Below, piece by piece: positions 1-64,000 of a DNA stretch of 64,000 bases. The stretch is taken from the IMG/VR virus record IMGVR_UViG_3300031760_006602; one strand, given 5' to 3'. The position numbers and the translations under genes are program-made. The DNA comes from an uncultured virus (IMG/VR IMGVR_UViG_3300031760_006602). Lineage: Duplodnaviria > Heunggongvirae > Uroviricota > Caudoviricetes. Every line of letters begins with the position of its first letter. Positions within the stretch are counted from its first letter, which is position 1. The notes beneath the pieces are model-generated. The model ran no database searches. It saw nothing but the letters and a program-made list of their open reading frames with translations, and had not been told where the DNA came from.

Positions 1-2
1 TT

Positions 3-542
3 GATACTGGTGGTCTATCTAAAGATTTGCTTAATATTGATTACAATACAGTATCAAAAGAAATTTCTGAAATGACTAAAGAATTTTTAGAAGACCATAC
101 AAAAGCAGAAGTACCACATGAACATTTGGCAAGAAACGTTTATATTAATACAATATATAGTTTTTTACGTGGGTTTTATAGTAGTTATTGGTATAAAGAA
201 AAATTTATTTTATGTAATTGCCAAAATGGTTTATCTACGTTAAATCTTGGCATTGATGGTACATTATATCCATGTCATAATACCAGTGAATCATGTGGAA
301 ATATTTATATGCCATATTTTCAATATTTAGAAAAACTAATGAAATTTGACGATACAAGACGTCACTATGAAGAAGAATGTAAAGATTGTCTTGCATTAGC
401 ATATTGTCATTGTGGATGTAAAATGGTCAAAGACAAAGAACGTAAAGAAAGCTATTGTAAATTAAAACGAGCTATCTTTGTTCCTATTTTATCTTTGGTT
501 CAAAATTTCAAGGAAGAAAATTATAAAAAGGATGAATCATAA
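3..542 (+). CDS. Radical SAM/SPASM protein, C-terminal part (5'-truncated by window edge)
   Basis: Frame is open from the window start. SPASM-type Cys motifs (CNC...GTLYPCH...CKDCLALAYCHCGC...YC). Clear paralogue of 4817..5917 (shared ESYCKLKxAIFxP). Confidence 0.85.
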   Translation, partial: DTGGLSKDLLNIDYNTVSKEISEMTKEFLEDHTKAEVPHEHLARNVYINTIYSFLRGFYSSYWYKEKFILCNCQNGLSTLNLGIDGTLYPCHNTSESCGNIYMPYFQYLEKLMKFDDTRRHYEEECKDCLALAYCHCGCKMVKDKERKESYCKLKRAIFVPILSLVQNFKEENYKKDES

Positions 543-544
543 TT

Positions 545-2137
545 ATGTCATTGCAAGTATGGTTGCCGTTAGATGGTAACTTAGAAAATAAAGGAATAGC
601 CGATGTAACAATAACAAATAATGGTGCATCTGTTGTCACAGATGGTAAAGTAGGAACATGTTATTCCTTTAATGGTAGTAGCTATGTTCACATTTCAAAA
701 CCATTAAATATGACTACTATTAAAAATACCTCTATATGTGCTTTTGTAAAAAGCACAGGTAGTACATTAGCTTTAGGTGGAATATCACATGACCAGGGTG
801 CAACAGAAGCCTGTATGACTTTATATACCTCTGGTTGGCAGTTTGTAGGAAGTAGCACATGGAAATATGCTCCAGGCGGTACTATAGCCAATACATCTGT
901 ATGGCATCATGTCTGTTGTGTTATGACAGATACAAACATCATAACCTATTTAGATGGAAAAGAGTTTTCAAATGTAACTATTTCAAGTGTTGGTGTAGAT
1001 CAATTTAATTTAACAGCAAATACATTTGTAGAAATAGGTTGTGACCATCCGGGTGGCGATGAATTTTTAACAGGATTAGTTAAAGATTTCCGCGTATATG
1101 ACCATGCCTTGACAGATATAGAAGTAAAAGAAATATCAGATACATATGCCCCTCTAACATTAATTTGTCATCTCCCATTAGATAAAACTGATGGAAGTTT
1201 TACTGTATATGACGAATCTGGATATGGAAATAATGGCACACTAAGTACTAATAAACCGACTATAACATCTGGCGCACCGAAAAAATATAATTCGTCTATG
1301 TTATTTGCTAATGATAGATATGTTTCCATATCTATACCTTACATAACAAACTCCGCCAATTCTTATACTTTTTCGTGGTGGGGTAAATGTACAGTATATG
1401 AAAATAAAATGTATTGGGGATTTTCTGACGGAAATAGATTGAATTTATATGGTACTGGTGGTGGTTATTGTTGGAATACTGGTGACGGAGCGACTAATAA
1501 ATTTACCGGAACCATCTTTGCTCACGAAATAGACGGTAATTGGCATCATTTTGCTGTTACAGGCAATGGTACAAGTACTCAATTATATATAGACGGTGGG
1601 TTTAGAGCTAATGCTACTACATATAAAGGAATAACCGGTACAAATATTATTATTAATGGTTGGAATACTGCAAACGATTATAATTTTAATGGTCAATTAT
1701 CTGATTTCCGTATATATGCATCAGTTTTATCAGAAGAAGAAATATTTGAATTATATAATACGACAAACCATCCAAATTTAAATTCTACTGTTTTTACAGA
1801 TACAGCTTCTTTTACAAATGAATCTGATCTGTATGTAAAAGAAATACATTTACATGAATTACAGAATGCCATAACAAAATTAAATTCGTATCTACCTAAT
1901 GTAGATAATTGTGGATATGTAAATTGTTGTGAATCATGTCAGGATTCATGTATCTGCCAGTCAGATAAATGCCAGTCATGTCAGAATGCTTGTAATCAAT
2001 GCACTGATAAATGCCAGTCATGTCAGAATGCTTGTAATCAATGCACTGATAAATGCCAGAAATGCCAAAATACTTGTACTCAATGTACTGATAAATGTCA
2101 GTCTTGTCAATATGTCCACAATAGAAGATGTATGTAA
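545..2137 (+). CDS. Tandem LamG/concanavalin-like domain protein with Cys-rich C-terminal repeat tail (putative receptor-binding/virion protein and rSAM substrate)
   Basis: Two LamG-like repeats (WLPLDG/HLPLDK...WHH...YLDG/YIDG...DFRVY/DFRIY). C-terminal tail with about 21 Cys in CQSCQNACNQCTDK repeats. Confidence 0.75.
   Translation: MSLQVWLPLDGNLENKGIADVTITNNGASVVTDGKVGTCYSFNGSSYVHISKPLNMTTIKNTSICAFVKSTGSTLALGGISHDQGATEACMTLYTSGWQFVGSSTWKYAPGGTIANTSVWHHVCCVMTDTNIITYLDGKEFSNVTISSVGVDQFNLTANTFVEIGCDHPGGDEFLTGLVKDFRVYDHALTDIEVKEISDTYAPLTLICHLPLDKTDGSFTVYDESGYGNNGTLSTNKPTITSGAPKKYNSSMLFANDRYVSISIPYITNSANSYTFSWWGKCTVYENKMYWGFSDGNRLNLYGTGGGYCWNTGDGATNKFTGTIFAHEIDGNWHHFAVTGNGTSTQLYIDGGFRANATTYKGITGTNIIINGWNTANDYNFNGQLSDFRIYASVLSEEEIFELYNTTNHPNLNSTVFTDTASFTNESDLYVKEIHLHELQNAITKLNSYLPNVDNCGYVNCCESCQDSCICQSDKCQSCQNACNQCTDKCQSCQNACNQCTDKCQKCQNTCTQCTDKCQSCQYVHNRRCM
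1964..2110 (+). repeat. 42-bp coding tandem repeat (about 3.5 copies) encoding a 14-aa Cys unit
   Basis: gataaatgccagtcatgtcagaatgcttgtaatcaatgcact is repeated exactly at 1964 and 2006, followed by diverged copies. Confidence 0.9.
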
Positions 2138-2153
2138 TTAGTTAACAGGGTAA

Positions 2154-3128
2154 ATGCCTATGAATATAATTAAATTTAACGATATAACAAATATACAAGA
2201 AATAATTACATCTCTTATCGAATCTAAAGGATTAGATGTTTCTGACTGTGAAGCCAAAACATTGCAAGATGGTTCTAAATGGATTCGCATTTTTCACCAT
2301 GCCCATAAAAACAATACTGTTTGGTTTACAAATTACATAGAAGCCTTGTCGTGTTCTAATCCAGACAAATTTAGTAAATTATATTTACTTGACCATTTTA
2401 GAAGAAATGATGGTAAATATGAATTTATGTTAGAATATCCAGTAGAATTTCCAAATCAGATAATTCGATGGAAACAAACAAATAATCCATGGCGCGATTA
2501 TACTGGGACTGCTGGTTCAACTGCAGTAGCTGGTTATGAACCTGTGCAAGTAGATATTGCTGATTCCTATAATCATGGCAAAGGTTTGGTAAGACACAAC
2601 CAAGCTTATAACTCTAATAGTCCATGTTTGTTGAAAGGATGTCCTGGTATCGGAGATTGGTGGTATGCAATAGGACAAGCAGCTATTTATGAAACGGGTA
2701 TGCCAGGTCCTAATAATGTTGTAGTTTCTATCGTTGATTTATGGGTTCGTATTGATAATACAGAATATGATAAATTAAATGATATCGATACAGAAATTAC
2801 TGGATACGTTAAAAAACCAGACATTCAAAAGCTACAAGATGCAATACATTTTTTAGAAACAAAATTTAATCAGAATTGTTGCCAATCGAATTATTGTCAG
2901 ACTTGTCAGTCTGATAAATGTGAATCTTGTCAAGATGCTTGTACTTGTCAGTCTAATAAATGTGAAAAATGTCAGGAAGCTTGTACTTGTCAGTCTAATA
3001 AATGTGAAAAATGTCAGGAAGCTTGTGCTCAATGCAGTAACAAATGTGAAAAATGTCAGGAAGCTTGTACTTGTCAGTCCCAATGTTCTAATGAAACTTG
3101 CCAAGCAACATGTGCGCAATCTCATTGA
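2154..3128 (+). CDS. Fibrinogen-C-like/lectin-like domain protein with Cys-rich C-terminal repeat tail
   Basis: DGSKWIRIFHH...KFSKL...YEFMLEYP...WWYAIG resembles fibrinogen-like phage tail domains. Tail has about 23 Cys in CTCQSNKCEKCQEA repeats. Confidence 0.6.
   Translation: MPMNIIKFNDITNIQEIITSLIESKGLDVSDCEAKTLQDGSKWIRIFHHAHKNNTVWFTNYIEALSCSNPDKFSKLYLLDHFRRNDGKYEFMLEYPVEFPNQIIRWKQTNNPWRDYTGTAGSTAVAGYEPVQVDIADSYNHGKGLVRHNQAYNSNSPCLLKGCPGIGDWWYAIGQAAIYETGMPGPNNVVVSIVDLWVRIDNTEYDKLNDIDTEITGYVKKPDIQKLQDAIHFLETKFNQNCCQSNYCQTCQSDKCESCQDACTCQSNKCEKCQEACTCQSNKCEKCQEACAQCSNKCEKCQEACTCQSQCSNETCQATCAQSH
2904..3080 (+). repeat. 42-bp coding tandem repeat (about 4 copies) encoding a 14-aa Cys unit
   Basis: tgtcagtctaataaatgtgaaaaatgtcaggaagcttgtact-type units in tandem. 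Confidence 0.9.
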
Positions 3129-3174
3129 TATTAGTAAAAATATAGATTTTCATTTTTATTAAAGGATTAAAATA

Positions 3175-3969
3175 ATGATTTATATAATAAATGCAGCAAA
3201 TAACAATAATAATAGTAATTTTAAGGATATTTCTTATCAATATTTAATTCAAAATAATGAATTAAATATTGTTTTACAAATAAATTATCCTGATGAATCG
3301 TATTTACCGTCTGATACATTTTCTGTCTCAATAAATATTGACCAATATGCCGGAAAATATATTACTATAAGATTGATTAGAGATTTTATTCCTATTAAAA
3401 ATGGGAAAACATATTCTATGTTCCAAAAATTTTTAGAACCATTAATTAATTTTGATTATTCTAATTTATATGATGTTGGTTATTCTATTAAAGATATAGG
3501 AAGTCTAAGATTTTTGTCTTTATACATAACTAAAAATAAGCAAGATATATATATTCATCCGTTTTTTTATATAAATCCTGATTCTATAAATAAAGATGGA
3601 TATCAATATATTGAAAAAGAAATGATAAATTCCGACCATTTATCTATGTTAACATCCTCTTGTCAAGAATTACGGGAATATATTGAAAAATGGAATATGA
3701 AAAAGTTTATATTAAATCCAAATATAGATATATCGAAATCAGCAACATATTTAGAAACAGAAGTTGATACTTTATATAAAATTATTAATATACTGTTAGA
3801 CAAAATAAAAATTGATGTTTCTGAATATCAACCAATTATTGATGCAGTAGAACGAAATAATGTCTTAAATATTAAGAACTTAGAAAAACTTGTTTCAGAA
3901 ATAGACGAAGACAAACAAAATATTCGTAAACAACAAAAAATTTATTATGATAAAGCCTATAAACAATAA
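3175..3969 (+). CDS. Hypothetical protein in the rSAM cluster
   Basis: 264-aa ORF, co-oriented, with no recognised motif. Confidence 0.6.
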   Translation: MIYIINAANNNNNSNFKDISYQYLIQNNELNIVLQINYPDESYLPSDTFSVSINIDQYAGKYITIRLIRDFIPIKNGKTYSMFQKFLEPLINFDYSNLYDVGYSIKDIGSLRFLSLYITKNKQDIYIHPFFYINPDSINKDGYQYIEKEMINSDHLSMLTSSCQELREYIEKWNMKKFILNPNIDISKSATYLETEVDTLYKIINILLDKIKIDVSEYQPIIDAVERNNVLNIKNLEKLVSEIDEDKQNIRKQQKIYYDKAYKQ

Positions 3970-4143
3970 ACTTATTTTGAGAGTTGAATATTCGCAAGAT
4001 TGGCCAATGTTATTAGATGTTTATTCTAATTGTCATATTATTTTGGAATCTGATAGTTTCAAAAAGGATAAACATACTTTACATGTATTACAATATATAG
4101 AAAAATATATTCAAGAACACGATATAGAATTTGAGATTAGATA

Positions 4144-4812
4144 ATGTTTGAAAGAAATATATATGCTTATTCCGTATGGGACCAAGAAAAATTATGGAAA
4201 GCTACAGTAGTTGTAGTTGGAGTAGGTGGCGGTGGAGGCATTGTCGCTGAATTATTAGTTCGCATTGGAGTAGGACACATTGTTCTTGTGGACGGAGATA
4301 AATTTGATGAAAGTAATTTAAATCGTCAAATTTTTGCTACACAAAATACAATTGGAATTAACAAAGCAGAAGCAGCTAAAAAAAGACTATTATCTATTAA
4401 CCCATATATTAACATAGAAACATATTCTACATTTTTATCTACGGATAATAATATTATAAAATTATATCCAAATGCTATTATTTGTGATTGTGCAGATGGA
4501 ATAGAAAATAAATTAATGGTTGCAGATTTATGCGCGCAAACAAATAATAAATTAGTAACAGGTGGAGATGGAATATTGGATTGTTTTGTTGCAAAATTTA
4601 GCAAACCGTCAGAAATAAATACTCATATTGTATTTAAAGATACAAAAGATGATGGTACAATATACTCTCCAAATCCAGTTATAGTTTGGATGCAAGCATC
4701 AATACAGGCATATGAAGTAATTAATTCTATCCTTAATTATAATCAAGATGTAGACAATAAAATACAGTGGTATAATCTTGCGACATATACAAATACGATA
4801 ACAGAGGAATAA
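4144..4812 (+). CDS. ThiF/MoeB/HesA (E1-like) adenylyltransferase
   Basis: VVVVGVGGGG nucleotide-binding loop, DGDKFDESNLNRQ, GINKAEAA, CADG. Confidence 0.9.
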   Translation: MFERNIYAYSVWDQEKLWKATVVVVGVGGGGGIVAELLVRIGVGHIVLVDGDKFDESNLNRQIFATQNTIGINKAEAAKKRLLSINPYINIETYSTFLSTDNNIIKLYPNAIICDCADGIENKLMVADLCAQTNNKLVTGGDGILDCFVAKFSKPSEINTHIVFKDTKDDGTIYSPNPVIVWMQASIQAYEVINSILNYNQDVDNKIQWYNLATYTNTITEE

Positions 4813-4816
4813 TTAT

Positions 4817-5917
4817 ATGAAGTATTTAAATAAAGATATAGATACTATTTTTATAGTTCTTGGAAAAGGGTGCAATTTTAATTGCAGATATTGCATGCAA
4901 AATGAAACACATAAATCTGGTATTATATATCCTACAGAAATAAATGAAGATATTTATGAGTTTATAGAAGAAATTGTAGCTAATCAAAAATATCCTCCGT
5001 ATATTCATTTTTATGGTGGTGAACCATTATTATATAAAGACAAAATAAAAATAATTGTAGGAAAACTTCAGCATATAAATAATATACGATTTTCTATAAT
5101 AACTAATGGAAGCTTAATTGATGAAGAAATGATAAATTTATTTAATAGTCATGATTTTCATGTAAATATATCATGGGATGGGCATTTTTCTTCTAAAACA
5201 AGAAAGCGAGATGTGTTTAAAGAAAATAAAGAAAATTTATTTAAAATAAATCAATTAGGTATTTCAATGGTAATTAGTTCTATTACACCATTGGGTCAGT
5301 TAATTAATGATGCACAAAACTTATTTAATGAATATAAAGAAAAAACAGGAAATGATTTGTATATAAATTATGACGAAGTTTACGATGCAAATATAGCAGA
5401 TAAATCTTTATTAAACGTTGACTATGAAGAATATAGTAAAATAGCGCGTAGAATATTTAAAGAATGTATTAAGATAAAGACTGGAGAAATTAATATTCCA
5501 TTGGATACATTCAAAAAAAAATATTGGGCAAAGATGAGTTTTTTTGAAAGAATGTATTGGAATGTTCGTAACTATGCTACAAATGAAAAAAAATGTATAA
5601 AATATATGGCACGCTGTTGTAATGGGATTGAGATTCTAAATTTAGATTTAGAAGGAAATTTATATTCTTGTCATAACTGTGATACAAAGTTAGGAACTAT
5701 CTATTCAAGTTATATTAATTATTTAGATGAATTATTTAAAAATGATGATATTAAATATTATTTTAAAAAATATTGCTCTCAATGTTTAGCATATCCGATT
5801 TGTCGTGGAGGATGTAAACTTATAGGAGAAGAAGTTAGAAATGAATCTTATTGCAAGTTAAAAAAAGCAATATTTATTCCAGCTATTGAAGAAATTTTAG
5901 CTATTACAAAACAATGA
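4817..5917 (+). CDS. Radical SAM/SPASM maturase-like protein
   Basis: CNFNCRYC (CxxxCxxC), YGGEPLL, TNG, SWDG, and a C-terminal SPASM motif CSQCLAYPICRGGC. Confidence 0.92.
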   Translation: MKYLNKDIDTIFIVLGKGCNFNCRYCMQNETHKSGIIYPTEINEDIYEFIEEIVANQKYPPYIHFYGGEPLLYKDKIKIIVGKLQHINNIRFSIITNGSLIDEEMINLFNSHDFHVNISWDGHFSSKTRKRDVFKENKENLFKINQLGISMVISSITPLGQLINDAQNLFNEYKEKTGNDLYINYDEVYDANIADKSLLNVDYEEYSKIARRIFKECIKIKTGEINIPLDTFKKKYWAKMSFFERMYWNVRNYATNEKKCIKYMARCCNGIEILNLDLEGNLYSCHNCDTKLGTIYSSYINYLDELFKNDDIKYYFKKYCSQCLAYPICRGGCKLIGEEVRNESYCKLKKAIFIPAIEEILAITKQ

Positions 5918-7728
5918 AAAACGTTTATATTAGTAATGCAATTATCTTTTTAACTCATAAATGTAATTTACGATGTCCATACTGTTTTGAAGACCATAAT
6001 AGAACAGAAGATGTATCGTTATCTACAATTGACGCTTTTTATGATTTTGTTAAAAAAGCGCACACATTACCAACAATAAAAATAGAAATGTTTGGTGGTG
6101 AGCCAACATTTAATAAAGAATTATTTTTATACGCATTCCATAAATATTGTATGGATCCTGATATTCCTGGTCATTTTTTTTCAATGACAAACGGACGAAT
6201 TATTGATGAAGCCTATATCAAGGAAATTCGAAATATTTTAAATCATGCTGTTAACAAAAATAAACGATTTTTGTTTTATGTTAGCATTGACAATATAAAT
6301 AATTCTATTAAAAATTTAAATGATGTTGCAAATACATTACGACTTTTAAAAAAATATGATTTAAGATTTACAGTTGAAATTGTTATTAATAAAAATAATT
6401 ATAAGAATTTATATAATTTTGTAAAAGCACTTTTGCCCTTTGAACCATACGATATTAATTTGAGACGTCTTTGCAATACATCTGTATGGAAAAAAGAAGA
6501 AATTGATATAATCGAAGAACAATGTAAAAAAATTATTGATACATTAGATTATCATTGTATTATTTTTCCTGGTAAATATAATATATATAGTCATCAGATA
6601 GATCCATATTGCGCTATTAAACAGCATAATAAATATACAACATATTTTGTAGATGTTGATGGAGAAATATATCCATGTGAAGTTTGTGCATCATTAAAAA
6701 AATATTCAATGGGGTCAATTTATGATCCAGACAATATAAAACCAAAAAAATTCGATGTTGATTATTATGCACCAACAGCCTGTATGTTAGAAAAATATCC
6801 TGGCAATAAAGATTATGAGGCAATGTGTGACAGGATTATAAATTATCTTATTCAAAAACAGTTAACTGTGTTTTTTGAAATTACGGATAAGTGCAATTAT
6901 AATTGTAGTTTTTGTTGTAAGTTGTGGAGACAGGATAAGACAGGATTTATCACAGATAAAGTATTAGAAAAAATTATCAACCTGAAATCACCTAATTATG
7001 TAATTGCAGGTGGAGAACCTTGTATGGAACGAGAAAAAACTAAATATTTTGTTGAACATACATGGAAAACTTCACATTTAACGTTAAATACGAATTTGTC
7101 ATTATGGAGTCAAAATGATATTCAATTTCTTAATAAACGTAACGTATATTATACGATAGATTTTCCATCTTACAATAGAAAAGAATATAAAAAAATAACA
7201 CAAACCAATGATTTTATTTTTGACAAAGTGAAAGAAAATCTTTATTATGTTAATAAAAGTACATCACGTATTCACATTGTAATTAATGAAGATAATCGAA
7301 ATTCATGGAAACAAACAGTATTATGGCTAGCAACATTATATCAATTTAATTTATTTGTTGTAACACCATCAATATCATTTAATGAACCAAAAGATAAAGA
7401 ACAAATTTATAAGGAAATTAAATGGTTTTTAGACCATCATAAAAATTTAACAATTATAACATTGGCTAATGCCGAAGAAAATCAATATGTTCCAGTTAAT
7501 CATAAATGCAGTGCTGGTATAAATCGTTTTGTTGTGTTAGCAGATGGAAATATTGTACCTTGTGCGTGGAGTCGAAATCATATTCTTGGTCATATTTTAA
7601 AAGATAAAATTGATGATATACTAATTCGTGGACGACAATATTTTTATAGTTATCCACATGAAAAATTAGAAATTTGCAAAGGCATATTAGATGCACAGGA
7701 GGAAACTAATGCAAGGAATTCCAAATGA
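5914..7728 (+). CDS. Protein with two tandem radical SAM domains, each with a SPASM/twitch-like tail
   Basis: CNLRCPYC...FGGEP...GEIYPC, then CNYNCSFC...AGGEP...GNIVPC. Confidence 0.88.
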   Translation: MKNVYISNAIIFLTHKCNLRCPYCFEDHNRTEDVSLSTIDAFYDFVKKAHTLPTIKIEMFGGEPTFNKELFLYAFHKYCMDPDIPGHFFSMTNGRIIDEAYIKEIRNILNHAVNKNKRFLFYVSIDNINNSIKNLNDVANTLRLLKKYDLRFTVEIVINKNNYKNLYNFVKALLPFEPYDINLRRLCNTSVWKKEEIDIIEEQCKKIIDTLDYHCIIFPGKYNIYSHQIDPYCAIKQHNKYTTYFVDVDGEIYPCEVCASLKKYSMGSIYDPDNIKPKKFDVDYYAPTACMLEKYPGNKDYEAMCDRIINYLIQKQLTVFFEITDKCNYNCSFCCKLWRQDKTGFITDKVLEKIINLKSPNYVIAGGEPCMEREKTKYFVEHTWKTSHLTLNTNLSLWSQNDIQFLNKRNVYYTIDFPSYNRKEYKKITQTNDFIFDKVKENLYYVNKSTSRIHIVINEDNRNSWKQTVLWLATLYQFNLFVVTPSISFNEPKDKEQIYKEIKWFLDHHKNLTIITLANAEENQYVPVNHKCSAGINRFVVLADGNIVPCAWSRNHILGHILKDKIDDILIRGRQYFYSYPHEKLEICKGILDAQEETNARNSK

Positions 7729-8563
7729 GACTGCTTTAGCTATCCATATAACTGATAAATGCAACTTAAAATGCCCTGGTTGTTATACATTAGATAAACT
7801 AAGAAATACTGTTATCAATTATGATTATATTAAACTTGCCTTAGATAAATATAAACCAAAAGACATTGTATTTTTTGGTGGCGAAGCTATATTAGAACCA
7901 GATATTCTTAGAAAAACAATGAAAGAATATCCAGATATCCGATATTCGTTACATACAAATGGTTCTAATTTTAATAAATTCAATAAAGACATTTATGATA
8001 AATTATATAAGATTATTTTATCGTTAGATTCATTTAATCCAGAATGGCTTAAAAAATATAAATGTTATACAGATAAAGATATAGTTAGTTATCAAAATTT
8101 AATCAATACTTATCAAGATAAAATATCTGTAACACATAATGTTTTCGCCTCTCATAATGACCCAAATTATGTAAAAGATATGGAAAAATATAATTTTGTT
8201 ACAGATTGGTACGTATTTATTACAAAAGCACGTGACCAAGAGTTTTTACAGTATTTTAGAGAATATATGTCTGAATTTAATCGTAATATCAATACGATGC
8301 CAAAGCTTAGATTACTAACAAATGGTACGATTACAAGAGATATGAGGGGGGTTTATAACCTATTTCATGTAAATGGTTGGAATGATGAAAAGTTGAAAGA
8401 ACCTCTACCTGTATCTGATAAGTGTAGAAAATGTAAGTATTCAAAATGTTGTCAAGCTTTTATAATGTTTCCACATTTTGTAAAAGATATATTAGATACC
8501 GTAAATTATGAACCACATTTTTGTAAGTTTACTAAAATATTTTGGAGATATAGATATGGATAA
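7709..8563 (+). CDS. Radical SAM protein
   Basis: CNLKCPGC, FFGGEA, HTNG and a C-terminal CxxCxxxxCC. Start placed at ATG 7709 after a GGAGG RBS. Confidence 0.88.
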   Translation: MQGIPNETALAIHITDKCNLKCPGCYTLDKLRNTVINYDYIKLALDKYKPKDIVFFGGEAILEPDILRKTMKEYPDIRYSLHTNGSNFNKFNKDIYDKLYKIILSLDSFNPEWLKKYKCYTDKDIVSYQNLINTYQDKISVTHNVFASHNDPNYVKDMEKYNFVTDWYVFITKARDQEFLQYFREYMSEFNRNINTMPKLRLLTNGTITRDMRGVYNLFHVNGWNDEKLKEPLPVSDKCRKCKYSKCCQAFIMFPHFVKDILDTVNYEPHFCKFTKIFWRYRYG

Positions 8564-9113
8564 TAAAACATTCGAGTTGGCAACAAAAGTTATTAATGGG
8601 ACAGCCTCTATATATAAAGAAGAAAATAAAGAACAAGTACCTTATTATTTTCGTAGTTCGGTAGAACAAGTTGTAAGAGATTATGAAAATAATGATAGTG
8701 AGTATTTTAAAAAAGCTCGTGAGTTAGCTATTGAAAAAACAGGTGAAATGTTTGCAGAAAAAAGAGATAAAGTTCGTTGGATTAATGGTTTAGGGTTTGA
8801 TTGTGAAAACGAAGATATTACAAATTTTCTTGCTTCTTATATCAAATTAAAAGATGATTATGATAAATGGGTAGCAAATGGAAGTCAAGGAAATGAACCT
8901 ACTACATATTATAAGGTTTATATAAATCAAGAAACAATGGCTAAAACTGTAGTACCTTTGAATATAGAAAACTTTAATCAAGTTTATGAGACTGTTAGAA
9001 CAAGTCAGTTTGAAGCATATGCTTGGTTAGAAACCTCACGTGCACAGATTAATTTAACACAAAATTATACTGAACTTGAGCAGGTATTAAGTCAGTTAAA
9101 TATTAGTTTATAA
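8556..9113 (+). CDS. Hypothetical protein, resembles DUF4376-type tail-fibre-associated proteins
   Basis: RBS ggaga before ATG 8556. KRD...INGLGFDC and a helical C-terminus; the resemblance is by eye only. Confidence 0.45.
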   Translation: MDNKTFELATKVINGTASIYKEENKEQVPYYFRSSVEQVVRDYENNDSEYFKKARELAIEKTGEMFAEKRDKVRWINGLGFDCENEDITNFLASYIKLKDDYDKWVANGSQGNEPTTYYKVYINQETMAKTVVPLNIENFNQVYETVRTSQFEAYAWLETSRAQINLTQNYTELEQVLSQLNISL

Positions 9114-9149
9114 TTTATTATTTTTTAAAATATTTTTGGTTATTTAATA

Positions 9150-9180
9150 TTATAGAGATGGAATAATTCCATCTCTATAA
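9150..9180. terminator. Near-perfect inverted repeat ending the rSAM cluster (probable terminator or binding site)
   Basis: ttatagagatggaat-a-attccatctctataa. Confidence 0.65.
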
Positions 9181-9296
9181 CTGTTTTATGGGGAATTGGT
9201 AATAAAAGTAAAAAAATAATAATTTAGTTAATAGGATATAAATCATTTAAAATACTTACAAAAGATAGTAAATAAAAGAAAATGAGGTGATTAGAT

Positions 9297-11603
9297 TTGG
9301 CAATTTTAATTGAAAAAAGGGATGGAAGGTTAGTAGTATTTTCAAAAGATAAAATTGTAAATGCAATGTCAAAAGCATATTTTTCTACACGTAAGGAGTT
9401 TGACTCTAATTTTTCTGATTTATCTGATTCTGTATCTTGTTATATTGAACGAAGAGCTCTTGAAAATAATAGTAAGTTAAATGTAGAAGACATTCAAGAC
9501 ATTATTGAACATAAGTTAATGTGTAGTCAATATAAAGACGTAGCAAAATCCTATATAAAATATAGAGACCATAGAAGTATAGAAAGAGGTAGAAGGTCTG
9601 AGTTAGTTAAAAATATTTCAGAAAAAATAAGAGCTAAAAATGTTCAAAACCAAAATGCAAATATGGATGAAAAGTCTTTTGGTGGTAGAATGGGAGAAGC
9701 TCGAAACGAGTTAATGAAAGATTATGCATTGAAATATTGTATGTCTGAAATGTCACGTAATAATCATTTAGAGAATATTATTTATATTCATGATTTGGAT
9801 AGTTATGCTGTAGGTATGCATAATTGTATGTCAATGCCTTTAGATGATTTATTAAAAAATGGGTTTATTACAAGACAAACAGATGTAAGACCCGCGCAAT
9901 CTTTAAATACGGCTATGCAGTTAGTAGCGGTATTGTTTCAGTTACAGAGCTTACAACAATTTGGGGGTGTAAGTGCCACTCATTTAGATTGGACAATGGT
10001 TCCGTATGTTAGAAAATCATTTACAAAACATCTTGCAGATGGTATGAGGTATGTAGAAGGAAAATCAGAATATAAGACTGAAAGATTTTGGAAATGGTTA
10101 AAACATGATGAAAATCACCCAGATGGTTTAATTCATATGGATGACGAAGAGTTTAAAAGTTTACATGAGCCCGCTTGGGAATATGCTATAAATATGGTGG
10201 AAAGAGAAGCTTCTCAAGCTGTAGAGGGGTTATATCATAATTTAAATACACTTCAAAGTAGGTCAGGAAATCAATTACCTTTTACTTCTATCAATTATGG
10301 GACATGTACACTTCCTGAAGGAAGGTTGATTACTAAAGTTTTGTTAGATGTATCAATAGATGGAATAGGTAAGTTACATAGAACACCAATTTTCCCATGT
10401 GGTATCTTTCAATATATGAAAGGGGTAAATGATAAAGAAGGAACTCCGAATTATGATTTGTATAGGTTAGCTCTTAAATCTACCGCAAAAAGGTTATACC
10501 CTAATTATGCAAATGTAGATTGGAGTGGTAATGCTGGGTATGATATTGATAATCCAAGTACATATTTTTCAACAATGGGTTGTAGAACCGCAAATGGTTT
10601 AGATATTAATCAAACAGACCCAAAATTGAAACAGTTGAAAGATGGACGTGGTAATCTTTGTCCTGTTACTGTTATACTCCCGAAAATTGCTATGATAGCG
10701 AAAGAGAAAGCAGAAGAGACTCATAAAGATATAGTAGATGTTTTCTTCGATGTTTTAGAAAACAAAATAAAAGAAGCTAAAGATATGTTAATAGAACGTT
10801 ATCATTGGCTTTGTATGCAGTCTCCTGATTCAGCAAGATTTATGTATGAAAATCATGTAATGTATGGATATAAAGAAGATGAAGGAATTGAATCAGCGTT
10901 AAAACATGGTACATTATCTTTAGGTCAGTTAGGATTAGCTGAAACTTTACAGATTTTAGTAGGGTGTAATCATACAAAACCTGAAGGAATGAAATTAGCG
11001 AAAAGGATTGAAGGTTTGTTTGCTAAAAAATGTAAGGAATATAAAGAAGGGTATAAGTTGAATTTTGGGGTTTATTACACGCCAGCAGAAAATCTTTGTT
11101 ATACAGCAATGAAGAAATTCAAAGAAGAGTATGGTGAAATACCTAATGTTTCAGATAGGGATTATTTTACAAATTCTATGCATGTACCAGTATGGGAAAA
11201 ATTAAGTCCGTTTGATAAGATTGATGTAGAAAGTCAGTTAACAGGGTTTAGTTCAGCAGGTTGTATTACTTATGTAGAGTTAGATGGTTCTGTAAATCGT
11301 AACATTGATGCTCTTGAACAGATTGTAAATTATGCAATGGATAAAGATGTTCCTTATTTTGCGGTAAATGTACCTTCTGATTTGTGTTTAGATTGTGGGT
11401 ATCAAGGTGAAATTAATAATGAATGTCCACAATGTCATTCTAAAAATATTCAACAATTAAGACGTGTGACAGGGTATTTGACAGGGAATTATCTAACAGC
11501 TTTTAATAAGGGTAAGCAGGAAGAAGTGCATGATAGGGTAAAACATGCTAATAAGTTAGTAGATTTTGAAGGAAAAGAGCTTGAAGAAAAAGTAAATTTT
11601 TAA
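9297..11603 (+). CDS. nrdD: Anaerobic (class III) ribonucleoside-triphosphate reductase
   Basis: N-terminal ATP cone (IEKRDGR), IHDLD, MGCR, YTPAENLC, CxxC...CxxC and glycyl-radical motif RVTGYL. Confidence 0.97.
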   Translation: MAILIEKRDGRLVVFSKDKIVNAMSKAYFSTRKEFDSNFSDLSDSVSCYIERRALENNSKLNVEDIQDIIEHKLMCSQYKDVAKSYIKYRDHRSIERGRRSELVKNISEKIRAKNVQNQNANMDEKSFGGRMGEARNELMKDYALKYCMSEMSRNNHLENIIYIHDLDSYAVGMHNCMSMPLDDLLKNGFITRQTDVRPAQSLNTAMQLVAVLFQLQSLQQFGGVSATHLDWTMVPYVRKSFTKHLADGMRYVEGKSEYKTERFWKWLKHDENHPDGLIHMDDEEFKSLHEPAWEYAINMVEREASQAVEGLYHNLNTLQSRSGNQLPFTSINYGTCTLPEGRLITKVLLDVSIDGIGKLHRTPIFPCGIFQYMKGVNDKEGTPNYDLYRLALKSTAKRLYPNYANVDWSGNAGYDIDNPSTYFSTMGCRTANGLDINQTDPKLKQLKDGRGNLCPVTVILPKIAMIAKEKAEETHKDIVDVFFDVLENKIKEAKDMLIERYHWLCMQSPDSARFMYENHVMYGYKEDEGIESALKHGTLSLGQLGLAETLQILVGCNHTKPEGMKLAKRIEGLFAKKCKEYKEGYKLNFGVYYTPAENLCYTAMKKFKEEYGEIPNVSDRDYFTNSMHVPVWEKLSPFDKIDVESQLTGFSSAGCITYVELDGSVNRNIDALEQIVNYAMDKDVPYFAVNVPSDLCLDCGYQGEINNECPQCHSKNIQQLRRVTGYLTGNYLTAFNKGKQEEVHDRVKHANKLVDFEGKELEEKVNF

Positions 11604-11615
11604 GGGGTTCTGATT

Positions 11616-12119
11616 ATGAAGTTCGCAGGTTTTATGGAAAATGATGTAGTCAATGGTGAGGGGGTATGTGTTAGTTTTTGGACACAAGGATGTCCTCACC
11701 ATTGTAAGGGCTGCCATAACCCTCAAACATGGGATAGTACAAAAGGAAACGAGTTGCCAGAAAACTATGTAGATAAAGTAATAGAGAAGATAAACAGAAA
11801 TGGAATTTTAAGAAATTTGTCAATTTTGGGTGGAGAGCCTTTATGTAAGGAAAATCAAGACATAGTGTTAAATCTTGTTACAAAAGTAAGAAAAACTTAC
11901 CCTAAAATTAAGATTTATATTTGGTCAGGTTACAATTTTGAAGATTTAATTTGTCAAGAAAAGGTTGTAGATATTTTAAATGCTTCTGATGTTTTAGTAG
12001 ATGGTAGATTTGTATTAGAACAGAGAGATGTAACATTGCACTTAAAGGGCTCAAAAAACCAAAGAGTAATTGATTTACAAAAAACGTTAGATTTGGGTAA
12101 AATTATCTTGTATAGTTAA
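11616..12119 (+). CDS. nrdG: Anaerobic RNR activating enzyme
   Basis: GCPHHCKGCHNP, LGGEP, DGRF...GSKNQR; adjacent to nrdD. Confidence 0.96.
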   Translation: MKFAGFMENDVVNGEGVCVSFWTQGCPHHCKGCHNPQTWDSTKGNELPENYVDKVIEKINRNGILRNLSILGGEPLCKENQDIVLNLVTKVRKTYPKIKIYIWSGYNFEDLICQEKVVDILNASDVLVDGRFVLEQRDVTLHLKGSKNQRVIDLQKTLDLGKIILYS

Positions 12120-12202
12120 ATATTTTTTGGTATAATAAAAATATAGAAAAAGTACTTAAATTTTATAAATAAGTTATGAAAAAATTTTGGGGGGTTTTAG
12201 AC

Positions 12203-12448
12203 ATGGATTTAAAAGATACTGTAGATTTAATGTTGTCAACCAATTTTAAGGATAGGTTTAAGGCAGAGTATTATCAGGTTAAGTATCGTTATGAAAAGTT
12301 AATGGATACTATTAACGCTATTAAAAACGGAGAAGCCGATTTTACACCATTATGTCCCATAGATTTGTATGAAATACAGTCCGACGCAATGTATAATTAT
12401 ATGAAAGTATTAGAATCAAGAGCTCAATTTGAGAAGATAGAATTGTAA
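12203..12448 (+). CDS. Conserved small phage protein (crAss001_48-like)
   Basis: DTVDLMLS..FKDRFKAEYYQ...YMKVLESRA pattern. Confidence 0.55.
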   Translation: MDLKDTVDLMLSTNFKDRFKAEYYQVKYRYEKLMDTINAIKNGEADFTPLCPIDLYEIQSDAMYNYMKVLESRAQFEKIEL

Positions 12449-12487
12449 TGTAGGTTATAATACAAAAGATAAAAAGGAAGTAAACTT

Positions 12488-13000
12488 ATGGAAAAAATTA
12501 GAGGTTTTGAGTTTGTTAAAAGGGTAGAAAACGTAAAAGATAAAAAATTACCAATGAGAAGTACAAAAAATAGTGCAGGGTATGACTTCTTTTGTGTGGA
12601 AGATGTTGAGATACCTGTATCTATTGAGAGGGTAATTAATGTAAAAGAAAATTCTTTTGGTCCTCCGAGAACAGAAGTTCATCCTACACTTGTTAGGACT
12701 GGTGTAAAAGCCTATATGCAGGAAAATGAAGTTTTGTATTTGTTTAACAGAAGTTCAAATCCTGTAAAAAAGGGATTGGTTTTAGCAAATAGTGTAGGAG
12801 TAGTTGACTCTGATTATTACAATAATCCAGATAATGAAGGTGAAATTGGGTTTATGTTTTATAACTTTTCTGGAGAAACTGTAGTATTGAAAAAGGGGGA
12901 TAAGATAGGACAAGGATTGTTTAGTGTTTATTTAAAAGTAGATGAAGAAGATTTAGTTTTTGATGCAAGAAAAGGTGGTTTTGGTTCAACTGGAGAGTGA
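12488..13000 (+). CDS. dut: Trimeric dUTPase
   Basis: SAGYD, RSS, GVVDSDYY, GDKIGQG and RKGGFGSTG motifs. Confidence 0.95.
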   Translation: MEKIRGFEFVKRVENVKDKKLPMRSTKNSAGYDFFCVEDVEIPVSIERVINVKENSFGPPRTEVHPTLVRTGVKAYMQENEVLYLFNRSSNPVKKGLVLANSVGVVDSDYYNNPDNEGEIGFMFYNFSGETVVLKKGDKIGQGLFSVYLKVDEEDLVFDARKGGFGSTGE

Positions 13001-13332
13001 GTAAAGTTGAATGATGGTATTAAAGTAGTTGAAAATCAAGGTATGAAATATGGTAAGTTTAGATATCACGCTTTTATAGATTCTGTCACTAAAAAACCTG
13101 TAGTAGTTAAAGAGTGTAATAGAGATACTGATAGGTTGTCAATGTTAACGGAAAGTGTGAAAGAGTTTGACGATGATATAAATAGTACGTATATCTTTGA
13201 AAATATGTGATTTTGGTTTGCTATGTATTCGGTTATGGTATAAGGTAATAAGAGGGTTTTATATATAATATTGGTAAGAACCTCCTTGTTAATTTATCGT
13301 AAATACGCGATAGAGATTGTCTTCCTACCTTT

Positions 13333-13376
13333 GACAGGGTACATTAGCAGCCGCCGGCTTTTGTACCCTGTCTTTT
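13333..13376 (+). terminator. Rho-independent terminator-like hairpin
   Basis: gacagggtaca...tgtaccctgtc followed by tttt. Confidence 0.65.
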
Positions 13377-13711
13377 ATTTATGATAAAATAGGTAATAAA
13401 GGAGTGTAATAAGTTATGGAAAATAGTGTAAAAGTGAGTTATGAGTCAGCTTTAGAAAATAATGTAAGAGCGGATGCTGAGAGAGCTATTCAGTTGTTTT
13501 TGTCGGGAAGTACTGGTACAGTTCTTACTATATTTCCACAAGCCTTGAATCCGTTGTTAAAAGCTCTTGAAAGTTTGGGTTTATGGAAACAAGCGATAGT
13601 TTTGCCGTATCAAGATAACTCAAAAAGACCTTTATATATTGTGGTTAAAATACCTAATAATGCTACTATTAATTTTGTTTCTTTAAATCAAGAAGATTAA
13701 AAGGTGTTATA

Positions 13712-14266
13712 ATGCAGTTTTTTACATCTAATTTATTTTTTGATAATATTAAAGTTTCAGAAGATAGACATTTTAAAAGTGTTAGTGACATGAATAGTTT
13801 AATTTTAAAAAATTGGAATAGTCTTGTTGTTGATACTGATAAGGTTTATATTCTTGGAAATATAGGAAATTTTGATTATTTAAGGGAATTAAACGGAAGT
13901 AAAGTATTGTTTTTATCTGAAAATGACTTAACTTTTTTTAATAAATATATTTCCAGTGTTTCTTCTGAAAGAGATGATTATTATGACAAAGAAATGTTTG
14001 AATTGTATTGTCAAAGTCAGTATCAGGTTGACCATATAACTTTTAGTAAAAAAGCTGTTGTAAATACTTTTACTAATAATTTATTGAGGTTGACTGTTGA
14101 TTCTGTAGATGGGAAGAATGTATTGTTAAATGTTTATGGTGGAATGGGTAGTTATAAAAAGTTAGAAAGAAATACTTTAAATATTGATATTTTGGTTAAT
14201 GGATATTTCCCTGTTTCAGAGGTTTATATTGATTCTGTTATAAAGTATATGAAACAATATAGTTAA
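13712..14266 (+). CDS. Degenerate calcineurin-like phosphoesterase-fold protein
   Basis: FTSNLFFD/MNSLILKNWN/DKVYILGN matches the family pattern FTSDxHF/WN/LGD, but the metal ligands are lost. Confidence 0.55.
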   Translation: MQFFTSNLFFDNIKVSEDRHFKSVSDMNSLILKNWNSLVVDTDKVYILGNIGNFDYLRELNGSKVLFLSENDLTFFNKYISSVSSERDDYYDKEMFELYCQSQYQVDHITFSKKAVVNTFTNNLLRLTVDSVDGKNVLLNVYGGMGSYKKLERNTLNIDILVNGYFPVSEVYIDSVIKYMKQYS

Positions 14267-14270
14267 GGTT

Positions 14271-14834
14271 TTGAGGTGTGGTATTGTGGAAAGAAGGGTA
14301 ATAAACTCTTTTGGTAATATAACTATTCCTGCAAGGATTAGAAAAGAGTTAGGTATTGAAGGTAGTAGTATGCTTTGGCTTGATGTGAGAGAGGGCCGAG
14401 GTGGACAGAAAGAAATAGTATTAAAAAAACAAGATGATGTTGATGAAATTTTTAATCGGTATAAAAAATGGGCCGAGGTTATTTCAAGGATTGCAGAAAG
14501 CGCTGTATCAATAGTGTGGAATAACCTTGTTGTATCAATGTCTTTTAAAGATGAAACCGATAACTTTATTACAAAAAAAGTTTCTGTAAGTACGTTACTT
14601 AATTTAAGTTTTAAACAGTCTGTAGATGATGCAGTAGTTGTTAAAAATCCAAAAGAGCTGAAATTTCTTCCAAATGGTGTAGGAGATGTTTCGGCTTTTT
14701 ATCGTATAAAGAATACTGGTGATGACTCAGGGTATTTTGTTATTGTAAAAGGTACAAAATATGATGTAAAAATTACAAAAGAAGATGAATTAAGGAGATA
14801 CAATATTATAAAAGATATTGTAAATAAAATATGA
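14271..14834 (+). CDS. AbrB/SpoVT-like transcription regulator
   Basis: GIVERRVINSFGNITIPARIRKELGI...IVLKK AbrB domain plus a C-terminal domain; total length is similar to SpoVT. Confidence 0.75.
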   Translation: MRCGIVERRVINSFGNITIPARIRKELGIEGSSMLWLDVREGRGGQKEIVLKKQDDVDEIFNRYKKWAEVISRIAESAVSIVWNNLVVSMSFKDETDNFITKKVSVSTLLNLSFKQSVDDAVVVKNPKELKFLPNGVGDVSAFYRIKNTGDDSGYFVIVKGTKYDVKITKEDELRRYNIIKDIVNKI

Positions 14835-15646
14835 GAGTAGGGTATTTAGGGGATATAAAAATATCAAGAAAAACATTAGATGATAGTCTATTAAGGTTAA
14901 CTGAAGAGTCTGCACGTGAAAAGTTGAATTACTTAATCTTGTGTGGGGGTATTTCAGAAGATTTTAATACGACTTTGGTTTTTGTAAACAGTTTAAGAGA
15001 TTCTTTGTATAATCATAAAATAAAACTTCGTTTTATTCCAGGAAATACTGATTTTTATTATAATGTACCTGTTGTAAATAAGCAAGATAATTTTATGACT
15101 ATTAGGAATTTGTTTTTATCAAATCAAAGTTGCCTAATATCAAACCCTATTGTGACTTCTAATGTAAGGATTATTGGAACTGAGTCATGGTATGATTATT
15201 CTTTATATAGGGGAAGTCCTGTAAGTTTAAAAAGTATTACTAAAAAAAGTAAATTATTTGGGTTAATTAAAAATAGGGATGTAAAATATATAACAGATGA
15301 GAATGACTATATGTTAGGGGTTAAAAATACTTTCGATTATCAGTATTCTAAAAAATGCAAAGATTGGTTAATTTCCTCATTAAAAGAGTACGAACGGAAA
15401 TATATGAAGCCATTACATAGTGTGGTAGTAGGGTATTTTTACCCTATACAAAGTTTTTTGTCAAAAGGTATTTATTCTGGGTATTTTGGAACATTTAAGG
15501 GGTCTGATTTATCAGATGTTTTAAATCAGTTTTATATTACTGAATATGTTGTAGGACTTACATCTGATATGAATGATTTTTCTTTTAATAATATAAGATT
15601 TACAAATGCAAAAAATAAAATGGTTGTAAGGGATTATGTAAAATGA
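14831..15646 (+). CDS. Degenerate metallophosphoesterase-fold protein
   Basis: LGDIK, CGGIS, PGNTD and WYDYS; His ligands are substituted. Confidence 0.6.
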   Translation: MRVGYLGDIKISRKTLDDSLLRLTEESAREKLNYLILCGGISEDFNTTLVFVNSLRDSLYNHKIKLRFIPGNTDFYYNVPVVNKQDNFMTIRNLFLSNQSCLISNPIVTSNVRIIGTESWYDYSLYRGSPVSLKSITKKSKLFGLIKNRDVKYITDENDYMLGVKNTFDYQYSKKCKDWLISSLKEYERKYMKPLHSVVVGYFYPIQSFLSKGIYSGYFGTFKGSDLSDVLNQFYITEYVVGLTSDMNDFSFNNIRFTNAKNKMVVRDYVK

Positions 15647-16079
15647 ATGAACGTTATTTTATTTACACTTGTGACAGGATACTGTTTAAATCAGAAGATG
15701 GGTATGAAATAACGCAGGAAGATATTGAAGAAGTATTCAGTTTTTTTGGGTTTAGTGTTGATAATGAGTTAAGTCATATCTTAACAGAGGAATACATTGA
15801 ATCTTGTGTTCATAAAGGGTATTTACAGGTTTATGATAGGGAGTTTAGGGGGTTTTTAATCCCAGAAGGAATTCAACTTAAACTTTCATCTAATACGATA
15901 CAAAAAATAAATGAATTAACAGACGATGAAAGTTTTGTATCAGATGAAGAGTCTTTGGAAATACATAAATATCTTATTAATGACTGGGATGATTCTATAG
16001 ACTACTATTTCAGAGCGTTTAAAATCTTGGAAGATGTGGTAGTAGTTTTTGATAAAGATGGTAAGTGGAGAGTGGTAGA

Positions 16080-16889
16080 ATGAAGGTATTGGATTTATCA
16101 AATATTAAGGTTAAAGACAGAAATCAACCTATACATTTAGATACTGAGTTAAGTGTAAAGGAAAGTGGTAAAACAAGGAAAGAAGTATTAGAGGTACTGT
16201 ATCATAATTTACCTTCTATTACAGATATTAAACATGATTCTGTTTTAGATGGTAGTAAATATGTGAAACTTGCAAGAGACTATAATTACAAACATTACAA
16301 GTTGTTAATGTATAGTGATATTGTAAGGTTGGGTTTAGACAGTAGTTTAAATTATTATTATAAACAACATTTAAAATCTGACGGAGCTGTAGTCGCCATA
16401 TTTAATACCTTAAACGATAAACCTATTTCTGTTGTTTTTCGGTCAATACAAGAAAAAAACTTTGTAGATTATTCATTGTTTTATGCTTTATATGGGCTTG
16501 ATTTGATAGAAAAGGATTTTAAGTTTGGAAATACTCTTGTAATTACAGAGGGTTTATATGATGCTGATTCTTTAAGACCTCTTTATAAAAATGTTGTTGC
16601 GACTTTAACTTCAAATATAACTTCGGTACAAGCAAATATTTTGAAAACAATAACTGATAGGTTTGTAATAGCTTTTGATAATGATGAAGCAGGTGAAAAT
16701 GGGTTTGAAAAGGCATTAAAAGTTTTAGGAACTGATATTAAAAAATTATCTATTTTTAAATCAGATAAAGATATAGGGGTTATGGAAGAGGTTAAAGGTA
16801 ATAAATTTGACTATGAAGAAAGATTAAATCATTATAAAAAGGAACTTGATTTTTGTATTTATAATAATGATGTAGGTTTTATGCTATGA
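16080..16889 (+). CDS. DNA primase-like TOPRIM protein
   Basis: LYGLD, ITEGLYDA, AFDNDEAG and KD motifs. Confidence 0.85.
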   Translation: MKVLDLSNIKVKDRNQPIHLDTELSVKESGKTRKEVLEVLYHNLPSITDIKHDSVLDGSKYVKLARDYNYKHYKLLMYSDIVRLGLDSSLNYYYKQHLKSDGAVVAIFNTLNDKPISVVFRSIQEKNFVDYSLFYALYGLDLIEKDFKFGNTLVITEGLYDADSLRPLYKNVVATLTSNITSVQANILKTITDRFVIAFDNDEAGENGFEKALKVLGTDIKKLSIFKSDKDIGVMEEVKGNKFDYEERLNHYKKELDFCIYNNDVGFML

Positions 16890-17794
16890 AGAAGAGTAAA
16901 GCACTTAGGTTAAATTTATCATTAGGTAAAACAGAGGGGTTGTTAAGAAATAGAAAAAGAAGGGTAAGGTTAAAAAATTTTAGAAAAAGATATGATATAC
17001 TGTGTAAAATGTTAAGGTTGTATGGTTATATGCCTTATCCTGTAGAGTGGGGTGGTAGAGATGTATGATAAAGAGGATATAATAAAGTCTTTAGAAGATA
17101 CTATTAAAGAAATAGAAAAAATGTCCTCTGAAGAGTTTATACAGAAAATGAAAGATATAGAAAGAAATATGGATAGTATAAAAGACATTGATAGTTTAAG
17201 CGGTTTAAAAATTGTTTCTAATCCATTTAAACCTTTTGAAAATTTGCCATGTGAAAATTGTCCAAACAATATTAAAAACGGCGGGTCAGGTATTTGTCAT
17301 TGTATATTAGGTAATCCAGTAATTTATTAAAAGGAGAGTTATTTATGGAAGAAATTAAGAAAGAAACAGTAGAACAGGAATCAGTAGTAAAACCTATTAA
17401 CGCTTTTAATGATGGGGATAAGAATTTAAATAAAAAGGTGACACGTAAAGAGGTAATTGAAGTATTTCAACAAATTATGGATAATATGAATTTGATTTCA
17501 GATTATCTTATGAAAGATGTAAATACAATGTATTCTAAACAGGTTTTTCCTTTTCAGATTCAGTTTGCCGTATTAAAAGATATTTTGGTTGAGCAGGGTA
17601 TTGTTACAGAGGAAGAAATTACAAAACGCTATAATGAGAAAATACAAAAGTTAGTAGAAAAGGCAAGGGAAATTAAAGAAGAAAATGGGGAAGCAAGGTT
17701 AGCTACTAAAGAGGAAGATGAAGAGTCTGAAAAGAAAAAAATTATACAAGTTGTAAGTAGAAACAAAGAAGAAAGTAAATAATTGTTGATTTAG

Positions 17795-17828
17795 ATGGGT
17801 GATTTAGTCAATAAATCACCTATTTTTT
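17795..17828 (+). terminator. Rho-independent terminator
   Basis: ggtgattta-gtcaa-taaatcacc followed by a T run. Confidence 0.65.
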
Positions 17829-17897
17829 CTAATATCTCAATGTCAGTAATATTATAAATAATTATAGTGAAATAATTATTTTAGAGGTATAGATGAT

Positions 17898-18755
17898 ATG
17901 GCAATTAGTTTGTTGAAACGATATAAAAATGAGATAGATTATATTAGAAGTAAACTTACTTTTAATTTTTGTAATGTTGGGTATTGTAGTATAATGATTT
18001 GCAGAAGTTTTCCTGTGCCAGGTACATCTAATCTATCTTTTAGTTATGGTGAGAATACAACATCTATTTCAGAGTTAATAAATGAAAAAAATATTGACTT
18101 TAAAAAACATGTTAAAATTATAGAACAAAGGAATTTGATTTATATTGGAATAAATCTTGAAGATATTAAATTTGAAAATTTAAAAAGATTTTCAAATTTT
18201 TATTTAGGGTATAAGTTTTTTGAAAGAGGGTTAGATGATATAGACTCTTATAGCATGGGAATATTTTATTATAATTTTCTATCAAAAGTTAAATTAATTA
18301 ATGATAAAGATATGTTGTTTTTAAAGACAGCAATGCCTGAAAATGATTTTCCTGAATTATATATTCTTATTAATGCTATTTTAGATGATGGGAATGATAG
18401 AATTGACCCAGACGATAGTTCTAATTATGAAAAGTTTTTAAAAATTTTAACGGATTATATTAAAAGTGGTAGACTGGATAAAGTTTATTTGTTTAGAGAG
18501 ATAAGAAGAAATATAAGTAATAGTTTAAATAAACCTTTTAAAGTTGGGTTGTATAGTGATTGTTATAAAACGTTAAAGGACAGACAAATATTGCCTTATG
18601 TGGTATATTCACCCTATGAAGGTTTAGTTAAGTATCAATACTCTTATAATTCTTATAGTGAGAAAAAGAATGTGATTCGGTTTGATATTAATAGTTTAAA
18701 GAATAGGGATAATGCTTATGCTCCGTGGGGATTAGTAGAGAGGTTAGAGGATTAA
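17898..18755 (+). CDS. Paralogue family A member 1 (unknown function)
   Basis: N-terminus MAISLLKRYKNE; LIYIGINL; LKDRQILP. Confidence 0.75.
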   Translation: MAISLLKRYKNEIDYIRSKLTFNFCNVGYCSIMICRSFPVPGTSNLSFSYGENTTSISELINEKNIDFKKHVKIIEQRNLIYIGINLEDIKFENLKRFSNFYLGYKFFERGLDDIDSYSMGIFYYNFLSKVKLINDKDMLFLKTAMPENDFPELYILINAILDDGNDRIDPDDSSNYEKFLKILTDYIKSGRLDKVYLFREIRRNISNSLNKPFKVGLYSDCYKTLKDRQILPYVVYSPYEGLVKYQYSYNSYSEKKNVIRFDINSLKNRDNAYAPWGLVERLED

Positions 18756-18758
18756 ATT

Positions 18759-19706
18759 ATGTCTATTAGTTTATTAAAACGTTATAGAAATGAAGTGATA
18801 GCTGTTTTATCTAAAACTAAAAAGTGTATTAAAGATGAGTGGGGAGATGATTTTGAAATACTTTTTACAGTTAAGTCACCTTATGCAGGTTATGAGTATG
18901 ATGTAAAAAGTGGAACTACTTCTTATTCTATAACTTTAAGGGTTAATAGAGTTTTTGCAAATAAATGGTTGGTAGATAAAATAAATGCTGTTGAAGATAG
19001 TGGGTTAGTTTATTTTGGGGTTGACTTGGATAGGAGTTTTGTAAATACTGTAATAAAATCATATTTTGATGTTAGTTATAACGGAGATATAGACTCTTTT
19101 ATTTGTAAAAACCCTATTAGAAATGTTATTTGGGAAAGAGAGAGATATAAGTTTAGAGAATATTCATCTGACAATGGTAATAGTCTTACTAATTATAGCA
19201 ATCCGTTATTACTTGGAAATATTGAAACTTATGCAGATTATGGTTTAATGGCTAAAAGAAATGATGGTGAGATAGAGTTTGTAGACCCTGGTTGGAGAAG
19301 TAAAGTTTTGGATGATTTTATATCAAATAATTTAAGTATGATTAAAAATTTAAATTATTTTAAAGTTTGTAGAAAAGAAATAGACAGTTTATTTTCTAAT
19401 TTAAGTATAAAGGTAGCAGATGGAGAGTTTCCAAAATTAAACAATAGAAGTTTTTTACCTATTGTTACAGTTAATTTTAATAAAAATGAGGTATCTTATT
19501 TATTTAAAACTACTTATGTGAATAAAGGGGTTTCATTTCCAGCATATGCGAAAGGTTTAATGAAATTAGATATAGAAACTTTTTTAAGTGGTGGTGGAAG
19601 AAATTATATTATTCCACCAACAAATGCATTAGAGATGGAGTATAAAGGCGGAAAGTGTAGATGTAATGACGGTAGTATGTTAAATATTAGTTTGTCAGTA
19701 GATTAA
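18759..19706 (+). CDS. Paralogue family A member 2
   Basis: MSISLLKRYRNE; AVEDSGLVYFGVDLDR; DGEFPKLNNRSFLP. Confidence 0.8.
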   Translation: MSISLLKRYRNEVIAVLSKTKKCIKDEWGDDFEILFTVKSPYAGYEYDVKSGTTSYSITLRVNRVFANKWLVDKINAVEDSGLVYFGVDLDRSFVNTVIKSYFDVSYNGDIDSFICKNPIRNVIWERERYKFREYSSDNGNSLTNYSNPLLLGNIETYADYGLMAKRNDGEIEFVDPGWRSKVLDDFISNNLSMIKNLNYFKVCRKEIDSLFSNLSIKVADGEFPKLNNRSFLPIVTVNFNKNEVSYLFKTTYVNKGVSFPAYAKGLMKLDIETFLSGGGRNYIIPPTNALEMEYKGGKCRCNDGSMLNISLSVD

Positions 19707-19725
19707 ATTAAAAGAGGGTTAGCCT

Positions 19726-20637
19726 ATGTCTATAAGTTTATTAAAACGATATAAAAATGAGATAGAGGTAATTTTAAGTAAAACTAAAAAGAGGTTATAT
19801 ATTGGTAATGTTAGCAATCATGTTTACTTTACTATAAAGTGTCCTTGGAGTGGGAGTGAAAATTCTTATTGTCATTCTTTGTACTTTGGAAATAAAATAC
19901 CTTTTAAAAAGTTACTTAAAGCAGTAGAAGATAGTGGACTGGTTTATGTAGGAATTGATTTAGATAGATATGTTGAACATCTTTTTTTAGATAATTCTTT
20001 TAGTGGAATTTATAATTATTTAAGCATTTCTGATATAGATAGAATTGCTGTATTTTTGCTTAGAGAAATGTTGGTTGGTGAGTTTAGGTATATCAGAAAT
20101 GAGTGTGGGGACTCAAGAAATTTAAATGGTTATAAAGGTGAATTGGTTCTTGAAAATTATAAAAATTATATAGATGGAAATATTTTTGAGAAAGACGGTA
20201 ACGGGAATATCCTTTGTAAGGAAGTTGGTTATTGGGATGTATATACGTTTTTTGATAAGTTTGTGGAAAATAATTATAAAGACACTATGGTAAAGAATAA
20301 TAAGTATTATAAGAGGTTCGTAAAAGCAGTAGAAGATTTTTATAGTAATATTAATTTAAAACTTGCTGATGGAGAGTTTCCAAAATTAAACAATAGAAAT
20401 TTCTTACCTATAGTAGTTTTGGATTTTGATAAGGATTCAGCTGTTTATCTTTATAAAAGTAGGTTAACCGATAGTGGTGGAACTGAAATGTATAGAAAAG
20501 GGTTAAATCGTGAAACTATACAGTATTTTTTACAAAGTACTGTATATATTGTGCCTTTTGTAAATACAATAGCAGTTGATTATCAAGGAAAAGAAGTTAG
20601 AATGAATAACTATGAACATATTTATGTTAAGGTTTGA
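19726..20637 (+). CDS. Paralogue family A member 3
   Basis: MSISLLKRYKNE; AVEDSGLVYVGIDLDR; DGEFPKLNNRNFLP. Confidence 0.8.
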   Translation: MSISLLKRYKNEIEVILSKTKKRLYIGNVSNHVYFTIKCPWSGSENSYCHSLYFGNKIPFKKLLKAVEDSGLVYVGIDLDRYVEHLFLDNSFSGIYNYLSISDIDRIAVFLLREMLVGEFRYIRNECGDSRNLNGYKGELVLENYKNYIDGNIFEKDGNGNILCKEVGYWDVYTFFDKFVENNYKDTMVKNNKYYKRFVKAVEDFYSNINLKLADGEFPKLNNRNFLPIVVLDFDKDSAVYLYKSRLTDSGGTEMYRKGLNRETIQYFLQSTVYIVPFVNTIAVDYQGKEVRMNNYEHIYVKV

Positions 20638-20652
20638 TTGAGGTTATTTGAA

Positions 20653-21573
20653 ATGTCCATTAGTTTATTAAAACGTTATAAAAATGAGGTAAATTTATGT
20701 GTGAAGGAGGTAAAAGAGGGGTTAAAAGGTTCAGATTTTTATGAAATTATTACGCCTGTACATGTAAAATTGCCCTATATTAATGATGACTTTGTTGGAA
20801 GGGATTTTTCTTTATCGATAGATGGGCTAGTATTAAATAATATATATGCAATAGAGTCTAATGGGTTAGTTTATATTGGTTCTGATATTACTAAAAAAAT
20901 TATGTCAGATATAATAAGTTATTCTATAAAACAAAAACCGTTTTGTTCTGAAGATAGTGTAGTTTTACATTATATGAAACAGATTTTGTTTAAAGAGATT
21001 GATTATATTACAGACATTTATCTTAATAGCTATGATGATAGTGTTGGTAAGTTTGACATTACCGGATATAGTAAAGATTTAGTATTAGAAGACGAGGAAT
21101 GGTATATATGGGGAGGTATCTTTGATAGAAAAGGTAGTAAACTCTATTGTAATTTAATTTATTTATCAGGTCTTGAAGAAAAGGTCGATAATATTTTAAC
21201 AGGTATGCGTAAATCCGGTGTTTTACAGAAAATTAAAATTTATAATAAGTTAAAAGAAATAGTTGAAGACCTTCATAATATCGAAGTTTCTTTGTCCGAT
21301 AAAGAATATCCAAAATTAAATAATCGTAAGTTTTTACCTATAGCTGTTATAGATTTTAGTAAAAATATTGTTTCTTATTATAAAGATAGAAGAAATATGA
21401 AAACAGAAGATAATGTAAATTTTTCTGCAAGTTCAAGGGGTTTAGTTAAAAGAGAGTTGGATGACTTTATGGGGGGTAAACGACTTTGTTATCCTCCTTT
21501 ACATTTATTAAAGTTTAGTATGAATGGTAGAGAGGCAAGACTTGGGGGAACTCTTGAGTTATGGAATAAATAA
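20653..21573 (+). CDS. Paralogue family A member 4
   Basis: MSISLLKRYKNE from ATG 20653; GLVYIGSD; EYPKLNNRKFLP. Confidence 0.8.
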   Translation: MSISLLKRYKNEVNLCVKEVKEGLKGSDFYEIITPVHVKLPYINDDFVGRDFSLSIDGLVLNNIYAIESNGLVYIGSDITKKIMSDIISYSIKQKPFCSEDSVVLHYMKQILFKEIDYITDIYLNSYDDSVGKFDITGYSKDLVLEDEEWYIWGGIFDRKGSKLYCNLIYLSGLEEKVDNILTGMRKSGVLQKIKIYNKLKEIVEDLHNIEVSLSDKEYPKLNNRKFLPIAVIDFSKNIVSYYKDRRNMKTEDNVNFSASSRGLVKRELDDFMGGKRLCYPPLHLLKFSMNGREARLGGTLELWNK

Positions 21574-21584
21574 TAGGTGTTATC

Positions 21585-22451
21585 ATGGGTTTAAGTTTAT
21601 CAAAAAGGTATAAAAATGAAATAGGGTTAGTATTAAATATAATTAAAAGAAATTTTGTTAGTAGCATAATATCTGATTATAGAAATTGTATTAGAAGGTT
21701 TTATGATTTTTCTTATAATGAATCAACTTTTAGTTTGTATTTAAATTGGTTAAGTTTGTCTAAAACTGATATAACTGAATTTTCAGTTTATGAGTTAAAT
21801 AAAAAGGTTTACATAGGATTAGATTTATCTAAAATAAGGTCTGAGTATTTTGATTTTCGAAGTTTAAATAGGGGTACTTATGATGCAGAAAATATATTTG
21901 ATGGGTATGCCGAAAATGAAGTAGATAATTGTACAATGTCTTGTATTTATTATATGTTAGAATATGATTGTTTGAGAAGGGAAAAAACAAGCAAGTTTGA
22001 TATAGTACCTTTTGAAATATGTAAAGAGTATGGTTTAGCTCAGATAGATACAGGTGGAAAAAGGGTTTATAAGGTAGATGATTTAACATTTCTTTTTAAT
22101 ATGGTAGCAAATCTATATTATAATAAGAAAAGGTTACAAGACTTAGATTGTTGGAATAAAGTTTATAAATGTGTGGACAGTATAGTAAACGATTCTTGTT
22201 TAGTATTAAGGAAGGGGTATTTTAAAGATATTAGTAACAGAAAATTTTTACCAGTTTGTGAAATTGATTTTAGTAAAGATACTGTAAGAGCGTGTGTAGA
22301 TTTTCAAAACGATTCAGCAAATCTCAAAAAATTTGATTTTTCTGATTTTGTTCGTAAGGGTGATGGTTATGGGTACTATTTACCTATGTACGCTTGTGTT
22401 ATGTGGGATGGTGATAAGCACTATGCAGATGGGACAGTTTATCGTGTTTAA
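21585..22451 (+). CDS. Paralogue family A member 5
   Basis: MGLSLSKRYKNE; VYIGLDL; ISNRKFLP. Confidence 0.75.
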   Translation: MGLSLSKRYKNEIGLVLNIIKRNFVSSIISDYRNCIRRFYDFSYNESTFSLYLNWLSLSKTDITEFSVYELNKKVYIGLDLSKIRSEYFDFRSLNRGTYDAENIFDGYAENEVDNCTMSCIYYMLEYDCLRREKTSKFDIVPFEICKEYGLAQIDTGGKRVYKVDDLTFLFNMVANLYYNKKRLQDLDCWNKVYKCVDSIVNDSCLVLRKGYFKDISNRKFLPVCEIDFSKDTVRACVDFQNDSANLKKFDFSDFVRKGDGYGYYLPMYACVMWDGDKHYADGTVYRV

Positions 22452-22481
22452 TTAAAAAAATCTTTAAAAAATATTAAAAAA

Positions 22482-22514
22482 TTACTTTACATTAAGTAAA
22501 TCTTATGTTATAAT
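22482..22514 (+). promoter_or_regulatory. Sigma70/SigA-type extended -10 promoter with palindromic operator
   Basis: TTTACA-17bp-TATAAT with TG; TACTT-N6-AAGTA overlaps the -35. Confidence 0.8.
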
Positions 22515-22578
22515 ATGTGCAGGAAAGGGAAAATAAGGTAAATTTGGTAATAGGTAAGTGGTATGGGAGGTAAAAATC

Positions 22579-23562
22579 ATGGCAGTTAGAACAAAATCTT
22601 TGGTAAGTATCATTCGTAAGTATGGGTGGTCTTTGAAACGTAAGTGGCAGAAAAAGAACCGTATCCCTTATAAAGATATTGTAAGGGGTTTACTCCAGAT
22701 GGAAAAGAACGAGTTACAGATTTCTGAGGTTATCGATAATTATCTGCATCCTGAAAAATCTAAATCTAAACACTGTCAGTTGGATGGTTGTGGTCAGAGA
22801 ATCCGTTATGAGTATGTATTGAAAAGCAAGAAAACCGGGGAAGAAAAGATTGTTGGTTCGACTTGTGTATGGGTTGTAATGGGTTTCTCTGAAGTTGAAA
22901 AAGTACGTTTTGGGAAGCTTGATAGTGCAGTTAGGGATTACTTCTCCGCCCAGCAGTGGAAAAAAGAACATGCAGACCTTTGGTCTAAACTTGAAAGACT
23001 GAAAGCCGAAGGATTTACAGAGTTCACCCCTTTTTGGGAAGAGTTGGATTATGTTGCTCTCTGTCAAGAAGATACTGATTATATCGCACAGATTGATGTA
23101 GATAGTTTAATCAAGGTTAGAGAAGAGAAACGTAAACGTGAGGCTGAACGTAAAGCCGAGATGGAACGTATTTGGAAAGCAAACAAAGAGGAAAGGGAAA
23201 GAATAGACGCCGATTATACAAAAGTTATTAACGCTCTTGATAACTTAATTACTCTGTATCCTAACAATACTTTTTATCCTGATTTGAAAAAACGTAGTTT
23301 GTTATATCGTCTTTCTCCGAGGCAGATTAAATGTGTAAAGGTTGACTACAACAAACATTGGTACAATACGAAAATTAAAGGTACAAAGTTTGACCTTCCG
23401 GATTTTGAAACGATTGTAAAAGATTTTGCAGCTAAATGCAGTATTGTATTAGGAAGCTTGGGTTTTGAAAAACAAATTTCTGATGCTATCAAGTTTGCAA
23501 AAAGTTCTAAACTTGACTTGGCTTGGAAAATTTACCGTGTAAAGCATGAAATTGTATCATAG
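22579..23562 (+). CDS. Hypothetical protein with putative Zn-binding motif
   Basis: CQLDGC...VGSTC and a charged coiled region; RBS ggagg before ATG 22579. Confidence 0.6.
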   Translation: MAVRTKSLVSIIRKYGWSLKRKWQKKNRIPYKDIVRGLLQMEKNELQISEVIDNYLHPEKSKSKHCQLDGCGQRIRYEYVLKSKKTGEEKIVGSTCVWVVMGFSEVEKVRFGKLDSAVRDYFSAQQWKKEHADLWSKLERLKAEGFTEFTPFWEELDYVALCQEDTDYIAQIDVDSLIKVREEKRKREAERKAEMERIWKANKEERERIDADYTKVINALDNLITLYPNNTFYPDLKKRSLLYRLSPRQIKCVKVDYNKHWYNTKIKGTKFDLPDFETIVKDFAAKCSIVLGSLGFEKQISDAIKFAKSSKLDLAWKIYRVKHEIVS

Positions 23563-23874
23563 GAAGGACAACATACAGTGAAAAATGTTATAAATGAAAG
23601 TAAAATTAATAAGTCGATTGATGATTTAAAAAAACGCCAACATGAGATTAGAATGGAGTATACAGACCCGTTTCAAGCAGCATCTGATTTAGAAAATTTA
23701 CATGTAGCTATTGTTGGTTTAAGTTTTTGTAAAAAGTATTTGAAAGAGAATAATATGAAAGAAATAAAAGTTTAATATGAAACACCTCTATTTTACAATA
23801 TTTGTGAATGGGGGTGTTTTATATATAATTGTAAATTGGATTACTATTATTTTAGTTATATTTTGGAGGTTTTT

Positions 23875-26013
23875 ATGGGGTTAGATAGTTTATTTAAGGA
23901 TAGAGAAGTACGGAAACTTGTGAAAGAGTCTGTTTATAATGCAGAAGATAATGGTAGAAATATATGTGAATCATGTGGTGAAGAAAGTTTACATACTTTC
24001 AATATTTTTGGAAAGTGTTTGTGTGAGAGTTGCTCTGAAAAGTTGATAGAAGAGTCTAATAACTATGACGAATGTTTTGAGTCAGTAAATGACTTAACTA
24101 AATATTTTGTTTCAGAGGGTTATGTTATTGCAAATTTGAGGAAACTTGAAGCAGATGCTAATGCAAAATTTGGGGGTAATATAAAAGATTTATTAAACTC
24201 CTATAATCTTGGAGCCAAAGATGATTGGAATTATAGGTATCATGAGGGTCTAATATGGTTAAATGATAGTGTTTTTTCTTCTGGAAAGTCTAATATTAAT
24301 AAGTTTATGAATGATTATAGCTGTGGGTTCCGTTCTTCAAAATTCCCTAATATAGTGCCTGATTCAGATGGAACTACTTATAAACCTGTAGCTATTGGAA
24401 AAAATGACCCTATTAGAAAAGACAATTTAGCTGTTGTTTCCACTTCGGTATGGAATCGTAATATAAGTAATGGGAAGAGTAGTTCAAATAGTACACCTAC
24501 TGTAACAACACAAGCAAAGACAAATGTAGTTCCAGCCGCTCCTGCACCAGCACAAGCACCACAAAAAGCGAATCCTACTATTAAAAACACAAAACCTGTT
24601 ACAGATGTTAAGTCAGCAGGGTTAAAATTAAAAGGTGATTTAGATAGTTTTAGTGTGGTAGTGGACAATGAAGATATTTTAAAATGTGGAACTGTTTTAG
24701 ATGCAAATGGTACAAGAACTGCAAATGTAACAGGTAATGTCAATAAAACAGAAGTAATTTCAGTAGGGAATTTATCTGAAGTAAAAGACGTTGCTGAGTG
24801 TATTTTAAATGCAGTTGTAACAAGTCCAGATAAATTCTTTAAATCTTTTGATGGAGAGTCTAACGAAATTTCTATAAATTCTTATGATTTTTATAAATTT
24901 GTATTAGACGCAAAATCTTTTGAAAAGGGTAAATTCTCTTTAGCGTTAAAATTCAGAAATAAAGTTTATCAAAATGTTAGGTATACATTAAGTACAAAAG
25001 CACTTTCCTCAAGAACAGCTTTAATCTCTGAATTAGAAAAAACATTAGAAGATAAGATAAGAGAACAGTATCCGTCTTTGTTTGATGGTAAGAATATCCT
25101 TAAAACTTCCTTAGGTAAGGTAGAGTTTGAGTTAGAAGATATGGATGAAAATAATAATCCTATTTTGTCTTTTGCTGTAGGGGATGCCGGGGTATTTAAA
25201 TATACTGTAACAGATAAAAATAAGTTTAAAACAGAAGACCCAAAAACTTATTTTAGTAATCTGATTTTAAATAATATTGAAAAAGTAATTAAACCTGGAT
25301 GGGAAAATTACGATAAACATGGTACAGGTAACCTTGAATGTGATTATGGGGATGATAAGACTGGGTATTGGATATATGCGAACTTTGATAAAAATGAGTT
25401 TTTAGATAGTGGTAATTTTGTATTTAAGTGCAGTATTATTGATAAACTTCATGGTATAGAACAACCAAAAACTCAAAAGAAAGTAATTTATAATAAAACT
25501 ACACCTTTATTCCAGTTCCTTGAAAAAGTTGGTAAGGATATTTATAGAGAATACTTTAAAGAGTCAGATATGAAAGATGTAATTACTACCTCTGCTTCTG
25601 AAAAAATGAAAAATCCAAGTAAGAGAATTGCTTTGTTTGATAAAGCCAGAGATATCTTTTTAACTAATAATAAGGGTTTGAAAAAAGATTTGGGCGATTA
25701 TGAGTTAGAGGTTTCATTTAATGTAAATAAGGATGGTAAATTGGTAGACGCTAAAATTATTATTACTGACCCTTATGCTGAATGTGATTCTAAAGATTTG
25801 TTTAAATTTATGGAACATAAAGATTTGAAAAATATAGTTGGTAAAACAGCAAGTTATAATGACTTTAAGTCTGTTCATAAAGTTACTTTTGAAGTGAAAG
25901 ATTTACAAAAATTCGCAGATGCAATTACTTTCTCAATACTTGAATCTATGGTATTTGAAGCGTTTGAGTTGGTAAGTGAATCGTCTGATGGTAGGAAAAC
26001 GTTTTATATGTAA
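23875..26013 (+). CDS. Large hypothetical protein, possibly virion-internal
   Basis: N-terminal CxxC..CxCxxC, Ala/Pro/Gln linker and many xxE-S motifs; RBS ggagg. Confidence 0.55.
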   Translation: MGLDSLFKDREVRKLVKESVYNAEDNGRNICESCGEESLHTFNIFGKCLCESCSEKLIEESNNYDECFESVNDLTKYFVSEGYVIANLRKLEADANAKFGGNIKDLLNSYNLGAKDDWNYRYHEGLIWLNDSVFSSGKSNINKFMNDYSCGFRSSKFPNIVPDSDGTTYKPVAIGKNDPIRKDNLAVVSTSVWNRNISNGKSSSNSTPTVTTQAKTNVVPAAPAPAQAPQKANPTIKNTKPVTDVKSAGLKLKGDLDSFSVVVDNEDILKCGTVLDANGTRTANVTGNVNKTEVISVGNLSEVKDVAECILNAVVTSPDKFFKSFDGESNEISINSYDFYKFVLDAKSFEKGKFSLALKFRNKVYQNVRYTLSTKALSSRTALISELEKTLEDKIREQYPSLFDGKNILKTSLGKVEFELEDMDENNNPILSFAVGDAGVFKYTVTDKNKFKTEDPKTYFSNLILNNIEKVIKPGWENYDKHGTGNLECDYGDDKTGYWIYANFDKNEFLDSGNFVFKCSIIDKLHGIEQPKTQKKVIYNKTTPLFQFLEKVGKDIYREYFKESDMKDVITTSASEKMKNPSKRIALFDKARDIFLTNNKGLKKDLGDYELEVSFNVNKDGKLVDAKIIITDPYAECDSKDLFKFMEHKDLKNIVGKTASYNDFKSVHKVTFEVKDLQKFADAITFSILESMVFEAFELVSESSDGRKTFYM

Positions 26014-26025
26014 GGAAGTAGTATT

Positions 26026-26676
26026 ATGAGAAAAGTAATAGAAGCGGGTATTTGTGGAACTGAAATAGGTTTACCTATAGATAAGGAAAATTGTGAAGGA
26101 ACTGATGTTGGAGGGGTTGCAACTCCAACAGGTTCCTTAAAACAAAAACCGAAAACAAGAGAGTTGTTTGAGGAAGATAAAGATAAGGAAGAAAGTAAAA
26201 AAGAACCAAAAGATAATTCAGGTATGGTATGTCCTGAATGTGGTTCAAAAAATGTAAATGTTCATAATAAAGATGATGAAGATGTATTTTTCTGTACTGA
26301 TTGTAGTTATAAATGGTCAGTAGAAGATGCGGATGATAATGGTAAATTAGATAGTAAACAAGATAGGAAAGAGATTCAAGGTAATATTATAAAAAATTTA
26401 AAAGATAGATTAAAGAAAGTGGAAAATAAGGTTAAAGATGATAAGGGTAGTAAAAAGGAAAAAGGTAAGGAACAAAAGAAAGAGGAGGTAAAAGAAGGTA
26501 TGGAATTAAGTAAAAGGTTTAAAGTAGGGAAAGAGTATTCCACAAAAGGAAATAAAACGTTTATTGTTAAAAAGGTTGTAGGTAATAATGTTCAGATTTA
26601 TGATGTAGATGCAGGTGAAAATGTAATTGTAAAAGCTGAATTTTTAAATAAATTGGAAAATGTGAAAGAGGTTTAA
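26026..26676 (+). CDS. Zn-ribbon-containing hypothetical protein
   Basis: CPECGS...CTDC; K/E-rich. Confidence 0.6.
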   Translation: MRKVIEAGICGTEIGLPIDKENCEGTDVGGVATPTGSLKQKPKTRELFEEDKDKEESKKEPKDNSGMVCPECGSKNVNVHNKDDEDVFFCTDCSYKWSVEDADDNGKLDSKQDRKEIQGNIIKNLKDRLKKVENKVKDDKGSKKEKGKEQKKEEVKEGMELSKRFKVGKEYSTKGNKTFIVKKVVGNNVQIYDVDAGENVIVKAEFLNKLENVKEV

Positions 26677-26677
26677 T

Positions 26678-27985
26678 ATGACTTATCCTGTTAATAAGGA
26701 AAATATTAAAGTAAACCAGAAAGAAGAGAAAGCTTTTATAGCAAAGTATTCTAAAAAGGTAAATGAGTTATTAGTTATTGCAAATCGTGTTTTTGGTTTT
26801 GCAAATTCAAATAAATTAGGTGTAATTTATGAAGAGATGATGGATATTGAATATAAAAAGTTTTCAATATTAGAGTCAGAAGGAGACTATGACGGGGTTT
26901 TCATAAATTATGAAGATGGTAATGGAACTCATTTCGGTTTAGAAAATGGTACAAAAGGAAAACCGTTTTTTAATATCGAGTTTTTAAGTGCAGACCCGAA
27001 AGAGTTTGAAAGAGAATTAAAAATTATGGAAAATGAGTTTTTAGGTTTTGAAAAAGAGTTTTATAAGTGGTTTGATAGTTTATAATCAGTTTTGGAGGTT
27101 AATATGATTAGTAAAAGAAATTTAGTTATTGAAGGTTTAGATGATAGATTAAATAAACTAAATTCTTTAAGCGATGATAATTTTGGTGGAAAAGAAAAGT
27201 TAATGGGAGAAGCTAAGAAAGCTTTAAAATCCGTAGAAAGTAAATATCAAAAAGATGTTGAAAGTATTTCATCTATTCTTGGTACCTTGTTAGAGTGGGA
27301 CGAGATAGGGTATCCTAAAAGTATTGGTAAAATTTTAAATGATTTAAGTAAGACTTATAAAGGTTTTGAAATTGATACTGATATGGGAGAGTTACATTTT
27401 AATGGGGATAGTTTTATAGTATCTATGGACACACATGATGGGTCTGCAGAATTTGCCATTTTAGATATGTTTGAAATGGATTCAGAATCAATTAAAGATT
27501 ATATTGATTCTATAAAAGGTTTTGAAAAAGAGTTTCCTTCTTTTAAAACAAACTTTGATGTAAAGGTACAAGAGTTTACAAGCTCAGGAACGTTCATTCC
27601 TATGGAAAAGAAAATTAAACCTAAAGTGAAAGAGTTGATGAACCTTGCATTAAAAATTGAAGAGTTGAAAGATAAAAATGGTACGATGAAAAATGTTTAT
27701 AAAGAAATGTTAAATATTAAAGCAATTGGTAAGGGTGTACATGGTTTTTATTTACAGTTTGCTTTAGAAGGTGAATTAGTTCTTAAACTTATGAGCCCAA
27801 AATCTGTTATGAGTATTATTTGCCGTTCTGATAATCGTGGAGGGGTAGTTATCAGTGGTAATATGTATGGTGGTGCAGGTTCTAAAGATGGATGGTTAGA
27901 TGAGTTTATTTCAGCTTGTTATCATTTTGAAAAGGTATTTGATGTTTTTGAAAATGAGTTTTATAAATGGTTCGATAAGTTATAA
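26678..27985 (+). other. Two related hypothetical CDSs (26678..27085 and about 27104..27985) sharing a repeated domain
   Basis: Both end in FExEFYKWFDxL; the second also has an internal GFEKEF copy. Confidence 0.65.
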
Positions 27986-28003
27986 TTTAAGGGAGATTAG
28001 ATT

Positions 28004-28882
28004 ATGTCAATAAATAAAATTATAGAAGCTTTGCAAGAAAGTGGTAACATGAAAGAGTTTGTAGCTGTTTTTTGGAGAGGGAATCCACAATTAAAAAATG
28101 GTGGGTATGAGACAGAAAGAACTATTGAAGCTAAAACTTTAAAAGCAGCTGAAAAGAAAGCAAAAGAAATAGAAAAGAAAGTTGCTTATGGTAGTATGAG
28201 TTTATTAAGGGTAGAAGAAAAAGAAACAGTACAAGAATCTCCTAATTTTAAATCACGTTTAGAAAAAATTGAAAATCTTGCCAATGAAGAAGTTGAAGAG
28301 GGTTCCAATTTTAAATCACGATTAGAAAAGTTAGATAAAATGGCAAATGAAAGTAAAGTTACAGAAGAGGATGTTCCTGATAGAAAACAGTATAAGGTAG
28401 ATGAAGATAGATGGGTTACAATTAAAGGAACACATGTTCTTATAAATAATAAAGGTGAAATTAAAGATGAAAAGTTGAGAAAAGAGATAGAGGGAAATAC
28501 AAAAGAAAGCAATAAAAAAGAAGATAAGAAGGAAGAAAAGAAAAACGTTAAAAAGAAATTTATAGAAAATGAAAAAGACTTTGATAGCGAAAGAGATAAT
28601 GTATTAAAGAAGTTTGGGGATGAGTATGGTTTTTCCACTGGTGAGCCTGGAGCAAGAGAACTTAAAAGGGCTTTATCAAAGAGATGGAAAATATTGAAGA
28701 AAATAAATCATTATAAGAGTAGGGGTATAGACTACGAGGATGACGATGACTTGAGAATGGATTATATGCAAAATATAGGTGATATTGAGGACTCTTTAGA
28801 TTATTTAGGTATTTCAAGTGACAGAGAAGAAGTGGAACGTGCTACTGATAAAATGCTTAAAGATTTAGGTTTAGACGGTTGA
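28004..28882 (+). CDS. Hypothetical, probable head-associated protein
   Basis: Duplicated NFKSRLEK segment; RWVTIKGTHVLI motif of a kind seen in phage head-associated proteins. Confidence 0.5.
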   Translation: MSINKIIEALQESGNMKEFVAVFWRGNPQLKNGGYETERTIEAKTLKAAEKKAKEIEKKVAYGSMSLLRVEEKETVQESPNFKSRLEKIENLANEEVEEGSNFKSRLEKLDKMANESKVTEEDVPDRKQYKVDEDRWVTIKGTHVLINNKGEIKDEKLRKEIEGNTKESNKKEDKKEEKKNVKKKFIENEKDFDSERDNVLKKFGDEYGFSTGEPGARELKRALSKRWKILKKINHYKSRGIDYEDDDDLRMDYMQNIGDIEDSLDYLGISSDREEVERATDKMLKDLGLDG

Positions 28883-29208
28883 GTATAATGAATAATAAAT
28901 TATCAGAAAAGCCTTGGGGTGACGTTGATAAAGATGAATTATTAAAATTCGTTATCAACCACCCTAAAATGGCTGATAAAATATATTTAAAAATTGAAAA
29001 AGATTGGCAAGATAATCCGCGTGAAAAACTATCATACCCTATCGCAGATAAGAATGGTACAGTTTATAGATATGGGTTATCTTCCGCTTTAACTTATGCA
29101 AAAGCAAATAATGAAACAGAAGTAGTAAAGAAAGTAAAAGATTTGTATAAGAAATTTAGTATTGATGAAGAAAGAATTATAATAAGTACTTTTTGAGGTG
29201 AAGTTCTA

Positions 29209-29940
29209 TTGTCTAAAAAATCAGGTATTCAGTATCAGGATGAGATTCCAGTTACTCTTAAAGATAGTTTATTTTATGGTTTAAGCTTGGATGAGGAACA
29301 AATTAAGTTTAGAGATGCCATATGGGATAACACAAAAAGAATAGTTTTTTGTAACGCTAAATCTGGAACAGGTAAAACTACAATTTCGTTAGGGGTTGCA
29401 AATCTGTTAGTACACTATGGGTTATATGACGGAATTATTTATGTAGTAAGCCCTACAATGGAAGAAAAGCAAGGGTACATTCCAGGTAGTGTAGAGGAAA
29501 AATCAGAGCCGTATGTACAGCCACTTTATGAAGCGTTAGTAACATTAGGTATAAATCCGTTTACTTCGGTAGTTTCAAATGATAGTTTGAAATCTCAAAA
29601 GGATGATAGTTCTTATATACGTTTTACACCACATACTTTTTTAAGGGGTTGTAATTTTGATAAGAAAGTAGTTATATTAGACGAATCTCAAAATTTTTAT
29701 AGAAGTGAGATTCAGAAAACGTTAACAAGAATAAAAGATACTTGTAAAGTAATTGTAATAGGACATACAGGTCAATGTGACTTATTTAAAAATTCTAAAA
29801 ATTCAGGGTTTAAGGTCACTATGGATTTATTTAGTTCAAAAAATGATAATAGGGTAGCTATTTGTAATTTGTCTGTAAATCATAGAGGGTGGATAAGTAC
29901 AGTAGCAGATGAATTAGAGAGTGAGATAAAAGGAGTATAG
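29209..29940 (+). CDS. phoH: PhoH-family ATPase
   Basis: SGTGKT, GYIPG, FLRG, ILDESQN, LTRI, GHTGQCD. Confidence 0.92.
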   Translation: MSKKSGIQYQDEIPVTLKDSLFYGLSLDEEQIKFRDAIWDNTKRIVFCNAKSGTGKTTISLGVANLLVHYGLYDGIIYVVSPTMEEKQGYIPGSVEEKSEPYVQPLYEALVTLGINPFTSVVSNDSLKSQKDDSSYIRFTPHTFLRGCNFDKKVVILDESQNFYRSEIQKTLTRIKDTCKVIVIGHTGQCDLFKNSKNSGFKVTMDLFSSKNDNRVAICNLSVNHRGWISTVADELESEIKGV

Positions 29941-31918
29941 TTATGAGTAGAAAAGTTATGGTAGCTGAAGATACTAAAGATACTAAAGATGAGGTTTTAA
30001 TAGGGAAGACAAATAATTTTATTGCATATCAATATTCTATATTTGTTAAACTGGTTGATTTAAGTGGTAATTATACAGTGTTTACTAAACAAGAACTTAA
30101 AGAAATGATAGATTTGTTAAAAAAGTGTTATTCTAAAATATAATAATTTTGAGGAGGGTTTAGTTATGAAAACAAAAAGTAGTTTAATTATTGAAGGTTT
30201 GAGCAGGGTAGATGAGTCAGCTAAGAGTTTGGGAAATTATGTTAATATAGTAAAAGGCCAGTTAAATAGTATTGGTTTTGATATTGTTGTTGTTTATGAT
30301 AAAGGAACAGTATATGGTGTTAAAGATGGTATCTTATCCAAAGGAGAAGATAAGTATTTAAAGAAAAATACAGCTGCATTTTATATTTTTACTAAAGGTA
30401 CAGATTATAGCGATAGAGATAATGTTTTGGTATCGTGGTTCGCAGATAAAAAATATAATGGTGAAGAGAGAATAGGTAAAATGTATGTATCAAATCTTTT
30501 TGGAAATAAGATAGAAGATATACGTGTTGATTGGTATAAAAATGGGGGTTTTGCAGGAACAAAAAGTGTTAAAGATTATGTCGATTATCTTGAAGGTATT
30601 TTAGCTGAGACAGAAAACTTGAAAGATTATATTAAAAATGTTAAAAAGTTAGATAAAATAGTCGATGATATAAGTAAAAATATTAGTATTTTTCTTGACT
30701 TTGATGAAGTTGAAGAAGTTGCTAAAAAGGGACATAAAAGTTTTGTTTTTAAAGACCATTTAAATGTATAGTAAATAATTATTTTAGTGTATAATTAGGA
30801 GTGATTAAAGTTATGAATAAAATTAATTTAATTATTGAAGGGTTGAGTAAGTTAGACGAGTCTAAAAAATCCGTGGAAAATGAAGATAAGATAGCTAGTG
30901 CCGATGATTGTAAAGTTTTAGCAGAGAAACTTTTTAAAAAAGGTGGTTCAAAGTTAGTACCATTTACAAATACACATATTTACCCTAATAGACATGGGTG
31001 GTGTATTTATAATTATAAAATTGATGGACTTGAGTTACATGTTACATTAGACGAAAAAGTTAATGTAATTTTTCTTGACGGGGTTATTCCTGGTAAAGTA
31101 AATGTTTCAGATGAAATATATTTCAGACCTAAAGATTCTAAAAAAATTTATAAGTTTGCCGATATTCTTGTTAAGTTAGTAAAATTTGCATTAGATAAAG
31201 AAGCTAATCCAGAAGGTTATTTTACAGTTGGTGGAGAGTATGGTGGAACTTTAGTTCCTTATGTCGGGTGTACAAGGGGTGAATTTGGTCAAGGTTGGAA
31301 ACCAGATGTTTTAAAAAGGTTTAATAAATATAAATAATAAATTTAATATAAAGGAGAGCATAGTTTATTATAGTAATTTTAGTAGATTATGCTCTTATGT
31401 TGTTTAAAAAGGAGATTATATTATGAGAAAAATAGTAGAAGCAGTTAGTGATAATAAAGAAATTGATATGTTTTCAAAGTTTAAAGGTTTATCTGAAAAG
31501 GACAAGAAAATCATCATGTCCTATAAGGGCGAAGGTATTGAAGAAGAAACAGAGGATGAAGAAATAGATGAATCACGTAAAAAAGATGGTTCATTATGGA
31601 CAAAAGAAGAAGTTTTAAATTATATTAATACAAATGATGCTGGGTTATATAAAGCACTTGAATACTTATATTCTTGTCAGACAGATGCTGAAAAAGAAAG
31701 CGCCGTAACAAGTGTGACAAATGGAAAAGGGTTTAATAAGTTTGATGCCGAATTTTTAACTTCTATTTGCAAACAGTTGTTAGAGAGAAAATTTTTAACA
31801 CCGAAACAAAAAGAAGTAGCGAGAAAAAAGATAAAGAAATATATAAAACAGTTGGTAGATTTAGCAAATAGCTAATTGTACGTATTTCTTTTTATGTGAA
31901 GGGACGGAAATTTTACTT

Positions 31919-32848
31919 ATGATAGAAAGTACGATAGTAGATAAATATAAATTAAATGACTTAACACCTATTGAATTTCATAATGGTATACTCTTTAAAA
32001 GAGATGATTTGTATCAGCCTTTTAAAGATATTCCATTATCAGGTGGAAAAGTTAGACAGGCTATATCTTTAATTGCAAATAATGAAAAATATATAAAAGA
32101 AGATTGTTGTGGAAATATATTTCAAAGTCAGCTGATGTCAAGCCCGCAAGGGGTTATAATGTCAAGAGTAATAAAAGACTTTGGGTTTAATTTTACACTT
32201 TTTTATGGAAATACAAATCCAAAAGTGTTCTCTAAAAATAATTTGGTGTTATCTGCTATGGTGAATGGAGCAAGGGTTAATTACGAATCAAAACTTGCTT
32301 ATAATTCTGTGATAGAAAGTACTATAAAGAAGTACAAGGATAGAGGACTAAAATTTTTTAGAAGTGATTATTCTTTAAATACAGAATTTGATGAGGAAAG
32401 TATTTTTTATTCAAATGGAAACCAGGTACAAAATATACCTAAAGATTTAGATTATTTAATAATTCCTTGTGGACTATGTATAAGTGCAGTTGGGGTTATT
32501 AAAGGGTTATTAAAGTATAATATTTTACCAAAAAAGGTTTTATTAATTCAAATATCAGGGTATGATAGAAAATCAAAAGTTATAGATTATTTAGGAAAAG
32601 ACGCAGATAGTTTTGACTGGAAATTTTATGTTTCAAAAGATTTTCCATACAGTAAAGAATATAAATTTACTTATGGTAGTATAAGATTAGATAGTCATTA
32701 TGAATCAAAAGCATTTTATTTTATGGAAAAATATTTAAAAGAAAAGTTAAACAATAAAAAAATTTTGTTTTGGATAGTAGGGGATTCAACGGATATTAGA
32801 AATTATAAAGTAGATATACATAAGATAAGAGAAAGGAATGGTATGTAA
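31919..32848 (+). CDS. PLP-dependent enzyme (fold type II, ACC deaminase/D-Cys desulfhydrase-like)
   Basis: LTPIE, FKRDD, GGKVR, SPQG, QVQNIP, LDSHYESK, LFWIVG. Confidence 0.8.
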   Translation: MIESTIVDKYKLNDLTPIEFHNGILFKRDDLYQPFKDIPLSGGKVRQAISLIANNEKYIKEDCCGNIFQSQLMSSPQGVIMSRVIKDFGFNFTLFYGNTNPKVFSKNNLVLSAMVNGARVNYESKLAYNSVIESTIKKYKDRGLKFFRSDYSLNTEFDEESIFYSNGNQVQNIPKDLDYLIIPCGLCISAVGVIKGLLKYNILPKKVLLIQISGYDRKSKVIDYLGKDADSFDWKFYVSKDFPYSKEYKFTYGSIRLDSHYESKAFYFMEKYLKEKLNNKKILFWIVGDSTDIRNYKVDIHKIRERNGM

Positions 32849-32850
32849 TA

Positions 32851-33951
32851 ATGCAAGAAGAAAAAAGTTTAGAATTAAAAGTATCAGAAAGTACTTTAAG
32901 TAATGTTAGTTCTGAATATATTAGGTACATGATTTATTTGTTTGAAGAAACTTCTAAAAAGGTTTTTCCAAAAGAAATAAATGTCCCAAATGAGGGGTGG
33001 TTTGACTACATAGATTCTATATACAAGATATGTGGACAAGATATACCAAAAAAAGTTATTATAAATAATTTGCCAGAAATACATATAGATGGTGATAGTT
33101 TAGATAAACGTGGTGTGATGGTTGGAATTTCTGGGGGGTCAGACTCTACTACCTATGCATGTTATTTTATGGATAAAGGATATCATGTAGTACTTTATTC
33201 ATTGTTTAATGTTAATCGTGGTATTAGAAGTGAGAATAAAGTAGTAGAAAATTTTGCAAAACATTTTGGTTTAGAGTTAGATTATGATAAATTTAATTTT
33301 AAAGGGAGAACAAGTTACGCAGAATCACCTATAAAAAATCATTTAATAGCTACTTATATGATACCGCATATGGTAGATAGAGGTATTGTAAATATGAGTG
33401 AAGGTTTATTTGCTGATGATACTACAACAAATATTCATTTAACTACTTATTCAGATTATTATGATATATTTAGGTTGTTTGAGAAAGCTATACAGTATAC
33501 ATTTCCTCAATTTAGGTTTAAAGTTGTTTTTAAAAGTACAACACATAGAGCAGCATACCTTGTGAAATATCATAAAGATATTATACCTTTATATCAAACT
33601 TGTATTAGTCAAGATTTTTTGAGAAAGAGGCTTAGAGAGAAGGTTGAAAGTAAGTATCATTTAAATTCTCCAGAAAATAGATGTATGTCTTGTAGGAAAT
33701 GTGCATTAGATTATTTATTATTAGGTATTTTTGGGTATTTAAAAATAAATAAAAAATATGTTTTAGAGAATGTAAAAAAATTATTTTTAAAATATCATAA
33801 TTGTCCTACTGAGGGTAAAGAGGCAGATGAAGAGTATAAAAAAATTATTAAAGAGTTTATAGATTTTGGTGATTATGAGAGGTACCATTCTAATCCTTCA
33901 GTAATAGATGAAGATATAGAAAAAGTATTTAAAATTCATAATAGAGAATGA
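32851..33951 (+). CDS. QueC-like PP-loop ATPase
   Basis: ISGGSDS PP-loop, PIKN, TC...CMSCRKC Zn motif. Confidence 0.75.
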   Translation: MQEEKSLELKVSESTLSNVSSEYIRYMIYLFEETSKKVFPKEINVPNEGWFDYIDSIYKICGQDIPKKVIINNLPEIHIDGDSLDKRGVMVGISGGSDSTTYACYFMDKGYHVVLYSLFNVNRGIRSENKVVENFAKHFGLELDYDKFNFKGRTSYAESPIKNHLIATYMIPHMVDRGIVNMSEGLFADDTTTNIHLTTYSDYYDIFRLFEKAIQYTFPQFRFKVVFKSTTHRAAYLVKYHKDIIPLYQTCISQDFLRKRLREKVESKYHLNSPENRCMSCRKCALDYLLLGIFGYLKINKKYVLENVKKLFLKYHNCPTEGKEADEEYKKIIKEFIDFGDYERYHSNPSVIDEDIEKVFKIHNRE

Positions 33952-33991
33952 TAAATTTTAAATTGTTTATTATTTTTATTGGTGGTTAAAT

Positions 33992-34585
33992 ATGAGAAAA
34001 GTATTAGACGCGTTTGAAGTTTCAGATAATGAAGTTGAAATAAACAGGGGTTTATATAGAGAATATGTTACAACACATATTGAAAATGTAAGAAAAGGGT
34101 ATCAAAAGTTTTTTGTGCCGTTATGTAATAACGATTCTGTAAATCCAAAATATTTTACAAAACAAGAAATGATTGATGCTATTGCAAAACTTGGTAATCA
34201 TGTTTTGTTACATGATGCTACAAAATGGAGTCCAGAAGAGTTTGAGCCGTATCGTTATAAATTTTACCCTACAAAACAAGAAAAATCAGACCCGAACTAT
34301 AATGAAAATATGAAAAGGGTTTTTGCAGAAGGGTGGAAACATCACCATGAAAATAATGAACATCATTTAAATCATTGGTGTGAAGATGGTATCAATAGAG
34401 ATATGCCGTTGGATTATATTTTTGAAATGATTTGTGATTGGTATGCAATGTCCGTTTATTTTAAGTCAAGCATAGTTGAGTGGTATGAAAAAGATGCCAA
34501 AAAAGAAAGAGCTATGATGACTGAAAAAACTAAAAATATAGTTGATGATTTATTATATAATGTTTTGAAAGATAAAATATTTTAA
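33992..34585 (+). CDS. HD-superfamily-like protein (DUF5662-like)
   Basis: HIENV, HDATK, WKHHHENNEHH, EMICDW. Confidence 0.7.
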   Translation: MRKVLDAFEVSDNEVEINRGLYREYVTTHIENVRKGYQKFFVPLCNNDSVNPKYFTKQEMIDAIAKLGNHVLLHDATKWSPEEFEPYRYKFYPTKQEKSDPNYNENMKRVFAEGWKHHHENNEHHLNHWCEDGINRDMPLDYIFEMICDWYAMSVYFKSSIVEWYEKDAKKERAMMTEKTKNIVDDLLYNVLKDKIF

Positions 34586-34602
34586 GAAAAGGAAAAGGGT
34601 AA

Positions 34603-35664
34603 ATGGTAGGTAAAGGGGTAATCAACGTAAGTAAAAATAAAGATGGAGAAAAGGTTTACCATATAGAATATCTTGGAAAAACTTTTGATACTTTATTTCA
34701 TAAAGAACTTTCAGATAGCGAATATATGGAAGTTGTAAGTTATTTTAGAACAAAGCCTGATTTTGAATTGGTAAAAAGACAGTTACTTGACTTATTTTAT
34801 GGTAGTAAGATTATTAATTATGTAGACAGGTATTATTTCCGGGATATATGGTCTAAAGTTTGTCTTTATCATAGTATATGGAGTATAGAAGAGGTTTTAG
34901 ATTGTAAATGTTTGGTAGAGGTTTTTGCCGATAAGGTAAGTGAAAACAAAGAAGTTTTTCCTGATACTATGTCTTTACCTCAAAAGATAGAAACAGCTTT
35001 TAGGATTGGTGGTTCTGGTATTTGTACAAAACCTTCTAATTTCCCTTATTCTGAAATAGATAGTATTTTAGAAAAGTACAATGTAAATAATCATTATTAC
35101 GATTTTTCTTGTGGCTGGGGTGTACGATTACTTTGTTCTATGGTAAGAAATGTAAATTACTATGGTACAGACCCAAATTATTTATTGGTAGAAAGATTAA
35201 ATCAGTTAATACATGATTTTAAGGATATTTTTATTAGTAGTGATAGTGTAGCAAAAATTTATTGTCAAGGTTCTGAAACTTTAATTCCTGAATTAGTGGG
35301 AAAGATTGGACTGGCTTTTAGTTCACCGCCTTATTTTAATTTAGAAGATTATAGGGTAGGGGATAAGCAATCATATAAAGCAGGTGTTACAAGTTATAAA
35401 AGTTGGTTAGAGAATTACTATATACCCACAATGAAGAATATTTATCAGTATTTAATTCCTGAAGGGTATTTTATGTTAAACATAAAAGACTTTGGGAAAC
35501 ATAAGTTAGAAGAACATACTGTTTTGTTAGCAGAACATTATTGTAATTTTAAACATGTAGATACTATTAAGTTAAAAAACATTGTACGGAATGTAATGGA
35601 TTCTGATGGTGGTTCAAAAGCAATAGATAATACAGAAAATATTTTTGTATTTAAAAAGAAATAA
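34603..35664 (+). CDS. Amino (N4-C/N6-A) DNA methyltransferase-like protein
   Basis: DFSCGWG (motif I), GTDPN, FSSPPYF (motif IV). Confidence 0.85.
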   Translation: MVGKGVINVSKNKDGEKVYHIEYLGKTFDTLFHKELSDSEYMEVVSYFRTKPDFELVKRQLLDLFYGSKIINYVDRYYFRDIWSKVCLYHSIWSIEEVLDCKCLVEVFADKVSENKEVFPDTMSLPQKIETAFRIGGSGICTKPSNFPYSEIDSILEKYNVNNHYYDFSCGWGVRLLCSMVRNVNYYGTDPNYLLVERLNQLIHDFKDIFISSDSVAKIYCQGSETLIPELVGKIGLAFSSPPYFNLEDYRVGDKQSYKAGVTSYKSWLENYYIPTMKNIYQYLIPEGYFMLNIKDFGKHKLEEHTVLLAEHYCNFKHVDTIKLKNIVRNVMDSDGGSKAIDNTENIFVFKKK

Positions 35665-35725
35665 TTGTTAATACTTTGTAATAAAAAGTTGTAAATGTAA
35701 AAATTTATGACTTTTTTTGTATAAA

Positions 35726-35758
35726 TTACTTTACTTTAAGTAAAATTTGTGTTATACT
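35726..35758 (+). promoter_or_regulatory. Extended -10 promoter with palindromic operator
   Basis: TTTACT-17bp-TATACT with TG; TACTT-N6-AAGTA. Confidence 0.8.
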
Positions 35759-35791
35759 ATAGATACAGTAGTAGATTGGTTGGTGTTAATA

Positions 35792-36475
35792 ATGGGTTTA
35801 TTGAGAGATTTGGAGGGTAGTTATATGATACATGAAGGAATTAGTTATAACAAAGTAGGCAGTATTTTAGAAGGTCTTGATAAAAGTAATTATATAATGG
35901 ATGGGTATGATAGGTACAATAAAATCAACGAATCCAGTTTATCCCGTATTATGAAACATGTTGAGAACGGATTTTTTACTATGTCTGCTTTTCGTTCTGA
36001 AAATGATAAGAAACAAAACAAAGATGCTACAAAGAAATTAATGTCTGATTTAAAGTCTGAAGGTTTAGGGTTTATTCAGTTAATTGGAGGGTATGTAGAA
36101 CATAATCAGGAAACCGGAGAACCTATTAATGTAGAGGAAATTTCTTTGTTTGTTCCGTACAAAAATGATATTGAGGAAGATAAGTTTTTGGGTATTGTAA
36201 GAAAGTTAGCCATTAAATATAAACAAGAGGGATTTATTGTTTGCCTACCTTCCACACAAAAGATTATTATGTATGCAAGGGACGATATTTCCAGTAGTTC
36301 TTTTACAGAGACGGATTTAGGAAAATTTAATATTAAGAAAATGTCAAATTACTATTCAAGGCTTAAAAAGGGAGGTAGTCAAACTAATATTAAATATACC
36401 TTTGAGGGGTACCGTGTTCCTTCCTCTTGGATTAATTCTGTAGTAATGGAATCGGAAGGATGTGTAAATCCATGA
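35792..36475 (+). CDS. Conserved large-phage hypothetical protein
   Basis: INESSLSRI, SAFR, GGYVE, KYKQE pattern; start codon uncertain. Confidence 0.6.
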   Translation: MGLLRDLEGSYMIHEGISYNKVGSILEGLDKSNYIMDGYDRYNKINESSLSRIMKHVENGFFTMSAFRSENDKKQNKDATKKLMSDLKSEGLGFIQLIGGYVEHNQETGEPINVEEISLFVPYKNDIEEDKFLGIVRKLAIKYKQEGFIVCLPSTQKIIMYARDDISSSSFTETDLGKFNIKKMSNYYSRLKKGGSQTNIKYTFEGYRVPSSWINSVVMESEGCVNP

Positions 36476-36813
36476 TTTACACATCCTATTTTGGCAATTA
36501 CAGACATTTACCGTTAGAAAAGTGTGTTTCAATAGCAAGACAGACTGTGGGTAGAATACCGTCTTATGAAAAATTATTTCCACAAGAATACTTGTTATAT
36601 GATTATAAACGTGGTAAAGTTACTCCAGGACAGTATGTAAATTTATATAAGGTTGAAGTATTAGATAGGTTAGACCCATATCAAGTATATAAAGAGCTTG
36701 ATGGGTGTATTTTATTATGTTATGAAACACCAGAAAAGTTTTGTCATAGACATATTGTGGAAGCTTGGTTTAAACATTATGGGTTAGAGTGCGAGGAGTA
36801 TAAAAATAAGTAG
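36472..36813 (+). CDS. DUF488-like protein
   Basis: IYTSYF, SIAR, LLCYE...FCHR. Confidence 0.75.
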   Translation: MIYTSYFGNYRHLPLEKCVSIARQTVGRIPSYEKLFPQEYLLYDYKRGKVTPGQYVNLYKVEVLDRLDPYQVYKELDGCILLCYETPEKFCHRHIVEAWFKHYGLECEEYKNK

Positions 36814-37008
36814 GGTATATTGATTATACTTTATAGGTATTATATCTTTTAGGTATAAATCCATAAAGACTTTATAGGTTTTGAAGAACTTCAAGTTGAA
36901 AAACATATGCAAACATAGATAAATACTATATTCTTTCAAGTAGACTTATTTTTTGAAAATCTGAAAAATATTAAAATTTTACTTAATTTTAATAATGGAG
37001 GGATTATC

Positions 37009-37200
37009 TTGGCAGGTGTACAAGACGCCACTAAATGTATAAAGTGTAAAGGAACTCCTCAAGTATGGTATAAGAAAACAAAACGTACCATAGAGTATTG
37101 GACAGAATGTTATACTTGTGGGTTCAAGACACAACGATATAGAAGTAAAGAGGAAGCTGTAAGGGCTTGGAGTAAATTAAACAAAAAAGAAGGGAAGTGA
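37009..37200 (+). CDS. Lar-like small Zn-finger protein
   Basis: CIKC...CYTCG...EEAVRAW. Confidence 0.6.
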   Translation: MAGVQDATKCIKCKGTPQVWYKKTKRTIEYWTECYTCGFKTQRYRSKEEAVRAWSKLNKKEGK

Positions 37201-38315
37201 TTACATGAATGATAAAGAGGAGTTAACAGAGAAACAAATAGAAGACATATTGTATCGGTTAGGGTTACCTATAGTAGAGTTTATAAGAAACTATTTATCA
37301 AAAGAGCATGTAATTAACATTGATAGTAAGTCCATCACCTTATGGATGAAGGAGAAGGGTTTATCCGTAGATGAAATCAATAAACCTAATATAGCAGTAC
37401 GGAAACAGATTTCCGTGGAGTATTTTATTCTTGGTGAAGATAATATGCCAGAATGGTTTTCTAATGGGTTAACAGACTATGGTACTGTGAAGTTTGATAA
37501 GAATATAGAATCTGGTTCCAGTGCTTATAAGGTTTTAGTATCTGACGATACATGGAAAGATTGTTATTATGGGGATGTAATTGTACTGGACGAGTATGGG
37601 GTAATGGACGTATTTAATAGAAAGTACTTTGATAAGAACTATGAGATACAAAAGTAGAGGTAGTTAAGATGGGTAAGATTAAAAATAAAAAAACAAATGA
37701 AACAGAAAGTAATACCGGAAGTACTTTAGGGTATTGTGTATTACCCTGTAGAGAAGTAGAGTTAGATAAGATGTCAAAGAGAGAATTCTTAACTATATGT
37801 GATAAGTACTTTACGGATAGAACAGAGAATACAGTAAAGGCATTGATTAAGAAACATAGTGAGTTTAAACTTGATTTTAAAAAGGGTATAGGTAAAACTT
37901 ATCTTCCAGAAAATGTTTCTGTGGGGATGTTGGGAATACTATCCACTCACTTTAACGTAAGTAAGATTAGTAATTTAGATACAAATCAGATACAGGAAGC
38001 GATTCTTGTATTGTCTTATATGTACAAAAAGTCAGTACCTATCTTTAGAGATTTTAAGGTTTCTTTTACGGATAGAAAGAACGCATGTAATGTGTATAAA
38101 ATATCTGATTATGCGAAAGAGGAAGCTATTAAAAAAGGTTTAAACGAGAGATTTGGTTCTGATGCTGCAAGGGTAGTAACTTCTCTTGTCGGTAGTAATA
38201 CATTAGTAAGGGCTTATCCTTTTGAAGCGTGTAAGGTTTTGTTAGAAAAGATGTTAAATTTAATAGTAGAAATGGAAAAATTGGATTTCAGTTCCAGTAG
38301 AATAGGATGATATAG

Positions 38316-39002
38316 ATGATATACTTAACAGGTGATGTACATTTACCTTATGATGTTAGTAAGTTACGTTATTTTAAAGAACAAGATAATCTTACAAGAG
38401 ATGATTATGTAATTGTATTAGGGGATTTTGGTTTACTGTGGAAAAAGGACAACGATACCTATAAACAGTGGTTAAAGTGGTTTAATCAAAGAAAATATAC
38501 ATTATTGTGGTTAGATGGAAACCATGAAAATCATGAATTATTAAATTCTTACCCTGTAGAGATTTGGAATGGTGGTAAGGTTCATAAGATTTCTGATAAT
38601 ATCATTCATTTAATGAGGGGTCAGGTGTTTTCTATACAGGAAAATACATTTTTTACAATGGGTGGTGCCTGGTCTATTGATAAACATTATAGAATAGATA
38701 GGATTTCATGGTGGCAGGAAGAAGAGCCTAATCATAGTGAGATGGAAGAAGGGTTTGAAAATCTTGAAAGTCACAATAATGAAGTAGATTATGTACTAAC
38801 ACATACTTGTCCCTTTTCTGTGATAACAGAGATGTTTCAACCCACTGTGGTATATAATTCAGTAACAGAATCTTATTTAGATGAAATAAAAGATAAAATA
38901 AAATATAAGAAATGGTATTTTGGACATTGGCATAAAGATGTATCTTATGATAACTATGTATGTTTGTATAATAAGATAGTAAAACTTGGTGATGGAGTAT
39001 GA
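38316..39002 (+). CDS. Calcineurin-like metallophosphoesterase
   Basis: GDVH, LGDFG, DGNHE, THT and FGHWH are all intact. Confidence 0.92.
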   Translation: MIYLTGDVHLPYDVSKLRYFKEQDNLTRDDYVIVLGDFGLLWKKDNDTYKQWLKWFNQRKYTLLWLDGNHENHELLNSYPVEIWNGGKVHKISDNIIHLMRGQVFSIQENTFFTMGGAWSIDKHYRIDRISWWQEEEPNHSEMEEGFENLESHNNEVDYVLTHTCPFSVITEMFQPTVVYNSVTESYLDEIKDKIKYKKWYFGHWHKDVSYDNYVCLYNKIVKLGDGV

Positions 39003-39236
39003 CGTTTGATAAGTGGTTAGGAAAATCAAAAAATAAGAAAAGGGAGCATAGAAAACAGTACCATGGAAGTAAGTCTTTTGACTGTACATGTAGAAACCAT
39101 GGTGGGTGTGGATGGTGCGAGGAAAATCGTAAATATTCTTATATAAAAGAACAACAAAAAGCAGATGATAAGATAAAGGAGTATATAGACTCTAAAGAAT
39201 AGGGTTATGGTTGATAGGTAGGAGGTAATAGGTAGT

Positions 39237-40772
39237 ATGTATGAAACAATGAAGGGAATGTATTATGACTATGATAAATTAATATTGAAAGTCCCTAAAG
39301 AAATTAGACGGTTCATGGAGTTATTACAGAATGAAGGGAATTGTATTGTTTATGTAGTTGGTGGTGCCGTAAGAGATTTATATAGAGGGGTAGAGCCTCA
39401 TGATTATGATTTAACAAGTAAATTAACTCCTGATGAAATTAAATCTATTTTAAGTAAGTATGATAAAATTAAAGTAGTAGATAGGCTGGGTAATAACTTT
39501 GGGGTAGTAGTGGTAAGTTTAGGTAGTTATGTTGTAGAAATTGCCACTTTTCGAAGGGAAGTTTATGGTAGTGACCCTCACCGTCCTGAACGTGTAGAGT
39601 TTTCTGATTCTATATTAGAGGATTTATCAAGACGGGATTTTACAATGAATGCAATGGCAATTGATTTGTATTATAATATTATAGACCCGTTTTGTGGTAG
39701 ATATGATATTTCTAATAAATTATTAAGAACAGTTGGAAGTGCTGAAAAACGTTATATAGAGGACCCGTTACGTTTGTACAGAGCTTGTCGATTTGTAGGA
39801 CAGTTAGGGTTTAAATATGTAGAAGATGATTATATTAAAAACAGTTTTGTAAGTTGGGATACTTCTTTTATTAAAGCACAGGAAAGTCGAATCAATTCTT
39901 TATCTGTAGAACGTGTAAAGCAGGAAATGGAAAAATTGATAGTAAGTCCTTATGTGTTACGTGGAATGATTTTGTTTATGGATAGTGGGTTGGTACATAC
40001 AGGGTGTACAGATAGAAGAGATGGTAAAGAGATGGTTGTTTTTCCTTTCCGTTGTTTAGAACATTTAAAAGGGTTAATACAAAATAAAAAGTATCATAGA
40101 TTTGATGCTTGGGAACATACGTTATATGCTATTAATAGAAACAATAATGTATTTTGTGATAAAGTTATTTCTTGGGCTTTGTTGTTTCATGATGTTGGTA
40201 AAGGTACAATAGGGATAAGAGATTATAAAGACGGTGTACCTACTGATTATGGACATGAAAAACGTTCCGCAGAGATAGCTGAAAAGTCTTTACGTGAGTT
40301 GGGGTTCAATGAAAAACAAATAAAGTTGATTACATTTTTAATTAGACGTCATATGGACTTTCCTGTGTTTATAAAGGGTAGTGATTATACAATTAAACAT
40401 TGGTTACGAAAGAATGCAGTAGGGTTTAAAAATCAAGAACAGTATAAATATGCATTTAATCGTTTGTATGGGGTAATGTGTAGTGATAAGATAGCAAGTA
40501 TTAGAAATTTTGAAGAAGAGAAAGTATTAAGTGAGAAACTTGTTAAAGCTATGTGTTATCTTGACGCTATGATGGTAATTCATTCCAGTGACTTACACAT
40601 TAAAGGAGACTTTATTGTCATTGCATTAAAAGGTACACCTATTAAAGTACAGGATATGTATAGAGAATTGATAAAAATGGTACAAGACGGAAATTTACAG
40701 AATGATGAAATATCTTTAATGAAATCAGTTAAAGCAAAAGTAAAAAGGTATCTCAACAGTAAAAAACCTTAA
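39237..40772 (+). CDS. CCA-adding enzyme/poly(A) polymerase family nucleotidyltransferase with HD domain
   Basis: VGGAVRD, DYD, RRDFTMNAM, EDPLR, ERV, followed by H..HT...FHDVGK...GHE. Confidence 0.92.
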   Translation: MYETMKGMYYDYDKLILKVPKEIRRFMELLQNEGNCIVYVVGGAVRDLYRGVEPHDYDLTSKLTPDEIKSILSKYDKIKVVDRLGNNFGVVVVSLGSYVVEIATFRREVYGSDPHRPERVEFSDSILEDLSRRDFTMNAMAIDLYYNIIDPFCGRYDISNKLLRTVGSAEKRYIEDPLRLYRACRFVGQLGFKYVEDDYIKNSFVSWDTSFIKAQESRINSLSVERVKQEMEKLIVSPYVLRGMILFMDSGLVHTGCTDRRDGKEMVVFPFRCLEHLKGLIQNKKYHRFDAWEHTLYAINRNNNVFCDKVISWALLFHDVGKGTIGIRDYKDGVPTDYGHEKRSAEIAEKSLRELGFNEKQIKLITFLIRRHMDFPVFIKGSDYTIKHWLRKNAVGFKNQEQYKYAFNRLYGVMCSDKIASIRNFEEEKVLSEKLVKAMCYLDAMMVIHSSDLHIKGDFIVIALKGTPIKVQDMYRELIKMVQDGNLQNDEISLMKSVKAKVKRYLNSKKP

Positions 40773-40854
40773 ATTTATTGTAAGTGATGTACGTATAGTT
40801 ATAATAATTGGTAAATAATGTACAAAAGAATTAAAAGATGGCGGGGTTTTTATA

Positions 40855-41040
40855 ATGGTAGGAATGAAAACAATAGCTGAATCATCTAAAGAGTTAGGTA
40901 TTTGCTATAATACGATGAGGAAGTATGTGATTATGGGATTAGTGAAACACATACGACTTGGAAGGTCTTACTTAATTTCTGAAGATGAGTTATCAAGGAT
41001 TAAAAAGGAAGGGATTCGGTTACCTTCTCAAGAGGATTGA
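40855..41040 (+). CDS. Excisionase/MerR-like HTH DNA-binding protein
   Basis: Short HTH (ESSKELGICYNTMRKY) plus a wing (IRLGRSYLI). Confidence 0.7.
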   Translation: MVGMKTIAESSKELGICYNTMRKYVIMGLVKHIRLGRSYLISEDELSRIKKEGIRLPSQED

Positions 41041-41327
41041 TTATGTCAGATAATAGTTTAAGAGAACAGATTTACGAAGCTGAAAAATTTGCAGATAAGT
41101 TAATCACATTTGACGTAGTACCTAAACCGAAACAAGAGAAAGTAAAAGAAAGTAGCAGACTTGATGTAACAAAATATACTAAAGAGATAGAACATGAAGG
41201 AGATAAAGTAAAAATCACTGTAGAAATACCTATGGAAGAGTATAATAAAAATTTTCGTAAGTATTTAAGTAGTGGTATGGATTTATCTGTTTCAGTACGT
41301 TCACATATAGATAAAGGGGAATAGGGT

Positions 41328-42389
41328 ATGTTAAGCCAGGAATTACGTCCTTTTGATTTTTCAGAGATGGCGGGTCAAAAAGAAAACATAAGGATATTAA
41401 AGGCTATATTGAAAGACCCGGATAATGCACCTAAATGTTTAATCTTTCAAGGAGCTTATGGAAGTGGGAAAACAACAGCGTCCCGTATTCTTGCTCGTAA
41501 GTTAAATAATATTACAGATAGAAACTTTGATTTATTATCCTCACCATTTTATTACGAGTTTGACTCCACTGTAGTTGGTAATGTAGAGGAAATTCGTAGA
41601 TTAAGAGATATGTTTACTGTTTCTTATGGTGAATATTGGAGGGTAGTAATTTTAGATGAATGTCACGCCATATCCAATGCCGCACAAAATGCGTTGTTAA
41701 AGATGTTGGAAGAAACGACAGGACGAACAATGTACATTATGTGTACGACAGAGGTTAAAAAGTTATTACCTACAATTCGTAGCCGTTCTTTAGAGTTACA
41801 GTTTAATCCTGTCCCTGTAGATGAGATAGTGAAAAACTTAACACAAGTATCTGATAATAGACAGTTAAATCTTTCAGAAGAAATAAAATATTTAATAGCA
41901 GAGCGGTCAGGTGGTCACATGAGAAACGCTCACATGCTATTGGATAAATATTTACTACTTGGGGATAAAGATTTTAAGGATAGTATCAAGTCAGCTATTA
42001 CATTGTACTGCGATTATTTGATTGCCATATATCAAAACGATAAAGACAAAGTGTTAAGTACTATCAATGATTTATTAAATATACCTAAAGATAACTTACA
42101 GATAGATTGGAATATGGTAATGACTGAAAGTTTAAAATCTTTCTGTGGTATGGAAATTGCACATGAAGATGTAAAACGGATGGTAAAGGTGTATGGGTCA
42201 AAATTTAGTTTAGTTTCCAGTTGTTATATGGCTCAGTGGATGAAAAATGCGTTTTTAGATATGCCGTATTTTCAAGCAACAATGTTAAACATGTATATTG
42301 TACTGAGGGGTGCGTTAGGTAGTACAGAACAAAGTAAGGTAGTTGCAAGTCAGGGTAATGTAAATCGGTTTGGGAGACCCGTAAGGTAG
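41328..42389 (+). CDS. dnaX: DNA polymerase III gamma/tau-like clamp loader ATPase
   Basis: RPxxF..GQ, GSGKTT, LDECH, NALLKMLEE, TIRSR, GHMR. Confidence 0.88.
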   Translation: MLSQELRPFDFSEMAGQKENIRILKAILKDPDNAPKCLIFQGAYGSGKTTASRILARKLNNITDRNFDLLSSPFYYEFDSTVVGNVEEIRRLRDMFTVSYGEYWRVVILDECHAISNAAQNALLKMLEETTGRTMYIMCTTEVKKLLPTIRSRSLELQFNPVPVDEIVKNLTQVSDNRQLNLSEEIKYLIAERSGGHMRNAHMLLDKYLLLGDKDFKDSIKSAITLYCDYLIAIYQNDKDKVLSTINDLLNIPKDNLQIDWNMVMTESLKSFCGMEIAHEDVKRMVKVYGSKFSLVSSCYMAQWMKNAFLDMPYFQATMLNMYIVLRGALGSTEQSKVVASQGNVNRFGRPVR

Positions 42390-42509
42390 TTTATAAAGTA
42401 AAAAGTAAGTTAGGTAATAAGACATACGTGGAAGCTTGGAATGTGAGTATTATGGTGAAGTGGAGAAGGGTAATAGGGGACATAATATTCACAGGAGGGG
42501 TTTCTATGT

Positions 42510-43106
42510 ATGTCTTTACAATTAACAAGTGCCGATTTAGAAAATCCTGATATATTAGGACGGAAGTTGATTACATTAGCAGAGATAATTATACGAAAAC
42601 ACTTTTATGCCTCTGTAAATGAAAAAGAGGATTTGGTTTCAATAGGGCTTGTAAAAGCCTTTTCTATGTTGAATGATAATAAGTTCAATAAGGCGAGAGG
42701 AAATATCTGTACATACCTATATACGGGTATGAGAAATGATATGCATAATTATTTGTATCATCAAAACAAGTTTAATTTGACAGATATTTCAAGTATGATA
42801 AACACGGGTGTAGATGACGATTATTTTGAGGAAGAACATTTTAGTATTCCGTATAGTGTAGTACATATTGTTTGTATGAAATTTGTAAAAGTGTTTGGGG
42901 AAGGTATTGAAGCTGATGTATTACAGAGACTAAAGGAAGTAGGGTTTACTGTAACAGGAAAAGCAGAAAGTAACCCCAATATTAAAGTACGATATGTTTG
43001 TAGGAATGATGTACTGTTAGATTGTTTTGGTAAAGAAGTAAAAGATGATGTAGTAAACCGTATTGTTGGATTAGTTATTTGGAAGAAAAAGGAACATGAT
43101 TCATAG
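42510..43106 (+). CDS. Sigma70 region-2-like protein (putative phage sigma factor)
   Basis: EDLVSIGLVKA...KFNKARG..CTY....MRN resembles region 2 of SigF/SigG/SigK-type factors; no clear region 4. Confidence 0.55.
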   Translation: MSLQLTSADLENPDILGRKLITLAEIIIRKHFYASVNEKEDLVSIGLVKAFSMLNDNKFNKARGNICTYLYTGMRNDMHNYLYHQNKFNLTDISSMINTGVDDDYFEEEHFSIPYSVVHIVCMKFVKVFGEGIEADVLQRLKEVGFTVTGKAESNPNIKVRYVCRNDVLLDCFGKEVKDDVVNRIVGLVIWKKKEHDS

Positions 43107-44310
43107 AAGGTGATATCTTGGAAATACGAGGAGTGTTTTCTACATATAACCTTACAGATATAGAAAAAGAGGTATTTGCCGAATATTTACAACATACTAT
43201 GAATAATCCGTTAGTCGAGTTAGTACGTTATTTACTTGGGGACGATTATTTAAAGTTTATTGATATAATGGCAGGGTCAACATTTAAAATACCATCACCT
43301 AAATCATTAGAAAAAGATTTAGAGTCTGTAAAGGTGTATTTATATGTAAAGAAAAATGGGTTTACAGAGGATTCAATTCGTTCAGCAGCAAAATTATACA
43401 ATAGAACAGTGTTAGCGTCCCGTAAGTCAGTTTATAAAGTAGGGAAAACACTTGGGGTAGAAGACTTAATTGAGGGGGATTCCTTAAATAACTATATTTT
43501 AAATATCAAAAATGTAGAAGAAGGGATTAGTAATGTACCAGAGAATGAAACTACAGAAACTACAGAAACTACAGAAATTATAGAAACTATAGAAAAGCAA
43601 CAGATTGATGAGGTAGAGTTAGATGAGTAATCCACAAAATTTTTCAGATAATGATGATTTGTTAAGTATTTTAGGTAGTTCCTTGTCAAGTGCTACTACT
43701 GAAGTTGTGACAGAAAGTTTAGGTAGTACAAGTGGAAATACAAGTGGAAATACAAGTGGAAATCTTCCAGCAAGGTCAGAAGATGATATAGAGGCTGATA
43801 AAAAGTTAAGTGATTTAAGGGATTTGGCAGATGCCTTAAAAGACCAAAATGAAGAAAATCCTGGTTCAGGTGATTTAGATAAGGATTTAGCGGATTGGTT
43901 TAGTGGGGAACAGTTATTACCCTCTGTACCTTTAAATCAGTATGTAGGAAACACAAAGTTGAAGATGGATTATGGTATTTCAAAATTTACGTTATCCAGC
44001 TTTGACATGATGGGAAAACTTCACAAGTTCATGGATTCCAGTTTTGATATGTTGTTTTCTGAATCAGCTTTAATGTCTATGTCACCTGATGAAGTGGAAA
44101 GTAGAATGAGAATGGCGTTCACTATGTATAGAGAGTTGGCTATAATCAATAATCGTGCAGTATTAACTATGAGAGACCAAAATAATCGGTACAGTGAGGA
44201 TACAAATGAAATTGATAGACTGTCAATGTTATTATCCTCTATACCTAATGAAAAGTTGGAACAGATTTTAACTTCTTTGACTGCAAGTACTAAAAAGGAG
44301 AAGTAAATGT

Positions 44311-44478
44311 ATGGGGTACAGTAGTTTAGCTTGGGAAGGATTTGGAAGCTATTCGAGTGAAATACCTTGGTGGACGGTTAAGAATAAGGGTGGTACTTCT
44401 CCTGATGTATATGGTCAATACTTAAAGAAAAATCATAAACAGAAAATAAATAAACCGAAGAGAAAGAAAAGGAAATAA
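44311..44478 (+). CDS. Small basic hypothetical protein (55 aa, below the ORF-track cutoff)
   Basis: ATG after an aaggag RBS; MGYSSLAWEG...KPKRKKRK*; fills the gap between neighbouring genes. Confidence 0.5.
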   Translation: MGYSSLAWEGFGSYSSEIPWWTVKNKGGTSPDVYGQYLKKNHKQKINKPKRKKRK

Positions 44479-44480
44479 AA

Positions 44481-45140
44481 ATGGAAGATAGAAGAAATAC
44501 AATAGTGATTAATTTGTTTGGGGGTCCCGGCAGTGGTAAATCAACGACTGCCGCAGGACTCTTTTATTTTTTCAAATTGTTTGGACTTTCTTGTGAATTG
44601 TGTACAGAGTGGATAAAGGAGTGTGTATATGAAGAAAGAAAAGAACCTTTTGATAATCAAATATACACATTCGCAAAACAACATAAAAGATTATTAGATT
44701 TAGAAAACAAGGTAGACTTTATTATTACGGATAGCCCTATATTGTTATCTTCCATATATGGACAGCATGTATATGAGAAAGAACAATTTGACGAGTTTAT
44801 CTTTTTACAGTTTAGTAAGTTCCATAATTACAATGTTTTCTTACAACGTCCTGTAACTTTTGAGCAGGTAGGAAGGGTTCATGATGAAAAGGCTTCAAAA
44901 CAGAAAGATGATGAAATATGGAAAATGCTAAAAACATATGGTATTTTACATAACTTTATAGAAACAAGTGTATATGCAGTCCGTGAAATACTACGTGATT
45001 TTTATAAGTTTTATGTTTTTGAAGATGTTATATCCAGGGAAAACAAAGCAGGAAATGTGAAAAAGCTGGAAAGATTATTAGATTATGTCAGTTATGTAGA
45101 CTCATACCCTACAGAAACTACGGAAGGGAAGGATATTTAA
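44481..45140 (+). CDS. P-loop NTPase/nucleotide kinase-like (AAA_28/NadR-type)
   Basis: INLFGGPGSGKST, ITDSP, GR.H. Confidence 0.8.
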   Translation: MEDRRNTIVINLFGGPGSGKSTTAAGLFYFFKLFGLSCELCTEWIKECVYEERKEPFDNQIYTFAKQHKRLLDLENKVDFIITDSPILLSSIYGQHVYEKEQFDEFIFLQFSKFHNYNVFLQRPVTFEQVGRVHDEKASKQKDDEIWKMLKTYGILHNFIETSVYAVREILRDFYKFYVFEDVISRENKAGNVKKLERLLDYVSYVDSYPTETTEGKDI

Positions 45141-45834
45141 ATGAAATATAATATTATTAAATTATTCAGAGATACGTTTCAAGCGATAGATGAACATAAG
45201 GCTATTTATTATGATTATGAAACTTATACGGAAACATTGGTAGAGGATATTGCAACAAGGGTAGCTAATTTAGTAAATTTTAACAATGAATTTAAAAAAG
45301 GGTATTTAGGGATAGCTAAAAATTTAAGACTGTTAGAGCAACAAATGAGTAAAGAAGCAAAAATTAAGGGTTATACTATATTAGTACAGAAGGTAAGATG
45401 GTTTTTCATGGATTTTATTTATGATGTATTAGTAAAGTCAGTAGAGAAGGACAAAGAAAATAAATGTGTTTACGCTTGTCTGGTGTTTAAGGAAAACAAA
45501 GTTACCTATAAGTTGTGTAGTATTACAGAAGATGAGAGTAGTATAGAGAAACATAGTAAAATAGAAAAACATTGTAAGAAACTGGCAGATGAGTTGACAT
45601 TGCGCTGGTATCAACATGTAGATGATTTACAATTCTTTTATACGAGTACCGTATTTTTAGAATCATTGAAGTATGAAACAAAACATTCCTTGGCTGTAAA
45701 TTTGGGTGATAATATTATTCCGTTAGTGGTAGATTAAGTAAGAAAATCAAGTAAAAAATTAACGGAGGGGGGTTTAGCCAAAAATATTTTTGAAAAAAAA
45801 TAATATCAGTTTTTTATTAAATTTAAGTAAATTA

Positions 45835-45867
45835 GTACTTTACTTTAAGTAATGTTTATGTTATAAT
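45835..45867 (+). promoter_or_regulatory. Extended -10 promoter with palindromic operator
   Basis: TTTACT-17bp-TATAAT with TG; TACTT-N6-AAGTA. Confidence 0.8.
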
Positions 45868-47132
45868 ATATTTGAGGGGGTATTATATGATTAAGTTAGA
45901 CGGACAGGATGTAAATTCTGAGGATAAAATAGGGTTTGAAAATGGTAAATTCAAGGTAGTAAAAGGGGAAGAAGATAAAACACCTTTCAGTAAAGATATT
46001 GATAGGTATCATTTTGACTTTACATTTAATGAAAAAACATCTATGTGGGTAGGAGTAGGGTCAGGTGGTTTAATCAGAGAAGGGATAGATGGTATTACTA
46101 TAGTAGGACCTAAAAATCAGCTAGACTGGATGACTCATGGAGCCGTTCATACTTTTGAGGTAGCGTTATCCTCTGTTAAGGGTGACTTGGAGACGAAGGA
46201 CTATATTATTAAATTTGGTATCGTGTTAACCTATCCAGAGAAAGTAGAAATTAAAAAGTATGTTTATGATAGGCAGGGAAAACAGGTAGAAATTAGTATC
46301 GGTGTAGATAATAAAAACAAAAAAGAGGATTAAACATGGCAGAAGAGGAAGTATTGGTTTATACAGTTTTCCATGATTTGAAAAAAGCTTATAAAGCTTA
46401 TGGGTTTTTTAAAGATAGTGAAATTTATGCAGATAGGGTTGTAGTTAAAACTGTATGGTATGAACTATTTCAAGTAGTAGAGAAGTATTTAATAGGGATT
46501 GTTTTAGATAGAAATGATTATAATGGTATAGAGAAGGTAAAAGCTCTGTTTAAGGAAAATTTTAATATTGAAGCAAGTGTAGATATGTTAAATTATACAG
46601 AGGAGGTTAGGAAGATGGGTAACGAGGTAAAAAGGGTAGAAATCAAGGAGTTTGAAAATCAGTTAAAGGGTGTAGTAAAAGAGTTGGAGGATATTAAAAA
46701 TAGTTTAGATAAGATAAATACAATTATTGAAAATCTCCCAAACTCTTGTACAGAAGATTCTATGTTAGGATTCTATACAAAAGACTTGGTATACGATGTT
46801 AAGAGAATGGCAACTTACTGGGGGAGTGCCTTTCACTGTGATATCGTTGAACTTAAAAAGTTATGTAAAGAGCTCAAGGAAGGATAGTACTATGGCAGAG
46901 GATTTAGACTTAATAGAAAAAAATAATCAAGAATTAAATAAAGAGTATGAAGCCGAGATAAAGAAACTGTCAGACTATAAATCCTATCTGTTAAAATCAT
47001 TAGGGGAAATAGAAGCAGAAAAGGAAAGATTAAATGGTGTAAGGAAAAGTTTATTGGAAAAATTAAGGGATACGGATTTGAAATTACAGACTATAGAATG
47101 GGAAATGGTCAAAGATAAATAAAGGAGACAAT

Positions 47133-47621
47133 ATGTATCTAACAGAGCATACGATTCAACATTCTGTGAAAGTTGCAGAAATCATGTCTAAAATCTGTAA
47201 ACGTTTTAGTAGTACGTTAACTCCTGAAGATATGTATCTGTTGGGGTTGGTACATGATATAGGTAAACTGTTAGACGATAACAAGAAACCTATTTTACTT
47301 GAATCTGTAGGACATGCACATCATGGGGGAACTATTTTAGAACAGAATGGGTATCAGTATAGTGACGAGGTATTTCATCATGGACATCCAGAAGAAGATT
47401 ATCGAACTCCAGCATGGTATTTGTTAAATGCCGTTGATTTGGCAGTAGATAAGAATGGGGTGTTGATTGGTCATAACTTGCGAATGTTGGGTATTCAGAA
47501 TCGGTATGGAAAAGATTCCGTACAGTATAAACGTGCCAGACGTATTTTAGATGAAATTTATAATTTACGACACTATGATGTAGAGGATATTAAGGAAGGG
47601 GTGTTAAGGGATGAAGGATAA
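47133..47621 (+). CDS. HD-domain phosphohydrolase
   Basis: HSVKVA, VHDIGK, HAHHG, HHG, D. Confidence 0.85.
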   Translation: MYLTEHTIQHSVKVAEIMSKICKRFSSTLTPEDMYLLGLVHDIGKLLDDNKKPILLESVGHAHHGGTILEQNGYQYSDEVFHHGHPEEDYRTPAWYLLNAVDLAVDKNGVLIGHNLRMLGIQNRYGKDSVQYKRARRILDEIYNLRHYDVEDIKEGVLRDEG

Positions 47622-48497
47622 CAGGTATGTGTTACGATTTATTTTTGGTATTATTGTCGGGTTTTTACTTGCCAGTATTACTATGATGGTAAATGGGTGT
47701 ACTTCCTCACAAAAAAGGGAATTAAAATCCTTGGAAGCAAATTGGATGGGTGGGGTAGATAGGAAAATTACTGTGTATGATTATAATGGTAAAATCATCA
47801 AAACCTATGAAGGTAAGATTGATATGTCAAAGTCAGAACGTGAGGTTGACCTGTTATTAAACGGAAAACGGATTATTATCCATGGTGGGATTGTGGTAGC
47901 GGAGGAAAAGTAATATGGAAAATGTGGTATTGTCTTATCATACTGTATATGATAGAATACATGAGTTTCGGTGCGATAAGTGTGGTAAGCTTCTTGGGAC
48001 GGAATATGAAAGAGATGGTAGTTATAAGATATTAGGAAAGCCAGGCTTTGAGTTTTGGGATGGAAGTGATTGGTACATGTTAAAAGGAAATTATTGTGAA
48101 GAGTGTGCCAATGAGATTAAGGGTAAAGTAGTTTCTTGTTTAACCGACTTGGGGTTTAAAAAGGGTTTAGAGGATTGATATGGACAAGTATCATAACTAT
48201 AAAAACGCAAAGAATTTAAACAAACTACGTTCTGACATGTATCTCATGCTTTTACAGTTTCCTATACATGAAAGTGTAAAAGGTGGTTTTGATTCTGTAA
48301 AGGTTTCAAATAAAGTTTGGTGGAAGGATAGGATTCATACTTGCAGGGTCGATGTAAAAAAGTTAGGGTATCGAAAAATAAAAAATCATGAGGGGAAACA
48401 TGGTTGTCATAGACTACTATGTTTAGAAGTATTAAATACGAGAAAGTGGGTATGTGGGAGTGATGAAGTAACCCATTATAGATAAGGAGTACTTGGT

Positions 48498-49130
48498 ATG
48501 TATGGTAATTGGTCAGGGGAAAGTTTAATCAAGAGAGGTCCTTTTGATTTCAGAGAAGTCTATAAACGTGAAATATATGTGTATAAGTTATATTGTGATG
48601 CTTGTAGGTCAGGTAGATTTATCCCTTCTTGGGATTTAGAACAACATTATTATTGTTGGGAAGAGTTCGCAGAAGTTTCAGCAGAGGTGTATAAGAAAAT
48701 CTCTGATTTATGTCACAAGTTCGGTATTAGACATGTGTATGATATAGGGAGTGCCTTTCCGTTTCAAGCCAATTTGTTTTGGTACTGGGGTATAGCTTAT
48801 ACAGGTATAGACGATAGTAAAAGAACAGTAGATAACGCAAATACAATTCACAGAATACATACCCTATATGGGAAGTATCCTTTTGAAATTCAAACAGATT
48901 CTAAAAGTTGTGCTATATCAAATCTGTGTGTAGGGTATCAAGCAAATTCTGATGAGGTGTATCAACAAATTGTAAAAGATTTCCCGTATTATTGTGGGAT
49001 ATTAAATGATAGAAGCAAGGAAATGTTATTACCTTATTATAGGGTAGTAGAGACAGATATTATTATAGAGAAAAAGAAGTTGGTATTATCTTACTTACCA
49101 GACAGTGTTGTGCTTATGGAGAGAAGGTGA
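48498..49130 (+). CDS. Putative SAM-dependent methyltransferase-fold protein
   Basis: VYDIGSA...YTGID resembles motifs I and II. Confidence 0.45.
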   Translation: MYGNWSGESLIKRGPFDFREVYKREIYVYKLYCDACRSGRFIPSWDLEQHYYCWEEFAEVSAEVYKKISDLCHKFGIRHVYDIGSAFPFQANLFWYWGIAYTGIDDSKRTVDNANTIHRIHTLYGKYPFEIQTDSKSCAISNLCVGYQANSDEVYQQIVKDFPYYCGILNDRSKEMLLPYYRVVETDIIIEKKKLVLSYLPDSVVLMERR

Positions 49131-49196
49131 ACAAGTGGGTAAATAAGTGGTAATGATAACGTAATAAACTATAATTTATTTGTAGGAGGTACTAAA

Positions 49197-49676
49197 ATGG
49201 GTATAAGAGAAAGCTATTATAAAACAAAAAATTACATACCTAAAGTTGCAAAGATGTTAGACTTGGTAGTAGGTGACGAGTTTTTATTGGAAGATGTAAG
49301 AGATGGTTCTGTTTACAAAAATGCCGAAACAGGAAAGAAACAGAAATTTGTAATGACGGATTATGGGGTAACTGCCGTATTAGATAGTGGAAAACAGGAA
49401 GTACAACCTATTTTATTTGTCGGTGTTTTGTGTGGTACGTACAAAATAAGAAAGTTACCTTTTAATCCAAAAGAAGGGGATAAGTACTTTTATATATCTT
49501 GGAGTAATAATATGCACCCTACTGTGAAAGATACTGTATGGATGGGAAGTACGTTTGACTATATGTGTTACGCCTTAAACAATGTATACCGTAACTATTT
49601 TGAAGCAAGTGATAATATGGGTTCCGTTGTAAATGGTATTAAATCTTTCAAAGACCCAGGGTTTTTAAAGATTTGA
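49197..49676 (+). CDS. Paralogue family B member (unknown function)
   Basis: LxVGDEF...PFNPKEGDKYF...WMG..DY; shared with 54380 and 57291. Confidence 0.6.
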   Translation: MGIRESYYKTKNYIPKVAKMLDLVVGDEFLLEDVRDGSVYKNAETGKKQKFVMTDYGVTAVLDSGKQEVQPILFVGVLCGTYKIRKLPFNPKEGDKYFYISWSNNMHPTVKDTVWMGSTFDYMCYALNNVYRNYFEASDNMGSVVNGIKSFKDPGFLKI

Positions 49677-49717
49677 TATAAAGGTATTGAGGTAATAAGG
49701 AAAAGAGGTAAAGGTAC

Positions 49718-50605
49718 ATGGAAAACATTATTTTGAAATTACAAAAAGATGTAAAAGCGGCAGCTGATAGTTTAACAAGTGATGAAGCAAGATTCTTGGT
49801 AGATTTTTATTATCAGATGCAGAATTATCGTATTTCTGCTAAAAATCAGTGCCGTTCATTGGATACGGAAGACCCAAATGAGCCACATGTTACGATTGGT
49901 TACTTTGCTGAAAACTTCCGTTTATTGGAAAATCAAATTAAAAATTGTTTAGCAGAGTATGCGAAGTCAAAGTTAATCGGTCAGTGGTGTATGAGTATCT
50001 TGGGGATTGGTCCTGTCATTACAGCTGGGTTAATTGCTCATATTGATATTATGAAGGTACAAACAGCAGGTCAAGTACAAGCTTTTGCCGGATTAGACCC
50101 TACAAAGAAGTGGGAAAAGGGTCAAAAACGCCCATTTAACGCGAAACTGAAAACCCTCTGTTGGAAAATAGGGGAAAGTTTTATTAAGGTATCAAACAAA
50201 GACGAAGATATTTACGGACATATTTATCGTGTACGGAAAGAATATGAAAACGATAAAAATTTAAGGTTTGAATATAAAGAACAGGCAGAACAGATTTTGA
50301 AAAACAAGAAAATCGGTAAGGATACGGAAGCGTATAAGTTTTATAGTATCGGTATGTTACCTCCAGCTCATATCAATGCAAGGGCTCGTAGATATGCGGT
50401 TAAAATCTTTTTATCACATCTGTTTAGTGTATGGTATGAAATGGAACATAAAGAAAAACCACCAAAACCGTATGCGATAGCTATTCTTGGTCACGCTCAC
50501 GAAGTACCTATTCCTAACTGGGAAAATGGACATCTGTGTATTTCAGAAGAAGGTAGTAAGAAAAAGTTTAAAGAAAGTAAATACACAATGATAAAACAAG
50601 GTTAA
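49718..50605 (+). CDS. tasA: Nop/IS110-related RNA-binding protein without nuclease domain (TasA-type TIGR-associated protein)
   Basis: Coiled N-terminus (YYQMQNYRI), then IS110 C-terminal/Nop-like motifs SILGIGPVITAGLIAHID, FAGLDP, FNAKLKTLCW, HINARARRYAVKIFL. No N-terminal RuvC DEDD domain. Sits immediately upstream of a 36-nt dual-repeat array. Confidence 0.82.
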   Translation: MENIILKLQKDVKAAADSLTSDEARFLVDFYYQMQNYRISAKNQCRSLDTEDPNEPHVTIGYFAENFRLLENQIKNCLAEYAKSKLIGQWCMSILGIGPVITAGLIAHIDIMKVQTAGQVQAFAGLDPTKKWEKGQKRPFNAKLKTLCWKIGESFIKVSNKDEDIYGHIYRVRKEYENDKNLRFEYKEQAEQILKNKKIGKDTEAYKFYSIGMLPPAHINARARRYAVKIFLSHLFSVWYEMEHKEKPPKPYAIAILGHAHEVPIPNWENGHLCISEEGSKKKFKESKYTMIKQG

Positions 50606-50609
50606 TTTT

Positions 50610-50809
50610 AATTGATTCACATCAAGCGATAGTAACTAAATATATGAATGATACTAACAATAAGATAGTAACAAATACTACGATAGAATCATTAGTTCAG
50701 ATAGTGACATAACTTGCAAATGTATTTAAGTAAATCACATAGTGGGATAGTTACTGGGAGATTAGAATGAATCATTAGTTCAGATAGTAACAGAGCAGAT
50801 GAATTAAAA
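50610..50809 (+). ncRNA. TIGR-like dual-repeat guide array, segment 1 (about 5 units)
   Basis: GATAGT(A/G/T)AC at 50628, 50664, 50700, 50746 and 50783, alternating with GAATGAATC-like repeats and 9-nt variable spacers. Confidence 0.85.
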
Positions 50810-50840
50810 TCGTAAATAAAGATAAAAGGAAGTAAGAAAC

Positions 50841-51905
50841 ATGGAAGATAAAAAGTTTTATGGATATCCTGATATAGAAAACTCGTATCAAGAAAGTTTT
50901 GTGGAGAAGGCTATAGAGTATGGGTACAAAGATATACCCTATCTTGTAACAGAGAAAATACATGGAAGTAATTCTCAAATCAGTTATGATGTATATTCTA
51001 AAGAGTTTTCTTATGGTACAAGAAGCCATTACTTGGAAGAAGATGAAAAGTTTTATAATTTGCAAGATGTACTTGAGCCGTTACAAGAAAAGGTAGTAAA
51101 AGTAGCCGATTTGATTAAACTTGACATTGGTAAGTACGGACAGAGGTTATTGTCTGTTACTGTATTTGGGGAAGTGTTTGGGGGAAGTTATCCACATGAG
51201 GCTGTGGAAAAGGATAATAAAGCAATCAAAGTACAAAAAGGTGTATTCTATTCACCCCATAATCAGTGGATGGCGTTTGATATAGGGTATGTAATAGATG
51301 GTTCAGATAAAATGTTTTTCTTGTCGGGGGACAAGTTTGTAAATTATTGTTTTGTATCACAAATCAATATTGTACCTATTTTAGCGGTGACGGAAAATCT
51401 AACACAAGCCTTAAATTATCCGTGTGATGGTAATTCCACTGTATTTAGAAGGTTTGGGTTACCTGAAATAGAAGGTAATATCATGGAAGGTGTAGTAATT
51501 CGTCCCGACTCTATGGATGTATGGATTGGGCAGCATCGGTTAATTTTAAAAAATAAGAATGATAAGTTTAAGGAAAAAAGCCGTGCAAAGAAAAATGATA
51601 CACCCGTTGACCTTCCTGAAATAGTAAAACAAGCTTGTGAAGAGATTTCCCAGTATATCAATATAAATAGGGTCAATAATGTAATTTCACATATAGGGGA
51701 AGTAACTGCAAAAGATGTAGGTAAAATAATTATGTTAACTTCTCAAGATGTACTAAATGACTATAAAAAGGATTATGGTACATTAAATACGTTGGAAAAG
51801 AAAGATGAAAAGTTAGTTACAAAGTATATGAATGGTGAAGTTGCAAAGTTAGTAAGAGATGTTGTTATATTTGGTAAATCAGAAGAATCTGATAGTAACA
51901 CGTAA
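50841..51905 (+). CDS. rnl2: Rnl2-family RNA ligase
   Basis: Motif I TEKIHGSN, FGEVFGG, AFDI, EGVVIRP, LKNKNDKF, and C-terminal INRVNNVISHIG. Confidence 0.9.
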   Translation: MEDKKFYGYPDIENSYQESFVEKAIEYGYKDIPYLVTEKIHGSNSQISYDVYSKEFSYGTRSHYLEEDEKFYNLQDVLEPLQEKVVKVADLIKLDIGKYGQRLLSVTVFGEVFGGSYPHEAVEKDNKAIKVQKGVFYSPHNQWMAFDIGYVIDGSDKMFFLSGDKFVNYCFVSQINIVPILAVTENLTQALNYPCDGNSTVFRRFGLPEIEGNIMEGVVIRPDSMDVWIGQHRLILKNKNDKFKEKSRAKKNDTPVDLPEIVKQACEEISQYININRVNNVISHIGEVTAKDVGKIIMLTSQDVLNDYKKDYGTLNTLEKKDEKLVTKYMNGEVAKLVRDVVIFGKSEESDSNT

Positions 51906-52624
51906 CAGGAATGAACCATGCGGCTGGATTGTAACAGTGTATCGAAGTGAATTAGTCAACACGATAGTAACACAGTAAGTGAATGGGTCAATTCACAAAT
52001 AGTAACCTAATTGAAACATCTTTCTGGATTGTAACAAGAGGTGAGATTGGTTTACAAGACATGATTGTAATATGAGAATGAAATGAAACATTGTAGAAGA
52101 TAGTAACAAGGTCGACTATTGAATCAAATAATTTGGTAGTAACAAATTAAGGAAATGAACCGCTAGAAGAGATAGTGACAAAAGGTTAGAGTGAATTATG
52201 TTGCCGGATTGTAACACCCAGTATGAATGAGCCATGAAAAAGGGTAGTAACAAAAAAGGTTTGAGTGAGTTTGGAAACGGGATAGTAACAGGTTTTCTGA
52301 ATGAAACACGTAAAACGATAGTAACAAAGTATGTAATTGAGTTAATATGCATGATTGTAACAACGATGGGAAACGGAACACATGATGAGATGGTAACATG
52401 TAGTAGCGATTGATTCATGTACTTGGATAGTAACAATGAAAATGAGAGAAACACGCACCTGTGATGGTAGCAAACAGAGTGATTGAATCAGTTAATCAGA
52501 TAGTAACATAGGATTCGAATGAAACATGTTGTGGGTTAGTAACTTGTTCAAAGATTGGTACAAAATAGCCGATAGTAACACGTTTGGTGATTGAAACTTG
52601 CGGGCTGATAGTAACAAATGGGTA
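51872..52624 (+). ncRNA. TIGR-like dual-repeat guide array, segment 2 (about 21 units)
   Basis: GAT(A/T)GTAAC-type repeats at 51891, 51927, 51963, 51998, 52027, 52063, 52099, 52135, 52171, 52207, 52243, 52281, 52317, 52353, 52389, 52426, 52463, 52499, 52535, 52571 and 52607 (mostly 36 nt apart). The second repeat GA(A/T)TGAA(A/T)C lies halfway between. Confidence 0.92.
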
Positions 52625-52729
52625 ATGATTGTGTAAATTAAGGTAATAAATAAATTTTAAATTTTGTTATCTTTTTCCACCTCTCTGTAACTTCTTATAT
52701 AATACCTATAGCCCGCATTTTTATATTCT

Positions 52730-52873
52730 TTTTAAATCAATAAACCTGATAGTAACATTACAGGGGAATGGTACATATTACATTATAGTAACACAATGTA
52801 TGATTGAACAGAATTATAGATTGTAACAACATTATGAGATTGAAACAATAAGATAGATAGTAACATACAAATT
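52730..52873 (+). ncRNA. TIGR-like dual-repeat guide array, segment 3 (4 units)
   Basis: GATAGTAAC-type repeats at 52748, 52784, 52819 and 52856, with GAATGGTAC/GATTGAA(A)C between. Confidence 0.85.
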
Positions 52874-54317
52874 GATTAAATACTTTGGGGGTAATTATGA
52901 GTAAAAGGAAACATGTAAAAGCCTTTACTGCCTTTGTAGATTTAAATTCTTATTGTCAAAAACATCAGGATAATGGTTGTCAAGGGTGTATATTTGACAT
53001 GTCTAAAGGGGTAGTAAGAGATTGTGTAATAGAAAATCTTGCCAAAACTTCTAAAAGGGGTAGAAAAAATTTTATAGGTAAAGTTATAACAAAACTGAAT
53101 AAGTTGTTAAAGAGGTAAACAAGTATCATGTTAGAATCATTAGGTACTGTTAAGTTAGAAGATATTAATTCTTTAATGAAAGAAAAACCTTTTTATGGAG
53201 AAGATATAAAACAGATTTTGGACTCTCTAACTTTGGTAGCGAGTAGATTATCTGATACTATGTATATTCTACCTTTTATGGGTAGTAATTCTGATATAGA
53301 GAAGGTACTAACTTCAAGAATAGGTGAGGTTAGGGAATCTTTAGGTATTTTAGAGCGTTTACGTTATTCAGCACATACGGGGTTAAGTACAGTAAAAGAT
53401 AGATATTATTTACGAGTAATGCCTGAAAGTGGACAGGGGTATTTAGTTAAAGCTTATCAGTTTGATGGTGACTTTGTAAATAAAGACGGGGAATGGTATG
53501 CACCACGTTGGATACAAATGGAGTATATACTTGGGAAACTGTATTATTCCGGTCCAGAGCTTTATATCTATAGAGAAAACGATAAAGAACGTGTAGACAC
53601 TTTAGTGCCTGTAGGCTCCTATCTTGTAAGACGATGTGACGGAAATGGGGAGTTGTATGTAATTACTTCTGAAATGTTGGAAGAGTATTTTACAGAAGTA
53701 GAGATAGGGGTAAATGTAGGTTTAGTAGATATTAAAAATAAGGGAATGTAGATATGAAAAAGTTTTTAGCTGGTATTTCTTTAATGTGTGTAGCAGATGG
53801 TATGATTATTAGTAAGTTGTTTGGGGACAATGTTTATTTAATTGCTACGTTATTTTCGGTAGGCAGTGTTCTTTGTTTTTTATGGTGGTGGAATGATAAG
53901 TAATATAAAGTTGGTGAGTTAGTATGTTAGTACACGCTGTAGAAATCAAAAGTAGGAATGAGTGGGAAGAAGGAATATATTCAGTACAAGCCTTTGAAGT
54001 TCATACGAAAATTGAAAATGGAAAAACAGTAGAAAAAATTTCACTGTATGGAGTTCCGTTTAAGGGCAATCCTATTGTAAAAGATAAAGTACTTTCTATA
54101 ACAAAGTCAGCTTTGTTTAGGGGTAAAAATCTTACATGGTTTGTCTTTAACGGAACTGTTTTTTATGCAAGAGAGGGGATTGAAGATATTTCCAATATTG
54201 TAGAAAAAGCATTTAAAGAGTATGAAAAACGTTATGGAAATGAATTATAATGGGGTCTATAGGAAATTTCCATTCAAAAAAAAATAATATCAGTTTTGTA
54301 TTAAGTTTAAGTAAAAA

Positions 54318-54350
54318 ATACTTTACTTTATGTATTTCTTATGTTATAAT
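54318..54350 (+). promoter_or_regulatory. Extended -10 promoter with imperfect palindromic operator
   Basis: TTTACT-17bp-TATAAT with TG; TACTT-N6-ATGTA. Confidence 0.75.
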
Positions 54351-54379
54351 ATAATTGGTAATAAGGTTGTTAGGAGGTT

Positions 54380-54880
54380 ATGGGTATGTATTTGATGGAT
54401 GAAGTAAGGAATTATTTAGGGGTAAGAGTTGACGAGGAGTTTCAGTTACAACCCGTATACAAGGAAAATGAAGTTGTAACATGTGGTCCACCATTACCCT
54501 GTACTTTTAAGTTTTTCCGGAAAGAGGGACTGTTCCGTAAATACGAACTTTCTGATAAATGGGAAAGCGCTAAAGATTATTTACAACCTATCCTAATGGA
54601 CGAGTTACGTGTGGTAGATACTGAATTTCACCCCGCAAATGGAAAACCATACTGGGTAGTATGTTGGTCAGGTTGTATGTCAATTCCTTATGTAGTATGT
54701 AGGCATTGGTGGGGTGCATTAAAGGATTATATGTATTTAAGAAGTGGAAATTTCTTTAGTACAAAGTTGGAAGCAGAGAAAGAAAAGTTTAATATAGTAA
54801 AACAAATTGTAAAAGAGGGGTACGATATTCGTCCAGAGGATGAAGAAAAGTATTCTTACAGAGAGGGTGTTGAAATATGA
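54380..54880 (+). CDS. Paralogue family B member
   Basis: LGVRVDEEF...FHPANGKPYW...WWG..KDY..GNFF. Confidence 0.6.
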   Translation: MGMYLMDEVRNYLGVRVDEEFQLQPVYKENEVVTCGPPLPCTFKFFRKEGLFRKYELSDKWESAKDYLQPILMDELRVVDTEFHPANGKPYWVVCWSGCMSIPYVVCRHWWGALKDYMYLRSGNFFSTKLEAEKEKFNIVKQIVKEGYDIRPEDEEKYSYREGVEI

Positions 54881-56911
54881 GTTATCGAACATATGTAAAT
54901 GAACATCAAATATTTGGAAACAATGAATATTATCAGGAGTGGTTTGATTTTATTAAGTCACAGGGGATTGAGGTATCCGAAGAGTTTACTTATGATGGGT
55001 ATATTACAAATGTAATGGGTGCTGTTGAAGCAATAGAGAAAATTATTTTACGGAAAGCAAAAGAGAGTGAAGAAACCCTTATAGGTAGAAATGGAAAAAT
55101 GTTTAAACACTGTAAGTTATTTGACTTTAGTAACGAGTATGAGAAAATCATAATGGATAGAGAAGATAAATATGGGATGGAGTTGACTGACCATATCCTG
55201 TTTATTGAAGATATGTCTTACATGTTTATGTCGGTAGCTTTTATCAATGCCTGTAAAGACCTAATTGAGAGAGCTCCGAAACCAAAAGGAAAACGATTGT
55301 ATAATTATAAAGTAAAAGATGGAAAACAGGTACATGTACATGCTGGGTAAGGGGGTTTTTAGTTATGGGTGCCTGGGATTTTGCTAAATGGTTTGTAGAG
55401 TTTGTGTATGAACATTGGTTTTTAACATGGGTGTTTCTGTGGTGTATTTTTGGAAATGGGAATTTTATAAAGTTTTGTAGTAAGAACAGTAAAAAATCTT
55501 TATAAGACGGGTATACGGAAAAGGGGTATCGAGGTATGGGTTGTGATTTACTCAAAAAGTATGGGAGTTGTAATAAGTGTATGGAAGGTGCTCCTTATCA
55601 TTTTTGTTGTAGGAAAGAGTGTGGGGAACATCAATTCTGTACAATATGTATTGATTCAGAGTTAGAGAGACAGAAGAGGTTAAAACAGAAAAATAAAGAT
55701 GAAAGAGAACATAAAAGCAGTGCTTGATTTAGACTTGTTAATTGGTAATTTTGTGTATTATCTTGTGTTTTTTAAAAAGGGAAATCGGTTTACATTAAAT
55801 GATATAGCCGAGTATGCTAAACAGTTTCAAGATGGAATAAAAGAAGTAGGGTACAATATAAACAGGGGTATCAATATATTTGAAATGGAAGATTTTGTTG
55901 ATTATTACCCTATTATACGATGTCAATATGTAGACGATAAAGGAAATAGTTATCCAGTGTATTATCTTACGGAAAATCTAACATTAAATATGTTACGAAG
56001 GTACTTTAGGGTAGGGTTGCCAGCAAGGTTGTTAGTTAAGATAGATGATATAAGTGAAAAATATTTTAATCAGTTTTGTACTTTGTTAGGGTATATGGGA
56101 GAAGAGTTAAGAAATAATGATTAAGATTAAAAATGTTTTATACAACGACATAGATACGGAAATTGAAAAACTTTATGAAAACGAGGTTGAGGATGGGTAT
56201 GTAGTAGTACAAGATGAAGAATCACTTGGAAAAGATTGTATCATGGCAAGTACGACAGCTTGGAGAGTAACAGATAAAAATCTTATCTTTGTAGAAGGTA
56301 CTTATTACAATTTCATGGGAAACGGAATACATGAACCAGATTTTTCTTTAACCTTAATCTATGAAAATGTAAAAGATGATAAACAGTTTGATATAAACAA
56401 ATATCTGTACTTTGAACAAGATAGCCCTATGACATCAATTCATAATTTCTTGAATATAGTAAATGGTGGGGTAATAAAATGGTAACTATTAACGCAAGTT
56501 TTACAGTAGCTCAGTTGTTGGTTGTATTAGTAGTAGCAGGGATTATTATTGCTTTACTTGTAGCAGGTATGGTGTGGATGGTTATGGAAATGTAAGTTAA
56601 GGGGAAAGTGAGGTAATGGGTTATGATGGATTCTGTATTTGAAAGAGAATTAAAGGGTGAGTTGTATGTAATCGTAGTGTACCCTAATGGGTATAGTGAA
56701 AGTAAGAATGGGTTATATGTACGAAAAGACCAACCTATTAGGGATAACAGTAGGTTAGAGGTAACGGATAAGTTGACAGAAGCAAAGTTGTTTCAGAAAC
56801 GAAGTCAAGCGATTAAATCAGCCACAAATTTATCAAAAGGTAAAAATAATACGATTTTTATTGTAGAGAGGGTTTTGTTACAAGTTGTATTAGGGAGGGA
56901 AGTAGAAAAAG

Positions 56912-57310
56912 ATGGATTATACTAATTTAACAAAAGAAGAATTAAAACAGTTGTGTAGAGAGTGGCAGGAGATTTTACGATTACAAAGCTGGGATATAGA
57001 AGCTGATATTTGTCGTTCTGACGAGTTTAGTGTACCGAATCGCACCGGAGAGAATTGTTGGGATTTAAGTGTAGGAAAAGCATATATAAGGGTCTTACAC
57101 CCTGTAGACTATAAAAAATCTGTATGGCCTCATGATATGGAATTGGTTTTGGTACATGAGTTATTACATTTATATTTTATTGTGTTTTCTCCTGAAGAGG
57201 AAAGTACAATAAAACATTCTTTCATGGAAAATACCATAGAAACATTGGCAAAGGTGTTAGTAAGGTTACGGAGGGAAGGTAGGATAAAGTATGAAACAGA
57301 AAAGTATTAA
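56912..57310 (+). CDS. HExxH zincin-like metalloprotein
   Basis: WQEILRLQSW...LVHELLH...E. Confidence 0.65.
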   Translation: MDYTNLTKEELKQLCREWQEILRLQSWDIEADICRSDEFSVPNRTGENCWDLSVGKAYIRVLHPVDYKKSVWPHDMELVLVHELLHLYFIVFSPEEESTIKHSFMENTIETLAKVLVRLRREGRIKYETEKY

Positions 57311-57788
57311 TTCTATCTTACATATGTATGGGTTAGGGGTGAATATTCCTTTTTACATTGTATGGGTAGAGAACGATACCTTAAATAGGGAATTAGTGGT
57401 TGTAACAGATAATGGGTTTAGTTGGTATGATGAAGAAGAAAAATGTTGGTCAGGCGACCATTCCAAAGATTACTTGTTTATGAAATTGTTGTTAGGGGAC
57501 GCTGAAGCAGATTTTTATCCCTATAAACCTGTTGTAGGGGAACGATATAATTATTTGGCGGTAAGTGTTGGGAAAGAAATTAGAGAATACAGTAGAGAGT
57601 GGACAGGGTGTATGGAAGATTTGACAAATTATTTTTGTGGAAATTGTTTCCCTTATTCCACTAAATATCAAAGTGTGCCAACAGGAATTTGTGTAGGGTT
57701 ATTTACTAAGTTAAAAAATTACTACGAAGATGGTGTACGTTTAGCCGATATGGGTAAGGAAAAGGGTGAAGAAAATGACGAATCTTGA
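57291..57788 (+). CDS. Paralogue family B member
   Basis: LGV..PF...PYKPVVGERY...WTG..ED...GNCF. Confidence 0.55.
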   Translation: MKQKSINSILHMYGLGVNIPFYIVWVENDTLNRELVVVTDNGFSWYDEEEKCWSGDHSKDYLFMKLLLGDAEADFYPYKPVVGERYNYLAVSVGKEIREYSREWTGCMEDLTNYFCGNCFPYSTKYQSVPTGICVGLFTKLKNYYEDGVRLADMGKEKGEENDES

Positions 57789-58037
57789 GTATATTAAATC
57801 ATGTAGTACACATGAACTTGCCTCTTTTATCTATGATTTGATGTACGAGAAAGATTTTAAGGAAGAGGTAGATGTAGATTATGAAAATCAAAATAGCTTA
57901 TGGGGTTGTCAAAGTAAAGAAGATTTAATAGAGGTTTGGTTAGGTAGGGAAAAAGAAGATACAGAAATGAATAAGAAACAGAAAGAGGAAATTGTAGAAG
58001 CTTTAAATGATATTTTTTAATTATAGGGGGAGTATAG

Positions 58038-58547
58038 ATGACAAAATACATTAATGAAAAGAAACGGATTTTAACAGTTGTCGGTAATAATTTGAAATAT
58101 TGGAGAGGGGTAAGGGGGTATTCTAAAAAGAGAGTAGCAGATATGGCAGATATTATTCCTCAACAATATAATGATTATGAAAGTGGTAAAACAGAGCCAG
58201 GGATTATAACAGCACAGCGGGTTTGTGACGCTCTTGGTATTTCTTTGTTTGATTTAATGCAGGGTACAGAAATAACAAAAGAAACACCTATAGAAGGGTC
58301 ACAAGAAGAGGTAGATTACATTAAAAGTAAGTTAATAAATCTTGGGTTTACTGTGGATTATGCAGAAGATATGAAGTTAAAAGTTTATATAGGGGAAACT
58401 AATACATGTCAGGAATTTACTGTGTATGAGTTGAAAAATATCTTAAAGAAAATCAACAATAATAAAATGAAGTCCGTACAGTATCAGTTAGTTTTACTTG
58501 GAATTATGGATTTAATGTTGGTAAAGAAAAGGGTAAAAGAAGGGTAG
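58038..58547 (+). CDS. XRE-family HTH transcription regulator
   Basis: GNNLKYWRGVRGYSKKRVADMADI..QQYNDYESGKTEP.....VCDALGIS. Confidence 0.88.
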   Translation: MTKYINEKKRILTVVGNNLKYWRGVRGYSKKRVADMADIIPQQYNDYESGKTEPGIITAQRVCDALGISLFDLMQGTEITKETPIEGSQEEVDYIKSKLINLGFTVDYAEDMKLKVYIGETNTCQEFTVYELKNILKKINNNKMKSVQYQLVLLGIMDLMLVKKRVKEG

Positions 58548-61446
58548 GCGGTACTATGTATTATGATGTAGATAAATATGATGTCGAGGGTTGGGTAAAA
58601 GAGATTGATACTTTATTAAGTACTATCCGCAGGTTAGGGTTAAGATTAGGTTTATTAAAAACACAAACAGGGGTTAAGTTGTTTGTAGAAAATACTGTAG
58701 AAGAGAAAAGAGAAATAACGACTTCTAATTTCGGTGAAATAGAGGTACAAGATTTAGACTATGAAGAAGTTGATGTAGATACGATATGTTTGGTAGGGTT
58801 TTTAAATTCACTTGCCTTTAGAACGAGGGAGTATGGGTTTATGCCATTATCCTTGGTAAATGATAATGGTATTTTACTTGGGAATGGGATTCCAGAAGAT
58901 ATAAAACAAGGAACTTTATTTTATGATGATACATTATCCGAATCTTATATAAGGGAAAGTAAAACAAAATGGTACCCTATTGTAGAAAAGTTTATAGAGA
59001 AGGATGGTATGGTAACACCTGTTTTTTATGATAGAAATATTTTACAGCTTGGTATTACTGATACAGAAAATAAGGGAAAGATGTATTATATTATTTATGT
59101 AGTTTCAGATTATAATGGGTTTATTATCAGAGACGGTCAATGGAAAAAACACTTAATTAATACTAAGGGGTAAACTGATTATGAAGGATAAAACAAGAAA
59201 TGATGTTTTAATGGAAAAAGTTGAGTCCTTGATAAGTGAAATAGAAACTATGGAACAAGAAAGTTTGTTGAAAATGAAACGAACACTCCATAATACTTCT
59301 TACAGTTCCTATTTTAATTTGGGAAAATATCCGATGGGTAGGTTTAGGACAGCTGAATTTGCGGTTACAAATGCCTTAGCTTCACTTGAAATAGCGAAAA
59401 ATCAGTTGAAAGAGTTAGATGATGTTTTAATGAACACTTGGTATAAAGAACACAAAGAAGAGATACATAAAAAGTTAGATAAGGAGTAAATATGAATACT
59501 GCAGTGTATGGGGTATATATAACAAGCCGGTATGGAGATAATTTATTAAAAATATTCAGTAATAAAAAGTCTGCTGATGGGTATCGAAAAAACTTACAAC
59601 GGATTTATTATTTAACAGAGGGTGACGAAAAGATTTATCAAGTTAAAAAGTTACCCGTTGAAGAAACTTATGAAAGAAAGCCTGTAACTCTTGGGTATGT
59701 GTATGAATTAAGTGTGCATAAATACAGTAGTTACGGATTAAATGAAAGAGATTACAGTACATTTTCCTATAAACATGTACCTACTATCATAGATAGACCT
59801 TTTATGGAAGAGTGGGAAAAGTCAAATGTAGGCGAGGAAAAGTTGTCTGATTTACCTTATCCAAGAAAAAATAAAATTTTTGTAGCCTGTAAGTTTAATT
59901 CACAAGATTTACATGGGGTAAGGGAATATAGAGGGATATGGGATAATGGGATTGGGTTTTCTCATTGTTTAAAAGAAGTTCATTTTTTTAGGTTAAGTGA
60001 TTATAGACGAAAAGCAGTAAAACAGTTACATAGGTATTTAAACAAATACAGAAGTACCATAATGGATTGTATTGATAGAACAAATCCGTTTTATTATATG
60101 AGTCAAGGGTTTAAACCTCTATCAGACTATGAAGAGTTTGATTTGGGGTATAGACGTGTATTACGTTATTTGAAAGATAAGGGGTTAGACTTTGATGATA
60201 TTAAAAATTTACCAATGGAAAAACTGGTATTAATGACGAATTTAAATGTATGGTTTTTTTCTCAAATACATGTATTTTATAAAGATATAGAATTTAAGAC
60301 TGTAAAGAAACATGGGTTAATAGAGAAGGTAGATGGTGGAGAGGAGGAATAGGTATGTTATATGAATATTTAGTGTATCGGTATAATGTAAATACCCATA
60401 AAAAAGATATTGTAGCCGTCAGTGATTTTGAAGAGGAAGCTAATAAAATTTTAGATTTGTTAGAAACTCAAAGTTTCTGTAATGGGACATGGGATATTTA
60501 TTCCGTTGCAAAGTTAGAAAAAAAGTTATACAAGGATTATGATAAAACTTTGCCAAAACGTATTTTAGTAGAAATCAAAGAAGAAAACTTAACAAACCCT
60601 AAAAATTATTCAATTACAAAGCTGGACGATGATTTTACATCACCTGTTCCTCCTTGTATTCAAGTTTTGTTAAATGGACCTTATTGCCATGATAATCGTG
60701 TAGTAATGAAATTTACATTAGCTATTGATAAAGATGATAGAGTTTCAAATATCGTAAAACGAATTAAAAGTAAGTCAGACCTTTATATGGACTTGATTCG
60801 TAGGTATGATTTGGGGTTTTATAGTCTTGACTTTTTAAAAGATTGCAAAGCGGAAAATCTAAAACATATGGGATTTAAAGGGGAAGGAAAGTGTTATACT
60901 TTATATTTTGAAGATGCTTATAAAGAAAAGGAAATAAAGGGGTAAATTTAAATTATGGATGTGGTAATCAGTGTTATAGTTTTTGCTATTGCAGTTTCTT
61001 TGGTTATGTATGTAATTTATGAAGATAACAAAGAAGAAAGAGAGGTAAATAAAGTACTTGATTTTTTGATTGATGGAAATTTTATATGGGAAAAACGAAA
61101 ATACAAGGATAGTGAAAATATTTTTAATTCTGAAGAGAAGTTTGTTTTAAGCATAGATTGTGGTGGGGTTTATTGTTGTTTTGTACTTGGTAAAGTATGG
61201 GGAATCGAGGTTTTTAGAGAAGATGGAGTTGGGCCGAGAAGAAATTTAATAGAGTTGAAAATAGAAAGCTCTTTTTATAATGGCTCTGTAGATAATTCAG
61301 ACTATTCAAAAGTAGATACTTTATATGAAAAGGTAGCAGGTGGTGAAATTTATGATGAGGTAAATGGAAAAGATGATGTAGAGAAGTTATCTTTATTAAA
61401 CAATTATCTAAAAGAACATTTTTAATAAAAAGTTATATTATTTTAT

Positions 61447-61484
61447 AAAAAATACTTTACATTAAGTATTTTTTGTGGTACAAT
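61447..61484 (+). promoter_or_regulatory. Extended -10 promoter with long palindromic operator
   Basis: AAAAAATACTT-N6-AAGTATTTTTT; TTTACA-17bp-TACAAT with TG. Confidence 0.8.
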
Positions 61485-61775
61485 AGGTTCAGGAGGTGGT
61501 AAATGTGAGGGTAGCAGGTAAGGTAAAGCAACGACAGTTAGCTATTTTTGCAAAAGAACAGTTTGTGAGAACACTCAAAAAAGCTTATAATTCTGAGTCG
61601 GTAAGTATTGAAATCAGTGAGTTTGGAACTGTGTATGTATATGTAGACTCACCCGATGTACCTAAAAGTCAGGAAGGGTTAAGAAATGTACTTACAAACT
61701 TTTTAGGGATAGGGAAGGTAACAGAGATTACAGGTACATATAAAGAGGTATGGGTAGCCTATCAGGAGAACTCAA

Positions 61776-62549
61776 ATGTTAACAAGGTTCAGAAATTATA
61801 AAACAATACAGGGTACACCTACTGAACGGAAGCCTGAAGATTTTCCTTACAGTTACACAAGATTTTGTATTTTTAGGTATGATTGGAAACAAACAGACCA
61901 TGTAGTTTTTACAGATAGACTTTCAAAGTTATATGAGAAAAGGTATGATACATTATTTAAAAAACATCTTGGAAATGGTCAATATTATTCCACAAAAAAT
62001 CCAACAAGGATTGAGAAGTTTCTTTCAGAGTTGTTTGGTAAAAGGTTAATGTTGACTGGTATCGAGGAAGAATGTAATGCCTCAAATGGGTATCCTTATT
62101 GGTTGTTATACTATCGTGAAAAGGGAGATATACTCATGGGAACATCAATTAAAGCAACAAATTCTACCTATCGGTTTGATTGTGGTGGGTATGGGTTTTT
62201 CAATTTACGGAAAGCCATTGCTTATGCCATGGATAAGGAGTTTGGTGAGAATTATTTTAATTTAGTCAGCTGTCATACAAAAGAAGATTATGAAAACCAT
62301 GATAAAATTGCAAATCGTATCCTTCAGGAAAAGGGTTTGGATGAGGATGTTGTTGACTTTCTGTATCAGGATGATGGTAAAGGTAAGGTAAACTACAAAA
62401 CTTGCAAAAAGATTTATGATTTGATTAAAGATATTGATTACTCCGGACGGGGTTTTCGGTATGCCGCTTATCGTCACAATGATTATGACGAGTTCAAAGA
62501 GTTTTTGTTGGAGTGCTATAAAAAGCGTAGAAATATGGTATGGAGTTGA
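61776..62549 (+). CDS. Hypothetical protein, possibly a fusion of two phage genes
   Basis: Internal in-frame ATG at 62136 preceded by an RBS-like aagggaga. Confidence 0.55.
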   Translation: MLTRFRNYKTIQGTPTERKPEDFPYSYTRFCIFRYDWKQTDHVVFTDRLSKLYEKRYDTLFKKHLGNGQYYSTKNPTRIEKFLSELFGKRLMLTGIEEECNASNGYPYWLLYYREKGDILMGTSIKATNSTYRFDCGGYGFFNLRKAIAYAMDKEFGENYFNLVSCHTKEDYENHDKIANRILQEKGLDEDVVDFLYQDDGKGKVNYKTCKKIYDLIKDIDYSGRGFRYAAYRHNDYDEFKEFLLECYKKRRNMVWS

Positions 62550-63305
62550 GGTGGGTTATTATGGGTAAAAATGAAGAATACTTATATTCGATTGTAAAAC
62601 AGTTAATTGGTATCAAAGATTCTATTTCAGAGGTAAATGATTCTATAAATGGTTTGTTAGAAGATAAAGATAGAAAGTTATTAGAAAGTAGTAGGGAAAG
62701 ATTAAATGGAATCAGAAGGGGTTCCGGTAGTTTTAATGAATGTTTAAATTGTATAAACACTACCATACTGTATGTTATGGACGTTATGGTAAATGAGGGG
62801 TATGAAGAATCTATGGGGGTAAAAGGGGTAAAACAAATTTCTGAAAGTACTAAAGGGGAAGATGAATAGATGGAAGCTATGTTCAAAGTACCTGTAGAAA
62901 CCATATACAATAAAATAGACGTAATAAATATCAGATTCAGTAGGTCAAGTTTGTGTGGGTGGAGGATAGAAAAACCCTTTGATACAAAAATATCACTACA
63001 TAAACCTAAAGGTGATTTGGGAGATAAAGCATATACACAACATTTATTTTGGACGTTGTGCAGGTTAATATCAAGTAAGTGTAGTGATGAGGGGGATATA
63101 AAACGTAGTATTACAATAAAATTATATGGTATGAAACACGTAAGCGAGAATAGTGCATGGAGAACAAGTCGGTTTACAAAAATGAAATATGGTATCAAGT
63201 TGTATAATTTAGATGAGGGTAGTGGGGAGTATTTGTATGACATGATTTCTTACATAGTAAGGAATTATATTTCAAGTTGTACAATGATTACTTGGAGGTA
63301 AGGGT

Positions 63306-63560
63306 ATGGGAAAAGGTGAGAGATTTGAGCCTTGTCCTTGGTGTAAATGTAGACCGAGGTTACAGTTAACAGATGAAGAAGGGAATTTTAGGGGTGAAAG
63401 TTATTTGGAAAACCCTTATAGCGGGGTAGGTTATGTAATTGTACATGCAGAATCACTAACATGTCCTATTGCAACCTGTGGCGTCGAGTTTGTTGGGGGT
63501 AGGATTTATGATACAGAGGAAGAAGCAATTAAATCTTGGAATAGTTGGAAAAAGAGTTAG
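63306..63560 (+). CDS. Lar (restriction alleviation)-like protein
   Basis: EPCPWC...CPI...EEEAIKSWN. Confidence 0.6.
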   Translation: MGKGERFEPCPWCKCRPRLQLTDEEGNFRGESYLENPYSGVGYVIVHAESLTCPIATCGVEFVGGRIYDTEEEAIKSWNSWKKS

Positions 63561-63561
63561 T

Positions 63562-63592
63562 GTGAATTTCAAGTGAATTTCAAGTGAATTTC
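63562..63592. repeat. 11-bp intergenic tandem repeat (about 3 copies)
   Basis: gtgaatttcaa-gtgaatttcaa-gtgaatttc. Confidence 0.85.
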
Positions 63593-64000
63593 GAATGGTT
63601 GATGGGTAGGAGGTAAAAATAATGACTGGATTAGAAACAATTAAATCAGCTTGCGTGGTAGAAGAACATGCTTTTGATACTATACAAGAAGAACAGGAAT
63701 TTTTAAGGTGTATGGACGAATCTTATAAAGGAGAATACACTATCTTGCAAGATAGGACGGACAGTAAGTTTCATCTTGTAATTGCACGTAAGTACATAAA
63801 CTTTGACTTGTATGATATCAAAAATATGTTAAGGGGGTGATTGTTATGTTGAAAGATGTAGTCATTCGATATGATGGTCAGCCTCTTTCTAATTTAAAAC
63901 AGCTGGTATATTGTAAGGACTGTAAGTATCGAAGGGACGCGCACTATGAAGAAAAGGGTGAGCCCGAATACATTAAATCCGTATGTGAGCATAGAGCAGG

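Follow-up and report, generated by a model that had tools for sequence, protein, structure and literature searches.

Radical-SAM enzymes encoded beside cysteine-repeat modules in gut phages: a candidate pathway for cross-linking tail fibres

A large phage of the cattle and sheep gut, and many other phages, encode CteB-like radical-SAM (rSAM) enzymes beside proteins that carry modules of repeated cysteines. From sequence comparison we put at about one half the probability that these enzymes install thioether cross-links in Cys-repeat modules of phage tail fibres. The modules themselves likely become parts of tail fibres, here together with lectin-like domains predicted to bind the host. Because repeats and enzymes co-occur, often beside tail-fibre genes, the enzymes likely cross-link parts of the host-binding fibres. 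New here are the optionality of the ThiF-type enzyme of the cassette and its apparent membership of a second enzymatic tier, and the pairing of that tier with a C-terminal Ser/Thr-His on a substrate.

Organization of the locus

The window analysed is a stretch of 64,000 nucleotides from an uncultured virus (IMG/VR IMGVR_UViG_3300031760_006602). The cassette is DNA of a large phage of cattle and sheep gut, and all of its named genes lie on the plus strand (Table 1). It encodes five rSAM domains in four rSAM genes, together with ThiF and two Cys-tailed proteins. The initial annotation had counted at least four rSAM genes, one truncated by the edge of the window and one with two rSAM domains, and had named a ThiF/E1-like gene; both statements hold. 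Neither the ORF list nor the Pfam scan places a protease or exporter gene in the cassette. When module A, rS3 and the final ORF of the run were used as queries against a set of 50,697 cultured-phage records, no match was returned, and Pfam and BLAST likewise found no relative of the final ORF. Its assignment as a DUF4376-type fibre-assembly protein was rejected, since no match was obtained.

Table 1. Features of the cassette, in order along the plus strand
Feature	Position	Strand	Description
rS0	1..542 (rSAM gene 3-542)	+	SPASM C-terminal half of core rSAM; truncated by contig start
LamG protein	545..2137	+	two LamG/ConA-like domains joined to module A
Module A	1790..2134	+	leader segment and conserved VxNC motif, followed by Cys-Gln repeats with 21 Cys; first Cys at 1910; 42-bp repeats 1934-2109
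gp35-like domain + module B (protein P0001)	2154..3128	+	Ser-His end
Module B	2781..3125	+	predicted leader helix, NCC motif, 23 Cys, C-terminal Ser-His; first Cys at 2877; 42-bp repeats 2901-3079
Accessory protein U	3175..3969	+	beta-rich N-half, helical C-half
65-aa ORF	3947..4144	+	follows U
ThiF/E1-like adenylyltransferase	4144..4812	+	PF00899, E 2.9e-42
rS1	4817..5917	+	core rSAM/SPASM
rS2 (rS2a + rS2b fusion)	5914..7728	+	two CxxxCxxC cores, two PF04055 matches
rS3	7691..8563 (probable start 7709)	+	distinct rSAM family
Final ORF of run	8508..9113 (probable start 8556)	+	counted as member by position only
Terminator-like hairpin	9150..9180	+	14 pairs; closes run ahead of nrdD

The hairpin 5′ of nrdD, which is the next gene 3′ of the cassette, comes from a consensus scan only, in which four terminators were found against 2.0 expected. 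A promoter scan of the DNA returned fewer candidates than chance would (66 found, 78 expected). Only short pieces of one RNA run match, which is not evidence of expression. The gene fusions are upheld by two sheep-gut contigs of a second study, since these cross the junctions: one is continuous from the first rSAM through LamG into module A, and the other spans the double-rSAM junction without gaps. In sheep-gut sequence about 376 nt of the second LamG domain are swapped for 430 other letters, with both flanks aligning, and module A is retained in this strain.

The LamG protein carries two Laminin_G_3 stretches (PF13385, E 4.3e-34), as had been described, and matches the virion structural protein family PHROG 8510 (E 5e-18). 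The domain that precedes module B matches PHROG 16097, which is annotated as a T4-like long-tail-fibre hinge connector (E 8.6e-13), and a protein of Cronobacter phage S13 (E 3e-11 over 88%). This domain had been called fibrinogen-like; weak Atlas leads (0.86-0.87) favour that name, but there is no Pfam match and the hinge-connector match is firmer.

Two conserved cysteine-repeat modules

More than 20 Cys had been noted in the tail of each of these two large proteins. There are 21 within residues 456-529 of the LamG protein (binomial P ~1e-20) and 23 within residues 242-320 of the gp35-like protein (P ~1e-22), calculated against the Cys background of 1.55% in the remainder of the contig, and tandem repeats of 42 bp (14 aa) are present in both. 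Judged by alignment, the tails are two conserved paralogous modules, A and B, and not private extensions, and each consists of a predicted leader helix followed by Cys-Gln repeats. Module A can be aligned to 32 homologs, mostly stand-alone, and the module alignments place a conserved leader-like helix ahead of a core of variable length. An AlphaFold model of module B has a helix at residues 26-43 with low confidence (mean pLDDT 55.6), and is too weak to serve as query for a structure search. Among 105 family representatives, 88 are stand-alone proteins of 80-170 aa, and the remainder carry the module joined to a lectin, Hint or Peptidase_S74 (fibre-chaperone) domain; F5/8 domains also occur among the fusions in the family. 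As most members stand alone, fusion to a lectin, which had been taken as the defining feature, is not the defining trait.

CxxC is the most frequent spacing, accounting for 428 of the counted gaps between Cys, and the residue directly after Cys is Gln or Glu in 731 of 1253 cases. No acceptor motif independent of Cys spacing stands out in the modules. Enrichment at +4 and −2 appears only with a second Cys three residues off (82% versus 4%), and because it follows the Cys spacing no independent PapB-like CX3(D/E) rule is apparent. The CxxC arrays would also suit metal binding. With CxxC as main spacing, the modules do not correspond to the CXXX-repeat target models (TIGR04114/TIGR04115), and neither the Cys tails of the window nor the Cys regions of those modules that were scanned gave an NCBIfam or Pfam match.

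Linkage of modules and rSAM genes across phages

A scan of viral contigs with rS1 as a single protein gave no match, and the relatives were obtained with an alignment-based scan. The loci are highly redundant (238 loci in 71 clusters). In the 233 loci fetched through the rSAM, A/B modules are present in 97 of the 117 that score at least 300 with the core profile, in none of the 20 that score 200-300 and in none of the 96 below 200; if Cys-ladder tails are counted as well, the numbers become 108, 3 and 7. The converse scans of IMG/VR returned 56 matches for the B motif, of which 55 are in frame and all 55 have an rSAM, and 56 matches for the A motif, of which 55 are in frame and 54 have an rSAM. 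The tight linkage of tails to rSAM genes that had been claimed therefore holds both ways (97/117, and 109/110 for both motifs pooled, both sets being redundant), with the counts partly circular because loci selected through the rSAM served as seeds for the A/B profiles and the motif patterns. It had been asked whether Cys-tail proteins occur independently of rSAM genes in relatives: all but one of the 110 in-frame matches have an rSAM. In the motif-scan loci module and rSAM lie within about 400 bases of each other, and the gene order rSAM-A-B is conserved in most loci. L022 and L082 hold complete stand-alone sets (rSAM, A, B, an accessory gene and a second rSAM), and L076, L077 and L083 are prophage loci of cultured Acidaminococcus or Megasphaera strains. 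By the criteria used, 21 of the 71 clusters have no module or ladder, some of these being short contigs or threshold misses such as L159. Related pairs of an rSAM and a Cys-tipped fibre occur in the cultured phages JWF and RSP15, whose hosts are aerobes; a phage of an anaerobe had first been suggested.

The core rSAM enzymes and accessory protein U

Truncated rS0 retains the SPASM Cys pattern (TIGR04085, E 8e-9) and is 36-46% identical to the rSAM upstream of module A in other loci; by sequence it is the ortholog of the enzyme immediately 5′ of module A in relatives. In rS1 a CxxxCxxC rSAM core is joined to a SPASM domain. Seven SPASM Cys are invariant across 71 core-family sequences, which, by the cluster assignment that we assume, would leave an open site on AuxI. 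In the present enzyme, however, that site might be occupied by one of three further, unconserved Cys of rS1 (260, 268 and 288). There is no N-terminal RRE (PqqD-like) in rS1, whose core motif begins at residue 19 and whose CteB match starts only at chain residue 97. A 154-kb contig encodes an identical rS1.

The best PDB match of rS1 is 5WGG/5WHY (E 5.7e-31, to chain residues 97-417), named as CteB in the accessible text of PMC13692751, and the next characterized match, anSME (E 4e-20), is 11 orders of magnitude weaker. Its best NCBIfam match is PapB (E 1.7e-23), far under the cut-off, and it falls below the curated cut-offs of PapB (83.4/340), SCIFF (56.9/425), CcpM (61.6/500) and TIGR04463 (37.8/525). 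The core rSAM is closest to CteB and forms a dedicated rSAM/SPASM subfamily of peptide-maturase type. As in ranthipeptide and sactipeptide systems, a Cys-rich substrate with a conserved leader is encoded beside the enzyme.

Accessory protein U belongs to a family found in 30 loci and also as gp29 of JWF, and in L087 it is fused to an rSAM. U gave no Atlas match, and a Foldseek search of PDB and BFVD with its model (pLDDT 76) returned nothing at E<=0.001; the best VIA Z is 7.2, on helices only, which is not grounds for a new fold. We infer that U is a candidate partner for presenting the substrate.

Tail-fibre context

Tail genes are nearby in 9 of 13 loci tested, and a PHROG tail match is found among the submitted neighbours in 8 of 12 loci and in none of the neighbours in the other 4. 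Baseplate J is encoded near one locus (L037), and tape measure and tail tube proteins near another (L007). P0173 combines module B with Peptidase_S74 (E 2.7e-14), and P0176 and P0184 combine it with Hint-like domains that score below the cut-off. In L202 and L337 the neighbours of the same enzymes are long fibre-like proteins, each terminating in an Asn-Cys ladder. The association with tail fibres that was first suggested for this cassette is thus backed by context in relatives (S74, gp35-type domains and tail genes). Fibre homology and a tail-gene position are both found by sequence, the position being known from relatives only because this contig begins within rS0, has no upstream DNA and leaves this phage's own tail genes outside view.

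An optional second tier

ThiF had been regarded as a core component, but it occurs in 6 of the 71 clusters and in none of the 110 in-frame motif loci. Gene content indicates instead that it is optional and part of a second tier with rS2a, rS2b and rS3. In an alignment of five orthologs ThiF retains the Gly-rich loop and the NRQ motif and has neither CxxC zinc pairs nor an invariant Cys. A Gly-Gly/ubiquitin-like role was rejected because a Gly-Gly-ended partner is absent from ThiF loci: none of the cassette ORFs and none of the modules of ThiF loci ends in Gly-Gly, and modules with such an end were found in loci that have no ThiF.

In five relatives the two halves of rS2 are encoded by separate genes. 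The Cys sets of both halves are reduced and twitch-like, and rS2 weakly matches HxsC (E 1.7e-19) and HxsB (E 2.6e-14). The first SPASM cysteines are missing from rS3, and none of rS2a, rS2b and rS3 has a full SPASM Cys set or a good full-length match. A search with rS3 gave 44 matches down to E 6e-36, followed by a gap to 1e-11. In a survey that scored up to six candidates from each genome, one of 401 genomes belonging to the order of genome G001 had rS3, and none of 401 from the class of G005 did.

A Ser/Thr-His end on a substrate is present in all seven clusters with rS3 versus 1 of 43 without it (Fisher 8e-8). Only two independent pairs on well-supported branches represent this link (sign test p 0.5), with four on the best tree, and L203 has a substrate ending in Ser-His but no rS3. 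In G001, which lay outside the sample, both substrates were located on a different contig and have Ser-His ends, but its layout is that of L184. The second tier appears, from these sequences, to go with a C-terminal Ser/Thr-His on a substrate. BLAST found no homolog of the 65-aa ORF; by eye, L202 and L337 have genes of similar size at the corresponding place after U. A motif scan for an Asn-Cys ladder with Ser/Thr-His gave 60 matches, of which 50 are out of frame and 9 lie in frames of 13-56 aa, and the sole real protein is the already known L390, on the same contig as L337.

Relation to known systems

According to the accessible text of PMC13692751, CrpC of Methanococcus voltae has seven SPASM Cys and makes ranthionine links in a 28.8-kDa Cys-repeat protein. 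As with CrpC, CrpA and CrpB, the phage cassette has a seven-SPASM-Cys rSAM beside two paralogous Cys-repeat proteins with a leader-like N-terminal part, protein-sized substrates and C-x-x-Q/D-like motifs. However, CrpC has an RRE and belongs to TIGR04463, for which rS1 scores 37.8 against a cut-off of 525, and the Crp system is archaeal and chromosomal, the main text of that paper being silent on phage or tail. The ranthipeptide synthases CteB/SCIFF and PapB share the SPASM Cys layout of the core rSAM, but the latter has no RRE and scores far under the family cut-offs, its presumed substrates are proteins of 80-530 aa with 10-25 or more Cys, and the modules have no independent CX3(D/E) motif.

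The second tier recalls the antiphage system HXS (HxsA-D), in which several rSAMs and a small partner mature a protein at a Ser-His motif and an rSAM pair yields a +8 Da change on that motif, as reported in the accessible part of PMC13128918. HXS, in contrast, is described there as a bacterial defence whose His-Xaa-Ser repeats are internal and which has no Cys arrays, whereas here there is a single terminal Ser/Thr-His on a phage protein, and the HxsB/HxsC scores are well under the cut-offs (69.8 versus 267.9). ThiF shares the PF00899 fold and the ATP-site motifs with MccB, PaaA and ThiF-MoeB adenylyltransferases, but not their zinc CxxC pairs, RRE-sized extension or Gly-Gly-ended partner. Likeness to Peptidase_S74 fibre chaperones is seen in the module B fusion of P0173, and to the gp35 hinge in the domain joined to module B here. 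In the mainly open-access literature searched we found no description of enzymatic cross-linking of S74- or gp35-type fibre parts or of related rSAM-fibre cassettes, and the accessible text of PMC12801897 and PMC6591296 held nothing relevant to such a system.

Alternative explanations

The Cys arrays might instead bind Zn or Fe-S within the fibre, with the rSAMs loading, building or tailoring the metal sites. Metal sites occur in phage tail tips and spikes, and the prevalence of CxxC, the missing spacing-independent acceptor motif and a terminal His that could serve as ligand all accord with such a role. The core enzyme, however, is nearest to peptide maturases (PapB by profile, CteB by structure) and not to cofactor-assembly rSAMs, a leader-like helix is conserved ahead of the core, and freely varying repeat number and spacing would suit an enzyme working motif by motif better than a fixed cluster site; we regard metal-binding rods as rather unlikely. 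Somewhat less probable still is other radical chemistry on fibre-protein modules, such as formylglycine formation (anSME-like), epimerization, C-C links or desaturation. The rank of anSME as next characterized PDB match, the incomplete SPASM sets of rS2a, rS2b and rS3 without good full-length matches, and the +8 Da product of the HXS pair on Ser-His (accessible part of PMC13128918) point in that direction, but CteB outscores anSME by the margin given above, and seven rather than eight invariant SPASM Cys fit the thioether type, as in CrpC (accessible text of PMC13692751).

It is also improbable, in our estimate, that the cassette is a phage-borne RiPP cluster whose Cys core, once matured, would be cleaved from the rest and released to act as a toxin or signal, its position near tail genes being incidental. 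Most representatives are indeed small stand-alone leader-plus-core proteins, ThiF-type enzymes act on RiPP C-termini (MccB and PaaA are among the matches), and no tail gene is visible in this contig; yet the cassette has no protease or exporter, the modules are fused to Peptidase_S74, gp35-like, LamG and F5/8 domains, and the same enzymes adjoin the long Asn-Cys-ladder proteins of L202 and L337. Regular 14-residue repeats resemble disulfide-rich solenoids, and the modules could be unmodified structures of this kind while the rSAMs act on DNA, cofactors or the host. Partnerless phage rSAMs do exist, as in Campylobacter phage CPt10, where no annotated fibre gene adjoins (a comparison by annotation of the rSAM neighbours). 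Against this stand the near-complete two-way linkage and close adjacency, the lack of any module beside the 96 distant rSAMs and the odd Cys counts (21 and 23), and we consider it very unlikely.

Proposed pathway and implications

Under thioether cross-linking, which we prefer, the leader helix of module A or B would dock the substrate, aided by U standing in for the RRE. Each of rS0 and rS1 would bind a substrate Cys at the open site of the auxiliary cluster and bond it to a carbon atom of a neighbouring residue (Gln/Glu, Asn/Asp or Thr); the product would be a rod that is stiff and resists reduction. The modules might then oligomerize on, or as, a fibre, and the Hint or S74 domains of relatives would self-cleave once folded. 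In an optional tier, the Ser/Thr-His at the C-terminus of module B may be tailored by rS2a, rS2b, rS3, the 65-aa protein and ThiF, the last of which would adenylate the terminal carboxylate.

More tentatively, phages may finish their host-binding fibres by a two-tier RiPP-like pathway. In it, a CteB-like rSAM family would staple leader-plus-Cys modules that are portable and can be attached to domains of lectin, hinge or fibre type. A separate cassette, made up of three undescribed rSAMs and ThiF, would act on the C-terminal Ser/Thr-His and create a new cross-link or cap there, by which fibre subunits might be joined covalently. If this is true, many phages that infect gut anaerobes, and some cultured phages, would use radical chemistry in the style of natural products when assembling their virions, which would add a post-translational layer to the building of receptor-binding fibres. 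These phages would also be a source of RRE-free thioether synthases that handle 10-25 Cys per protein within a module to whose N- or C-terminal end other domains can be fused, and rS3 would represent a small undescribed rSAM family with a named target, the terminal Ser/Thr-His.

Organization of the rSAM cassette

The linear viral contig spans 71.7 kb, of which the window covers the first 64 kb. CheckV estimates the contig to be 29% complete, so it probably represents only part of a large phage. Near-identical DNA is present in bovine and sheep gut sequencing runs. The contig begins within the first radical SAM (rSAM) gene, rS0, with upstream DNA absent, and the cassette is filled by ten abutting, co-oriented ORFs. 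The LamG and gp35-like proteins end in tails carrying 21 and 23 cysteines, respectively (P about 1e-20 versus the contig background), composed in part of 14-aa repeats. Both the run from rS0 to the LamG tail and the rS2 junction are bridged by contigs of a second study. Across 1-8000 the cassette has a GC skew of 0.08-0.24, against a higher 0.26-0.53 elsewhere in the window; codon content or a separate origin may account for this difference.

Features of the window (cassette on the + strand) and of related loci
Position	Feature	Remark
1-9113	Cassette	ORFs in order below
	rS0	core rSAM, SPASM end
545-2137	LamG x2 + Cys tail	module A
2154-3128	gp35-like protein + Cys tail	module B
3175-3969	U	accessory protein, 264 aa
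	ORF	65 aa
	ThiF
	rS1	core rSAM
	rS2	double rSAM (rS2a + rS2b)
	rS3	rSAM
	Last ORF
	Hairpin	terminator-like, 3′ of cassette
9297-12119	nrdD, nrdG	anaerobic ribonucleotide reductase and activase, after hairpin
17898-22451	Five tandem genes	285-315 aa, first dozen residues nearly identical; first gene without PHROG match
29209-29940	PhoH-like protein
39237-40772	511-aa ORF	by eye, presumably like a tRNA nucleotidyltransferase with HD domain
49718-50605	Transposase
50841-51905	RNA ligase
L007:11847-12257	Hint-like gene	stand-alone, prophage
L017:12107-12958	V	other accessory type
L039:1710-12782	rSAM genes and A/B pair	phage locus
L087:9878-11827	rSAM with U-family domain	Duodenibacillus MAG
L234:9673-13194	rSAM in tail module	phage JWF
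L235:7257-11167	rSAM in tail module	phage RSP15

Cysteine modules linked to the core rSAM

We aligned rS1 with 70 relatives, and 233 loci were then fetched. Two small Cys-rich genes lie directly 3′ of the rSAM gene in most close loci, and this pair aligns to the window tails with its order kept, module A matching the LamG tail and module B the second tail. Each module comprises a conserved leader segment (for B, a helix in a weak structure model), a fixed motif at the onset of the cysteines and a core of variable length, within which Cys is directly followed by Gln or Glu in 731 of 1253 cases. In a scan of Pfam and NCBIfam, no family covered either module.

Searching 1.84 billion representatives with a module profile returned 105 matches, which length thresholds divide into 88 stand-alone modules, 8 with an N-terminal domain and 9 with a C-terminal extension. 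Four of the nine extensions are merely longer Cys regions or a doubtful match; of the other five, three are Hint-like, one is a Peptidase_S74 and one is an unknown domain. The initial annotation had presented the Cys core as fused to lectin-like proteins. This fusion is real, but it is a minority state, since most module representatives (88/105) stand alone. Proteins P0003 and P0004 begin with module B and continue into a 170-aa domain of beta-rich appearance, and fusion is therefore accepted at either module end. Many stand-alone modules have acidic ends such as Asp-Asp-Gly-Gly (L004, L022, L026, L082), and these loci lack ThiF and rS3. The Hint-like gene of prophage L007 lies 3′ of module B (Hint_2, E 3e-5); in L196 a Hint domain and module B form one protein. 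Seven rSAM genes surround a single A/B pair in L039.

Of 117 loci with a core-profile score of at least 300, 97 contain modules A/B, compared with 0/20 scoring 200-300 and 0/96 scoring below 200. In the reverse test, exact A and B motif scans of IMG/VR gave 56 matches each, and one out-of-frame match was removed per scan (L236, L300). An rSAM is present in 55/55 B-motif and 54/55 A-motif loci, the sole exception being a 39-aa frame with four Cys; the linkage sets are redundant and the motifs derive from rSAM-selected loci. Clustering reduced 238 loci to 71 clusters, among which, by our criteria, 38 have A/B, 50 carry either A/B or a tail with a Cys ladder, and 21 show neither.

Core enzymes and accessory proteins

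The enzymes rS0 and rS1 are members of a single subfamily in which seven SPASM cysteines are invariant and the RRE is absent. The best solved relative is CteB (5WGG/5WHY, E 5.7e-31), followed by 8VPO and anSME, and the NCBIfam scores of rS1 all fall far under cut-off, PapB being highest. CrpC is described as a seven-Cys SPASM enzyme that introduces ranthionine links into a protein with Cys repeats, in a main text that does not mention phages (PMC13692751). Given the seven-Cys SPASM set, the CteB match and the CrpC precedent, we consider thioether cross-linking the likeliest of the candidate chemistries. Sequence revealed no acceptor residue, Gln enrichment at +4 / -2 being confined to CxxC pairs.

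The accessory protein U represents a separate family found in 30 loci, and in L087 its domain is joined to the rSAM C-terminus. Each of the seven rS3 loci has U. Structure comparison gave no clear fold match for U. The unrelated accessory V never accompanies it: among 50 cluster representatives, 10 have U, 22 V, none both and 18 neither. We infer that U is a substrate presenter or fibre chaperone.

A second tier with Ser/Thr-His ends

None of the 110 in-frame motif loci has ThiF, which is present in 6/71 clusters, five with rS3 and the sixth a 2.4-kb fragment. The rS2a and rS2b domains, fused in the window and encoded separately in five relatives, were found in no loci other than rS3 loci and this ThiF fragment; L037 has rS3 alone. 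The rS3 enzymes form a discrete family in which the first SPASM cysteines are missing. A substrate with a Ser-His or Thr-His end is present in 7/7 rS3 clusters with a visible substrate, compared with 1/43 clusters without rS3, and the association is common to A/B modules and ladder-ended proteins. In genome G001, the rS3-ThiF contig itself showed no substrate; a later search located A and B on a different contig, where both modules have a Ser-His end and rS2a and rS2b come after them. On the core-rSAM tree the rS3 state requires four changes; well-supported branches supply two independent pairs, which agree in direction (p 0.5). The link is thus strong in counts but weak in independent events, because these two pairs are the only ones on such branches.

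ThiF keeps its ATP-site motifs and lacks the zinc CxxC pairs, and no Gly-Gly partner was found in ThiF loci; these features suit an enzyme that may adenylate a peptide C-terminus. In the HXS system, rSAM chemistry is described as acting on a protein at a Ser-His motif (PMC13128918).

Tail-fibre context

The L007 cassette is flanked by tail tube, tape measure and tail fibre genes on one side and an amidase on the other, and that of L037 follows baseplate J. Among submitted neighbours, PHROG tail matches occurred in 8 of 12 loci tested and in none of the other four. In place of A/B, loci L202 and L337 encode a long protein ending in an Asn-Cys ladder, with the same enzymes 3′ of it. A more distant rSAM lies within the tail module of two cultured phages, JWF and RSP15; in JWF gp28 an Asn/Asp-Cys ladder precedes a Hint domain, and gp29 resembles U (the profile took in gp29 after its first match).

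In the window, the domain preceding module B is similar to gp35-type hinge proteins from long tail fibres, and the LamG domains match virion structural proteins weakly. Within the second LamG, 376 nt (1307-1682) are swapped for 430 other letters in a sheep-gut contig with both flanks aligning, and a second variant with 19 differences (1279-1564) occurs in another run. This segment looks like a variable receptor-binding domain. Taken together, the tail-gene context, the Asn-Cys ladder proteins, the gp35 and LamG matches and the LamG replacement make a fibre role likely.

Explanations for the cassette

The cassette would work much like a ranthipeptide or CrpC pathway, but its core rSAM has no RRE and reaches no family cut-off, and for these reasons we regard it as a variant of that kind. 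The HXS system offers a precedent for the Ser-His motif, whereas the HXS family scores of the cassette are far under cut-off. No account of phage fibres modified by rSAM enzymes turned up in a literature search that reached few subscription papers.

It is unlikely that the rSAMs load metal on the Cys modules, and other radical chemistry on the modules is less probable still. A RiPP whose product is released is a poorer candidate again, and Cys tails left unmodified would be the least expected outcome. The best explanation, to which we assign a probability of about one half, is that the core rSAMs would cross-link the Cys modules of phage fibres through thioether bonds.

Follow-up and report, generated by a model that had tools for sequence, protein, structure and literature searches.

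An Rnl2-type RNA ligase gene between the array blocks of a TIGR-TasA locus in a large phage-like contig

Genes and features of the locus

We analysed a window of 64,000 nucleotides from an uncultured Caudoviricetes virus (IMG/VR record IMGVR_UViG_3300031760_006602), a slice of an AT-rich, large phage-like contig of which about 90 kb lie beyond the window; parts of the window are present in gut metagenome runs from 12 studies, and one RNA run was listed with a share of 0.11. On the plus strand, the locus comprises in order tasA, five dual-repeat units, an Rnl2-type RNA ligase gene and 21 + 4 more units. Neither tRNA genes nor Rfam matches were found in the window. No more than 7 kb from the locus, the window also encodes an HD protein (47133-47621) and a P-loop kinase (44481-45140).

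The 295-aa ORF at 49718..50605 scores 198.1 bits against the NCBIfam TIGR-Tas family NF052498 (cut-off 100), and its profile matches to PDB 9mty (E = 4.8e-17) and to TasH 21kl (E = 1.3e-12) are both stronger than those to IS110 transposases. Family searches, in which the family match begins at residue 7-24, revealed no RuvC, HNH or other nuclease domain. As a Tas protein without a nuclease domain, we therefore assign it to TasA, the solo Nop-domain TIGR-associated protein. H259 is invariant and Y252 nearly invariant in 31 TasA homologues, and the two residues form a candidate processing dyad. They are spaced as Y289/H296 of SpTasH, in a stretch that the SpTasH alignment did not cover, and PDB 9mty carries Trp at the position of the Tyr. 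Because Y252 and H259 are conserved and spaced like the catalytic pair of SpTasH, we infer that TasA processes the array transcript. An array-derived origin of the TasA tail was considered and dropped; unit scores were negative, and similar basic tails occur in other Tas proteins.

The motif GATAGTAAC (at most one mismatch) has 46 matches in the window, of which 29 lie on the plus strand within 50628-52856 and the remaining 17 are scattered across the other 62 kb. Parsing yielded 30 copies of the GATAGTAACA-type repeat in three blocks of 5, 21 and 4. Each unit consists of this 10-nt repeat, an 8-nt spacer, a second 10-nt repeat of the GAATGAATCA type and another 8-nt spacer, and 18 of the 27 within-block intervals are exactly 36 nt long. 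Both repeats carry box D and box C motifs that are able to pair, G5 pairing with position 9 in 30/30 and 24/24 repeats of the two types; CCA has diverged to NCA. A truncated GAATGAATCA-type repeat stands at either end of each of the three blocks.

Block 1 (50610..50804, plus strand) holds GATAGTAACA-type repeats at 50628, 50664, 50700, 50746 and 50783 and ends in a 3′-truncated repeat. It is somewhat degenerate, with a spacer GC content of 0.30 vs 0.40 and irregular unit lengths; one unit measures 46 nt and another 37 nt, and one spacer is present twice. A short A-rich leader with a purine-rich, ribosome-binding-like stretch follows (50805..50840, plus strand), which contains no terminator-like hairpin (fold z-score +0.70) and leads into the intact ligase gene (50841..51905, plus strand). 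Block 2 (51876..52631, plus strand; 21 GATAGTAACA-type repeats) begins inside the last codons of the ligase, so that gene and array overlap at 51876..51905. It is followed at 52642..52703 by an AU-rich hairpin, a U-run and a sigma-70-like promoter site. The fold z-score of the surrounding region (52600-52749) is −2.07, and the hairpin and U-run are a possible terminator of block 2, the one block with a terminator-like hairpin behind it. The sigma-70-like site (52674-52703) has 10 of 12 promoter matches, in a sequence in which 13 such sites were found overall vs 19.9 expected. Block 3 (52733..52877, plus strand) contributes four more GATAGTAACA-type repeats between truncated repeats at both ends. 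The first-pass annotation had described an array that stops near 50809, an intact ligase gene and a restart of the array in its last codons, which is correct, block 1 ending at about 50804-50810.

Outside the arrays, spacer pairs match the window with at most two mismatches at 9 sites, compared to 9.4 for shuffled spacer pairs, and none of these 9 sites lies in the ligase gene or in tasA. In the other register, position 56411 shows a 15/16 self-match that a rough estimate attributes to chance.

The 354-aa ligase contains PF09414 (68.5 bits) and PF18043 (78.2 bits), both above the Pfam cut-off of 27, and matches PHROG 548 with E = 6.8e-56. T4 Rnl2 is its match both by sequence (E = 2.8e-20) and by structure, occupying Foldseek ranks 1-3 (E = 3.9e-22) for a predicted model with a mean pLDDT of 88.7. 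Twelve residues (E38, K39, H41, G42, R61, E111, D147, E216, K237, K239, R277 and D303) are invariant in 41 sequences and align to T4 Rnl2; we take them to be the catalytic motif positions, with K39 as motif-I lysine. The score against the NCBIfam Rnl2 equivalog TIGR02307 is 141.5 bits, below the cut-off of 197.15, and for this reason we name the protein 'Rnl2-type' from its domains and fold and do not call it an equivalog. By analogy, we propose that it would seal 5′-phosphate/3′-OH RNA ends. Its GC3 of 0.27 is like that of neighbouring genes (0.24-0.29), and it is full length in 15 of 15 cluster members among those listed.

Outside the locus, the window encodes a CCA-adding-type tRNA nucleotidyltransferase (39237..40772, plus strand; assigned by PHROGs and Pfam, with the NCBIfam score below cut-off) and, near it, a metallophosphoesterase (38316-39002). 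CCA-adding-type enzymes and phosphoesterases are described as typical companions of phage RNA ligases in PMC7824862, and their presence in the window therefore points to general RNA repair.

Junctions between ligase and array within the phage group and at other loci

An assembly chimera, or a one-off decaying insertion, could produce such a layout, since repeat arrays invite misassembly and block 1 is somewhat degenerate. We compared the window with four metagenome runs (X2, X3, X5 and X6, from four studies and all different from the possible source run), all counts referring to the contig pieces listed. Single contigs of X3 (50366-51909) and X5 (50577-52184) span both junctions, X2 covers both with two contigs, and among the listed pieces of X6 none bridges either junction. 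Independent contigs from three other studies thus reproduce the junctions, which are therefore not a misassembly. The cluster sizes (24 members for the ligase, 18 for TasA) also speak against a chimera or a one-off event; 8 contigs, three of them under 6 kb, were inferred from equal size to be common to the listed ligase and TasA sets. No joint that skips the ligase, and no ligase-free strain, occurs among the listed pieces of the four runs. We conclude that the layout is real and fixed in one phage group, and we give the chimera or decaying insertion almost no weight.

Block 2 is variable between strains. A deletion removes 172 nt of units in X3 and a new unit is present in X5; spacers differ in X2, X3 and X6, and units have been lost and replaced. 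The boundaries of these deletions and insertions fall at both repeat types. The stop-bearing spacer is retained in strains that lose or change units behind it. No gain or loss of units was found in block 1 among the listed pieces of the four runs.

At the overlap, the codons for residues G345-T354 of the ligase run through a truncated repeat, then a 9-nt spacer and then a perfect repeat (51891-51900), and the stop codon (51903-51905) falls into the next spacer, confirming the earlier placement of the stop in a spacer. The window ligase extends 8 residues past K346, compared to 0-5 in forty homologues; the start of block 2 coincides exactly with the point, after K346, at which homologous ligases terminate. 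Ligase P0131 branches inside the tailed clade (support 100/97) and ends differently, 2 residues past K346. Residues 351-354 of the window ligase are modelled as disordered with pLDDT below 50. Since homologues end short, P0131 lacks the tail and the end of the tail is disordered, we consider the 8 residues a read-through and not a conserved feature. Judged from these alignments, the tail appears to be recent and dispensable, a lineage-specific read-through. It is kept in 14 of 15 ligases among those listed, down to 89% identity; a D-to-G change in the tail is a repeat variant seen elsewhere in the array, and an S-to-P change falls in a spacer.

A degenerate unit-like stretch (51812..51857, plus strand) lies inside the ligase frame upstream of the overlap. 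It has the form repeat-loop-repeat with 36-nt spacing, its C-type motifs are broken, and its phase differs from that of block 2 by 7 nt. With 13.4 bits it is the best of 125,464 non-array positions (the next reaches 6.1, real units 33.6-46.0). Synonymous shuffling of the whole ligase gene reaches this score in 0.8% of trials, for a stretch found post hoc, and the 78 other genes together reach it 0.017 times per shuffling round; for three of eight homologue proteins it is reached in 1-4% of shuffles. The stretch may have drawn the array to this place, or it may reflect TasA binding on the mRNA.

How arrays begin elsewhere was determined on a survey set of 189 Tas loci, equal to 112 clusters at 90% identity with a median of 16.6 kb of DNA per locus. 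The array detector was a simple periodic 7-mer seed, and 13 of the 112 loci gave no array. Of 42 other non-redundant loci whose array lies downstream, 23 (19 under a stricter criterion) have a C-type (box-C-like) motif directly after the tas stop codon, compared to 1 of 87 genes of the window. An ORF of at least 100 aa lies between array blocks in 7 of 98 other array-bearing loci, a count that includes L260 and L277 without confirmation by eye. The interleaved genes include RecT, a DNA methylase and a terminase-small-subunit-like gene; at two loci (L118 and L280), the stop codons of RecT, of the DNA methylase and of a 1087-aa intein-bearing gene coincide with a block start or lie only a few bases from one. 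Stop-flush starts at tas as well as at other genes therefore show that arrays of this clade colonise gene ends regardless of gene function. Blocks of the TasA clade are shown to carry a truncated repeat at the 3′ end of a gene and a truncated repeat before the next one, and the ligase/array overlap is the normal way in which such arrays begin. Arrays lying between the tasA and tasParB genes, and guide units that fall within the coding sequence of tas, have likewise been published (PMC12045711; 10.64898/2026.09.09.750476). The description of the ligase as 'embedded' in the array consequently holds insofar as the gene lies between array blocks; because the two junctions look like an ordinary array end and an ordinary array start, we refine it to a position between two canonical blocks.

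The direction of events can be read in two ways. A new block was seeded at the ligase end, or the ligase landed mid-repeat in an older array; the second fits as well as the first because the half-repeats flanking the ligase would rejoin into a normal 37-nt unit. The background frequencies of these half-repeats are ~0.005 and ~0.006.

The same junction bears on a selected regulatory coupling, in which selection would retain the ligase where it is because its output depends on binding and cutting by TasA. The perfect repeat inside the ORF, the stop codon in a spacer and the lack of a terminator-like site between the parts all fit such a coupling, as do tail substitutions that follow array variation and a stop-bearing spacer kept where the units behind it change. 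For tas itself, it is proposed in 10.64898/2026.09.09.750476 that guides within the gene couple maturation to translation. However, stop-flush array starts are common and need no special purpose, the next repeat of block 2 supplies an in-frame stop anyway, the tail is lost in P0131 and there is no recurrence in other lineages. We therefore regard selected coupling as unlikely.

Tas and ligase genes across loci and virus records

The first-pass annotation had offered three readings, namely a ligase that is a functional partner of the guide system, a control of ligase mRNA stability by array processing, and a gene that simply inserted, and it had suggested a survey of Rnl2 genes beside TasA homologues. 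Loci were gathered with Tas and ligase queries, two of the searches taking the best 80 of 391 and the best 80 of 524. Among the 189 Tas loci gathered, an Rnl2-type ORF is present, within the DNA covered, only in the window and at L165, so that one of the 111 further non-redundant loci has it. Among Tas-bearing virus records, many of which are fragments, 2 of 88 contain PF09414 (2/48 + 0/40; both ligase-bearing controls were positive), and in these two the ligase lies 13 kb and ~74 kb (round the terminal repeat) from tas. Conversely, two sets of 27 and 16 ligase-bearing records contained no tas gene, both Tas controls being positive in the 16-record search. A search for Tas-ligase fusions found no ligase domain in 73 long Tas-like proteins, which, with the top 7,999 candidates scored, is weak evidence. 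The survey thus does not support the ligase as a recurrent Tas accessory with conserved operon linkage, and it turns against the partner reading, the other locus being broken and array-less and both records having a distant ligase.

The second adjacency, L165, comes from an Acidobacteriota bin and involves a ligase of a distant, unrelated clade. The ligase is ~10 residues short, tas lacks ~20 N-terminal residues and the junction is out of frame; no array was detected at this locus, and no tas was found in 16 records of its ligase clade. As a second true case we kept L165 as weak only, in view of the broken junction, the missing array and the 0/16 clade records with tas. It counts a little, not much, against the reading of the window ligase as a passenger.

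Related TasA systems (54-68% identity) have arrays and no ligase. The closest ligase relatives whose contexts were seen (L011, G006 and G007; 53%, 50% and 43% identical) all stand without tas or array, and ligase relatives P0002-P0030 (55-65% identity) might also adjoin arrays. Tas and ligase queries of viral_contigs found no close relatives with another layout; the best matches are 66-68% identical for Tas and 50-53% for the ligase, of the 87 window proteins, only 2 and 6 recur in the two nearest ligase-bearing records, and a query with the CCA-adding enzyme returned only 27-38% identical relatives. Related phages with the ligase elsewhere and an uninterrupted array had been named as evidence that would count against an association. 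The survey supplied the related TasA arrays without a ligase; a close relative with the ligase elsewhere was not found. Among the three readings offered, simple insertion fits best.

Transcript, guide processing and comparison with known systems

We consider it likely that a general RNA-repair gene is enclosed by array blocks here, probably co-transcribed with them and trimmed by TasA. The locus would be an ordinary dual-repeat TIGR-TasA system, and the ligase a passenger from the general RNA-repair kit of the phage. Its native stop codon would have been lost at the junction, for which a 3-nt slip is enough, so that translation runs 8 residues into the first unit. A terminator scan of 49000-53200 gave 3 weak sites, compared to 1.2 ± 1.1 expected, all in coding sequence and 2 of them in the ligase gene; neither intergenic gap contains a terminator-like site, in agreement with the earlier observation that no obvious terminator separates tasA, array and ligase. 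Because the gaps lack such a site and a hairpin with U-run follows block 2, tasA, block 1, the ligase gene and block 2 would form one transcript. Cleavage by TasA at the edge repeats would then release 36-nt guides and a ~1.1-kb ligase mRNA with one uncut unit at each end. An effect of array processing on the ligase mRNA follows from the anatomy, provided that the locus is transcribed as a single RNA.

Which repeat forms the edge determines the consequence for the ligase. By the truncation rule, the GAATGAATCA-type repeat is fairly probably the edge, with the first cut at ~51913, shortly after the stop codon, so that the ORF stays intact. The extra base pair of TasR edge repeats is present in 30/30 GATAGTAACA-type and 11/24 GAATGAATCA-type repeats; with the GATAGTAACA-type repeat as edge, a cut at ~51895 would remove the ligase stop codon. 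Under selected coupling, the two assignments predict opposite outcomes: a cut at ~51895 would yield a non-stop mRNA whose product is tagged for degradation, and TasA would turn the ligase down, whereas with GAATGAATCA-type edges the ligase would be on a single-gene mRNA, capped at both ends by TasA-bound units and perhaps stabilised by them. Counted against the reading of the ligase as a passenger are this contested edge/loop assignment, in which the extra-pair rule favours the GATAGTAACA-type repeat, the layout fixed across the phage group, the adjacency at L165 and the unit-like stretch (P ~0.008, post hoc).

For the repair gene enclosed by array blocks, the substrate would be 5′-phosphate/3′-OH breaks in tRNA or other RNA, e.g. 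after attack by host anti-phage RNases, and the ligase would not be needed for guide making. According to PMC12045711, tas and array alone are sufficient for guide production in E. coli for three TIGR systems. SpTasH is described to mature its own guides metal-independently (PMC13421893). According to PMC7824862, metal-independent RNases generally leave cyclic-phosphate and 5′-OH ends, and ATP-grasp ligases of the Rnl1/Rnl2 type need a 5′-phosphate and a 3′-OH. By analogy, metal-independent guide processing probably leaves no 5′-phosphate/3′-OH ends for Rnl2.

This chemistry has to be weighed for the functional partner, a lineage-specific add-on that would, after end-healing, circularise, multimerise or repair nicked guides. 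An intact ligase with invariant motifs, fixed inside a likely operon, is consistent with this role, as are the second adjacency at L165 and the nearby HD protein and P-loop kinase. The TasR guide is described as a pseudo-symmetric figure-eight in which the two ends rebuild an edge repeat (PMC12045711), and guide closure is for this reason sterically plausible. The expected guide ends, however, suit RtcB and not Rnl2; polynucleotide-kinase, 2H and RtcB families had no match among the window proteins scanned, with ~90 kb of contig beyond the window, and the P-loop kinase matches AAA_28/thymidylate kinase. Blocked processing impairs SpTasH activity in the account given in PMC13421893, so re-joining would tend to inactivate guides. 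Conserved co-occurrence is lacking, and L165 is broken, array-less and from a clade with tas in 0/16 records. A partner role therefore appears distinctly improbable to us. We hold it to be just as doubtful that the ligase was recruited into the TIGR operon and, after TasA cuts, closes guides into nuclease-resistant circles or reorders units. If true, it would be the first RNA-processing accessory of TIGR-Tas and a handle on array protection or reshuffling; should the ligase act on guides, RNA-guided systems would gain circular or re-joined guides, of obvious use where editing tools need stable guides.

The first-pass annotation knew of no RNA ligase described as a TIGR-Tas accessory, and our literature searches agree. 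None was found in the literature searched, whose supplements and subscription papers could list the locus; the word 'ligase' is absent from the TIGRFinder text and denotes a cloning reagent in one tigRNA paper. The ligase-in-array layout is thus apparently unreported. If the ligase is a passenger, the locus neatly illustrates how TIGR arrays fill gene gaps, start at gene ends and even overwrite a stop codon, and the stop-flush array start is a usable clue to array seeding. A gene inside an array is by itself not evidence of an accessory role. At ~3 kb, the locus is a compact test bed for which repeat is cut in the TasA clade and for guide end chemistry.

The closest known system is dual-repeat TIGR-TasA of the FpTasA type, as described by Faure et al. 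2025 (PMC12045711) and Xu et al. 2026 (10.64898/2026.09.09.750476). It shares with the window a solo Nop protein, 36-nt units, two alternating repeats, two short spacers, truncated block ends and the phage location. The window locus is set apart by its 8-nt spacers with 10-nt repeats, three blocks and 30 units. Units of these systems may overlap coding sequence; here the overlapped sequence is the RNA ligase and not tas. The tasA-tasParB operons described in PMC12045711 likewise combine tas with another gene and have dual-repeat arrays before, after and between the genes, but tasParB recurs across loci, whereas a counterpart of the window ligase is present at a single, broken locus among 111 others. 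With T4 RNA ligase 2 (RnlB; PDB 2hvq/2hvr), the window ligase has the two-domain architecture, the motifs and the fold in common; it differs from T4-like ligases, to which it is about 24-30% identical, by the extra 8-residue array-derived tail and by its place within a guide-RNA locus. In its company of a CCA-adding-type enzyme and phosphoesterases in a large phage, it resembles the phage RNA-repair kits described in PMC7824862.

Age of the ligase neighbourhood and of its unit-like stretch

The reading frame of the Rnl2-type ligase (50841–51905) contains a degenerate stretch resembling array units (51812–51857). Because another ligase homologue, from the metagenome run X5 of another study, matches the window coding stretch 51792–51847 at 80% or more, part of this unit-like signal may be older than the array. 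In G006 and G007, the two ligase-bearing records nearest to the window, a homologue of the window's DUF488-like gene (36460–36813) precedes the ligase by ~4 kb, compared with 14 kb in the window; this proximity is possibly a trace of an older neighbourhood.

A ligase adjoins tas in a Thermoanaerobaculia bin (L165:2478–4071). This Rnl2-type ligase belongs to a distant clade, and its gene runs, in a different frame, into a tas gene missing ~20 N-terminal residues. An HNH-like gene follows tas, and no array was detected. The junction may have arisen by deletion or be chimeric, or the locus may be a tas-ligase pair in decay.

Other genes of the window

Between 545 and 8563, a laminin-G-like protein gene and its neighbour, both with cysteine-rich repetitive 3′ regions, are followed by a ThiF enzyme gene and three radical-SAM genes, one of them with SPASM, in what looks like a phage-borne peptide-modification cluster. 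Five paralogous ORFs of 285–315 aa with a common ISLLKRY-like start stand in tandem at 17898–22451; none gave a Pfam match. A SAM-lyase-family gene (35747–36475) and a Lar-like gene (63306–63560) both have possible anti-restriction functions.

Inserts and extra regions in long Tas-like proteins

In 40 of the 73 long Tas-like proteins (P0272–P0344) we found Pfam domains assigned, mostly by accession number, to inteins or homing endonucleases; among those inspected, most have the insert near profile position 150. Four Tas proteins (P0272 and P0274–P0276) carry an additional N-terminal region of ~240 aa that has no Pfam match and is possibly an unrecognised Tas effector domain.

Interrupted arrays in the window and in other Tas loci

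At L280:8583–20278 (tas at 9899–11065), at least six TIGR blocks are dispersed among a DNA methylase gene, tas, small genes and a gene of 1087 aa that bears an intein; stop codons are the start points of several blocks, and one block seems to be contained within a reading frame. The order at L118:6968–11304 is YqaJ exonuclease, array, RecT, array, tas, array, with the RecT stop codon included in a truncated first repeat. Two TIGR blocks flank a 400-aa gene without Pfam match at L115:11301–12503. The window array is also split by a non-coding gap (52617–52732) containing a hairpin, a U-run and a promoter-like site; a similar array gap of ~170 nt occurs in L001–L004, and in L001 (L001:7990–8080) it contains a duplicated palindromic stretch.
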